NCBI GenBank assembly: GCA_963924565.1
Contig: OZ004613.1
Span: forward strand, 10,416,001 to 10,480,000
DNA length: 64,000 nt
From: Ascidiella aspersa
Lineage: Eukaryota
Reading direction: 5' to 3'
A program made the translations under genes and the position numbers. This document shows positions 1 to 64,000 of this stretch, piece by piece. Each line of letters starts with the position of its first letter. Position 1 is the first letter of the stretch. The notes beneath the pieces are model-generated. The model was not told the DNA's origin, searched no databases, and saw only the letters and a list, made by a program, of their open reading frames with translations.

Positions 1-715
1 GGAGGTATCATTTTGAACGTTTCGAATAACTCCTTATTTATTTCTAACATCTAAACGTTTAAAATTATACCTACTTTTGTATCTTACTACATTACAACCT
101 CCAACCATTTTGCTCCTATATATGATAGCATAAACGCCTTTACCTCTAAAACAAGCATGGAAAGACTAGAGCTTTAAAGTAAGGCGTATGGCGAATTTGC
201 TAAAACAAGCGTAGTCTTCCTATTTACATACGAAATGCAAAATGATTCGAGGCTGGAAATTTGATTTTAACAAACCGCAAAATTGTAAAATTGCGAAATG
301 ACATGGCTGGCCCTGTAGACGTTAGTAAAATAACATACACGGCAAGCACAACGTTCATGTGACTCCAATTCTGACCTAAATGTTTTCCTGGTGGAAAGTA
401 AAATTTTGGTCTAATTTTTTTTTAAACATTAAGCTCATAACTCTGCAGGGTTGTGGCCAATATGCCAATAATATTTAAAACTTTAAGAAGTAACAAATTT
501 TATTAAGTATTTTACAAGCTGCCTAACAAAGTAAGCCAAACGACCCGATCGTTCAATTTCGTTTGTTTAAAGTAATTCTTTTACGAGTTTCTTTCAGACA
601 CAAATAAAATGGTTTGTTGTTATGATGCTGATGGTTTCGGACCACATTTTTGATATTTTTTTTACATTCAAAATAATTTTTGACAAAAACCGAAGGGTCA
701 TTTTTTTCTGAGGGG

Positions 716-766
716 GATGGGTGGAGGTGGGTGGAGGTGGGTGGAGGTGGGTGGAAGTGGGTGGGA
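716..766 (+). repeat. G-rich (GTGGAGGTGG)n microsatellite
   Basis: About 4-5 copies of the 10-mer. Confidence 0.9.
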
Positions 767-1782
767 TTTATGCATAATTAGGTTTACTATTGGTAACACG
801 TGAATAATAAAAATGTTTTTTTTTTACTTTACTCAGGGGTTGTTGAGTGCGAATCATGCCTGTATTCTTGTATTGTTTTTTGATTAATGTATCGCCGGTA
901 ATAAACTTATGCTTTCTATGAAGATCGTTTCAAATATGGGTTTAAAATATTAGGCTTGTCACAGTAATATCGAAACTAAAGTGTTTAAGAACCATATGCT
1001 CTTAAACGACCAGCGTAGGAAATTGCTGACACATCAAGTGCAGCAATATAGAAGTGAGCAGAGTCCTTGCGGCCGGCAGCAGTTAACACCTATAGGCAGC
1101 GAGTGAATTTCGAGCAATATCTATTTGTCAACGGAGGGTATACCAGCTCGAAATAGAAGATCTCACACCGTTTGTATGAATACACCGTCCATAACGGCAC
1201 GCAAGACTTAGCGCGTCGTATGCGTGACATTCGACCATAAAACCATCGCATTTCGCCTTGTCGTCGTTTCATCGGGCGCTTGTTAAATATGAACAGATCC
1301 GGTGAAAACTTTATTCTTTGTTGCTTCCAGTCTTTTCCGCTGGGCAACTATTTGCACAGCCTGACATTGAATAAGTGACAAATTATAACGGCGGCCTTCA
1401 ATTCACATAAAGCGGGTCTGTAAATATAGATACGTCACGGGGTACACGGCCCAACTACGGTTAGCCAATAGCTTTTTAATGCTTGTTTTGAGTTATGGAG
1501 AGATTTAGACTAAATCGTGTCATTATTAGAAATTAAGGATAATAATACTGTAACCTCTTCCAAACAATAAAAAACTCTAATTGTGATATAGACGTTTGTA
1601 CATATACTTAATAAAAGACAAAATTAAGTTTATATACATAAATCGTTAAAAATGGTTCTTCATTGTGGCCAAAATTGTTGAATCATTGATATCCCGCCAT
1701 AGCCTGTCCACAACAAATAATTTCTTATTTGTTGTGAACAAAATTTGTAACTAATTGTGCCTTCAATCATCGATTGATACGG

Positions 1783-2025
1783 ACTGATGATCCCTCAGTG
1801 TGAAGTTGCTTGTACTAACAAAATGTGCAAGTATTGTCGCATGGTTGTTTCTCTACTCGCTCCTCTTTGAGCCTGCATATAGCTCAGTTGGTGGAGCGAC
1901 GGTCTCGGCTTGACCGGAGGTCGTGAGTTCGAACCTCACTGCAGGCCAGTTGTTTTTCTGGCTTGCTCTGCTTGCATCATAGATCGACAGATTCGGCGAG
2001 TCTGCGATGGCTTTTCGGTGTACTA
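1783..2025 (+). mobile_element. Repeat with tRNA-derived Pol III cassette (SINE-like), copy 1
   Basis: A box TAGCTCAGTTGG, B box GAGTTCGAACC; dispersed copies in the window. Confidence 0.8.
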
Positions 2026-2132
2026 TTGATACGGAAGCCGTAAACGTTGGTCATAAAGCAACTTCCAAAGGGCTAGATCACAGATGTTATTAAACACATA
2101 TGTTTGTGTGTGTCTTTCATTGATTGATGCGA

Positions 2133-2373
2133 ACTGATGATCCCCCAGTGTGAAGTTGCTTGTACTAACAAAATGTGCAAGTATTGGTGCATGGTTATTT
2201 CTCGACTCGCTCCTCTCTGAGACTGCATAGCTCAGTTGGTGGAGCGACGGTCCCGGCTTGACCGGAGGTCGTGAGTTCGAACCTCACTGCAGGCCAGTTG
2301 TTTTTCTGGCTTGCTCTGCTTGCATCATAGATCGACAGATTCGGCGAGTCTGCGATGGCTTTTCGGTGTACTA
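2133..2373 (+). mobile_element. tRNA-cassette repeat, copy 2
   Basis: Near-identical to 1783-2025. Confidence 0.8.
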
Positions 2374-4888
2374 ATTGTGCCTTTTTTAATAGTTCCATCA
2401 CTTCTTTGTTTAAGTGGAAACAAACAATAATACCTACGAAGCAACAATATCTGAAGCAGAATAATCAATGACACAATATAGATCAATACGGAATAAAGCC
2501 TAAATGGACAAAGTAAAGCCTAAAACTGTAGGGGATTATAGGTACATTGGAGAACACCTATCTGGCATCAACCGTTTTTGTGTCTTGGTAGTGGATTGTT
2601 TGCCACTGTTTGGGGTTAATGGTGGGTAATGGGTGTGGTTAGAAAATGGGATAAGTTTGAAATGATTAGGGATATTAATGATAAAGTAAGGGGTATAGGA
2701 TTGGGTTTTAGGTAAAATGATGTACAGGCCTTATTCTAGCCAATTAGGTCTTCTTCCGACAAGTTTTATTCCGATTTGGATGTTATTGCGGATAAGCACT
2801 TATTGTTTGATTGCAGGGCATATGTTATTGTTGAAGGTGAAATAATATCTCGGTCTATCGATCTATAAACTAGGTCCTTAAAGATAACATGTCGCCGAAA
2901 AGAGGATACTGTGGTGCGCTCCGTAAACAAATAGGTATTGTCCACTTCTGTCAAACATAGGAACGGTCACATCATTTAAACAAGTCGTTTGGCGGAAGCT
3001 TATATTAAAATAGACTCAAGGTAGGGTACATCATTGTTTATGAAAATAACTTGGGAAAAAATGGGCGAATTTAGTGTGCAAAGTATTCCGAAGGCTTTCA
3101 AAAAAAGCGTACCAATTTAAATGAATAAAAAAATATTTTGCAAAGTGGTATAGACAGGATGCTTTCATCAATGTTTAACAACAACGCTTAAAACTACAGC
3201 ACTATAGTTGGCCTATTTTGGAAACGTTTTTGAAGGTGATGTGAGTCACTGCTGAGATTCTTAACAAACCGCTGGACAGCTTTGCACATTTTGAATTAAG
3301 TGCGCTTCATGCTGTGACTGAAATGACAAACCTAGATCTAAAATCAGAGTGTCTATTCCAGCTCATATATTACGCATGCAGACATGCCATTTACCGCATG
3401 TTTTTTGAAATCCTTCTAGAGAAAATCATTATTCGTGACATGTCGTTCGCCTTCATTTTTGCATGTAAATTGAAATGCGACCCCCACAAACATATTCGTG
3501 AAATGCATACGGCGGCTAAAGGCAGATAAGACTGGCACTATATCTAAAAAAATTGGAACAATAAAACACTTAATCTAAACCACAAAGAAAAGTAAATTTA
3601 GGTTAAACTTTTGTTGCAATGTATCGTAAAAATAATTAATTCAACGAAGATGTAACACAACTGATAAACATATTTTAATCTGTTTAGCATTTTACTGTCT
3701 TATTTTAAAGATGACTTCAATGTTAAATATGACACGTAAGATCTTATCGACATCAATTAAAGGGCGGCGAACAATCTACCGCATGGTTTAAGCGTTCTGC
3801 ACATATCATAACTCGACTGGCAATATATCTTTAAAAATGTCTCATAACGCGCTTAGACAGAAATCCGGGCAAATGCAGTAAATATATGACTGTCATTTGC
3901 CTGAACCTGCCGTTCCCAGCCTTGGTCCCGTCAGGCCACCCGGCTGGTTTGAGGGGGCGACATGGTTGTTCGGTAAAACGCACCTTTGAAGTTAGTGTAG
4001 CACTTTGAAGCATAGTAAACCAGGTGAGATGAGGTCTATCGCTAGATATGCTCCCTAAATTTAACCGGACACCTTATAGTTGTCTAATTAAATTGTATAA
4101 AGCTAGTTAATACTTTACTTAAGATAATTTCAGTTAATATCCCACAAAGGCAGCGTTCTTGACGGTTACACAGGCATAGCCTGCTTGTCATGTTCTTTTC
4201 ATGCCTTGTCATGTTCTTTTCAGCTCTCCAACAACATTATATGGCGTGTCGAACTCGTTTAAACTACAGGACACGACACGAGTATCTTGGGGCACTACGC
4301 CCACCCAGATTGCGAAGAGAGCCTTAGGAAAAAAGTTTGACAAGCATAAAGCCCAAACCGAAACCTAGACGTACGCGAAATCCTGTGATCGACCACCCGA
4401 GGTGTCCTTGCATCGTTTCGTGCTTCGCGATTCTGTAGCAGTGAGTGTCATGCTAAAACAACAACAACATAAAAAACAAACAAATATTGTCCCTGGTTGA
4501 ACTTGTTTCTTGTTACTTTGTATTCCAAAACGATTTTTGCAACAAAAGGCATCGATTTGCTTTTCGAACTTTACCCAAAAGACTATCAGCAGCCATCTTA
4601 GCTTATAAACGCATGTGGGTCTAAATCAGTGTTTCCCAACCTTTTTTACACTAGTGCCCCCTTGCGCTCAATATTATTTCATATCGCCCCCCTCATTTTG
4701 CTTTACAGTAAAGTATTATATTAATCGTTGTCTAACATCATATTGTCTTCACTTTCGTTTCGATAAGCTGTCAGTCTTATTTTAGGTTGTGTAACATACA
4801 TTCACTATAGGAATTTATAGATACATTATTTCACCAGGTTATGTCATTACCAGGAAAAAATTTAACTTTCTGCACCAAGATTTTAAAT

Positions 4889-5471
4889 CAGGGGTCGGCG
4901 ACCTTTTCTAGTCGCCAACCAATCTCAGAAAGGTCTCTGTGGGCCGCACAAAATGTAAACTAAGAATTGTGTTATTAAAATATTAGAACAACTGTGAATC
5001 AGGCGGGCCTCGAATTTTTTTCATCCATAGTACTAATGAAAAGTGTAATCAAGCTTTTGAGGAAACGCGATAACCTTATTAGATACGCGTAGGCGCTCCT
5101 GGCGAGCGAAGCGAGCGCGATTTTTTCGGGTATACCGGCATTTTTTTTAAATTTCCTGCTAGTTTTTATTACATTGCCTAAAAAAATAAAAAATGTTAAA
5201 AAGTATGTGTAATATTTTTGAATACGTTTTCCGTTTTTCCGCGACGCACTTAGCAGACTTCCATGGCGCAACGGTAAAGAATCGCTGAACTAGGTCAAAT
5301 ACAGCATCAAAACGTAAACAAACTGGACGTAAGATCATTCGCGCAAAGCGCGAAAATTTTTTGACCGTACTAAGGTAAAATAGTCAAAAAGCATTCGAAA
5401 TGGACTTCATCTAGTGGTCAAAGAGGCGGCGGGCCGAATTCGACCCGTGGGCCATAAGTTTGCGACCCCTG
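4889..5471. mobile_element. Non-autonomous hAT/Charlie-like element nested in another element starting at 4627
   Basis: TIR CAGGGGTCG...CGACCCCTG; degenerate 8-bp TSD TTTTAAAT/CTTTGAAT. Confidence 0.7.
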
Positions 5472-5750
5472 CTTTGAATATACAAACATTTAGCCGCGTA
5501 TAAAACGGTGAAACGCAACAACAACCAACAACTTTACATAAGAAAGCCAATTATTACGTGACAATGGTTGGGACACTACTACACAAGTTTGCAGTACGGA
5601 AGCATTTAAGGTTAAAAGTTACCTACAGTGCTGTTTGTTAGGATTTGTTATGTGAAATTTTTATAAAATTTAGCCAAAAGTACTTTCATGTAACGCCCCC
5701 TTATATGCGTTCAGCGCACCCCAAATGTGAAAGAGACCCAAAGCGCCCCT

Positions 5751-6040
5751 AAGTTGAGTTAAGTTGAGTTAAGTTGAGTTAAGTTGAGTTAAGTTGAGTT
5801 AAGTTGAGTTAAGTTGAGTTAAGTTGAGTTAAGTTGAGTTAAGTTGAGTTAAGTTGAGTTAAGTTGAGTTAAGTTGAGTTAAGTTGAGTTAAGTTGAGTT
5901 AAGTTGAGTTAAGTTGAGTTAAGTTGAGTTAAGTTGAGTTAAGTTGAGTTAAGTTGAGTTAAGTTGAGTTAAGTTGAGTTAAGTTGAGTTAAGTTGAGTT
6001 AAGTTGAGTTAAGTTGAGTTAAGTTGAGTTAAGTTGAGTT
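5751..6040 (+). repeat. Perfect (AAGTTGAGTT)29 tandem array
   Basis: 29 exact 10-bp copies. Confidence 0.98.
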
Positions 6041-7862
6041 GTCCATATCGAATACAAATTATTGTTCAAAAACCGGTCACGCAAATCATCATAGGTTTGA
6101 AAAAAAATACGACCTGTGAAACTAGCTTGACCACTGACCAGGTAAAACTTTGGACTATACACAGGGTCATGACTTAACGTTACCTTATGCGAGAGATGGC
6201 TATCCGACGTGTTATCACAACAGCGATTCGGAAATGGCAATCGTAAATTACCACTAATTAAGCGCTAGGTCGTTTTTTTGCAACTAAACGCCCGAGGCTT
6301 GCGAATTCAAGCGCCACCTTGGCCAATTAAATTTGAGAGTAAAGTACGTTCAATTTTGCTTGTGGTTTGTACTTAATATAGAATTGAGACTGTTTAAAAA
6401 CAAAATTATTTCATAAGATTTTTTGTAATACACAGCTTTTCCAAACGAATTAACTCGATCAGAATGTATGTCGATTAGTATGCAATCATCATTATACAAA
6501 TTAATTGTTCATTGATCTTAAATAACGAAGCGTTTGACTTAGATTGACAATTTCAACATCTGTTCAAAATCATTGTAGTGATTTTACGTGTACATTAATT
6601 TTATTTTATATGTAGTTTAATTAACAGGAGTACAAGTTTTAAATTGGAGTAAAATTAATACTTTTGAAACAAAAGACAGCCCGTGAGCTCTCGTTAACGC
6701 CATAAACAGAACATCATACCGCCTCCATTTTGCTTTAAAAATAGACGACCGTATAGCCTGCAGTTTACTTCGATAGTGTCAACCAGAAATTCGCGCTTAA
6801 ATAATGTTTCTATGAAACGTAGAATAAACTTGTTACTTACTTTACAGGATTTCTTGGATAACGAGTTTTATTGAAATCAAAAAAATTTTGGATGGATTCA
6901 ACATAAAACTGTTCTACTTTGTCGGGGTTTCTAGGATACAAGTTTCACATTTTTAGCAGATTTGGGTCAGTTTAGCAAAAATGTAAAAATTTATACAATT
7001 TGGAGAATGACACACAAATTACTAAGGTGTAGGTACAGGACATATTAAATTCATTGACTCTTATTTTATTTATTATAGTACGGTACGCACAGTTACTGTT
7101 ACAACAAATGCAAAGCAGTTGTTTTAGCAAAATCTTGCGTTTCCTTACTAAACCCTCATTGTAATAACTTAGCCCTGTATATTGTTGCCCGTTTTCGTGC
7201 TATTTTGCATGAAAGAAGTTAAAAAAGTTTAAAATATATTTCAACCGACTAAGTAATGTTAAAACAGAACAGTATATGGTCAACAAAGCAAGTCCGGTGC
7301 TTTAAAGGGTGGTGTTGTCAAACGGCACTAGCCAGTACTTACAAACGCCACCTGTATATATGGCATTGCCTTGGAAGAACGGAGGCTGGGTAGGAAAGGA
7401 AGTTGGCAACCCGCGTGTGATCAGTTACGACTAATTCGACCTGGCCAAGCCGGTGTTTAGCGCAATTACACGTAGTGAGCAGCCTTGCCATCAGAGACAC
7501 AGTTGTACTGGACAAGGGTTTGACGCACTTTAGCCTGTCGTATACCACTCGTGTGGTTAAAGCTTAGCTGGAACTAATATTTTTAGCCGTGCCTTTAAAA
7601 AAATAAAGCAACAAATCGTAAGCCTATAGATTACTATCAGTGATGCTCCATGAGAAGTGAAAGTATTTTCAAGTTTATTTGTTTAAGTATAGTGAATCGT
7701 TTATAGCGGTTAACTCGATTTGAGTCAGTGTATGTTTTAGGTCGAAAGTTTAGATGTTCAAATAACAATAGCCTATGTGTTAAAATACAGAAAATATCTG
7801 ATTGTTTGCTGTTACTCCAAATAGAAAATGTTTGCTATTTGTACTTATAAGGCCCAGCCCGT

Positions 7863-8162
7863 ATATCCACCGACCACCACCACCACTTAATTGCTTTACC
7901 AGTTTCAGATTTTGTAATGTGATTACCTGAAGTAATATTTTGTATTATTTTACTTGTTTGGTGTGAAAACAAAATGTTTTGGTCATAGGTTAATAAGTAT
8001 GAAATCTCCAAAATATCCACCGACCACCACCACCACTTAATTGCTTTACCAGTTTCAGATTTTGTAATGTGATTACCTGAAGTAATAATTTGTATTATTT
8101 TACTTGTTTGGTGTGAAAACAAAATGTTTTGGTCATAGGTTAATAAGTATGAAATCTCCAAA
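7863..8162 (+). repeat. 150-bp direct tandem duplication
   Basis: 7863-8012 and 8013-8162, one substitution seen. Confidence 0.95.
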
Positions 8163-10778
8163 AAGTATAAAGTTCTTCAGAATCGCCAAAATAAATTTAA
8201 AATGATAAAAGTTAAAAAAAATTGGTAAATATTACTTGTTTGTTTACTTTAAAGGGTAGTTTGTTTATATGTTGTTAATTATTAATCTAACCTATTTAGG
8301 GTAAACATATCATAATCAAGTTCATATTCGCCCTCATTTTTGCTCATTCACCTGCCTAATCACGACACGAACTCAAACGCTGATTGATAAGATTTGTTGC
8401 CAGATTGTCACGTATAGCTTTGCGTTCACTTTACAGACAACCTCCTTACAGAGGTGAACATTAGAACGTCCGCTCAACACGCTATTTCCGGAGGGCTTTG
8501 GCCCTAATTTCAACTTCCTAACCATAGGCAATATATCGCGAAAATTTTTTATATATAGTAAACTTAACGCAAAAAAAACAAGGAATCAGCGAAGTTAAAA
8601 ATGTTTTCTAACGTTAAAAACCAACACACAAAAGTATGGGATCCAACATCGACGCATTTCCTTTTTAGTGCTGAAGTCATTTCCTTTTTAGTGCTGAAGA
8701 TTGGCTGGTTCATCCACTTTGACATACAAGGGCGTGGAGTGTCCAACGTTTACGTTAACGTTGTTGGGCGTTTCGTTATAATACGTTTGGCCGTTCAATC
8801 AAACGACACGTTTTGCGTCAAGACCCATGGGCAGAACAAGTTTCAAAAAATCGTTGTTTCGAATCCAAGAACCTAATTCTTAGTCATACGTGCAAATCAA
8901 TATTTACAGATTTTACATTATCTTGAAGGCTTTTTTATTTGATTTTAAATCCAACTATTGTAATCCAAGTTAGTTGGAATTCAATAATCGCTATATATAT
9001 AAAGGTTATACATTGTCTGAGTTCGGAAATATAACCTTTATAGGAAATTCACATTAAATTAAATATTAATTTTACCTCGACTCTTTCGGTATATGTTTGT
9101 AAGTTTCTATTACAACTCCAATTATCTCTGTTACGTCTTGTTTTTCACTAAGATTGCGTAATGCTGTTGTCTGTTTGATTTATATTTAGATAAAAGCCTT
9201 GAAGCACTAAACGAAACTTTAACCGTATAGCAGTGCGAGCGCGCCTTTCTTAGAGATTTTTCCAAAAAGGTTTCATAGGCAAGGTGAACGCAAAAAAATA
9301 TCGAGCTTATTGTTCGATGTGCACATCTTCAACCACTAAGCATCCCACAAATGTGCGAATACTTAGACCTTAAAACAAGTTTTTGAAAACATTGTCCGTA
9401 TTTCGAACGCGCACATTTTTTCCCAGCTTGTGCTAAACAGTGCCCCAATTCTTGTGTAGAAGGTGGGCGGTGTTCAGCTGCAAGCCCCAGTTCGCCCACA
9501 GTTTACCGCTTGGATGCAAGTTCTGTGGTAGAAAACAAGTCGAGGGCAAAAAAGGGATTATTTTCCACCCAGGCTCGTTGCGAAAACGCGTCCGACAAGT
9601 CGCTCGCGTCTCTATGACGTAACAAGGCCTTGATTCGCTTCGGCAGTTGAGCAAATAGTTCTGCGCGACCTCCGCATTATAGTTACTCACCTGGGCACCG
9701 ACCAACGTTGCGCAAAGGCTGCTTAACGGCATCAGCGAATCAGGACACCAATGAACTAAACGCTTGGCAGCTTTGACAATGGAACTGACGTTGTGTGTAG
9801 GTAAATTAGGGCGACCCGGGCGTGTTTGCCGAACGCTTTCGATGCCGCCTCAGAGGTTATTGAGACAGGGCGCACAAGACGCTCGCGTTACAGCGAACTT
9901 GCTTTTAGGGCAAAACAGACGCGAACTTGAGTGCGTTACCAGTTTTGGGGTCGGATGCGGCTTTTAGAATGTGTCGTAAAGGCATGTTTACGAGCTCAGA
10001 GAAACATTCGGTTACACGGACGGCAAAATAGAGTCGCGTATCTCTAGGCATCATGGTTTCCTTAACCAAGATTTGTTTTACTACCTCCCGCTTTAACAGC
10101 CCAAGTCAGTTTTTGTGTTAAATTGAACAGCAAACAGTTTTCGGGCTCGTTTTAACTCTAAAAGCCCCTTTTTTCTCAGCGGCAAACAGCCAACCTGAGT
10201 CACTCCAACGTCATGAAGGTGGTTTTTCTTGAAGGAAGGCGTAAAAGGTATACGGCTGGTCGACAACCTGGTTTTGTTTTCGAGCGGCAGAGAAGGCAGA
10301 AAAGTTGCTCAGTCATGAATAGCACTCGTGTACAAAATTACTCGTTTAGAAAATCCGCTGTAATGCAACCTGACGCTTTTAGTAAGCTCCCGTGCGTGTT
10401 TGTTTTTGTACTACTTTAAACCGGTAATGTCAAGCTGTTTAACTTCTGAAAAGCGTGACATACCATATCAGTAAACAGACAGTAAAGCTAGACGCTAAAG
10501 TTTACCTATTTAAAGTAACCAGGTTTAGATTTGGTAGTAAGAAAACATATTGACACAGAATGCAGGAAATGTTTATAGAATTTTGTTATCCTTACAATAA
10601 AAATCAACAGAAAAAATGATAGATCCGAACGTTACTCGAGAAGTTGTGTCTATCGTTTGCCTTTTCAGATTAAAAAAGAGAGAAATTGACCGCAAAGTTT
10701 TGCTATAGAGCTTTTGCCAAATATTTGTTTCACGCTTTGCTGTGCATAAACGTTGTCAAGTACTGCAAAGAATATACG

Positions 10779-10905
10779 ATGTTACTGCCGTGGACTTTAA
10801 TCGCCCTGCTGGTTTTTGGAACGTTACGGCTTTCTAGCGCGCAGGGATTTTTCAATAGCGGAACCAACTTTACCGCACCAAAAACCTACCAGCGATTCTG
10901 CAATT
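10779..10905 (+). CDS. RTK-A exon 1 (signal peptide)
   Basis: [22 protein letters not shown]...; donor GTGAGT at 10906. Confidence 0.85.
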
Positions 10906-13900
10906 GTGAGTTTGCCTCTCTATTTTAACTTGATGTAGTGTTTAAGTAATCTTAAAATCGATTGCAGATTCTGGGTCGGTCTGAGAATGTCAGTTAGCAC
11001 GTTGGATAAATATGGCATTTTTTACTGTAGTGTTACTGGTGTAAAGGATTGATAAGCTACTTAATTTATTACAATTAAAACTGTATGCGTTTCGATATTG
11101 ATTTTTGTTGTTCCCTTTTTATATATCATGCTTTAAACATGTTAAACAACAAAAGATTTTTAAAACTGCTCAACCATGTATAACACGCCTGAATACATAG
11201 TGATCTAAACTTTTTTGGATCACGTTGATCAACCACAACGAAACACTTGCATTAGTAGAAATTTGGCAGTGGTTTCGAACCCCGCGCCAGGTTGTTTTTT
11301 CAAGCCTTGGTTTTTTTACCCTCTCTCCTGTTAAGGCAGACGTGTGAGTGATTTCAGCAACATTCTGTTCGGGTATTCGGTTTTCAACTTTAAACGAACT
11401 CAACTTTAAAGTGAATTTAGCTGCCTGTTTTACACCTATCTTGCTGTGGTTTTATTTAGCAAGTCACACGACGTCGTTAACGAACATGTCCCTGAGCTAT
11501 GAAGGCTGGTACACGGCGAAAGTGGAACAAGTGGGAAACAGAACGATGATCGTGCCGTACGCCCACATAACCTGGAACTTCACAAATCCCCAAAGTAAGG
11601 CGCCAATCGCTAATCCAGCTGATTTGGTTCGCTTGCATTGCAAAGACGTTATGTTTATCTATGCGACTTCTTAATCATGTTGTTGCTATTTGTAAAGCAT
11701 TGGTTCCCAAAGATATGTCCACTGATCCTTGTGATCCGTGAAAGTAGCAATGTTTATTACAAAAACGGTACCCAGTTGGATAAACTGATCAAAGTAAAGC
11801 AAGTCTACCCATGTCATTCGTGCAAACTAAATCAGTTTTTGCACAGTTCGTCATGCGAAATGTTTGTGTTTTCAAAAGAACATGGGTTAAAAAATGACTG
11901 AAAATAGGCTTTCGGTATTTGTTCATGGACAGTGCGACCTCACTTGACAAAACACACAAAAGTGGGATGTAAATAAGCTTTTTTGCGCATTGCAACATCG
12001 CCTGCAGGACGTTTATAATATCAGCATTCATTCAAAGATAAAGTCTTTGATAATGTTTTAATTTTAAAGGCACTGCAAGAGAAAAATAATCTCAAATTCA
12101 TACAGCATTGAGATGGGTTTGGTACTCCAAAAGTTAACTTAGTCTAAAAATACAACATGTTTGTCAAGTGTTGCGTGAAATATATATATACATATTTAAG
12201 ATAAACCTAAAGAAAAATTAGCTTCTATATACTGGTGTGCAGATAGACACAAGGTTAAATCAGATACTGTTATCTTTAACAACGTGTGACGGAAATGCTC
12301 CATACTGCGGTAGACGGGACATTGATCCCTAATTATTCACTTTTGATTTAAATCCTGTTGTTAGATGTGCCATTGGACGGGTTCGGAATTACGTTCAAGG
12401 ATTCTTACAGCGCTCATACGCCGCCTTCGCTTTATCCAGTTGATTATTGCGAACCGGGGTGAGTTTTTTTCCAGCAGAATCGAATTCTTTGTCAGTGGTT
12501 TGGCGGCGGATGTAGGCTCAAGGTTAGGGATGTCGATAATATCGGATCGGATCCGATACCCGATGGCAGGTTAGAGTATTGGTAGTCTTTCGATACTTGG
12601 GTAGTATCACTGCCGATTCGACACCGAGTTAATTTAGGCATTTCAGTAATGGTTTGTACTCCAACGTAGAGTGTTTTATTTATATAAGGTAAATTTGTTT
12701 AAAAATATTACATTAAAATAAAAGATAAACAAACTTTGAAAAAATCACAAAAGCTGCAACGTATATCCATTCTTTAGGCAAGTGCTTGTAGTTTGCTAAC
12801 AATTGCAACATTACGCTTTATCTCATTGCTTTTTGCCTCCAGGAGAAACCACTTTTGGGTGCAGACGGCCAACCAGTCGGTTTGCGAGACGAGTAACACT
12901 ACCTGTGATAACTACACGAGCGGCGACCGGTGCCTTTGCAAGGTTGACTGTCCCCTGTTCCGCTTCGAGAACGACAAGCTGTGCAAGCACATCGGCAACT
13001 TTTTTATGCCAACGATGGGATACTTCACCGTGCCACCGGTGAGTCTATATGACCGCCTTATAGTGTTTGTTCTAAAGCTAACGTCTGGAGATATTCCCCG
13101 AGCAATACATTGTACACGTGCCTGGAAACGTAACATTCTAATTACAAGCACGTGTTTGAACATTCTTTGTATACATAAGAACAGCATCATAAAATAAATT
13201 CAAAAAAGGGAAAAAAAGGCAAAATTCAGTTAGAATATTCGCTGTGGTTTAATTTTCATGTTTTGTTGTTAAAAATAACATACGATTTTGTCGGGATTTC
13301 GTACATTGAAATAATTTTGAAACCATAGTGCAAAGTCGTTCTCTTGATATGGCACGGTTTGTTTGAAATGGGGCGCAGTTACTTTACTAGGGGGGTGTGC
13401 GCCGTATAAATACATTGGCCTAAATAATAACCCAATGAACCGCAGTGTTGTATGGGGAATCAAGTAATGCGACTCTGAAAAGCATGCGATGACTTAATTT
13501 AAGTGCACTACTATCACGTGCTTGAATGACTTGCCCTGATTTAAATCTTTTGGGTCAAACTACTAGACTTGGCTCATGTACTTTGTAGAAATGTCTTGAC
13601 TTTGACTTTGGTCAATTTGGTATATGACTTAGATTAAAATTAAGTGTTCTAACTGAATACAATTTCGGTAAAATTGGCGTATTTACTTTTTTACGTTTCG
13701 TTGTTAAAAGAGTTATCTTTTATTTTAAAACATATATATTGATGTAATTCGACTTGGAGTAGACTCGCTTTAGCAAGCATCCAAGCAAAACCACAAAGGT
13801 TGAAAAACGATCCAAAACAACTTTATTCAACAAGAGCAGAATACCATATAGTTACGCAAATAGCATCGTCAGTTCTGTTAAGATTCTTAATTCGAATCAA

Positions 13901-16900
13901 TCATTCGAAGAATGTTTCTGACGATTCTCTTTGCTTAAATACAGCAGTATTCTGCTCTTGTTGAATAAAGTTGTTTGGATCTTTTTTACAACCTTTGTGA
14001 TTTTGCTTGGATCTTACGATATGGAAAAAAGATCAACAACTATAGAAATGTCGGAGCAACCTTAGACCACGATATTAACAAAAAAATAACAATAATATTA
14101 TTATTTTATCAACTTTAGCAAGGACTACGACTTGGGTTTGGCTTGTTATTTGATGAAAGTGACACAACTTGAATGAGATTAATTTTAGAATAAGTTGTTT
14201 ACAACACTGCAATGATCATTCCGTTTTGTTAACGTGTACCACAATAGACAGCATATCGGCGACCAATTCGAATATAAGACTATTTTAAGTATAACAACAA
14301 ACCTTAAATATTATTGTTCTGTATAGGTTACCTACAAAATCTACTTTCTTTTGAAAATCGGATTGTATATTTATTTCAGACGGTCAACAATCTGACATTC
14401 AAAGTCGACTGGGGAAAAAACTACGCTGGACACATAATGCCTTATTACAGGTGAAGCCAAACTTTGTTATATGCAGCGCATTCTAACGAATACTAAAAAT
14501 CAGAATACAGTTTATCGTGATACATTTTTCATTGTGTTGCCAAGAGTCCGAAGGCTTGAAAATATATTTATGTTTGAAAGTAACGCATTAGTAATTTTAA
14601 CCCTTAAAGTGTAATGTGTTGTGATATTATTTTCTTGGTTGACATATAGGCGACGATTTTCACGTAAGTATAATTATACGCCAAAGAGCCATTTGCCATT
14701 TGGGGCTAATTGCCTCAAGGCTTAGTCGTGACATGAGATAGAGTTAATTGCTGGTTTCTGATTGTGATACCGGTAAAATACCATATCGAAGCTCGGTTAC
14801 AGCCGCTGCCTATGAATTATTTCCACTTAAATTGGATTATTTACTTATTTAATACGCATTGCTGGAAAGTAAATGAAGTCTTGAAAAAATCGGATAAAGG
14901 TAGCTTTTTATATAAATTATATTTTTTATCTCAACTACTTGATTATAGCCAAAAGTAAATCTACCATTTCAACGTTTGCAGGCAATGGTTCCAAATAGGA
15001 CTCAACAATCAATTAAATATGAACAAGGCTGTGTCCGGTTGTCCAGAACTGCTTATTAGCAGTGGCGTCTACAACCATTTAGAAGCCACTCAGATATGCT
15101 GCGGTATGTATCATCACTATGGCATCTTGGAAATTGCATCACATTTCCCACTTGCAGTATTATATTTATTCATTGAGACCCGTAAGCTTGCATGGTATAC
15201 CACAATTAAAAACTTTCAAAATAAATTGCAAAGCCAAAAGGGTTGAGTAGATGTCAGTACATTAACTGAAGATGATACAAGTTTGAATAAAACTTCCTAA
15301 TTAGGATGTCGACTCGATCATTTTGGCTCTGCCATTCATTATCAAAAAATAAAATAAAATAAAAATAAAATGTAACTATTGTGTGTGTGAATTTAATATA
15401 ACGTGATATGCAGAAAATGTTATTTTTGGATATATAATTTGATCCTAATTGATTGTGAACTAAATACTTTTGTTGAATGCAGTTTTCAGTGTATACTTAC
15501 TTCAAATTTTAGTTTACGTGAACTCGGTACTTTAATTTTAACCTAATTTGTGAAACCCCTTAAAAACTAGAATTGTCCAGCTGGGACAACAATCCTGTAT
15601 ATATTTTCGATAAACTAGCAGCTAAGCATACATAGCAAGTTAACACTGTAGAGACTACAGTGCACAAATGTAGACTATAGGAGATTTTCGAAACCTAAGG
15701 CCCGCGAAAGGGCTCTTCTCATAATGTAGAACTACTTTTTAAACTTATTGCTTGCTCGAAAGCAATATAAAAAGGGAATTTTGCCGCAGACCACGGCAAA
15801 TCGCACACAACAATTCGGAACGTCACCATCGGTGAGATGGTGCCCGACTTCGATCGAGACGTTGCCAATCTGACGATCACCTGGCTTCCTCCAGTCGACC
15901 ACACCGAGAACACCGAATTCTTCATTTTTATCTTCGCAGGGCCGCACCTGGCCAAGGTTTACGTAAGTGTCCGAACTATTTTTAAACGTTGTCCCATAGA
16001 AGGAGATGATACATTTTGCACTGGACACCATCGCAGACTAATCCAAATATCTGTCGATTAATGAAGGAAGAAGGGCATACTAAAAAATAACTATAGTCTG
16101 CAGTGAGGTTCGAACCCACGACCTCCGATAATACCGAGACCGTCGCTCTCCCAACTGAGCTACAAAGGCTAAGAGGGGAAGACGCTAATGTTTGTTATCT
16201 TCTGTTAGATTCTAAGAACAAGCAACTTCGCATTGAAGGGTATCTACAGTATTATATCTGATACTTTTAATTACGAAAAACTCTGTCCGCAGATAAAATA
16301 CCATGAATGTTAAGGGTCGCTGGGCACTAATACAAAAATAACCTTCGAGAAATATGAATGTACCTTTCGAGAAATAAGAATTATATATTAAACAAATGAA
16401 ATCGTCCATGAAAGCGTTACATATACGCTAAGTGACTGGGTTTCCGGTAAAACACGGTTGAGCCCTGCGGTTTAAGCACTTCTAATGCCAGTATGCCACA
16501 CAAAATATGCACTTGTCAGAGTTCCCCGAATTCCCGCTGTCGGCAGTAAAACAAATGGTTATTTTTATGTAGGCCGCCGCTCTGTTTGTTGTCACTTTGG
16601 TCCGAGTTTGTTGGATTTCACAACCGACCAGCTTTCCAATTTTTTTAGTGTTTGACTATAGGGAAATACCTTACACAAAATTTTATAAGCCTTTCGGAAC
16701 CAAGTATTTTTTTAGCTAAAAAGGTTTTTTAGTCCTTTTGCGCGAACAATCCGCACATTGTTGGTTGGATCGGCCCAAGTATTTTCTACACCTATCTGAG
16801 TGCGTAAATGTAATTAAAATCTTAACCGGTACCGACTCCAGAATGGTGAGCACCAGACTAAATCGATGTGCGTCATATGTTTTTAGTGAGCAGGTAAACA

Positions 16901-19900
16901 AAATTTCCCGCTACAATAATTAGAACGACCAGAATAAGGATTCTTTACTTGGTTTATCCAGCTTTCGAGGCTTTTTCTTGTTTATAGTTTTTAATGTTAT
17001 TCGAATCAAAAAAAATTAATGCGTGAAGTTATTAACGTCAAATGACATTTATAGTAGGTACCGTGTGCTTAGCGACCGCTATGTAACATATTTGCAAGGA
17101 AACCACATTAAATCCTATAGATGATTTAGCGGAACATTGTTACGTCTAGCGGATTTTCTTAACACTATTTGTTAAATGAGCGCCCACGCATATAATCTGT
17201 TTATGCAAATATTAAAAATCGCATAATCTTATTTAGAAATCCGTTGCAAAACAAGCAAATACTGTCCCCTGTCAGGAGTGGCCAATTAAATCTTAAAGGT
17301 TTGGGTAAAGTTAACGGCATACTTTTGTCCGTAACATAACATTTTTATCCAACAGAATACCTGCTCGATTATCTTGTATACTAATTCTTTCACGGCCACA
17401 ACAACGTTAACTCTCTATAACATTAGATAAATGTGAGTTGTTAGGCAAGATGCGATATAACTATATACTTAAGCATATAAATATCCACCTGAGTCCCTCC
17501 TCAAGTCCACAACATTAGCGAACCCCCAAAGCAGACTAACTTTCACTGGTTTGCTACAGGATCAACGCTGGGTGCCGTACGACGGGCCTGCATCTCGTCT
17601 GGCCAGTTGCGATAACGTTACGCGGAAGTACCAGATCAAGGTCTTTGACGTTCCACGCAATTCGAAAGAGGACCACCTCCGGTTGTCTGTTCACACCATT
17701 TATCAGGACGAGGTATTTAGATCCTTGTGCGATCGTCAGACGTGCGAATTCACCACCTATTTGACGATGCAAGGTACGGAGAGACTTCGAGCTGTTTTCA
17801 ACTGCGTTTTTACCTTTCCTGTTGCTCGCAGTGTTTAATTAAGGGTAACTCTTTGGAAGAGGCTTGTAAAGGACTTGCCTTAAGCTCCATTCACGCGCAT
17901 TACTTGGCGTAGCAAGAAGGTTATCTGCTTTAAATGTTAGACTTTAACTATTTCTTTGTTGTAAATGCAATTATGAAATCTCTTTATTTTTTAAATTTAA
18001 AGGGTACTAAGTTATTAATAAAAACAAGGGGTTGCTGTAACACTGTTGGTATGCACAAACGCCTTTTATATAGGTCCTGTGCCCAATAGTTTATAAGTTA
18101 TGATCTTTACAGTGGATAGTTTAATCTTTAATAAAATAATAATTATTATAATTGATCCTTTACAACGTTGTAGTGGACTATATATACGCAACGTCTTTTT
18201 TCCTGTATGTTGTGAACAATCTGATATCATCAAAACGAAATTGCCGTTTTCCCAGCATTGGTTTACGGACTTATATATAGTAATATTCTTGACCCTTCAC
18301 AGCCTTAAACCCATGCGACAGCCGCTACGGAGCATGTGACGTGAACGCAAATTGCACAGCAGACGATGCGACGGGGTCAACGACCTTGAATGTCACCTGT
18401 AGCTGTTCCACTGGTTACGAAGGCAACGGAATTAATGGATCGCAAAGTAAGCTGTTTTTGTTTCAGCTACTGACATTTTTTAGGTATGATAGGCTACATT
18501 AGTGAACAGTTGAATTCGAATTATGAAAAAAAGGTTTAACTGAACGCATTTTGTAGGGTAATAACCATATTTTGAATATTAAGTGTTCCTTTACGGCGAT
18601 CATTTCACAACGAGATTTTCCCAATTTTTGCTGAAATAGCTATAAAAAACTACAACTATATTATAGACCACAGCTTTCTGGAACCGTAAAACAAACCAAC
18701 CAATTCCGTTTTAGAAGGTTTTTCTAACAAATACGTTAAACGTTTATGTGTGCATCCATCAACGGAATCGACCTAACAACAACATTGAAGGGGTTTATAA
18801 CCCACACCGCATAATCAAAAACAAAAATAAAAGGTTTCTGAACTTGTGTGTTTGGAAGAGGAAAGATTCGTAACGTTTAAGCAACGCTAGAACCTCTAAC
18901 AGTATTCGACATTCGTTAAATTAATTTCGTTTATGAGTTAATTTGGTGCTGCAGAAACGTCAACTTAGGAATCATTTACGTCAGAAGAGCGATTTTTCAA
19001 TGACTCTGAGTTAAAGGTAGAAATCTCCGATAAAATCTAATCAGAACCGATGCACGATTAGAACAAGTAGTATCGTTACTCATCCGTCATTAAAGTACTA
19101 TCGGTGCCGATCCGATATCAAATTAAAAGATGGTTTCCAGACATGTTTTTCCATTCAGCGCAGCGATTATTTTCTTGAAAATAAAGTATTAAAAAATAAA
19201 AACAGTTGATTAACAACTGGATGTAACTAACTTCCTAACACTTAACTTAAGCAAACCAAATAACCTTATAAAACAGCTTTTGCCGTTGGAAATTCATCTG
19301 TTTTGCCTAATTGAGCATGTTAATGACGTCATTTGGTATTTGTTTGGATCGCGAAACTTCTCGTTCATGAATGTCGGGATCGGATGAAATTAAAGTATCA
19401 GACATCCCTAGTGATGTGTTACTTGGTTGAGCAATAAAGTCTATAAAAAACTTCATTTGTTAAACAGGAGCGTTGGGAACCGGATGCGAGGACATCGATA
19501 TTTGTAAGAGTCCCCTCTCGCCCTGCGTCGACCACGGCGGCCTCTGTATGGACAACCCGCCACCGTCCATGAGCGCCAACTGTTCCTGTAGGCCCGGATA
19601 TTCCGGTGACGGGTAAAGAAGCTTTTTTAAATCGATATACGATTTACTGGCTTTGTATATCACTTGTTTGTTTTAGTGGGAGTTATAAATGGTTTGCTAC
19701 CCAAATTAGTTCACCAAAAAAAAAACTGAGAGTTTTTTTTCTGTAAATTTGGATTGGGGCCGACATAAGATTCTGACTTCTCGGCTAGGAGTTTATAGTG
19801 TTCAAAAAGACAAATTAGTTTCGGACCGCCGTGGCAGTTTATACCTTTACGTTCCACATGTTATTTTCATGCTTTTATATATGTTAAGCATCTGGCGTCT

Positions 19901-22900
19901 TGTTTTTAAACTTAATCAAAATTTAGTACTTTCCTTACTATTTCGACGCAGCGTGACAAGCGATTGTTTTTAATTGACATCCGACGATCAAATAAGTACA
20001 ACTTGACACCCTCATATGTTATACACCTTGTAACATGTTTTCTTTGTATTGCCGATAAAGAATAAAAAATAAATAAATAAACACATACAAAATGGGTCAT
20101 AAATAAACATAAAATAACACAAAGAGGCTGGAAACTGGTGGCTAAAAGAAATTAAACATTTAATAAAAAATAATATAAACTGTTAATATAAACAATACTC
20201 AACTGGTAAACCAAATGAACAATACACACACATATGTGCTAAACAATTTTGATCCATTCCTTATAAACCTGCTTTTTGACTAACGATTGCGGCACACAGC
20301 TAGTTGTTGGTCTAGCTTGTCTTGGCTTGCATCATTGTTCTACAAGTTCGGTTAGTCTGTGATGACCTTCGGTGTACTACTGGTAAACCGAAGTTTTAAA
20401 TTTTATTTCTAGGTACAAGAGTGGCCGAGGTTGTCGCAACGACACAGAGTTCAACCTTGCTATCGCCATACCGATGATAGCGCTCTTCCTAGTAATTGTG
20501 ATCGCCATAGCGTGGAAGTGGAGGGTCAGCAGACTGCACGAGACCGAGCTGAAGTGGTCGCAGTTTATCGCCAACTCCGCGCTTCAGTACACGCTCCCAC
20601 CAATGAACGGGGAAGCGGTGAGTTGGATTTATCGTCAAGTATAGCTGTCTAATACTATCGGTGGTAGTATCGGTACACGTCCGATACTAAGGTGGTATCG
20701 GTGGCGATCCAATACGAAATTGACATAGGAATTCCGATACATGATTTGCGATCCAACGCAGCAACTCTGCCATAGGTAAATTTATCAAAACATATTATCG
20801 GTTAACAATTGGAAACTAAACTTATTTAAGCTAAAGCAAATTTTGGCCTAATAACTTGAAAAATACTTTGGTACGTTGTAATTTTATCAATTTTTGTTTG
20901 AGCATAGTTATGATGTCATTTGGTATCGGATCGGTTGAGATACCTTACGTCCAAAATATCAGGTATCGGTATTGGAATAAAATGTGTTATTGGACATCTC
21001 TATCGTCAAGTTAGGACCTGTAAAATCTAGTCAAAAAGCAAAACATTTTAGGATTTTAAACAAAAATGCACCACTAAACATTTATAGCGTCTGCTGGTGG
21101 TGCATCTGTCCTGTGATCTCTTTGATTCCCTGGGCTTTTATTTGCTGAGATAATGCTTTTGCTGGTGTTGCTTGTAGCTCTTGTCAAGGCGTAAATTTGC
21201 TATTTAATTATACAAGTAAGCTTGTCGTTTGGTTAAAATGCTGTATTTATGCATGATGTGGATTGGTCTTGTGGTCGTTTTATTTCGCGTGAGAACTTGA
21301 GCATAAAAAGTGTAGCAAACATAATTAATTTTATTTGACAGATCCATGTTTTAAACTTTTACATAAAAATTATTTTATTTACCATAATTATTAAAAGTGA
21401 AAAAAAAATCTATTTGTATCATTTTTGGTCTTTTCTATGAGAAATTATGCTTGGAATGGAAAGAATTTCCTGATTTCAAAAGTTTATTACTGCTAATGAC
21501 TTCACAAAAAGTTGACTTGCAAAGGCAATACTGAGTTCGACCTGGAGTGGGACTTGACTTGTTATTTATCTAAAACGGCTTTACTTGGACTCAAGTTATT
21601 TCGAAATGACTTGTTTACAACACTAAACACACAGATAATAGCCTCAGCTATGGAGGCGACCCAGCGAAATCATATTTTTTCAAAGCAATAATTCGAGTAC
21701 GATTTGCCTTCTTTATAGGGCGACTGTCTGCCTACGTTCGGCGATAGATGGGAAGTTGAACGTGAGAGGCTGCGCCTGGGCGACGTACTGGGAAGGGGCA
21801 ACTACGGAGTGGTGTACAAGGGATGGTTGGGCGATGCCTTCATGGACAAGGACCAGTGTAGGGTCGTCGAGAGCACGGCGGAAACTCCTGTGGCAGTCAA
21901 GCTGCTGAAAGGTACGAATTCGGCCAAGCTGGGGTTATATGGGTGATAAGTGATGGAGATTTCCAACACACCTATGGTTTAAGCCGCAGCGCATTCAGTC
22001 GCCCTGCGGTAAGCGACGTTTGGTTTTCGAAAATTGTCCATGAATTTAAAACTCGTAAACTTTTTAAACTGATGAACTCATTCCATTGGATTACTATAAA
22101 CAACAGTCAGCGAGTACATATCAAACAACGCGGAAAAAGATTTTCGCAGGACATTGAAATACATACCTAAATTTAACAAGCAATGTATACAAGTCAATTA
22201 CTAATTTTAACACAGTTCATTTAAATAACCAAAGCTTAAGTTAATTGATTAGTACAAACGACTTAAGTCAAGTCAATCACTTTCTTTCAATTCGGCAGTT
22301 AAGTCACTTGAAAACCGGCAATCCGGTGCACTCAAGTTATTAAAACGCTGGTCTGACCATGTTGTCCCTGTTATTTATCACGCAAAAATGCTGTCCACAA
22401 AACAATCGAGTTTTACTCGTCTTAACAAATCCTTCTTCACGATCTCGTAGAGGGTCAGAACGAAGAAGCGTGTCTTTCCGACTTTCTGGCCGAGATTGGC
22501 TTCATGTTAAACGTGGGCTCTCACCTCAACGTGCTGGGCGTGATCGGATGCTGTACAACTGCCAAGCCTGTGCTGCTCATCACCGAGTTCCTCAAGTACG
22601 GCGACCTGCTGCACTTTTTGTGGGATGCCCGGGAGGTGAGTTTGTGCCATGTGTTTTTAGATAAGACCCGAGCTAATGGATATGGCTAGGTAACCGTCAT
22701 AAGCAAGTTTTGTATCGCTTTTCAGCAAATATTAGCAATCAATGGAGATATTAGTAGGATTATCAAAGCCCCTACGGAAGTAGGCAACATTTTAAACGTT
22801 TGAAATATCTCGTAATTCATTTTAAACATGGTGACTATGTTGAAAATGTAATAAATACAAATATTCCAAACCTTCAAAATGATACCTACTTCTGTATGGG

Positions 22901-25900
22901 CTTTGTTATTCTATGATCAAGTATACACTTAAGATTTTATGTTGGGAAAAAAATCATATATTTTTGCTTTTGTGTTAATTTCTTTGCTCAATGTTATTTA
23001 GAAAGGCAAATATGATATCTGATATACTGTCCCAAATTTTTAAAATATACTTTTAATGCGACAAAATTTGGAAAACAACCGTTCATCGCATAACAATATA
23101 CGCTATTACACGAATGTGACGTAGCGATGCTATGTGTTTGGCGAAAAGTATTAGGCTACGAATAAAAATGTTATTGTTGCACATTTCGAGGTTTAGCTCG
23201 TACTTATATATTTACACAAGAAACTTAGTAAAAACTATCGCAGATACCAGAAACATATCCAATAACACATTACACCACCTGCCGAAAGGTGTTCCGCTCG
23301 AGTGCACTGCACGTCACGGTCAATGACGCCAGGTAATCATGACGTATCTGACGCACGACACGTTTCCGAACGTGATGTTATTATCGCCTCACAGCAGTTG
23401 CTATGCGCCCACACAAACCAAATGGCCGATCACGTTGTAAATGATTTGTGTTGTCACGTCGGATGGATTGAATTTCCAAGTTTATCCAACACCAGCACAT
23501 TTAAACAAACAGTTTGGAATATTTCAAAACCACAAACCGTCTCGCACGTAGAGAGAAAAACTTTAAAGCCTACGTGTTTTTTGCGGTTTGTGTGGAGATA
23601 AAATGCGAAAATAAATGCTCCTATTTGTTGCGATTTGGGAATCAATGTCATGCTATGTGTGGCTCCCGCCTGTAAATAAGTTGTGTGTATCTTTGTCATC
23701 AGCAAAATTCAATTTAATTAAACTTTAAAGGAAAACGTTTTTTAACCAAATGTGTACTTAAGGACTTTCAGATAGATGAAATTGTCCTGAGATGTTCAGC
23801 ATTATAGCGCCTGGCTTTTCTGTACAGTTTTCAGTTTTTTAAAAGCAGGTTTCCAACTTATTGTTCGTAGATCATTATTATGTAATCACGCGAAAGTAAT
23901 AGTTGATTATCTTTTACAGGATTAAACGTTTTTTATTGGCTTTGATAAAGGTTGCTCAAACCACGAAAAACACAAATAAAAGATAAATATATATAGCTAT
24001 ACTGAATAAAACAATAAATGAAATAGAATAAATGCTGCGGGATCTACTTTCACAAAAAATAGCTAACCATTACAATTTACTTGAATTTCGTCAACTCAAT
24101 CGGTTTATTAAAATAGGTGTTTCGTTTTTATATAAACACGTTGAACTAAAACTGAGCTGCCTATATTTTGGAATTCCAGCCCAACAAATGCAACGAAGAT
24201 GCGCTCTACCACCTAACGGAAAAATCGCTTTACGAAATGGCCCAGCAGGTGGCGCAAGGGATGTCCTACTTGACCAAGGCCAGGATAATCCACGGCGATC
24301 TGGCCGCGAGGAATATACTGGTGGGCGAAAATCGCGTGTGCAAGATTTCCGACTTTGGTCTGGCCAACGATGTTTACAGGTTACCCTTTATTTTTTCTGT
24401 TTGACTGACTGTAATATTGACATGTACCTTAACTCCACAATGTATAGGCAACGTTGGTATACGACTGCTGACAGCTAATTTGTCAAAATAGTGCAAAAAC
24501 AAACTAATATTGGTGATACTTTTCATGAACGATATATTTAATGACACTCAAAATAATCATTCATTTTCTCTAAGTCTTGTGTCGTTAAAGTGCACCAAAC
24601 TTTACACAAACACAAAAACAGTTGTGCTTAAGTGATCAAAAACAATTAGACCTCACTGTTTTGACTCATTTGTAGTTTAGCACGAACTTTTGTGATGAAA
24701 TACTACACGTTTCTTGCGCCTGATTGCTCTAACTAACCAGTATTGTGGCGTGTTTTCAACTCAGATACGGCGTTATCAAAGGTCAATCTGAGAGATGCGT
24801 TCCTTTTAAGTGGATCAGCCCGGAGCGAATGATGTCCGGGAAAGTCCCCATTACCAGCAAGAGCGACGTGTAAGTCAAACGATACTTGCCGTTGTTAAGA
24901 CTTTGCAATTAAAGAACGAGAGCAAACCGAAAATTAGCCTAATCTAATACCCCTGGTAGATAATTATCGAGTGTATGATTTAAGGTTTAATTAAAATAGT
25001 TTCGTGCTTTAGACTATATCCAATGGATAATACGTAATATTTTTTGTAGTTACTTTACGGTTCTTAATTGGAGAAAATCTTCGATGTGTATTTCCAGGTT
25101 ACAACAGGGGGCTGTAATTTAACTTTTATTCTCAACTTTTACTGATCCACCATTATCTTAGCTTGTTATTTGTACGTCAAACCCTGACGTAATCGAGTTC
25201 GCCCGCGCAACGACTTGTCTCACCAAAAATCACCGAGCCATTCTAAACGTGACACAGATTTCCACCTGTAATCTTGGACAAAACGAGATATTCACAGTAC
25301 TATCACTTTAAATGGCAGCACGATAGCGCAACATTCACAGCATGCTTAATAGATTATCTCATCACGACTTACTTTTCGTTTACTTGAGCAGCAAAACGAT
25401 TTTGAAAGTCAAAAATACCTCCACGTTTACCCTTTGGATTGACACGTCTTGCAGAAACGTTTGTTCAATTTAGTTGTCATAAGTTCGTGTTTATCAATTT
25501 ACCTATAGCAACACGAATAAAATTACATGTTATGCCGAGATTTGTTTGTCAAATTATTCCTTTTTTTAACTATAGTTATTGCAAAAACTAGAATTTGCAA
25601 CTTGGAGCATTGTATTTTTTGATCTAAAGAAATAAAGACAAAAACATAAAGGCAGGTTTAAACCTAATTTTGCGCACACACCTAGCCTGTCGGAATGCAA
25701 CCTGTTATTACCCAAATCAGATCCCACCGCCACGATTTCGAAGGTCGTAATTTAAATGTAAGATGCCGTTTATTTTGAGCGACCAAAATCACGGCCCACT
25801 TTCGTTCCTGCACGCTTATATATTAAGATCTCAGCTTATATTATAATTAGATGGTTATGGCAATCCGTATACAATTTTTATTTTATGTGAACTAGTATAC

Positions 25901-27972
25901 AAATGCAATAGAATACAGTTGTACAATATTTTTGAAGGATAAACTTACAACAAAATTCAAAAGCTAAAAATAATAGAAACGAATGAATAATAAAACTGAG
26001 ATTTTTATATTATAACACAGAAATAGCCTATATTAACATTTTTTAGCTTTCAATGTGCTATTTTTTATAAGTTCGTTTAGTAAAATTAACTTAGTCCTCA
26101 ATGTAGTTGAACCCTAAACACTATCTTTCTTTAATGTCATTTTAAATTTTTTATTAAAAACCTCACATCTGTGATTACGTTCAGTTTCATGGTGTGTTAA
26201 AAAAGCCATAGTGTTGGATACAAGTCGTTACCATACGGTTATTTTTCAGTTGGTCGTTTGGAAACCTAATGTACGAGATGGTGACCTTGGGCTGTATGCC
26301 GCACATCGGGATTTCGTCCGATGAGCTCTTGCAAAACTTACGTTCCGGATACCGAATGAAGAAGCCGAGCACGTGCAGCGATTTAATGTAGGTTGCCCAA
26401 ACAGGGATTTTGTATAAACGATTCCAAGTATTCCTTGACCATTTATTAATTTACTGTAAAGATCACAATAAATGTAAGCGGAAGATAAAGGACTTCACTT
26501 CATTGTCATATACTGATGGCGATTACAATTTACAACACATTTCTGTATTATTTTGGCCTATATTGCGACTTGAAAGTAAACCAATTGTGGTATAACACAG
26601 TTTCAGCGACAAAATTAGCAAGTGAAATGAGGCCTTTCCTGAAAAGCATACTAAACGGATAAAAAAAACATGCAAACATGTATTGAAATGAAACTGTCAA
26701 CTATAATCAAGTCATTTGTTTTAAGATACGTTGTCAATATAGTCATTTTATCCAAGATGAGCCACGTCAGGTCTCTGGAACTTAAGTACAGCAAAACTCT
26801 TAAGTCAGTGACTCAAGTTAATAAAATCCGCTTTTTGCATTCCCTTAACCCAGGGTTCTTAAACTTTTTTATCGCGTACCCGTAAAAATAGCTTAAGTTC
26901 GCGCGGACCTGGGTCAGCATAAAATTCTTCAGAAATGACGTCATAAATTAGCGTCACAAATTCGCAAGACCTTATGAATCTGCCGTTAGCGGTCAAACAA
27001 ATGTAAAACTAAAATAAGGTCTCAATACATTCAAGCAGAAGGTGTCAATGTGTTTCTTTTTTCAATAAACTGTTGATTGGAAAAAAAACATTTTTAAACG
27101 AGGTACCAATATTTTAGCTATAGGCCTCCCTGTATCCTTTAAAACTGGTTCACCAACCCGGCCTTAACTAACTTTATCTTGTATCGCAGGTATTCGATCA
27201 TGTGCAAGTGTTGGGAGTGGCGTTCCTCGTCTCGACCGTCGTTCAGTGAGCTTGACCGAATGCTGGGAAACGCTCAGGGCAAGGGCGAAGACGCTGATTA
27301 CGTTAACATGGCTTTCGCCCTTGAACTGCTGGACAGAGAGGTTAGTAAAAATGAGCGTTTTACGCACACCCGTTGGTATTTAAGGTCAGACGTTAACAAA
27401 CAATTGGTACTTGAGGTGTCAGATATTAGCGATTAATACAGGATCTCTAAAAGACGACCGAAACTGTTTTATCCAAATATACGGAGAAATATTACTCGCT
27501 GGCCCTAAAATGTTTACTAATCGATATGCTTAAGATACTTTATTTATCCCTCAAATCAAGCCTTAAAATATAAAACTTGAGAGTCTGATATTTAAAAGTT
27601 ATAACCCAATATCGAATGCCCCGCCGCAAATGTAATAAAGCTTTGGCGTTTGTCGTTTTATTTTTCCTTTAATTTTTTTTTTTTCGAAAATTATTTGTTT
27701 TTATGTCTCATAAACCAAAGATGGCCAAGCGTTTAATCTATAGTTTTCCGTTTAAATGAATTATTTCTTTGTTTTGGCGGTGCTTGGCAATATGTCCCTT
27801 GCTTACACCTTCGTATTTCATTATATTGACTGCTAGCCTATACGTGTTGCTAATTCTCCCTTTTTGGCAGAAATATGCAAGTGAGATTAAACAGCAGCCT
27901 GAAAGTCAGGAGGAATCTGACTTTTCAGTGATCATTTCCAACGGGCCGTCGCACGAATACTCCATCCAATAG
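10779..27972 (+). CDS. Receptor tyrosine kinase A (FN3-like x2, EGF x2, TM, non-RD TK; FGFR/RET/Tie-like kinase), 18 exons, 899 aa
   Basis: join(10779-10905,11460-11594,12365-12458,12843-13038,14380-14450,14982-15103,15790-15962,17560-17773,18303-18446,19468-19612,20413-20617,21719-21911,22451-22635,24180-24379,24765-24869,26250-26387,27190-27340,27871-27972) = 2700 nt, all GT-AG, phases consistent. Motifs [36 protein letters not shown]. Confidence 0.92.
11460..11594 (+). CDS. RTK-A exon 2 (FN3-like start)
   Basis: WYTAKV...AHITWNF; homologous to RTK-B exon 2. Confidence 0.85.
12365..12458 (+). CDS. RTK-A exon 3
   Basis: [13 protein letters not shown]...YCEPG; needed for phase 1->2; matches RTK-B LDGFVVKFQDS. 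Confidence 0.85.
12843..13038 (+). CDS. RTK-A exon 4 (Cys-rich)
   Basis: FWVQ...C...C...CLCKVDC...C...GYF. Confidence 0.9.
13779..14012. mobile_element. Foldback MITE (~65-bp arms); related copy ~41253-41424
   Basis: ATCCAAGCAAAACCACAAAGGTTG...AACAAGAGCAGAATAC and its reverse complement. Confidence 0.8.
14380..14450 (+). CDS. RTK-A exon 5
   Basis: [23 protein letters not shown]. Confidence 0.8.
14982..15103 (+). CDS. RTK-A exon 6
   Basis: QWFQIG...HLEATQICC. Confidence 0.75.
15790..15962 (+). CDS. RTK-A exon 7 (FN3-like)
   Basis: EMVPDF...LTITWLPP. Confidence 0.88.
16028..16240 (-). mobile_element. tRNA-cassette repeat, diverged copy
   Basis: Reverse-complement GGTTCGAACC ... CCAACTGAGCTA. 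Confidence 0.75.
17560..17773 (+). CDS. RTK-A exon 8 (FN3-like end)
   Basis: DQRWVPY...YLTMQ. Confidence 0.85.
18303..18446 (+). CDS. RTK-A exon 9 (EGF 1)
   Basis: C...CDVNANC...[11 protein letters not shown]. Confidence 0.92.
19468..19612 (+). CDS. RTK-A exon 10 (Ca-binding-like EGF 2)
   Basis: CEDIDIC...C...C...[11 protein letters not shown]. Confidence 0.92.
20413..20617 (+). CDS. RTK-A exon 11 (TM + juxtamembrane)
   Basis: [23 protein letters not shown]. Confidence 0.92.
21719..21911 (+). CDS. RTK-A exon 12 (kinase I-II)
   Basis: DRWE...[10 protein letters not shown]...VAVKLLK. Confidence 0.95.
22451..22635 (+). CDS. RTK-A exon 13 (kinase III-V)
   Basis: FLAEI...[12 protein letters not shown]...YGDLLHFL. 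Confidence 0.95.
24180..24379 (+). CDS. RTK-A exon 14 (kinase VI-VII)
   Basis: [10 protein letters not shown]...[10 protein letters not shown]. Confidence 0.95.
24765..24869 (+). CDS. RTK-A exon 15 (kinase VIII)
   Basis: VPFKWISPE...KSDV. Confidence 0.95.
26250..26387 (+). CDS. RTK-A exon 16 (kinase IX-X)
   Basis: [14 protein letters not shown]...GYRMKKP. Confidence 0.95.
27190..27340 (+). CDS. RTK-A exon 17 (kinase XI, YVNM)
   Basis: MCKCWEW...RPSF...DYVNM. Confidence 0.93.
27871..27972 (+). CDS. RTK-A exon 18 (terminal)
   Basis: KYASEI...EYSIQ*; AATAAA at ~28158 and ~28269. Confidence 0.85.
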   Translation, partial: KYASEIKQQPESQEESDFSVIISNGPSHEYSIQ

Positions 27973-29808
27973 ATGAATTATTGCACTGCATGGATTCGAC
28001 ACAATGAAAACCCTGTATTTACGCAGCCTTGGCAAACTATTTGAATCTTTTTTCGTCAGAAATTCAACCCCCTCCCCCCAAAAACACTCGTCATTATTTT
28101 TAATTCCTGTCATCACCAGTTGTCAGATTAGGCAGATTTTGTTATTTGCTTCACTCCAATAAAATATACGTCTATAGCACATTTAAATGAAAACAAATGG
28201 TTAAAATGAGATGCAACTCGGGTGAGTTGATTCGTTTGATAGATTTGACTATCATTAGTTGTCTTCACAATAAATACAAATTTGTATTTTTAAGACACTG
28301 ATAAGTATGCATTTTTATTCGAAATCCAGTTTAGCCTTCCTATACCTGTTGTTTTGCTGCCTTTGTAAATATTTTATAAAAAAGCATTTTTATTGTGTCT
28401 CGAGATCAAAGAAAAGCGTACCTTATTTTTCTCGTTTACATTATCATACGTCAAGTATTAGCCTGTTCCGCCACTTTCATCCATTTTGTCGTTAACCCCC
28501 CAAAAAATATTTCATTTATAAACGTTGCTCCTAGAACGACAATTGTCCTGCGGGCGAGGCATGCATAAAAAAAGCTTTTTTAGTGGTAGAGTGATAAGTT
28601 TCTTGCGAAAGCTATAGTTATCAGAGAACTTGTAACTACGTTTTGATTGTTGCAGTTACCAATATTTACATATATGATTTGCTATGAAATACGAGTTATA
28701 TTTAAGGTTCTGCTTTAGGTGCATGAGTTTACCATGTTTTCTGTTCTATAATTAACATTTCTTTGCAATTTGTACACTACCTGGGTGAGTCGTATTTTTA
28801 ACTATGTCAAATATATACGTGTTGTAACTTAAACGCCAATTTGCGTCTTTATAAATGGTGTTTTGTATTTTACTTGTTTTTGCTGCGTTTATTACTTTTC
28901 AAAATAAGGTGCATTTTACGTTTGGTAAACATTTTATTTTTACGCACAGTAGGGAGGCCAGTTTAGGGTCGTCAGATTTTGCATCCTTCTTTATTTGATA
29001 TGATGTAAGGTTTCTCAGCCTTTTTTCGTGGTACCTAACACTCATCGCAAGTTTAACAGCAAAGGTTTGGCGACCCCATTCTGTTCACTGAATAGTTTTT
29101 TTTTGAGCGAAACAAAACTAATAAAATTAGTATAGGTTTTAATTTAATTAATATGAGCCATATATTCAGTTCGCTTTTTTCATTTCATTGCATTGTTATG
29201 CTCATCTCTTTACTTAGAAATGCTTTTATTTTAATGACTTGGACTGAGACTTGGGTAAGTAAAGACTTGTTTACTACACAAAATGTTATGAAAATATTTC
29301 TTTTAGCGTTTTTTTAATTTGTCTAATTGGTAACCATTTCTCGAAAGCCGAAAACAGGTGAAACTCTAATTTCCGGAAATCCCGTAAAACAACAAACATA
29401 GACAATTATCCAGGGGCGGTTCACAAACAAGCGAACCACAAACAGTTGACATCTCGATATGAGATAAACGCTCGACCAAAATCCCCCCCAGTCGTCCAAT
29501 GACGCGCTATACGTGAACAATTGGCCTTAGCGTATTTACACTCGAACCTGATTAGATGCCAGCGGCAGCGACGTTTTGTCGCGGCGAGAAGTTCCTATAA
29601 AGCCGTCGGCAATGAACCTTCCGGCCTACGCTATACGCTGAATTTTTACTTTCGACTATTTTAGATATATATAGTGGCTCAATCGTCGGCATAGCGCAAA
29701 GTCTTCGGCAGAAGCAGGGTTCATAGTCATTTTGGTTAACATAGAAAAACATGATATCGGAGCAAAGCGTGTGATTTGCGTTTAATTCGCAAAAGCTACT
29801 TGTAGCAA

Positions 29809-30204
29809 CAGTGTTGTAAACAAGTCATTTCAAAATGACTTATGTCATAGTCAAGTCATTATGAGAGCAAGTCAATTTCAAGTTGTGTCATTGACATAAA
29901 AGAAGGCCTATGTTGTTAAACTATTTGGTAAGATTTCGCCAGATTATGAGCAACAATTCAACTGAAAATAACACAAACGAGATATACAGCAATCAAATTG
30001 CTTAAGATAAATTTTGAATGGAAAACACTAAATTTAATCCCAAGTTATTTGACAAAAAGTCCGAGTCTAGTGATTTTTCCAATAGACTTAGGACAAGTCA
30101 AGTCACGTTATTTCGGTCACAAGATTAAGCCAAGTCAACTTTTTTCTTAAATCGGTGACTTAAATCAAGTAAAATTTTTAAATGATTAAGACATTACAAC
30201 ACTG
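29809..30204. mobile_element. hAT-type MITE (AAGTC/GACTT-rich family)
   Basis: TIR CAGTGTTGTAA...TTACAACACTG; 8-bp TSD TGTAGCAA/TGTAGCAG. Confidence 0.85.
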
Positions 30205-31591
30205 TGTAGCAGTTAGGATGTAAATTAGCAAGTTTTGCAGCTTGTGCCATGTACTGTAGGTTTTACAAATCTGCGGATATAGAGAGGCAGTATTCCTCAA
30301 AGTTCATAAGGTTGCCTACAACACAATCAGGCCAAGAAAGATTTTTTTTAAACAATCTGTTGCTGCAAATTTTTTGCAAATGTGTTTTTCATGAAAGCCC
30401 ATCTTAGTAAATTTTAAATATTTCGGTTTAATGAGAAAAATCTAATCAGCTGTATTGACATTTTATTTGTCGTTAACGGCCAGCATATTTTGTAGTAAAA
30501 TTGAACAATTTTTCTTCTTATAAAGTCAACAATTTTCCAAAAAATACCTCGAGTTTTCACAGCGGTGATTCAATTAGCATTAGTAGTAAAAAAACACCTT
30601 TGCAGTAAAATCAAGCAATTTTTGTCGTAATTAAGATGACAAGTTCAAGCTTTTGTTCTCTTCAATAAGATAACAAAGCTCAATTAGATACTTTAACTTA
30701 GTATAAGTTGGTATCTTCTGTCCACTCTGAATCACTGTTGTTTCCGAACCGGTAAACCTAACAGGATATTATTAGGTAAACAAGCAAATTGCTGAACATA
30801 ATGGCCACGGCCAACCTTAAATAAACACACGACGGAAAATTCAAATTCTACTGAGAAATTGTCTCCGGTGACATTAATTATCACGCCAGCTAAACAACCA
30901 AAAAAAACGGCGTAATTTCGACTATTTTACCGCACTATCGCAATTTTCCTGACGCACGCGCAACTTTCGCTGTACAGTTGAAGTTTTGTGGCCTCATTCC
31001 GACGACCTTTAAGATGTTATCTGCTTTCCGAGGCACGCAATTTTGCTGGCAATCTATTTGTGCCGCCGGGCGTTCATTTGCTATTATTACAGCGCACTAA
31101 CGGCAAAACAAATCAGAATGTTTTCAGTCGCACATGTTGATTTCATGTTCGATCGCCACATCATGCCACTTATACAACCGGAAATTCTGCTTTCGGGCGC
31201 TTCTTTGGTTTGGCGAATTTTAGCAAATATTGTGGCAATACCAACTTTACAGAAACAACACAAAAAATATCGGTGTTATGTTATGAACAGTTATTATAAT
31301 ATTTCAAGGTTTTTTAATAGCCGTTTTTTGTCTAGTTCCAAATCTGGAAATTATGTGACAATGTTTAACGGCAAATTGCAATACATGTTGACAAGCTTTC
31401 GCAGAACTGTGTTGATCAGGTCAAGGTAGGCTCGTGGGCCGACCAACCGTAGGGGGGGGGAGTGGTCACGTGTCCATGCCCCTCCCCTAGACTGCTTTTT
31501 TGTCTTTTAGTTAAATGCAAACCTATATTTCTTTAGGCAAGATAACTTATGCAACAACCTTAAATAATGTGACCTATTGCAGAATATAGGT

Positions 31592-31685
31592 ATGTCGTTA
31601 GCCTTGAATATGCTTTGGAAAGCCATCTTTATTATTTTCGTGGTTTGGACGAACTCGCAAACTGAAGGCTACGAATGCTACAATA
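31592..31685 (+). CDS. RTK-B exon 1 (signal peptide)
   Basis: MSLALNMLWKAIFIIFVVWTNSQTEG; donor GTAAGT. Confidence 0.8.
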
Positions 31686-34600
31686 GTAAGTGTCTCCAGG
31701 CCAAAGTTTCGCCTCCTGTGTCATAAAGTATATCTGATTACAATCTCGACGTTGGCGTTATCCATAAAAATTGTTCGATTGCATTCCGAACGAAGAAGGT
31801 TCGCAATAAGAACGATTCTTCCAATTTTGGTTTAATATAAAAACAAAAAAAAAGAAATGAAAATAAATATTTTTGCAGCTTGATAAAATATATGGCTCTG
31901 ATTCATTAATACTTTTAATATTTTTTTCCGAATTTTAATATCAATTTTATAAATTATCTTTGTTGTTGAACAATCGTCATCTGGATTTGTAGCTTAAGCG
32001 CCTCCAACAAAAGCAATGTAGGCCTAATGACCATAACCAATATTTTAATTTAAAACAAATTTCTTCAACTTTTAAATTTCACAAAAATTATCGATTTTTT
32101 GTTAATCGATTACACTGTACGCGGTTAAGGGTTACTTGATGAGGTCATAATCACATCACGCACGTGGTACACAGCACAAGTTGACAATACAACGCTCAAA
32201 GCCAATATAACCGCTCATGTCAGGTGGAATGTTTCCTCGTCCCCTGCCGGTAAGTATTACATACAACATATATTTTTTTCGTGCTTTTTAGCTATGTTTT
32301 GTAAACCAGCGTAGATTTTCAACTTGAAAGGTAAATTTCTAAGAGATTTTACATTTTTATGAATTCATGACTTGTCATAACAGGTTTGTGTTGTAATACC
32401 AGTTTCATTGCTCCTAAATTAGAAATTGACCAACACTCCACACTTTTAGTGATTTGCTTAAAACATAAAGATGACGTTTACGAAACATCGTCGTTTTTAT
32501 TATCTTTACATTCCAAGCCTGCAACATCAAATCATGCTAATTATTTTTAAGAATTATCTGTTGTTAAATAAGTTACTCTACGAAAAAACGACAAAAATGA
32601 ATCGTGTTGTAGGTGTAATAACATTATTAAAGTTTGATTCAAAATATGCCTCGTGACCATTATATCCGATTAAGCAATCAAATGTATAGCCAGGGGCGAG
32701 AGATATTAACCGTAATTACGGTGCCCTATTCCCCGAATGCAGTGTAATCCTGTTAAACTTAAACGTTAAACAACTGTGTTGTCAACCTTGCTTTATCTAC
32801 TTGTGACATTCGAAAACGAAATTTCGAAAGGAAACTATTTTTAGAAACCTGTTATATAAGCCGACAAAACAGATATGTTAAAATAGTAGTTATAAAATGT
32901 TTTCACGGTACACTCATTTGTAATGCAAATGCACAACATTTAAAACATACGAGCACCGAAAGGTTAACACATGTAATTTTACAGTTAGAAAAGCTAAACT
33001 GCACCTGGTGCAGCTTCAGTAGTAATATCTCTGAACTATTTTTAAATCAAAACACAGGTTGTTGTTTTATTATAAAACACTGTGGCTCATTTTATGATAT
33101 GCGAAATATATAAGGTGATATATATGTATATATGTTTAATAAACCAATAACTGTTGCTAATTTAAAAATAATTGTAAATTAGCCTATAGTTGGATCTGAT
33201 GGTAACGTAATATGAATCTTTATGTAAAAAGTTTTGGTATGTAGGTTTAGAACTAGACGGATTCGTCGTAAAATTTCAAGATTCAAACACCATGCATGAA
33301 GATTCGAAATCTATTTTGGCGAGCAACGTCTGCATTCCTAAGTAAGAATCAAATCGGTACTTGTTCAATACAAGTCATCGGATAAAGTTTAGCGTGTAAT
33401 AGCTAAAACTATGATGATAATATACAATTTTCGGGTTTTAGGGGCAGTTTGTTTTGGGTGAATGCAAGTAACAAGACGCACTGCTCTAACGAAACATCGC
33501 TTTGTTCTAACTCCACGGCCCAAGATTGCCTCTGTGCCACGAAATGCAAGTTGTTTAATTACTCTTCACGCAGAAGTAGGAATTGTGATGACGTTGGCAG
33601 CAGCTACATCAAGGATTATGGATACTTTGCCGTTCAGTCAGTAAGTTTTTAATATTTTTTTATTTTTTTACTAAGAGAATTTTACTTGACTTACTAAGTC
33701 CTAAAAAAAAATGTATTCAGTTTGTCAGGTATTTGGAGTTCAACGTCGACATGGCCAGCCAGAAGTATGACGCGTATATTGTCCCATACTCCAGGTATTG
33801 TTTCGAAATATGTTTTTTCAATAGAGTGATACTTTACAGTTTATACCACAAAAGGTACAATTTAATTTTTTTTGTTTTTGTAACTAGTACATGCGTTTAA
33901 GTATTTTGAAATTGTTTTTTTTGGTGTAGGCTTTTCAACTGTTAATCTAACTTTTAGGTTTTCAAGATATTTCTAATTAGAGAAAACACAATTTCGACGA
34001 GCTCTAAAAACTGTAAACAAGTCAACCATTTTTACACTAGCAATAAGACAACACCTTAAACATGTATATTTTGATCTTTCAATTAACTTGCCATCTGAAC
34101 AATGACTTGACGTTTTCAATATCTCTACCTCTACGTTTTAAGGCAGTTCACCGGGAATTTTCCAAACAGTGACCAAGTGATCGAAATGCCTCGTAACTGG
34201 ATGGAGGTCTTCACCAACATGGGATATTCACATCACGACGCAGCTTCAATTTTATGCGGTAAAGCCGGCCATCCTTAACTTTACATTTTTATCGGAGTTT
34301 AAACAATTTTTTTGTTCAAACGTTAGATAAAACATGAAAATATATTTACGTCATCATCTACTTTATCTTAATTTATTAAAAATTGAAAGGTGTGCAGAAA
34401 CGTTGAAGGGTGAACACAAATATGTGTGGTAATAACTGTGATTTGCCCTTTTGAAGCTGATTTTGACCAACGATAACGCCTTCATTAGTACACCGAAAGC
34501 CATCGCAGATCTGTATCGCCTTCAATATGAAGTTGCTTGCACTAACAGAATGCCGCAAACATTGACGTATGGTTGTTTCTAGACTCGCTCCTCTCTCAGT

Positions 34601-37600
34601 CTTTGTAGCTCAGTCGGTAGTGCGGCGGTTCCGGTATGGCCGGATGTCGTAAGTTCAAACCTTACTGGGGGCTACAGTTGTTTTTTAGCCTGTCCTACTT
34701 GCATCTTACCAGATTCGACGAGTCTGAGATGGCCTTCGGTGTTTAGAATCAATGTTGCCTTAAAAGCCTATATATGGATCTTCCTGAATCAAAGTCCTGC
34801 AATGCTTGTCACTTAATCTATGCCCCTGTTATTTGTAGCAAACTCGATTGCACACCACTACGCGAGAAACTTCACATTCCACGAGTTGGTTCCCGATTTC
34901 AACCAGCTAACTTTAAGCCTCAACGTGTCCTGGTTGCTACCCATTGACAGCAAAGGACTGCTGACATTTTTTGTCTCGCATTTACACGGAGAATACGGAA
35001 CATCGTCGGTGAGTCTTTGTTTCTGCAAACTAAAAAACATACCATTTAGAAATGAGAGGTTAGACGTGAAATATGGGAAGCTGAAAAGCTTTTTAACGCA
35101 AGGAAACATTGAAAAACATCTATAAAACATAAACTATTGAAAATAAATCTAAAAAATGGCCTCAAGGATGCCCAAGAGATAATAACAATACAGGAAAACT
35201 AATTTAGTCCTCAAACTTAAAGCTGCTGAAATATTAGAGATTGTCGAATGTCAATAAGAACAAGGAGAACTTGCTGATAGGAAATTGCCACGCTTTACTC
35301 CAAGGCCGAGGTTGCAGTCCTCTGTTTTCTATGCGCCATTACATTTATCTCTGGTCCAAATAGAATGCACAAACTTTTACTTTCTTTTGGTCCTTCAAAC
35401 TACAGTACGGTGATTAGGGTATGTTTGGCACTTTGTGTAATCATTTAATACATTATTTATAATAGTTTCGACAGAAAGATAGCAGTTGCAGAGGAAGGGG
35501 TTTCACAAAAAGCGAGATAATCATGCCTTATACTTTGTTGACATTAATATTCCTTCTTGTTATCTCTTGGGTACAATACGCCACCTTTCACGCATGGGTA
35601 GTTAGTTGGACAACTTGTCCTAAGAAGTAAATCGGTTTAAATCGTTTCACCCAGAATAGGACATTCATTGCGACCAACGAAACAAGAAGAAGTGCGCGTA
35701 CATCATGCGTGAACAACACACAGTTTCAGATCACGGTCGAAAACGTTAAGCCCACACATAATTATACCTACGCCGTCACCTCTTGGTACGACCGTTCGAG
35801 ACAGCTCTGTGCCATTTACGGGTCCTGCTCTACTGATTTTACACTGCAAGTACCAGGTAAACTATAAGTTTAAGGCCACGAATTTCCAGTGTTGTAAACA
35901 AATGATTTGTAAATGATTTAAGTCCCAGTCAAGTCTTTTTGAACATATAACAAGTCAATGTCCCAGTCTAATCGGTTGCCCAAGTCAAGTCCCGGTCAAG
36001 TCATTATGAGGCCAAAAAAGTCAACTTCAAGTCATGTCATGTTTTTGGAATAACAGTAAATTGGTAAACTTGTCTGATTATGAGAAGTAATTCCGCTAAA
36101 AGTACCACAAATGCAATATACAGCAATAAAAGCGTTTGATGTGCAAAACGTTAGATAAATTATAATGAAAAGCGCTTAATTTAAGCCCAAGTTATTTGAC
36201 AAAATGAAGAAGTCCAAGTCAAATTATTTTGGTCAAAAGACTTAAGTCGAGTCAAGCCATTTGAAAACAGTGACTTAAGTAAAGTCAATGACTTTAGTCA
36301 TTACAACATTGCGGATGTTTTCACGTTTTTATCCCCAATGTCGGCATGAAAAATATAGGTTTTCAATTCCTTATGAATACTGCTGCTGGAATGCGCCTTT
36401 TACGATCTAAAACACTGTATGTTTTATATAAAAGTTTGGAAAAAAACTAAAGGTAATGCGACCAGCTCTAGGCTACATGGATTAAGACTTTTACTGTATA
36501 TGCGTGTTTCTAAACTTAACATTATTGCTTTGGAACACCATTAGTAAAATATTTTGGCTACTAATATTAATGCAATATTAACACTCGTCCCGAGTCATAT
36601 TAATTGAAATCGGCAAACAATATGTTGAACTTGCTTTAGTATGAAAAAAAAATGCAAACTATATCAGTCCTTTGAATCAACAAATTTTGTTGGGCAGGAT
36701 GAAACCACAAAGTTCCCTAAAGGCTCAAGTTTTTTTATGAAAAAAAAATAAAGAATATACGAGAACAACCTCGTCGCAATAGTAAGTGCTTCGGCAAAAC
36801 TAAAAACTTTTAAGGGAAATTTTAATTTCAGGTTCCTTAAAAATCTATATAGACTTTCAATGTCGAAATGTCAGCTTAAAACGCACTTGTTCGTAACAGA
36901 ATTTGATGCTTGTGAAAAGAGATACAATCTATGTGACCAAAACGCAAACTGCACGGCCCAGGATAGAACGGGACGAACTTCTATCAACGCAACCTGTGTT
37001 TGTCTTAGTGGATTCGTTGGGAATGGATACAACCCATCTTCGGGTAAGAACAAAGCAGTTGCTCGAGAATATATTTGTCCACTTAATCAACGTAGTACAA
37101 TGCAACGACTTCTATTAAAACAACAAATCAAACAAAGAGTTATTTAAGATTAACTCGACGATTGGCTATGACGCTATTTTTTCCGCGTATTCTAAATTAA
37201 GACATCACATAGGCCTGCAAAAAAAACAAATTTGACTTTGTTGGTATTATGGCAAACGTGGCTATTTGTAATTAGTTTCGGAATTACTACAATAATTACA
37301 CCGTTCATATATTTTCGTCTAAAACCAGAATTTATTGCATAAGAACACGATAATTTTTTTTTTAAATCGACCGATAAAGACGTATCAATAAGGATAGCAA
37401 AGCCCACACAGAAGTAGGTATTATTTTGAACGTTTTAAATATGTCTTTATGCATTTTTAACACCTCCAACCAATATGCTCTTAAGACCGATAAAGCATTT
37501 TAAAAGTAAATAGGGCAACACCGTAATGCGGAATTTACTTTGAAAATCTTACCTATAAACTTTGATTCTAAATTTTCCAGTAAAAGGTGGAACTGGGTGT

Positions 37601-40600
37601 AGCGACATTAACGCTTGCCGAAACAACACCAATCCGTGTGACAACCACGCCGAATGTAAGGACAGACGAGCTCCTTATATTGGCGCCAATTGTACGTGTT
37701 TATCCGGATACTACGGAGATGGGTAAGGATTGTGCTAGTCTGCCTTAGTACAGATCGCTTGTCGTTTAGTAGCGAAAAAATTAGTTTTGGATTTTATTTT
37801 ATTTTTAAACGACGAGTTTGAACCGAGTCTTGAAGTAAGGACAGTCGCTATTTTCTTTTACTGGGCAAATGGTTGTACAAACTACAATGTATTTTACTAA
37901 ACGCGTTTATTATATCGTTCTAAATCGCGTACTTATATAATAAAACACTGCGAAATCGAAATTGTTATTATTTGTAAAAAAAGGGAAACATTGTTTCCAC
38001 CTAGATCGCAGCTATCGCAAACATAGTGTTTTTTATATTCTTTTAAACAATTGTTCTTATTTCAAGATCAGCAATTTCCGTTAAAATAAGACCGCAAATG
38101 ACGTCATACCAAGAAATGATGACAATCAATGAAACAAATTAAATAAAATCCCCAGTATAGCGCAGAACACAGTGGCATCACTAGTTTGGTCAAATATAAT
38201 CCTTATTGCCTTTTGTGTAGTTTAAAAAATGGTAGCGGGTGTTCTTCGTCCGCTTTGCACGCTCTTTCCATCGCACTACCGGTTGTTTTCGTTGCACTCA
38301 TCCTGCTTGGCGCGCTAGTCTGGATGATACGAGAGCGCAGAATCGAGCGAGACAACTTTAAGTGGAGCAAGTTCGTTTCCAACTCGGCATTGCAGTACGC
38401 CCTTCCCCAGCTGGACAAAGGCGACGTGAGTTGACAGTTACATGTTTGGTCTACATCAAATGAAATCATTTCTGCCTATTTGTTATACCTTCATTTTAGC
38501 GAGACACTGTACGCTTAAAAACCCTTTTTAATGAAAAGATTCCCGTAAAATGTTGAACTATTCATTTACCATTTGATTATACCGAGATATTTTTTAAGTT
38601 TAAATTAGGGGTGAGAAATATTTTTTCTAGATGCAAACCAAAACCAAATCCGCTAAATTCAACTGTGAAGCCTTTACGAATCTTATTATAACAACCGCAA
38701 TGACTGTTCACCAGGAATCTTACTAGGCATTTTGCAACTTACACTCGGTGGAGGAACAGGAGTTGCGAAAAGCGCAAAAAAATGCTTTAAGGAAGTTAAA
38801 ATAGCCAAAAAAATATGAGGAATGCATCGCGCCCAGTTTGCAGAATAGGTTGCGGGCTGCTTGATTTTCGTTGATTTGGTCCGCGGGCCGTAGGCTGCCC
38901 ACGCCTGGTTTTTATTAATAACGGAATATGAAATGAATATATTTCGATTATGAAGATAAAACCAGTATGAACCGAAAATCGAAATAATCAAGAATGAAGT
39001 CGTTAAAAAAGATTGAATTTCATAACCCGGTAAACAACCGAAGAGCACACTATCTGAGCAAAAAAGTTATAAAGATTAAACTAAGTACAGAACTTAGTAA
39101 ACCGAAAATCAGTTTTTGGCTTCAATTCATTCGCAATGATATACTATGTTGCACTGAATATGTGAATAATAGAAATCACCTTGACCCTTGCAAGATAAAT
39201 GTCGACCTTAATTCCTGATCAGTAACAGCAAAATACTCTAGCAAAGCTGGTAATTCAGGTCAGACACAATAAACCAATCTTAAAAGATATATATATATAT
39301 ATATTTCGCCAATCAAAGAATGACATTCATTCGAATAAAGATATACTGACGATGCCTTGATTGGCGAAATATATATATATATGTTTTAAAATCTGTTTAT
39401 TGTGTCTGACCTGATTTGCTGCTTTGCTAGATTATTTTGCTTTCAATGATATACTAATAAGGCTTTTAGTAGACAAATATATTTATCATATAACATCCAA
39501 ACAAAATGATTTTCGCTTCATCCAAACAAAATAATTTTTTTCTTTTTTAATCTTCATCATTGATGTGCAACCCGAATCGTTTGTTTTTCACCATTCAGAT
39601 TCAGGCAGATTCTGTTATTCGAAAGAAAATTCTGAAAAATAGTTATGTCGATCCATTTTTGTTCCTCCAGAACGAATGGCTGCCCACGTTCGGCGACAGG
39701 TGGGAGTTGGCACGCGACAAAGTCCAACTCGGTGACGTGTTGGGCCGCGGCAACTACGGGATCGTGTACAAGGCCACGATGGCTGAAGACTCGGTCAACG
39801 ATGACCTGGTCAAGGTGACCACAGTCGATGTCGAGACGCGGTCCGTTGCCGTCAAGGTCCTTAAAGGTGTGTTTTACGGCAAATACTTTATATTGAATTG
39901 GGTAGATTTAGGTACACTTTGCAGTCCACGGATCTGTAATGTTGCTTGATAATAAATTGCAAAGTTAAAAAGATTAAATAGAATTGGGTTTAATAGGTAT
40001 AGTACGTATAAAATAAACAAAACAAAATAACGTTTTATGTCATCTTGTAAATCAGGGACCTAAAACAGTACAGTGCAATTCTTTTTCAGTGCAGTAGATT
40101 TGTATGTATATCTATAAAGGTATAAATGCGTAGCTCCGTCATTAGAACTAGCTTGATGATTGTTCAAATTGCAACAATACTGTTTAATACATTCCTTACC
40201 GTGTGTCTGTATAACATAAATACAAAAAGTTCGCTATCTGTGCAGAAGGGCCGAACGAGAGCTCAAAGATCATGGATTTTCTCGCCGAAATCGGTTTCAT
40301 GCTTAACCTGGGCGAGCACCCCCACGTGGTAAAAGTGCTGGGCTGCTGCACGACTCAGAAGCCCATCTACCTCGTCACCGAGTTTCTGGCGTACGGCGAC
40401 CTCCTCCATTTCCTGTGGGACGCCAGGGAGGTGTGTGGGCGTTGCAGTGTTGTAATGACTTAAGTCAAACACTTGACAATGACTTGGCTTAAGTGCATTT
40501 ATGTTACTGTTTTAAAATGACTTGACTGCTTGACTTAAGTAATTTCGTAAAAAATACTTGACTTGATTTTAGTCTTGTGAACAAATGACTGGACTTTGTG

Positions 40601-43600
40601 ACTTCGGTTAAAATGGTGTTTGCATTAGGCATTTTTTTCTAATTGGGTTCTTTATGTTAAGTTTTGCACATAAAACGATTTGCTTGGATATTTTTTGGTT
40701 CGTAATTGAAGGAGTTTCCCAATTTTAGTAATTTAACGTTTATTTTATTAATACACAAGGATATGTCTTGGATTTGTCTTGTGATTTATTCAAAAAGACT
40801 TGACTTGGACTTAATTTTTTCTACGAATGAATTGACTGGGACTTGAGTCATTTTAAAATGACTTGTTTACAACACTGGTCAACACTGTTTTTCCCATGAC
40901 AGCCGACCAAATGCTTTGAGGACCCCTTGTACCACCTAACGGAAAAATCCGTGTACGAAATGTCCCGCCAGCTCGCGCAATGGATGTCATACTTGACAAA
41001 GTCGAAAATAATCCACGGCGATCTGGCCGCCAGGAACATACTGGTGGGCGAAAATCGCGTGTGCAAGATTTCCGACTTCGGCCTGGCCAACGATGTCTAC
41101 AGGCAAGGAATAATTAACGATTTGCTTCAACAGAAAGTAGTTTTAGTTGTAACATCGTGGTTAAAAAATAATAACGCGACATTTTTTGTTGTTTATATTA
41201 GGATCTAAACCTATTCACACTGTCAGTTGTTTACCTGTTTTACATGCCACAATATCCAACAAACACACACAAAGTCCAAAACAGATCCAAAACAACTTTA
41301 TTCAAAGACAAATAGAATCACTATTTGAAGAAGTTTGATGAAGCTTTTGTTGGCGTAACTGCAGTGGTCTGACTTTTAGTAAAGTTGTTTTAGATCTTTT
41401 TTAACCTTTTTGGTTGTTTTGGATCTTGTAAGATCTTGCTTTATATATATTTAGTGTGTTTAAGATAAGCCTATTAAATCTATTTCATATTTTAAGGTAT
41501 GGTGTTATAAAAGGTCAAATGGAGAAAACCGTTCCTTTCAAGTGGATCAGCCCGGAGCGAATGATGTCCGGGAAAGTCCCCATTACAAGCAAAAGTGACG
41601 TGTAAGTATAAACAAAACGGGCAAGACAAAGCAAAGTATAAAAATGGGTAAAACTAAAGAACTAATCTGTAAACAAAAAGCAAACATTAACTTGTAACAA
41701 GACAAAAAGTGCGTTTTTTATTCAGATACAGTATGTTCAACATCTTGTATATTGACTTTAATGGAAAACTCGGAAAAACACAAATCGAAAAAATATGACA
41801 AAAGTTGACATGCAGTTATTGCTGTCATTGACTACGATAATGTTAACAAACGCCTCATTTAAAATTGCTTAAAATTACTACTTTGAATTTTAATAAAAAA
41901 GTCGGCGATAAAATCATTTAGAAGTCTAAAAGCGCACGGACTTAAGTACTATACTGCGTTAACCACGAGATTCAAGCCGAAAAATGGAAGGGGTTCTTTA
42001 TTATTTGCTTATATTCCACTACATTCATAGTTGGTCGTTCGGCAACCTAATGTTCGAAATGGTGACCTTGGGCTGTATGCCGCATGCCACCGTTCCGTCC
42101 GATCAGCTGTTGGAAAAACTTCGGTCCGGATACCGAATGAAGCAGCCCGTTTCCTGTGGCGGCCAAATGTAAGTGACGCGTTATCGCATATGACCGTAAC
42201 AAGAAAATCGCATTATGAAGTCTGGGTCGTTCTTAGTTTGTTCAATGGAGTTGGGAATTACTATTGTTCACGAGGCTGTATACTAATAGTAATATTATAG
42301 TTTATCGGGTTACATGTTTACGTGTATCGTTTGCAAAGATACTTTTTGACCTTGGACAAAATTTTCGGTTCACAAGTTTTACAAACGGAAATATATAGTA
42401 AAAACAAAGGTTCAACAATCCCTCCCAGACAAGAACATGTTCTACATTCAACAACCTACTAAACTAACCGGTATCAATGTTAGCAATATTATCCCTGCTG
42501 CTCATCACAATGCCATGTAAAGTATACGTAGCGGTGTGATATACCATATGCAGGCGATTTGCAGTTCCCTTTAGCAGAACCGATCAACTTTAAAGCCTTC
42601 AAGCCGTTTTATAAACTTCGTTCTTCGGCCTTAAAGCCGACTAAAAGATAGCTGCAGTTCCACCGACATACTCTCATAAAAAGTTTTAGCCACGCATTTA
42701 CGTCTAAGGGTGTACACCATAAAGCATTTTATTTAATAATACTAACGCTGTCACCACCCGAACCCAAACGATAACCCCAGCCCTAACTCAAAAAACATGT
42801 TATGTTTGAAAAATTATATCTCAATGCCAATGTTTTACAGAGAATTTCTAAAAACAAAACAATTTACTATACGTTGCTTGCCTGAAGTTATTAATACATC
42901 GAATTTCAAAGCTCGCTGATCATTTAAAGAATCGAATTTCGAAGCTCTGTAATCATTCCACGGGTTAGCAAAATTACCCTTATTGCCCAACTAACGCGCA
43001 AGTAGAATAACGTGACCGCATCAAGTCACATACTACCGTCTCCCAGTAGATCAGAAACTATCCACTTGACTTAAAATACGAAGAAGGAAGATTTATCCTG
43101 AAATTAAGCCATCCAAAATAGGAATGTCCAAAACTTGATGTTTCAAACTAATACCAATACCCGATAATTTCAGTAAAAAGCATTGCGATCCGACCCGGTA
43201 CCAAACAAACAAAATTTATATGCTCTAATAAGAAAATTGATTAAATTAAAATTTTCACTGGTAATCATATTGAGGGTATTATGCCGCAATTTGATTTTGC
43301 GTTAGAAAACATTATCTTTTATTTTTCAATTTATATTTTTCTAAAAAAATATTGCCTATAAGCATTTCGCCTTTAAAGGTAGAAACTTCAATGTTGTATA
43401 GAAAACATGTGAGTCTAATGCAAGACTTAAATTGGCATAGCATAGGCTCCGATACCACCCTAGAATCGGACGAGTATATTTACTGCCACTTGGTATCGAC
43501 TATTGGCTTCGATCTAATATTATGGAACATCCCTATAGGAGTGAAACGACATTTTTCTTCCAAATCAAAATTGAGGGGATCTAAAATAGGGACAAAACAT

Positions 43601-44723
43601 CTAAAATCATTTACGTGACCTTTATGTGAGGTAGCCAGGTCAGTCAAGAAGGCAGCCCCCGAATCCCAAAAACGACGGTTTTAGATGTTTTGTCAACATT
43701 TAACAACCCCTCAATTCTGATTTGGAAGCAAAATGAGTTTTCACTTCAACCCAATCCCTAATCCAAAGTTGTCCAATAGGGTGTTCACCTGATTTGGTAA
43801 AACAGTTGTTGAAAGTTTTACTGATATTCTGCTGCAGGTACACAATAATGAAAGCTTGCTGGGAGTGGCGAGCCTCATCTAGGCCAAGTTTCGATCGTCT
43901 TGACAAAATGCTGTCCAACGCACTCATCACAAACGCAAAGATGGACTACGTCAACATTGTCAAGGTGGTCGACAGCATTGACAAGGAGGTGAACGAAGCA
44001 CTGAGATTGAAACGATATACATATATTTGTAAGAAAAACTGCGCCTTTTGGAGCGTTAATGGGGTATTCAACTATACTCATTTTCGACCAAAATGCTCTT
44101 TAAATTTCACGGTAATAACGCAACTTCCAACTGAGTTAGTGTTTTGTTTACCAGTGTTAGTCTTGGGTTTGAGTAAAAACATATTTAGCATAACAAACAA
44201 TAGAGACATGTTATTTGCTATTCAATTATGGCGTTAATGTTGTAATAATTAAATAACAGAAAAAAATAAATGGTTTAGAAGTGCATAGAATCCATAGTCA
44301 TTTAAGAAATTGGAAGGCAACAAAAATGATCAAAACTACTTTAAAAAACCTGTCAGGCATTTTTTTTCCTGAATTTTTTCATATGGCACCCAAAGCCAAT
44401 ATTTCCTTGAATTTCGAACAAAATTGAAATTCACAACAACCATGGTTACTGTTTAACGTTTTACTTTTATATAAATTTGTTCAAAAATACACAAAAGTGT
44501 TAAATTGTAGGCAAAAAATACAAAAGTGCGTAAAAACTGTCATTGGCACAAGCTTTCAACAACCTATTTTTTACAGAAATATGAGGAGGAACTGGACCCG
44601 CAATTTCCTGGCAAAGACGAGGAGAAACAGGAGAACGGCGATCTAAGGGAAAGCTTTTACATCAAGCAACCTTTGTCAGACGACATGGCAAATCGGGAAC
44701 TCGACAAAACCACGATTTTCTGA
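31592..44723 (+). CDS. Receptor tyrosine kinase B, tandem paralog of RTK-A, 18 exons, 894 aa
   Basis: join(31592-31685,32130-32249,33245-33341,33442-33640,33721-33794,34143-34258,34839-35008,35655-35856,36900-37043,37581-37722,38221-38425,39671-39866,40246-40430,40903-41102,41497-41601,42031-42168,43838-43988,44577-44723) = 2685 nt. Same exon phases as RTK-A; intron 14 has a GC donor. Confidence 0.92.
32130..32249 (+). CDS. RTK-B exon 2
   Basis: WYTAQV...AHVRWNV; AAG acceptor less certain. Confidence 0.8.
33245..33341 (+). CDS. RTK-B exon 3
   Basis: LELDGFVVKFQDS...VCIPK. Confidence 0.82.
33442..33640 (+). CDS. RTK-B exon 4 (Cys-rich)
   Basis: FWVN...CLCATKC...GYF. Confidence 0.9.
33721..33794 (+). 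CDS. RTK-B exon 5
   Basis: FVRYLEFNVD...YIVPYS. Confidence 0.82.
34143..34258 (+). CDS. RTK-B exon 6
   Basis: QFTGNF...HHDAASILC. Confidence 0.78.
34486..34746 (+). mobile_element. tRNA-cassette repeat with terminal inverted repeats
   Basis: TAGTACACCGAAAGCCATCGCAGA ... TCTGAGATGGCCTTCGGTGTTTAG around A/B boxes. Confidence 0.75.
34839..35008 (+). CDS. RTK-B exon 7 (FN3-like)
   Basis: ELVPDF...LNVSWLLP. Confidence 0.88.
35655..35856 (+). CDS. RTK-B exon 8 (FN3-like end)
   Basis: ITVENVKPTHNYTYAVTS resembles the FN3 tyrosine-corner motif. Confidence 0.85.
35887..36311. mobile_element. AAGTC-family MITE copy
   Basis: CAGTGTTGTAAAC...TTACAACATTG; internally similar to 29809-30204. Confidence 0.8.
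36900..37043 (+). CDS. RTK-B exon 9 (EGF 1)
   Basis: CDQNANC...CVCLSGFVGNG. Confidence 0.92.
37581..37722 (+). CDS. RTK-B exon 10 (EGF 2)
   Basis: CSDINAC...CTCLSGYYGDG. Confidence 0.92.
38221..38425 (+). CDS. RTK-B exon 11 (TM)
   Basis: LSIALPVVFVALILLGALVWMI-RERR. Confidence 0.92.
39228..39440. repeat. Long inverted repeat (~90-bp arms containing (TA)n)
   Basis: GCAAAATACTCTAGCAAAGC...TTTCGCCAATCAA and its reverse complement. Confidence 0.85.
39671..39866 (+). CDS. RTK-B exon 12 (kinase I-II)
   Basis: LGRGNYGIVY...VAVKVLK. Confidence 0.95.
40246..40430 (+). CDS. RTK-B exon 13
   Basis: HPHVVKVLGCCT...YGDLLHFL. Confidence 0.95.
40445..40877. mobile_element. AAGTC-family MITE copy (opposite orientation)
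   Basis: CAGTGTTGTAA...TTTACAACACTG; further partial copies ~13495-14209, 21495-21623, 50530-50690, 53338-53460, 61005-61191. Confidence 0.8.
40903..41102 (+). CDS. RTK-B exon 14
   Basis: HGDLAARN...DFGLAND; followed by GC donor. Confidence 0.93.
41497..41601 (+). CDS. RTK-B exon 15
   Basis: VPFKWISPE...KSDV. Confidence 0.95.
42031..42168 (+). CDS. RTK-B exon 16
   Basis: WSFGNLMFEMVTLG...GYRMKQP. Confidence 0.95.
43119..43534. mobile_element. MITE family with TAGGGATGT/ACATCCCTA ends and GATAC/GTATC motifs
   Basis: Related segments at ~12524, 19030-19410, 20650-21002, 56690-57072, 60814. Confidence 0.6.
43838..43988 (+). CDS. RTK-B exon 17
   Basis: MKACWEW...RPSF...DYVNI. Confidence 0.93.
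44577..44723 (+). CDS. RTK-B exon 18 (terminal)
   Basis: KYEEEL...DKTTIF*. Confidence 0.87.
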   Translation, partial: KYEEELDPQFPGKDEEKQENGDLRESFYIKQPLSDDMANRELDKTTIF

Positions 44724-45012
44724 AACTTTGAGACAAGATTTTAAGCACAACTCTGCTGCAAAATCAAAACATTTCATGGCACAAGCATAAACAATCCAAC
44801 CATGTCGCACGTACTGAACTCATAAAAAACAGTTTTTTGGATAGCAGTCAATTTGATTAAGGCCAAACAATATTTTTGTTATTTTTGTAAATTTAAAAAC
44901 GTTAAATGCAATCAGCCAAACCAAGTTTATTGCGTATAATTGCGATGTACAGTGCCACTGGTAACATCTAATTTTTTTTTATATATAAGGCTTTCCTATT
45001 AGGAGTTAAAAC

Positions 45013-45416
45013 CAGGGCTGCGGAGTCGGTTAAAAACAACTCCCGAGTCCGACACCGGCCAAAAAAATACACCCGAGTCCGAGTCCGACTCCCGAGTCCC
45101 AAGACCGACTCCGGCCAAATGTAAGATTTTGCCGAGTCCTGAGTCCAGCTCTGACTCTACAGCCTGTATTTTACCCTTTAAGCAACTAAATTAAGGTGGA
45201 TTTTCTGCAATCCACTCATATTGGTGTCATAATTGATCCACCCGCATTACATGGTTTAAAATTTTTTTCACATTTGCTATTACACTTTTACTTACATTTT
45301 GCCGCCTTGAAAGTTTTAAAATTTGATACTGCGCATGCGCACTTTTGACTCGGGACTCGGGTAGTTTTACGCGGTCTTACTCGAGTCCTTAGTCCGACTC
45401 CGACTCCGCAGCCCTG
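45013..45416. mobile_element. hAT-type MITE (GAGTC/GACTC-rich family)
   Basis: TIR CAGGGCTGCGGAGTCGG...CCGACTCCGCAGCCCTG; TSD-like GTTAAAAC/GTTAAAGT. Confidence 0.88.
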
Positions 45417-47689
45417 GTTAAAGTTTAAAACACGTAATTGTTATTTCCAAAGTTAAAAAAGTAGGTATAGTTGAATGAAAGAAGTTTCGAACGTCGCCAA
45501 GTTTGCCCAAGGTCGGTTGTTGTCAGCAAAATACCGAAACTGCTAAGTTCAAAATATAAACAAAGTTACGTGATAAACAATGAAGCTTACCGGGATTGCC
45601 TTTGGCTTACAACAGAAAGGGTAACAAGCTACACAGTCTAAGGTGCGATCGTAGTTAATTCAGCACTCCAGCCTAGTATACTATTCGCTAGTCGAAACAG
45701 CAGCTCAAACTGCTGATTGGTCCTTCGGCGCGTTTTAGGCCAAGCATCCACACACGCGTAGTCCCGCTGGAAAACAAACACACAGCAGAAAGTAATTAGA
45801 CTGATTAGGTTTAAAGACCCACGCGCAACACAGAGCTTTCAACGTTAAGGTCTTAACACACCAAGGGGTTGCGTAACGATCTTAAGGGGTCGCGAGTGGG
45901 TCTTCATGACTTTTACACTGTAGGCTACATACCTTTTAAGCACTTTTCTAACATTCCATATGGATATGTCAAAAGACCATTCTCAACTATGTTAGGTTGT
46001 AGTTAGGCATTTCTTCAACTAGCTACTAGAGCGTGTTGTTGCAACCAACAACATTATTTTCTTTCAACCACCTTTACAAAGGGGCGCGAATATCTTTAAT
46101 AAGTTTAATGGACTTACAGATTAAACGGTTTGGGAAGCCCTGCAATAAGTAATCATATTTTTTGCTTACGAATTGAAGTTTCGCTGATCTAACATTAACT
46201 TTTTCTATTAGAGCAAAATACAATCAGGACGATGTAATCTACAGAAAAAAATAATTAAACAAAAGAAAATTTGTTGCAAAATGTTTTAAAATAGTCCCGA
46301 TACAACCTGTTAATAAATGCACTAATCCTACGTTTCTTGACGCAACTCTGCAAAGCCACGTGATGTATCCTGGCAGGTCGTTGTAGTTCAAACTTAACTT
46401 CCGTCGGTCTGGCGTGGTCGGCCTGTTCATTATGGTTCATTTTGTGAACTGCATGGAAAGTTTCCAAAATGATACCGAATGACCGAAAATTTGCGTCTCG
46501 TGTCTAGAACGTGCAGTGTCAAATAAGGGCCTGATCCCAATTATTTTATTATGTTTTCGATAATTCGTGCTAAAATCTTACCACAAAAAAGTGTTTAAAT
46601 GTTGCCTTGGCCTTGATATAAGGAATGCGACGGCAAATTTGTCTTTACATGGTAGTTACATTTAAGGCCACAAATGAAATGTTAAAATTGATTTAGAAGA
46701 TCAAGAGTTTGTATGTTTATTGAAAAACCGTTTATGGATTGCTGTGTGTTGTATGTTCAGTTGATACTCTCCGATAAAGCACATAAAAAAGAAAGGACTG
46801 TAAATTATTTTAGGTAAAAAGGTTTTGTACAAACTTCCAATAGTTTTAATTCTGGTAAAATGTTGCTTAATACGTGATAATGTAAGAGAGTTTAAGAAAC
46901 GTATAATGTGTATTTGGTGAATAAATAATACGCCTATACGAGTTTAAATGACTAATGCGACGAGTATAGTTTAACATCTGTAAGAATTCATATTTCGAGT
47001 CAAATTTACCCTGGAATGGTAATAAATAATTTAATTTTTTTTTAATTTTAAAGTTATTTTCTATTATTAGAATTTGTTTTACACTTTTTCTTACTGATGT
47101 TTTACGTATAATATTTTATAAGTGTTCCTAAAACAATCACTGATTTCTGTTATTGTACCACTGTGTTACTTACGGATTTCCGTTAGTTTGGAGAATAATA
47201 TTTAAATGCAAATTGCTTTTCTGCGGATATTCACGCAGATGAGTTTTCAGCGAAGGTTGAACGTGTTTTCGACACGTTTTGTCTGGTTTCCAGCAAGCGA
47301 GAACGAATAGCTATCACGAATGTTTTTTTCTTACAATAATGGGACAGTTTCGAAAGAAAATTGAAACCAAGTAAGCTCACAAACTATAAATTGTGCAGAA
47401 ATGTACTCTTTGCAATGTTAGTATTGGTCGAGATTTTATTTTGTTTTATAAAGTGCTTTAACACAGGCATTGAAAGAGCTTTTTCGAAAGATATCGGATT
47501 ATTAAATGATACAAAAATTTATATTTAAAAGTCTGATCCAATAAGCAGAACGTAGCACATTAACAATAACCGATAGAAGAAAGTCATTTCTACTTCAGTA
47601 GTATTTCCTTTATAAAAAATTTATAAAAATGACTTTTTAACACCTCGTACTGCTTAGTGTTCTCAGGCATAGGTTAAACCTGTTGCGAG

Positions 47690-47753
47690 ATGATTACGCC
47701 GCGTTACGTAGCCTTTTTGGTGTGTATTTTGGGATTTGCCGTTCTTGCAACTG
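47690..47753 (+). CDS. Gene 3 exon 1 (signal peptide)
   Basis: MITPRYVAFLVCILGFAVLAT; donor GTAAGT. Confidence 0.85.
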
Positions 47754-50700
47754 GTAAGTACAACTATAAGAAAGATATTTGTTATGTTAAAGTCGTCGCC
47801 AAACCTCCGTAATATATTTTAGATATAACAGAAGATAAATGGCACAATAAAGTTTATGCTAGTATTAATATAAATATTTAAAAATGTCCCATAACGCCCC
47901 CTTGTAACTCGCCAACCCCCACAAGGGGGCGATACCGCTCACGTTGAGAACCTCTGTTCTAGGTTTTTATTTCGTAAGTGCTCAGACATTCGCACCGAAC
48001 AAACTTTCCCTTAAACGCAGCTCAAAACGCCTGTCCGACGTCTGGACCCTTCTTGCAGCCCTATTGCTTTAAGCATGAGGCAGGCGTCAGCACGCGAGAA
48101 CAAGCCAGAACGGCGTGCGAGGCGGTCGGTGCAAGTTTGCCGAGCGTTCGAAGTACCGAGATGCTGGCAGCGTTATCCTCCTTTGCCAGAAGCCTGTCGG
48201 TTTACTCGCAACAGACCACGCGTGATCTTTGGCTGGGCCTGATTCAACGCGCCCCCGGCAACACCTTCTACTGGGAAAATGGAGACAGGTTTGCGTTTTT
48301 CGGCGACATACCTGACCTTAATCTCCAGGTGAGGGATGAACGACGCGTGGTATTTTTCTCTCGATTCCGACTTGCTATTTTTGGCAGTAATTATCAATTC
48401 GATAATAATGGCATCGCTCTGGTTAACTCAATGAAATTGATCAGTTAAAAATGCTCAAAAACAAACTGCAAGGATTTTGGCCAATAAAATGATCACCGCT
48501 CAATCCATCCAGGGTATTCATGCAAATTGCCTTAAACTAAAACAAGCTTTTGGCAACGGCTGAATGGCTGTACCGAACTTACGTAAAAAGTTCGCACCAG
48601 CGCAAAAAGCTTGCAATGCATTCTTATCTGGCGCAAAAAGCAAACATGCGTATATAAAGTTGGAAAGGACATGTAGAAAAGATGAACATACCTTGCCCAC
48701 CTTCGTACCGCACCATGGATCCACCCTGGCAAGTGCCGATACTATCACATGGCATCGGATTTTGGCTCTGATTTTACAATATCGGGCATCTATATTTCAG
48801 GTTACAGTGGGCAGATGTGTCTATTTAAGCCCTACCACAAACCGGCTTACGACCGACGTGTGCTCCGCCCAAAAAGCACATGTTTGCGTTGTGGCCAATC
48901 CCAACGTACTGCCCCTGATTGTCAGCATCAGCGACCCGACTTACCAGACTATTTTCGGCGGGAGTTACGAACCGGTGGACGGCTTCGTCTACAATGGCGC
49001 CACAGTTTACGAGTACCAGAAGGCCAGCGGCATTTACCTGTACAAGACCAACGTTGTGTCAGGTTCACTCCAAGGTACTGTTTCCGATTGTTTTGCAAGG
49101 CTATTGCGTTACATTATACAAAAGTTTACATTGTATAAAAGTATTCCTTATTTGCTGCTTCTAGCTGCACTAAAACAACGTAGGATTTAACATTATCAGA
49201 GAGTAACTTTGTTGGAGCAGCATTTTTAAATAAGCGCTATGAAGATAGGTCGTGTTACCTTATTTTATACCATACTCCAAGCAAATTCTTGAGGCAATAA
49301 AGAACTTTTAGTTTACTTTCTTTTGATCTATATTTATTTTCCGTCTATACTATAGGATTGCGCAGTCGTATACGATTCGAGGGAGTAGGTTTATTTTGCT
49401 CGGGACAAGTAATACTTAAAAACTAGTTTGACTTGCGCTTGCACAGAAGCAACGTCGGACCGATAAGGTCGCACACTGTAAATCGTAAAAGCGGAATAGT
49501 TGTGGGTGGAATATTTCCACGCTTGTTTTGTGGGTGGATACGTTATATAGTTATGACACCCTACTTTGTCGATTGCTGAATATCCACCCGTTTAAGTTAC
49601 CTACATAATGCGATATCTTCGGTTTATTTTTGCTAAAGTCCTGTTTGGGACGCGACTTTATTTTATCGGGCTGAGCCGGACTCTTGAGACGGATTTCAGC
49701 TGTTCTAAACCAAATCCGAAACCCTGGACTATGTGGGTTTCATTTTGTGACCAAGTTTATACAATCTGCCTTCCCATAGTTAATACTTTTTGTTCGTTTG
49801 GACCTGCCGAAATGCGCATGTTCACTAACCAATTTTAAACAGGCCCAGGCTTCGTTATCGGCGGAAACCCACAAGTGCAGTCCAATAGCTACTGGTTCGG
49901 GGTCATTTCGAATGCCGTCTATCCACAAGACATTAGCGAGACGTGGGTCGCTTCTTCTCAACTAAATCAGCAGCAGCAGCAGCAGAACCTGCGTATTACC
50001 ATCAATGCAGTAGGTTAGAAAAAGTAATTTCATGCAAAAGTTTAAAATGCGCAGGCCTATAGGGCGATTCAAATCCATGATCAAGTTAAAAAAATTGTAT
50101 TTCAATCTCTTGGTTGTTTGTTTGTTATTAACACGTTTACAAACGAATCACGTTTAAATCGTTCAGCACACATAGGCAATGGTTTGTTAAGGTTGAACCA
50201 CATTCAAATTTTATAGACAATATTATTAATGTTGTTAATTCTCCGCATTTTGCGAAGATAGAGTAATATAAAGTTATAGCAAAATATCTCATCAGCGTCC
50301 ACCAGTGTCGTATGTAAGTTATTAAACAATAAGCTATTAAAATTGGTAAAAATCGTTAAACAATAAACTATTAAAATTGGTAAACTTGTTTGAAAATAAT
50401 GAGCAATAACCAAACTCGAAAAGAACAAAAAATCAACATATATTAAGCAAATAGTTTTATGTGCAACAATTGGGATAAATTGCTCAATTCTATAAATAAA
50501 ATGCTGAATGATAACACTTTATTTCCACCCAAGTCTTATTTTCAAAAGACTTAAGTCAAGACAAGACATTCGCTTAAAAGATTTAAGTAAAGTCAAGATA
50601 TTTTCCACCAAAGACTTAAGTAGCGTCAAGTCATTTGAAAATAATGACTTGAGGGTACTTAAGTTAAGTCTTTGGCTTATATCATTACAACGCCGGCGTC

Positions 50701-53700
50701 CACATTAGGTCCGCACAGTCAGCAGTTGAGCGCCAAAAAGCGGTTAATTCACACTTCAATAATGATATCAATCACTTTTCCAACCCAGGCGGCGGTGCAA
50801 ATGTTGGTAACTGGGGATCTTGGTCATCCCTGGGCCAATGCTCGGCCACCTGTGGTCTTCAAGCAAGCCGAACCCACTATAGAAGCTGCTACATTCCCGT
50901 CGGCAGCTCAACTAAGTGCGTCGGCCAACCGTTTAAGACCGAGTCCTGCAATCTGCCCGCTTGCAATACAGGTAACTAAGGATATCACGTTTGAACAGTT
51001 TTCGAGTCTTTAAATGAATTCGAAGTGTGCGCTTGTTGTAAATAAGTTAAATCCAGGCACACATCATCTTAACATCGTGACTTAAGGTAACACACGCCAC
51101 ATTTTAACTTAACATTAGTGGAATTATTGCTAATATTTTAAAACGTTGTCATATCTATAAAAAAACAACTCACAGAATGGAACTAATATCTATTTTTGCA
51201 ATGTTTTAGGTATAGTAGTTTTTAAAACAACAAGATTTGTTATATGTTTGTTAAAAAGCAAACATACAGGGTTAGAGTTTTACTTTAAACTATACCCAAT
51301 TTGAAATCAAAATAAACAGTAAGCTAATATTGGGTTGCGATTGACAAAGGCTTGAACAATATTGACCAGCCTTCGTAGCGGTTATTTTAACTAAAATAGA
51401 AGCAGAAATGGACAATCCGTTTTTGAGGCCTTATGCGAAGTTTATCGCCCATATAGCCTGTTGAGATCTAGCTTTTCTTATTTTTGCACTACACAATTAA
51501 CGCTAAAGTTGCGTCAGTCAAATTGGAAATTCGCGCACAGACAAGTAGCTGGTCGTCATTATAGTTAGCCTACGACAATGTTGAGTGTGATGCTGTCATA
51601 TCTCATTTCGCCCCGTTGTTTTGTAGAATAGTTTTATTATGGTTTGCTCAGTATGTAGAAGAGCTGCGAAGTGAGTCGGATATGGGACTCGAAGGAGTCG
51701 GTTTGTACTGCTGGAGTCGGACTCGGGACTCGAGTTCCTAGTCCGGCGTGAGCATGCGCAGTACTAAATGTTAAAACTGAAATGCTGTCAACTGTAAATG
51801 CGGAATATCATATGGTGGGTATTTTCCAAGACCCGGGAGTCGGGATTATTTTCAAGGGTCTCAGCAGCCCTGCTATGTAGCTCTACCGTTAGAACTCTGC
51901 AAATTGTTTTCACTATTGTAGGCTTAACAAGCCAATACTTGTGTTGTCCTAGCAAAGTCAGTAAACAATGAAAACTTTAATCGGTTTTCTCCTTTTTTGC
52001 AGTCCTTGTTACATCCTGGAGCAACTGGTATTCCTGGGGAAGTTGCTCGTCTTCGTGTGGAGGATCAAGCTTCCGAAACAGGGTCTGCCTTGCCGTAGGA
52101 GGTGATTCCTCTTGCATCGGTCCTTCTTCTGAGAGCCGAACGTGCCCTAATAACTGTCAAAACGTCGCACAACCACGAGGTAACCGTTTTTTAATTTTCC
52201 GTCGCTCTGTGTTTTATTATATGCTTTCTGTATATGGTTCAATAAACGATGGAGACCATATTTTTGTTCTAATCTGTTATTTATCACATTTGTAACAGAT
52301 TAGAGGGCAGGTTTTAAACCGATTGTAACCTTACCGACTGGCGAGTTTTTAGCACATATCGATACATATATACATAGCATTATAACATGTACCTTTAACA
52401 ATTAGGGTAAACTAACCTACGTCCATTATTACCCCACTAACCTACGACCATATTGAAAATGAATAAAGGGATATTCGAAAGGTTCGCAATGTTATACATA
52501 CTTTTGTGTGGGTTTTGGTATTGAAGCCGCGTAGTTTAATTACAAGTCTCATTAAACTAATTTGCCTCGACCAATCAACCTCACTATTGCTTCAATAAGT
52601 ATTGTTGTAGTCTGATTACAAATCCACGCAGTTTTTTTGTTGGCTGGTGTTGAGCTGACCAGCCAGAAGCCGGCAAGCAACACAACCGCTTACTGTATTA
52701 ACTAGAGAAGACTGGATATATTGATATAAGCTTTCGCATATATAAGTTGAAAGTTTGCATAAAAGAGGAAAGGCGACTCCAAAAAGCGAAAAGGATTTAT
52801 AATCCGGAGCCTTTTTGGCAGCCGGGAACTTTAACAATAACGCGTTCACACAGGTGAAATACTTTTATCTATTACGGAAATATGTGTCACGATATAACAT
52901 TATTCATGTGTGAAACAGCCGAATGCTTTGTTCTCAGAATGACAGCGAGTGTTGGTAAAAGGCGTGAAAAAGTGACAAATCATAAATCGTAACATATTTG
53001 ATAAATACACAATACAATAAATTCCAAATTATCCACTAATTATTACTTATGACGCTACAGTATCATTACTATGTCGAACTACAGTCTCCCACCTTTATGC
53101 TCCATAACCTATCCTATATTTCAGGTATTTGCAGCGCAGCCACATTCCTGAACCAGTACACAACCTTCACCCCGAACGCGGCAACTTTCTTTTCGGGCCA
53201 GCAGATCCGAATCACCTGCACCAGCAACAGTCGAATTCCAAATGGAATAAGCGGTGTTTCGACTTGCCTGACTGACGGCAGCTGGTCGCCTACGAACCCC
53301 TGTCTTCAGCTGAGTGAGTAATCTTCAATGTTTTTTGCAGTGTTATAAACAAGTCATTTTTAAATAACTTAAGCCTAAAAAATGACAAGTCCAAGTCATT
53401 AGTTATGTAAGTCAAGTCCCAGTCAAATCAAGGGATTATTAGAGCAAGTCATCGCCTAGTCAATCTACTGACATCGAAATAAAACGATAAACCTTAAGTA
53501 TATGGCTAAACATTTTCGATTTAAAAATTTGGGGTCTAACTGTTGACAGGCACTTTAGGAAATCGAAACACAACTAAAACCAGCACAACCTCTTTCTGAC
53601 CTAACCTGACGTGCATTACAATCCTTATTAGGCCAACTAATTTCGATAACAATATTTTCAAAGGCACCCCGTTTATGCAACAATCTATTCACCTTTCTTT

Positions 53701-56700
53701 GCAGTTAAACTTATTCGTTAAATAGAGTGGGTGTGTCGTGACGTGTCTTACTAATTATAATATTATAAACAGATATAATATTATAAACATATAATATGAT
53801 ATTCCGTCCCTTGCTACGCAGTATTAGCTCGTGCTCTATATTTCTCTCTCTCCTCCCTCTCTCTCTTCTTACTCCCACTCTTTCGCATGTGCTCTCGCTA
53901 TACTTGTCCCAGTCGAACATAGGCTTGCCACAAGGTAAAGTTCTTTTGAGTACTTATAATGGGACTGATAAATCAAGTAGTCTAGGCACCAGCTATAAGG
54001 AGTCATAGGGCCCTAACAACAGTCCCAATAAACATTAAGACATCCCCGAACCGCTACAGGTGCACCGTGATTTGCGTTTCGCAAACCCGTTCTTATACTT
54101 CAACGCAGACGCAAGAGACGAAAGCGTCCAGCAGTCTCCGTGCCCTCGCGGCTACAAAACGGCACTCGGCTACCGGCGCGATTTCTGCTTCCGTGCTTTC
54201 CCCTGCATGCGCACGTACCGCGAGGCGTCGCGTACCTGCTCCCGCGAAGGAGCCACGCTGCCCATAATCGGCGACCGCACCACGCACAACGAGATGAGCC
54301 GCATTACCGGCGACCTTCCCTTCGATCGCATGTGGCTCGGCTTCAGGGACAAGGAGTGGGACAACGGGGCACGTTGGCGCCCCTATGACTTCTCCCTGTT
54401 CCCAGATTCGGGAAATACCACCAAAATCGACGGTTGCTTTTTGATCGAGGCGCCGGGTCGCCGCGATGAGTACGGCGAGTGGGAGGATATTTCCTGCACC
54501 CGACCCAACGCGTTCATATGCGTGCGCCGAATTGGCAACCGCCGAATTGGCAACCGCCAAGGGTACGCCTACCTGCCCACCAGTCGTGATCAGTACTGGT
54601 GAGTAGTTGTAACCAGGTGTGCGGAGTCGGTTAAAAATACCCCGAGTCCGACTCACTAGTCAGACTCCAGCTAAATGTAAGATTTCGTCGAGTCCCGACT
54701 ATGGCTCCGACTCTACAGCTTGTATTTTACCTATTTACGTAACTAAATTAAGGTTCATATTCTGCAATCAACTTATATAGGTGTCATAATTGATCCACCC
54801 GCAATACAACAATATTTCATCATTTGCTATTACACCTTTACACCTTACATTTTGCCGCCTTAACGGTTTCACAATTACTGCGCATGTGCACGTCGGACTA
54901 GGGACTCGGGTAGTTTTACGCGGTCTTACTCGAGTCCCAAATCGCGAGTCCGACTCCTGTTTTACAGTCCTGGTTGTACGGTACCAAATGTTTATAATTA
55001 TGTGGAATTTAATACGAACTTATAAAAATTAAAACCGCTACTTTCAAGGTTAACGCGAGAATCTCAAATTATTGAGCTCCAAGCACAAAAATCGGTCCCT
55101 TTATATATTTATTAACAGATCTTGCGATCGTTTAATGTTAGCTTTTTATTGGATATATGCATGATTTGCTACATTCTATAAATTTATATATTTAAAAAAA
55201 TCGTAGAAAAATATTGCAAAGCGCAATTCTATTTTCTGAGCATTGTTTTAGGTTACTGCTTCTCGCAGCGCTTAGTTCACTATATAGTCTAGTGACTTCA
55301 CTTAAGTGCACTAAAGTAACTCTTCGAAAACATCTTGACTAGAGCATAATGGTTGGAGAATGTAGTAAGACGTAATAAGAATATCAAAGCCCATACAGAA
55401 GTAGGTATCATCTTTAAATAAAGACTTATGCGAAACGTGCAAGATGATACCTACTTCTGTATGGGCTTTGATATTCTTATTACATCTTGACTAGACTTTA
55501 ATAGTTTGTGTAAACTCATCTCACGTAAGACGTTTTTGGATAACCTGACGTGGTGTGAAATTTTTAGGCAAATAATTAACTTGTGGTAAAATGTAGTGTC
55601 TACCTCAATTTATTTTTGCTGGATTTATTGTTTGTGCGCGTAAACAGTTACTTACAAATTGTTTGGTTTTTACGGGTTGCGATGTGATAGATTAGGAATT
55701 AAAGTGTAAACATAAATTGTTCGGTTTCCCTTAATCACGAGTTGTTACTAACAATTAATGTCAAAAAACGTTGGATCAATATTGAAAGACAACTCGTAAA
55801 ACAAAAGTCACCTCGAAATTAAAAAAACTCCGAGCAAAACATGATTGGAGTTGTACATTTTTCCTAATTCATTTTGCAGATTCTGAAAACGAATGCGTTT
55901 AATTTGAAATATAAAATAATATTTCACCTGTTTTTTACTGGTAGAAAATTGGCATAGCATCAAAAAAAAAAAATAAAATCATTTCCTTTCAACATGTACA
56001 ACAATCAGAAAAAAAAAAAAAAAAACACGACGACGAGTAACAAAAAATTTAAATTCAGAAAAACTTTTTGTTTAATAGAATTGTATTTTATTCATATAAG
56101 GACACAACAAAACGAGTGCAAAAGAAAAAAAGAGGCAAAATAAAATAGATTTCAGAAAGCGACGATTTAGCAGGGAGCCGTTAAAATACAGATGGGGATT
56201 CGGGCATACTTGTACTTATGGCTTCAAAAGAGCCTTGTCCACTTGCAGAAATTCAGAACTATGAAAAACGTTTCAGGTATTCCGACGACAATCGCGACAT
56301 CTACCAGCAGCCGGGCAGTGTGCTTTCGGCGGGATTTGCAAAGCCCTGTTTCCGCCCAAGCCTGCCCAGCTACCTTAAGCCTTCTCCACTGAAGGCGCAG
56401 TACGCGGAGGGCGAACGCGTGCTTCTCACCTGTAGCGCGAGAGGGAGCATCGTCTCCGGCAAAGTGTCGATCCAGTGCCAGAACGGAGTCTGGAGCAGCG
56501 CCCAAGCCACTTGTAAGTCGCTATAGTGGTCTGCCCTGTTCAACTTAAAAAACAGCCCAGCTTAACACAGTCGAAGTTAAAAATTAGCCAAACTCCGGAA
56601 TTTGCGTTTTGAAAAAATAAAACATTTAAAATTGTGGCGGGATGTTGAAGCAAAATCATTAAGCAAATCAGGTTTTGGAAAATCTTTCCCTACAGGGTTC

Positions 56701-59700
56701 CTGATACTTGACATTGTGTTTTTTGAATAACGTACATTTTGCTCGAAAAGTATCGCGATCCGATACCCAATGACGTCATAATATAATCAAACAAAAAATA
56801 GATGAAACATTAAAATGTAATTTTTTCAGGGTTATTAGATCAAAACTTGCTTTAGCGTAAAAAGTTTAGTTCCTTCCAGTTATTAACCTACTATTTATTG
56901 ATAAATCTATTTTTCACGGAAAAAAATCGCTTCTATAGATCGCAAATATTAGCTGAAATTCCTTATTATTTGGGACCGAATCAACACTGATACGACCCTA
57001 GTATCGGACGATACCGGTAGTACCACTTAACTTTGGGTATCGGCTCCGATCCGATATTATCGTACATCCCTATCTTAACGAAACATATGTACCTTTGCGT
57101 GTATTTCTCCAGCTCTCATTGTTGAAATAATATATCAATCAGCAAATAAGAACAAGTTGATAATATAGAATATGAAGTACCGAATTTAGAACCTGTCATA
57201 CAGCCTGTTTGAACTGATGAAGAATGAATTTTTTTAGTCCATCTGAAAAAATTATTGTCATTTTGAAGACATTTTTTTTATTAATTCTTTAAACAAGCTC
57301 ACGTTAAATTCTTGACAAAGTTGAACTTCTTAACAGTGGGCCGAAACATAACTTTTCAACCTTCTGAACAAAGACATATAGGTTTGTTGGAGCCAATTAT
57401 TTTAACAACACTGTTAAAAGAAATATAAATCTTACAGCTTTTGTGAACTCAAACGAAGTCACGCAAGGCCATGCCAGGGAGAACTCTAAAAGCCAGGTTC
57501 TCAGGTCGAAAGACGGAGAAAGAGCAGCCGTCCGCTTTTGACTTGAAAATTAGGGTCTAATTCAGGATATTTATCTCTCCCAGTCACGAAGCCATTTCCT
57601 TTGCGTAGACACTGGCATTTTGTGCAGCAGCGTCTTGTTTCGGAAAAAAAGAAACTGACAATCAACCTTGAAACATAATACGGATACGGGTGTATCAGCC
57701 AGACTTACTCAATAAGATTATTATTCGTGTTTTATTTGAGCAGTGGGGACGAAATATCCAAAGATCAAGAGCCGCTTTTCGTACTGTATATTAACCGCAA
57801 AGAGTCACACCCTACGAACTGGATGAAATGAAAACCACCCTGTTTGTTTTTCACAAATTTACATCCCTTTGCTGAGCTAGATTTTTTTGTAAATGTTGCA
57901 CACTATTAGCAAAATTGAGTATATAGAAAGATATCAAGCTTTTGGTTTGTTTGCAAAATAATTAATTACCTTTCAAATTGGAAAACGCTTAGTTATATCA
58001 CATCCACATGCCGTTACTGAAGTGCACAAACTAATTTAATATGGGATCGGTACCGACAAAAACTTATAGTAGAACAAGCGCCAAAACTACTATTTGACAT
58101 CGGGCATCAGACCCCATCGGATGTTATCGGACAAACGTACAGCAAACGTGCATTTTTTCACCAGGAACTTTTTTTGTGTTTGACAGGCAATCCGATGTTT
58201 TCTCAATCGACTTGCCCCGTCGGGTCCAAAGTAGTCGGGGCGTTTTGCTACAAAGCCTACTCTGCTTGCGTCACCACCTTCTTGGAAGCGGCCCAGCACT
58301 GTGCTGACATGGGTAAGCCTAATGCATGGTCTGGGGCTTAATGAAAACGCCCCAGCAGAAATAATAAACCTTATTAAAGTATTACATTGAGGTTACAATA
58401 ACTTTGTTTGGCCAACAATGTTAGCGTAAATAAATCAATTAAAAAACTTAGCTAAAGTGACATGCGTGCAAGATCGTCACTTTTGTAAGACTAAAAAAAG
58501 TAAATTGTTGTGTAAAGAATAAAGCACAGCCTAAAAAACTGCGATATTATAACATCGCGGGGCATTTTGTGCAAACAAATACCAACAAGTGAAACCTCTC
58601 TTTATATTGGTACCTGGGACGCAAAGTTCATATCTGATCATACATAGATACTCATGATAAAATTGAGGATAGTTGTTATGATATGCAAGGAACGCCATTT
58701 CATTATCAAACTCAACAGTTTAAAAAAATCAAAGGTTTTGCTAGTTTGTCAGTCATAACAAATATAAATAAAGTTATAAGGGCGTGAAGTTATAAAAGAC
58801 ACAAAAAATAACATCGAGAAACACTTCTTTTGCAAGGAATGACATTGCCAATCGTTGACGACCCAAATTCGGCCAGGTCGCTCTTCAGGAGAGTTCGAGC
58901 CAAATCGAGTGAAGCTTCCAACGTGGACCAGTTCTGGCTCGGCCTGCGTCACGAAGCAAACGGACTCGCTCAGTTTACTACCGGGTTACTCTACAACCAA
59001 ACCTGGCCCTCTACAGGTAGGACGCTGTGCTTGAAATTATTTCGGCTCAAAATATATAAAGTTAGCCTTGGGCTGAGATGTGGTAGTTCATCCGATATGA
59101 ACGGGTGCATCCTAGGTACAATAAACAAATGAGTGTCGCCTCTACAGGTGGGATGCTGTGCTTGAAATATTTTGGCTCGAAAGACATAATTTTAGCTTTC
59201 GCTTGGGATGATATTTAGCAGTTTATTCGATACCGACGGGCCCTTAGTATAATTTAGCACAAAAACAAATGAGTTTTAGTACATTATTTACAGGTGAACA
59301 TGACTTTCAAGAAAATGCATTGTTTTTATTTTCACTGAACACGAGTCAGCAAACAAGCCAACGAATAAACAGCACGTCAACACACATACACACACAAATT
59401 GTGCCACACACATAGGCACACAAACCCACAAAGAACATAAACTAACAAAAACTCAAACACAGATAAAGTGCCCATAAACACAAATAGGCATACGCAAGCA
59501 TAACGCACCAACACAAAAAAGACGTGAACATTAAACATGAATTTTGGAAAAAAAAATATGCATATAGCCATATACGCAATCACAAACACAAAGACGCACA
59601 GTGCACACTGTCACACAGATACGCACGCATGTAAACGTCCACAAACATCATAGACGAGAAAAACTTATACGTCCTGCAGTTCATACGCAAACATAGAGGC

Positions 59701-62700
59701 AAAATTAGAATCCAAACTGGGCTAAATTACAATAAAAACTACTTTCGATTAGTAGTTGTAGGCATAGTATGGATATCAAAGCCCCTACAGAAGTAGGTAT
59801 CATCTTGAACGTTTTGAATAGCTCTTTATTTCTCTTTTTTATACGTTTTGAATAACTCTGTGTTATTTATACACTTACCATCAGTGCCTTCTCTCTATGT
59901 TGAAATTGAATAAAGAGTTATCCGAAACGTTCAAGATGATACCTACTTCTGTAGCCTATGGGCTTGGATATTCTTACTACGTCTTACTACAACCTCCAAC
60001 CATTATGCTCCACAATTTGTAGTTATGGTACTGTAACTAAAACTGAATGAAATGCTTTTTTATAGCTAATTAACTTGTTTAGGGGTTCTTAAACTGGAGT
60101 CCGTATACTTCTTGGGGTTACATGCACTAGTTGGAGGGGCAATGAAGTTCTAGTTAAAAATCTTGATGAATAATTGAAAAAATGGAATAAGGTAAAACGA
60201 ACCAAGTTTAATTAAAAATCGCTGTGGCGCTTTCTTTTCAATGCATTTTGACGTAATTTCTTTTTTTCACTTTTTTGACCGAAAACAGTAGGGTTGTTAA
60301 GTCTGATGGCTGTATGGCGTCTATTTATCACGTCATCTTTAAACTTTTATATGCCGACCCGGGTTCACGCGAACCAAGAAATTTGTTTTGGGGTGTGCGC
60401 GATAAAAACAGTTCAAGGGCCCCTGCTATAGTTCTGCTGAAACGGCACAAACAAAACTTATTACGCTCCGTCGCAGACGCGAAAGAGGACGACCAGGATT
60501 GCTACTACGTAATGGACGGCAACTTCGGCACCCTACGCTCCTCGCACTGTCGCAACAACAAGGGTACAACTTGCGTCAGCTGGACTGACCAAGTCAAGGG
60601 ATTCTCACTGACGATATCTGATCCAGATCCGTGGTTAAGCCGCTTCGCTGGCGATTACCTGCCCATGATCAACCGAGTGCTAGGCAGTTCTCTTGTGTAT
60701 AAGAAGGCCGACGACCAGCTGTACTTTTACGAGACAACGGTCGACTTGTTCACTAGAGCCCGATGTAAGTAAGGATTTTTCGAACAACAGTTTATTGGCG
60801 AGTAAATATGGAATAGCGATGTCCGATATTATCTGATCTAAGCCGATAAGCGATTCTTAAGTTTTGACATCGGTAGTCGTCAGATAATCAGGTGGTATCT
60901 TGAAAATATTAGATTTTACATGCTTTAGTTTCATCAATTTGGTTGTTTTCTCGCAGTAATCAAGATTCTTTGGTATCGGGTGAAACGGCAGTACGTTCCA
61001 GTATTGAATTTGACTTGACTTGACTTTTTCAGTTTATTATTATTTTTTGTAGAAATCCTATGACTTAAAAATGAATTACATAACTACTGGACTTGAATTT
61101 GACCTGATATTTGTTACAAATTACTTGACTTAAGTCATTTTCTAAATCTGAGACAAAGAAATTATTTAAAAACAATTTGTTTACAACACTGGTAGGCCTA
61201 CGTTCGCCAAAATAAAGTGTATCGGTATCGTAATAAATTAAATATCGGAAATCACTTATGGCGAATTTTAATAAAATCGTCAAACTTTGAGTTGAATGTA
61301 TTTGGTACTAACATCAGAGACGTTCTGAAATCATGCGAAGCTTGCTGTTTGCTATGCTAACACGACAGGTGCTGTACGGACAGCAACCGTACGACGCAAT
61401 GTTTTTTCCGTAATACAGACTGAAAGTAGGCACGACAAATTTTAACCTCGAATTTGTTACATAGGTCTTGCGTTCAGAAGTTTAATTGAGGTGAATATCA
61501 CTATAGTTTGTTGTATACTTCTGCGCACCCTCGGTTTGTTTAATTGTGTCAGTTGGACATAATGAGAAGGGTTCCCTGGGACACTAAGATAAATCCAGTA
61601 GAACAAACGGGAGAGGGCAATGAATATTTTGGATTAACTAGCAAAGTTACAAAAACGCAGAAATCAATCCTGTAGTTTATTTGTCATTATCTGAATTTTA
61701 CTCTTCCAAATACTTTGCAAGTTGAATGACTCGTAAGTCACTTGTATATACTCTACTGCACAGTATACTGACAGCGATGTGGATTTTTAAAATGACCCTT
61801 TTATCAAAGTTACTGTCGCTATTTTCACAACAGCACGATTCGTTCGACGTTTTGTGATCGGAACTTCGCCGTTCGCTCGAAACAGGGTCGTCTGGTTGTC
61901 GGTTCATAGTGTTCGAAGGTTTCCCCATCTCATAATTGAGCCGTGGACGTACCACATCGGCAGCTTCAATCAAAGAAGGATTCTCGTCACCGTGCAGCCA
62001 ATAAACGGTAAGCGAAGCCGATTGTAACAAGAACCATTTGAGACATTTGTTGAATATGGGTAACCGTTTGTCCAGTGGTTCTCAAACGGGGTGCCGCGGC
62101 ACCCTGGGGTGATATTTCTAATGACCAAAGGTGCCGAGAGATATTTAATAATCTTCAAGAATCTGATTTTTTGATCAACTCTTACACTTTCTGTGTAAGA
62201 TTAGAGTGTAATACATCCAATTAAAACTTCCTACGTTGTGCTTAGAGTTGATGTGTGTTGTTCTAGTTCCGTGTATTGTGACATTCTGTAGTGATTCACC
62301 TACGGAAAATCTTGTAGGGTTGCCGCAATCTTCTTATTATTTTCCGATGGTTTAGTCCATTGTGCAATGGCTTCCAAACTCTAAAAAAGTTTTACCTAGC
62401 AAGCCCTTTACTATAGGTTTATATATTTTGAACGGTTCCTTTTGAATGAAATTAGCAAAATAGAAAAACTTATTGCATTAGTATCAAAGTAAAATAAAAA
62501 ACTAATAAAATAACTAGTGTAATAAGTTTGTTAATATGGGTTGTTTTGCTTCGCTTTATTCTACTTACCTATTTTCGTTTGAAACCACTGGTCTCTAGTG
62601 GTATTTGCGCAATGGTGAATCAAAGCATGTTTGTATTCACCCTCAGGGAATTTCCATAGACGATCAGAATATCGCCACAATCTTTAAAACATAGCCTACC

Positions 62701-62873
62701 CAAGGCTTTGGTGCGGTATATCACAAAATCCAATCTGTTTTGAGAAGCTTTCTCTATTACAATACAACTGTAATGCTGCAGCATATTAGGCACAATTGTA
62801 AGCCCTATATTTGTCGGCTAACTTTTGTTATATTTGTTTTCCAGGGCCAGCAAACCAACGCTATTATCTTTAG
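47690..62873 (+). CDS. Secreted mosaic protein: CTLD-X-TSP1-TSP1-CCP-CTLD-CCP-CTLD-X, 14 exons, 962 aa
   Basis: join(47690-47753,48021-48328,48801-49074,49843-50013,50789-50971,52003-52179,53125-53313,54109-54598,56277-56512,58187-58312,58837-59016,60477-60764,61834-62007,62845-62873) = 2889 nt, phases consistent. WLGL/WLGF CTLD cores, WxxWxxW..CSxTC TSP1, 4-Cys/W CCP; no TM segment seen. Confidence 0.85.
48021..48328 (+). CDS. Gene 3 exon 2 (CTLD1)
   Basis: CF...ARTAC...GASL...LWLGL...FYWENG. Confidence 0.92.
48801..49074 (+). CDS. Gene 3 exon 3 (CTLD1 end + module X1)
   Basis: CVYL...C...VC then ISDP...GSYEP...NGATVY...YLY. Confidence 0.9.
49843..50013 (+). CDS. Gene 3 exon 4 (module X1 end, Q6)
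   Basis: GFVIGGNP...WFGV...YPQDISETW...QQQQQQ. Confidence 0.85.
50789..50971 (+). CDS. Gene 3 exon 5 (TSP1)
   Basis: WGSWSSLGQCSATCG...RSC...C...ESCNLPAC. Confidence 0.93.
51659..51872. mobile_element. GAGTC-family MITE, internally deleted copy
   Basis: TSD GTATGTAG/CTATGTAG; reverse-orientation similarity to 45013-45416. Confidence 0.75.
52003..52179 (+). CDS. Gene 3 exon 6 (TSP1)
   Basis: WSNWYSWGSCSSSCGG...RNRVC...CIGPSSESRTC. Confidence 0.93.
53125..53313 (+). CDS. Gene 3 exon 7 (CCP/Sushi)
   Basis: C...FFSGQQIRITC...TCLTDGSWSPTNPC. Confidence 0.9.
54109..54598 (+). CDS. Gene 3 exon 8 (CTLD2)
   Basis: CPRGY...CF...ASRTC...MWLGF...WEDISC...FIC; donor TG|GTGAGT. Confidence 0.9.
54614..54972. 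mobile_element. GAGTC-family MITE copy
   Basis: Colinear with 45013-45416; TSD-like GTTGTAAC/GTTGTACG. Confidence 0.85.
55350..55492. mobile_element. Palindromic MITE family (ATATCAAAGCCCATACAGAAGTAGGTATCAT arms)
   Basis: Long hairpin; other copies ~1-115, 22740-22906, 37385-37480, 59770-60010. Confidence 0.82.
56277..56512 (+). CDS. Gene 3 exon 9 (CCP/Sushi)
   Basis: CFRP...YAEGERVLLTC...IQCQNGVWS. Confidence 0.88.
58187..58312 (+). CDS. Gene 3 exon 10 (CTLD3 start)
   Basis: CPVGS...FCYKAY...EAAQHC. Confidence 0.88.
58837..59016 (+). CDS. Gene 3 exon 11 (CTLD3)
   Basis: GMTLPI...FWLGL. Confidence 0.88.
59340..59690 (+). repeat. CA-rich low-complexity tract
   Basis: Degenerate (CA)n/ACAC-rich sequence. 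Confidence 0.7.
59770..60010. mobile_element. Palindromic MITE family copy
   Basis: AGAAGTAGGTATCATCTTGAACGTTT ... AAACGTTCAAGATGATACCTACTTCT. Confidence 0.82.
60477..60764 (+). CDS. Gene 3 exon 12 (CTLD3 end + module X2)
   Basis: CYYV...C...CV then ISDP...GDYLP...LVYKK...LYFY. Confidence 0.88.
61834..62007 (+). CDS. Gene 3 exon 13 (module X2 end)
   Basis: RFVIGTSP...WLSV...FPHLIIEPW; homologous to exon 4. Confidence 0.85.
62845..62873 (+). CDS. Gene 3 exon 14 (terminal)
   Basis: Strong acceptor ttgttttccag; GPANQRYYL*; AATAAA at ~62984 and ~63018. Confidence 0.65.
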
Positions 62874-64000
62874 GTTGCTCGATTTGGGAGGTAAAAAACA
62901 CACACAACAGGACCTGTAAACCAACAATATCGAAAGCGGAATCCTCTATAATACCATTGTAGTACGCCTATGACCGATGACGTAATAAAGCCAAACACGC
63001 AGTAACATCTTTGACGTAATAAAACCTGAACCTGTTGGAATAATTTCTAAATTCATTGGAAGAACTAAATCGCCTTTATTGCACCTAAAACCGTAGGGTG
63101 AGGGTAATGGACGATTGGGGTCACCAGTCTGATATTAGCCGTTTTGATATCAAAGTTTGGGCACCCTATATTTTGAATAGCACCGATAGAGCACCGCTGT
63201 TTTTTCACCGGACTGTTAGTGATAAAGTTAGGAGTTGAACACGTTAAATGCTTTTCAGAACTTATTCTGGCCGTTTGGGTCTTTTTTCGATTTAGATCTT
63301 ATTCCAACTGTTAGATAATAATCCTATTTCGGTCTTATTACGAATTGTATTTTATTCCGCCGTTTATGTTATTCTAATTTCGCTTTTCTTGCTGGAGTCC
63401 ACGTGAATAACCTACTAGTAATATATCGCAACATTGTTGTATAAAATTCTCTCATCTTTGTGCGTACAATCCAGCAATAATAAAATTCCACGCACCTATA
63501 ATTATGTAAACACCTCACAGAAAAGCAAGGATTGTCAAAGTTGCTAAATGACACAAGTTTGCAAAGCAAATATGTCAAAACAAATTAGAACATATAACTA
63601 CTACAGTTCTCTTTTATGGTATTTAGTTTGCGAATGCTTCCAAGAAACTTCAACAACCGGAGTGTTACCTACGGAAGAAAGAGCCTCTTTAAAATGTAAA
63701 ACAGAATTTTAGGTTTATTTTTAACCCTGAAAAGCCTTCAACATGTGCTTTAAAAACAAAAAATACGGAATAATTTATAGTCCTAAGTTTCTTTCATCGG
63801 TCATGGTTCAGCTTGCGAATTTTGTATACCATTGGGGGTGTCCAATACGTCATATTTTATTCCGATATCAAATGACGACATTCATGTTCTCCAAAAGCAG
63901 AATGGATGAAATTGAACCGTTAAAATTTTCAAGGGTATTAGGCCAACTATAGGGTAAATAAGTTCAGTTACCTCCACTTGTTAACCTACAATTTTTTAAT

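What the first reader, a model, noticed from the sequence alone, without database searches (positions are those of the whole stretch)
24291..24800. Both RTKs have lost the phosphotyrosine-binding RD pocket (HGD + DFGLAN)
Seen: HGDLAARN at 24291-24299 and 41014-41022. The activation loop reads [17 protein letters not shown], with Asn in place of the usual DFGLAR arginine and no YY pair. VAVK Lys, alphaC Glu (FLAEI), catalytic Asp/Asn and DFG are intact. Established: those two arginines bind the activation-loop phosphate in FGFR/IR-type RTKs; HGD also occurs in insect Pvr. Inference: these are active kinases regulated independently of activation-loop phosphorylation, and the state predates the duplication.
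Basis: partly seen in the sequence, partly recalled or inferred. Interest (0 to 1): 0.7.

Follow-up and report, generated by a model that had tools for sequence, protein, structure and literature searches.

The report
Intact sea-squirt kin of pseudokinase STYK1
Two neighbouring sea-squirt receptor genes lack the usual phosphate-sensing on-switch of growth-factor receptors, a loss shared by their whole ancient family, which groups with the human orphan 'dead' kinase STYK1; they keep all catalytic residues and an outer receptor part, so they are likely working enzymes switched on in another, untested way.

Summary
The motifs are real: both genes (18 and at least 17 exons, open frames) read HGD and DFGLAN with Lys, Glu, Asp, Asn and DFG intact. 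It is also not special to this pair. Four more paralogues in the genome and 86 tunicate, amphioxus, echinoderm and hemichordate proteins share it. In trees built without the trait columns this family holds vertebrate STYK1/NOK (tunicates + STYK1 100/97), and a published tree joins the echinoderm form (TK-Sp1) to human STYK1; AU tests did not exclude other places for STYK1. Pvr's HGD is separate. Invertebrate members keep the catalytic residues, an FN3-like ectodomain and mostly a tail tyrosine; vertebrate STYK1 lost DFG-Asp, alphaC-Glu and the ectodomain. Best reading: catalytically competent non-RD receptor kinases, likely activated by dimer contact and not by the canonical pTyr pocket. Activity is untested, and two loop tyrosines remain. 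A known family, with a regulatory hallmark I did not find described.

The parts
10779..27972 (+). Gene 1: single-pass receptor tyrosine kinase, 18 exons, 899 aa (signal peptide, FN3-like ectodomain, 2 EGF, TM, kinase, tail)
   Evidence: Exons joined by coordinates give one open frame with GT-AG introns; no RNA support obtained
11460..17773 (+). Gene 1 exons for the FN3-like, cysteine-rich ectodomain
   Evidence: Aligns with tunicate homologues; FN3 label rests on homologues: sub-cutoff Pfam fn3, atlas leads 0.82-0.86, two predicted beta-sandwiches
18303..19612 (+). Gene 1: two EGF-like exons (18303-18446, 19468-19612)
   Evidence: Pfam EGF_3 E 2e-6 on the first, just under the cut-off; both align with the EGF pair of homologues
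20413..20617 (+). Gene 1: transmembrane and juxtamembrane exon
   Evidence: Hydropathy 3.1 over 19 residues
21791..22497 (+). Gene 1 N-lobe motifs: GxGxxG 21791, VAVK 21890, alphaC Glu in FLAEI 22483
24291..24299 (+). Gene 1 HGD: Gly replaces the HRD arginine (RET R873)
24351..24379 (+). Gene 1 DFG (24351), Asn at DFG+3 (24366; RET R897), Tyr at DFG+6 (24375; RET Y900)
24765..24869 (+). Gene 1 rest of activation segment: second Tyr 24766, Ile at the RET Y905 position 24775, chordate-specific Arg after the APE Glu 24826
27299..27307 (+). Gene 1 tail motif YVN, near the RET Y1015 position; candidate SH2 docking site
   Evidence: Grb2 pY-x-N consensus is recalled
32130..44723 (+). Gene 2: tandem paralogue, 17 exons found, at least 853 aa; candidate signal-peptide exon from 31592 unconfirmed
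   Evidence: kinase 73% identical to gene 1, ectodomain 34%
40981..40983 (+). Gene 2 Trp at the alphaE position that is Gly or Ala in all other rows
   Evidence: not checked against reads
41014..41022 (+). Gene 2 HGD
41074..41102 (+). Gene 2 DFG (41074), Asn DFG+3 (41089), Tyr DFG+6 (41098); followed by a GC donor at 41103
41497..41601 (+). Gene 2 rest of activation segment (Tyr 41498, Ile at the RET Y905 position 41507)
43947..43955 (+). Gene 2 tail motif YVN

Best explanation
The two genes are ascidian members of the deuterostome STYK1/NOK (TK-Sp1) receptor family, which has lost the whole phosphotyrosine-RD-pocket switch but in invertebrates keeps every catalytic residue, so they are likely active kinases that would be switched on by ligand-driven dimer or juxtamembrane contact and not by canonical activation-loop phosphorylation. 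Shown: gene structure, motif states, family-wide loss of the pocket with its phosphoacceptor, retention of the catalytic residues, homologous ectodomains. Inferred: (1) an unknown ligand binds the FN3-like/EGF ectodomain and pairs receptors; (2) the resting loop is predicted to fold as a helix after DFG and would be released allosterically; (3) the kinase would then phosphorylate flanking tyrosines, such as the tail YVN, which would recruit an SH2 adaptor such as Grb2. Vertebrate STYK1 is read as the later, degraded form, without ectodomain, DFG-Asp or alphaC-Glu.
For: Site counts. In 86 invertebrate proteins: HxD x = Gly 86/86, Arg at DFG+3 2/86, Tyr at the RET-Y905 site 1/86, basic at the K907 site 2/86. 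Catalytic residues: beta3 Lys 85/85 covered, alphaC Glu 85/85, catalytic Asp 86/86, Asn 86/86, DFG-Asp 86/86. In 30 control RTKs all four pocket sites are canonical (30/30). In 49 vertebrate STYK1/STYK1-like rows: Gly 49/49, DFG-Asp 0/49, alphaC Glu 0/48, which shows what decay looks like in this family. Trees without trait columns: family 99/99, tunicates + STYK1 100/97; without the whole loop 98/95 and 97/93. Grouping tunicate kinases with RET/FGFR (p 1e-4) or Pvr (p 0.006) is rejected. A published tree sets an echinoderm HGD kinase (TK-Sp1) beside human STYK1, support 99 as read from the PDF text (PMC8662651 supplement). Ectodomain profile: 18 of 19 chosen amphioxus/ambulacrarian ectodomains score above the best of 18 controls. 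A tail Tyr is present in 57 of 62 invertebrate tails. Kinase dN 0.21 against dS 1.05 between the pair. Precedents: NIK, an HGD kinase, is active unphosphorylated; RET, the nearest solved structure, is controlled by flanking regions.
Against: No activity data exist here. AU tests do not reject STYK1 outside the family (p 0.15, 0.15, 0.11) or as sister to all invertebrate members (p 0.36). Tyr at DFG+6 is kept in 85 of 86 invertebrate rows and Tyr at DFG+8 in 15 of 16 tunicate rows; a chordate Arg after the APE Glu (39/39 tunicate and amphioxus, 48/49 STYK1) could form another phosphate pocket. ROR1/2 are dead with near-intact motifs. The loop helix is a prediction on homologues, with pLDDT about 60-80. 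Rows are 90% clusters, not independent, and amphioxus/ambulacrarian rows were picked with HGD in view, so 86/86 is partly circular; the tree without that column still keeps all 137 family rows together (98). Gene 2 has Trp at a Gly/Ala site. Tie and vertebrate VEGFR/PDGFR were not in my trees.
Confidence: 0.62

Rival explanations
1. Active kinases that are still switched by loop phosphorylation, through a rebuilt pocket: the conserved DFG+6 Tyr (or the tunicate DFG+8 Tyr) is phosphorylated and read by other basic residues, such as the Arg after the APE Glu.
For: DFG+6 Tyr 85/86, DFG+8 Tyr 15/16 tunicates, APE+1 Arg in all 39 chordate invertebrate rows, basic residue at DFG+12 in most. Mps1 lacks RD and the beta9 base yet is activated by loop phosphorylation. 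Phosphorylating a Tyr in the predicted loop helix could unfold it.
Against: Ambulacrarians have Thr/Ala at APE+1 (0/47 Arg) with the same loop Tyr. STYK1, classed as dead, keeps that Arg (48/49), which points to a structural role. The equivalent RET Y900 is not activating.
Confidence: 0.2
2. Already pseudokinases or near-dead scaffolds, as ROR or PTK7: motifs look intact but the site is blocked, and signalling is non-catalytic as proposed for STYK1.
For: Their vertebrate kin are all classed as pseudokinases (265/265 in PMC8662651 file S1), and 9 of 27 TK-Sp1 entries were scored so. ROR1/2 keep VAIK, Glu and HxD yet are dead. Both models lack the active-type loop strand.
Against: Lys, Glu, Asp, Asn, DFG and the Gly-rich loop are nearly invariant over three invertebrate lineages, whereas they decay in vertebrate STYK1. 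ROR has DLG and an altered Gly loop.
Confidence: 0.12
3. The invertebrate family is real and non-RD but is not the STYK1 lineage; STYK1 is drawn to it by convergence or its long branch.
For: AU p 0.11-0.15 for STYK1 outside the family; STYK1 stem length 0.87.
Against: Three trees of mine with a mixture model or different columns and one published tree agree; the branching follows the species tree; STYK1 sides with tunicates against RET at 14 sites versus 2.
Confidence: 0.08

Closest known systems
Vertebrate STYK1/NOK (SuRTK106) and STYK1-like
   Same: HG in the catalytic loop (49/49), no DFG+3 Arg, hydrophobic residue at the RET Y905 site, Gly at DFG+9, PER motif; sister to tunicate genes in my trees
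   Different: STYK1 has GLG for DFG, no alphaC Glu, a 22-residue ectodomain and no Tyr at the first tail site in 7 tails read; the window genes keep all of these
KinBase family TK-Sp1 (echinoderm and chordate; PMC8662651 supplement)
   Same: The paper's representative reads HGDLAARN and DFGLADDIY, matching family rows here, and sits beside STYK1 in its tree
   Different: Tunicate members add two EGF repeats, have a tunicate-specific loop (NDVYRYG) and the APE+1 Arg; the paper's main text has no hit for TK-Sp1 or HGD
Ciona, Clavelina, Styela and Phallusia orphan RTKs (named FGFR3-like, VEGFR3, STYK1-like or uncharacterised)
   Same: Same loop motifs (16/16) and FN3-like + 2 EGF + TM layout; P0004 and P0007 are the nearest (99/96)
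   Different: The window pair is a lineage-specific tandem duplicate (100/94); gene 2 has the alphaE Trp
RET / FGFR
   Same: Nearest solved kinase folds (TM 0.82, 38% identity for a Ciona homologue); same loop length; RET activity also depends little on loop phosphorylation
   Different: They keep R873, R897, Y905 and K907; grouping with them is rejected; ectodomains differ
Insect Pvr
   Same: HGD
   Different: Keeps Arg/Lys at DFG+3, the Y905-site Tyr and the following Lys; Ig ectodomain; separate origin (p 0.006)
Non-RD kinases NIK, Bub1 (HGD) and Mps1 (HSD)
   Same: No RD arginine; NIK is active without loop phosphate
   Different: Ser/Thr kinases, not receptors; Mps1 still needs loop phosphorylation

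Membership tests
STYK1/NOK - TK-Sp1 family | Kinase domain groups with STYK1 and TK-Sp1-type kinases apart from RET/FGFR/PVR | tested here: met
   99/99 and 98/95 with trait columns removed; published tree agrees
STYK1/NOK - TK-Sp1 family | Alternative placements of STYK1 statistically excluded | tested here: inconclusive
   AU p 0.11-0.36
STYK1/NOK - TK-Sp1 family | Shared motifs HG-D, Gly at DFG+9, PER | tested here: met
STYK1/NOK - TK-Sp1 family | Conserved linkage or rare shared introns with vertebrate STYK1 | tested here: inconclusive
   0 of 5 recalled neighbour markers lie on contig C7, and they scatter over several contigs; vertebrate introns not available
Vertebrate-type STYK1 pseudokinase | DFG replaced by GLG, alphaC Glu lost | tested here: not met
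   Both genes keep DFG and Glu
Vertebrate-type STYK1 pseudokinase | Ectodomain reduced to about 22 residues | tested here: not met
   Ectodomain of over 450 residues in gene 1
Non-RD kinases | No Arg before the catalytic Asp | tested here: met
   HGD in both genes and all 6 paralogues
Non-RD kinases | Activity independent of activation-loop phosphorylation | not testable with these tools
   Needs kinase assays
Active receptor tyrosine kinases | Signal peptide, ectodomain, one TM, HxDxAARN tyrosine-kinase loop, Lys/Glu/Asp/Asn/DFG | tested here: met
   (signal exon of gene 2 unconfirmed)
Active receptor tyrosine kinases | Measured phosphotransfer and ligand-induced activation | not testable with these tools
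   No assay, no ligand known
RET/FGFR | Phylogenetic membership; Arg/Arg/Tyr/Lys phospho-switch; cadherin or Ig ectodomain | tested here: not met
   p-AU 1e-4
Pvr (PDGF/VEGF receptor) | Phylogenetic membership; Ig ectodomain | tested here: not met
   p-AU 0.006 with one Pvr row; EGF/FN3-like ectodomain

The most novel reading that the evidence does not exclude
These are living, ligand-binding, catalytically active forms of the human orphan pseudokinase STYK1, and they define a class of non-RD receptor tyrosine kinases activated purely allosterically. The phospho-switch was lost first, in the deuterostome ancestor; ectodomain and catalysis were lost later on the vertebrate stem. The family's expansions and swapped ectodomains (LRR, Ig, Sushi, EGF in amphioxus; LDLa in a crinoid) may mark recognition receptors, as non-RD receptor kinases are in plant immunity (recalled).
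Probability: 0.3. Interest if true: 0.75.

Novelty: new member of a known kind. Interest (0 to 1): 0.5.

Why it matters
Human STYK1 is an oncogenic orphan with no structure, no ligand and untested ATP binding (PMC13259870 passages). Its catalytic loop is even tabulated there as HKD, while all 49 database rows read HG. Intact invertebrate kin give a direct way to ask what the ancestral receptor bound, how an RTK is switched without the phosphotyrosine pocket, and in what order a pseudokinase decays. Ascidians allow both biochemistry and knock-outs. The genes themselves are ordinary members of a catalogued but unstudied family.

Tried and rejected
Pvr kinship and RET/FGFR membership: rejected. 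Pseudogene or assembly artefact: rejected by open frames, dN/dS about 0.2 and independent contigs for gene 1. Expression: no RNA holder was listed; the one RNA run, read to about 6 in 100, laid almost only on repeats of gene 1, which is no evidence either way; gene 2 was not checked against reads. Synteny with five recalled neighbours of human STYK1: uninformative. Homodimer fold of a homologue's intracellular region: no answer, score 0.00. Fold searches name RET, FGFR, Eph and ALK as near ties and do not tell active from inactive state; the wide search did not test the ectodomain. The family search over 1.8 billion representatives was crowded by multi-kinase proteins; of 10 unnamed HG-type hits looked up, 7 were deuterostome, 1 a sponge, 1 a tapeworm and 1 unnamed, and the sponge and tapeworm proteins were not placed on a tree, so a range beyond deuterostomes is not excluded. 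Literature: ten searches found no paper describing HGD or RD-pocket loss in this family. D'Aniello 2008 (amphioxus NOK expansion, recalled) and Dardick and Ronald 2006 (recalled) were not held, and the supplements of PMC4898815 could not be read; any of these may already state part of this. Earlier scan notes: none relevant.

Full report
Observation. Six-frame translation finds HGDLAARN at 24291 and 41014, DFG at 24351 and 41074, VAVK at 21890 and 39845, and FLAEI at 22483 and 40278. The activation loop is split by an intron within the Arg codon in both genes. Joined by coordinates, gene 1 (10779-27972, 18 exons, all GT-AG) gives 899 aa; gene 2 (32130-44723, 17 exons, one GC-AG intron, first exon unsure) gives at least 853 aa, each with only a terminal stop. 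The layout is signal peptide, cysteine-rich FN3-like region, two EGF repeats, one TM, kinase and tail. The pair is 73% identical in the kinase (dN 0.21, dS 1.05) and 34% in the ectodomain. Contigs from another run match gene 1's loop exons.

What is lost. In RET, pY905 is held by R897 and K907 (and R770), R873 is the HRD arginine, and R897 equals IRK R1155 (PMC5199340 and PMC3988870, passages). The window loops have the same length as RET's, so positions map directly: R873 to Gly, R897 to Asn, Y905 to Ile, K907 to Gly. Pocket and phosphoacceptor went together. But 'no YY' understates what remains: Tyr at the RET Y900 position and a second Tyr two residues on.

How old. The genome holds four more paralogues on the same contig, in two tandem pairs, all with HGD and the same loop. 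Database searches return tunicate proteins first, which makes this an ascidian, then amphioxus, echinoderm and hemichordate proteins, and vertebrate STYK1. Counts in 86 named invertebrate rows (16 tunicate, 23 amphioxus, 47 ambulacrarian): Gly before the catalytic Asp 86/86, Arg at DFG+3 2/86, Tyr at the Y905 site 1/86, basic at the K907 site 2/86; in 30 control RTKs 30/30 at each. These rows are 90% clusters and many are near kin. The non-tunicate rows were picked with HGD in view; a FastTree without that column and without the loop still keeps all 137 family rows on one side (98), and the one amphioxus HRD kinase that I put in the trees (P0065) falls outside. The pair alone would not prove age: third-position divergence is lower in the two loop exons (20 of 84 against 39 of 89, Fisher p 0.006, chosen after the fact), a hint of gene conversion.

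Which family. In a 67-row mixture-model tree with the two trait columns removed (9 of 76 rows left out as fragments or near-duplicates), the family has 99/99 support, branches as Ambulacraria, amphioxus, then tunicates with vertebrate STYK1 (100/97), and the window pair are sisters (100/94). With the whole loop removed (54 rows) the values are 98/95 and 97/93. STYK1 sides with tunicates against RET at 14 sites versus 2. AU tests on 33 rows reject tunicates + Pvr (p 0.006) and tunicates + RET/FGFR (p 1e-4). They do not reject STYK1 with conventional RTKs (p 0.15; 0.11 with all columns on 37 rows), with Src (p 0.15), or outside a clade of the invertebrates (p 0.36). Independent support comes from PMC8662651 (passages and supplement parts 1-2 read): its tree lists an echinoderm 'TK-Sp1' kinase, whose sequence reads HGD and DFGLADDIY, beside human STYK1 with 99 as read from the PDF text; TK-Sp1 occurs there only in echinoderms and chordates. 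PMC4898815 (passages) says invertebrate deuterostome sequences root all RTK subfamilies except Pdgfr and that Styk1 probably lost its ectodomain secondarily. So the family and its link to STYK1 are known in outline. Tie and vertebrate VEGFR/PDGFR were absent from my trees, and a linkage test was uninformative. Pvr has HGD but keeps a basic DFG+3 residue, the Tyr and the Lys.

Active or dead. Invertebrate rows keep beta3 Lys (85/85 covered), alphaC Glu (85/85), catalytic Asp and Asn and DFG-Asp (86/86 each). The 49 vertebrate rows keep the Gly (49/49) but have DFG-Asp 0/49, alphaC Glu 0/48 and catalytic Asp 43/49. This internal control argues that catalysis is under selection in invertebrates. 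A Tyr lies shortly after the kinase in 57 of 62 invertebrate tails long enough to read, as YVN in both window genes, and is absent at that spot in 7 STYK1 tails parsed. The tunicate pre-EGF ectodomain is homologous to those of amphioxus and ambulacrarians: 18 of 19 chosen FN3-type rows score above the best of 18 controls, and shuffles score lower still. The FN3 label is a lead from three weak sources. Other members carry LRR, Ig, Sushi, EGF or LDLa domains.

Mechanism. Best reading, with steps inferred: ligand pairs the receptors, a dimer or juxtamembrane contact switches on the kinase, and flanking tyrosines carry the output. Precedents read in passages: NIK (HGD) is active without loop phosphate and is held so by a flanking segment (PMC3431628); RET is regulated by flanking regions, and EGFR and ACK1 allosterically. 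AlphaFold models of two tunicate homologues (the spliced window proteins could not be folded) both place a helix right after DFG (residues 170-178; 705-713). That shape is recalled from resting ALK and EGFR, and it suggests a switchable enzyme more than a constitutive one, but confidence there is about 60-80 and ALK-like sequence may drive it. Against full phospho-independence: the DFG+6 Tyr is kept in 85 of 86, chordate members have a new Arg after the APE Glu, and Mps1 is non-RD yet loop-activated (PMC3513839, passages). STYK1 cell work treats K147R as kinase-dead while reviews class the protein as a pseudokinase (PMC12209456 and PMC13259870, passages), so the question is open even in human.

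Verdict. Real and correctly read, but a family trait some hundreds of millions of years older than this duplication (the age is from general knowledge). The genes are new members of a catalogued family. I found no description of its RD-pocket loss in ten literature searches, though two recalled papers and one supplement were out of reach. The value lies in the link to STYK1 and in a testable activation mechanism. Interest 0.5.

Noticed in passing
window 40981-40983: Gene 2 has Trp at the alphaE position that is Gly or Ala in all other rows; it may impair this copy, or be an allele or an assembly error.
   Followed up: partly
window 41103: GC donor (GC-AG intron) inside the activation loop of gene 2; gene 1 has GT at the same place.
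   Followed up: no
window 24180-24869 versus 40903-41601: Lower third-position divergence in the two loop exons (24% against 44%, p 0.006, post hoc): possible gene conversion between the paralogues.
   Followed up: partly
L003, L004, L006, L008 (G000:C7): Four more family genes in two tandem pairs on the same contig; the L006/L008 pair has an extra intron between the catalytic loop and DFG.
   Followed up: partly
window about 47660-62000, + strand: Mosaic gene with C-type lectin, TSP1 and Sushi domains next to gene 2.
   Followed up: partly
P0064, P0099, P0113, P0146, P0025: Same kinase fused to Ig, Sushi, LRR, EGF (amphioxus) or 15 LDLa repeats (crinoid): ectodomain swapping within the family.
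   Followed up: partly
frog STYK1-like rows such as P0194: Six vertebrate rows have also lost the catalytic Asp (Tyr or Phe) and the AAR arginine: decay is still going on.
   Followed up: no
PMC13259870 Table 2: Lists STYK1's catalytic loop as HKD, whereas all 49 database rows, human included, have Gly at that position.
   Followed up: yes
L022 (G000:C3:36499679) and L024 (G000:C2:11016504): Other tyrosine kinase exons of this genome with GFG or NLG in place of DFG: candidate pseudokinases.
   Followed up: no
G000 contigs C17, C53, C20: Apparently intronless enolase, triosephosphate isomerase and cold-shock genes on contigs outside the nine large ones, beside spliced copies there: possibly bacterial DNA in the assembly.
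   Followed up: no
window 5750-6040; 1767-2373, 16028-16179, 34519-34742: A 10-base tandem repeat array, and a dispersed tRNA-like short repeat family.
   Followed up: no
P0070 and about 40 similar unnamed hits: Many Src/Frk-like SH2-kinase proteins without SH3 from metagenome contigs, with HGD, HQD or HRN variants; unrelated to this family.
   Followed up: no
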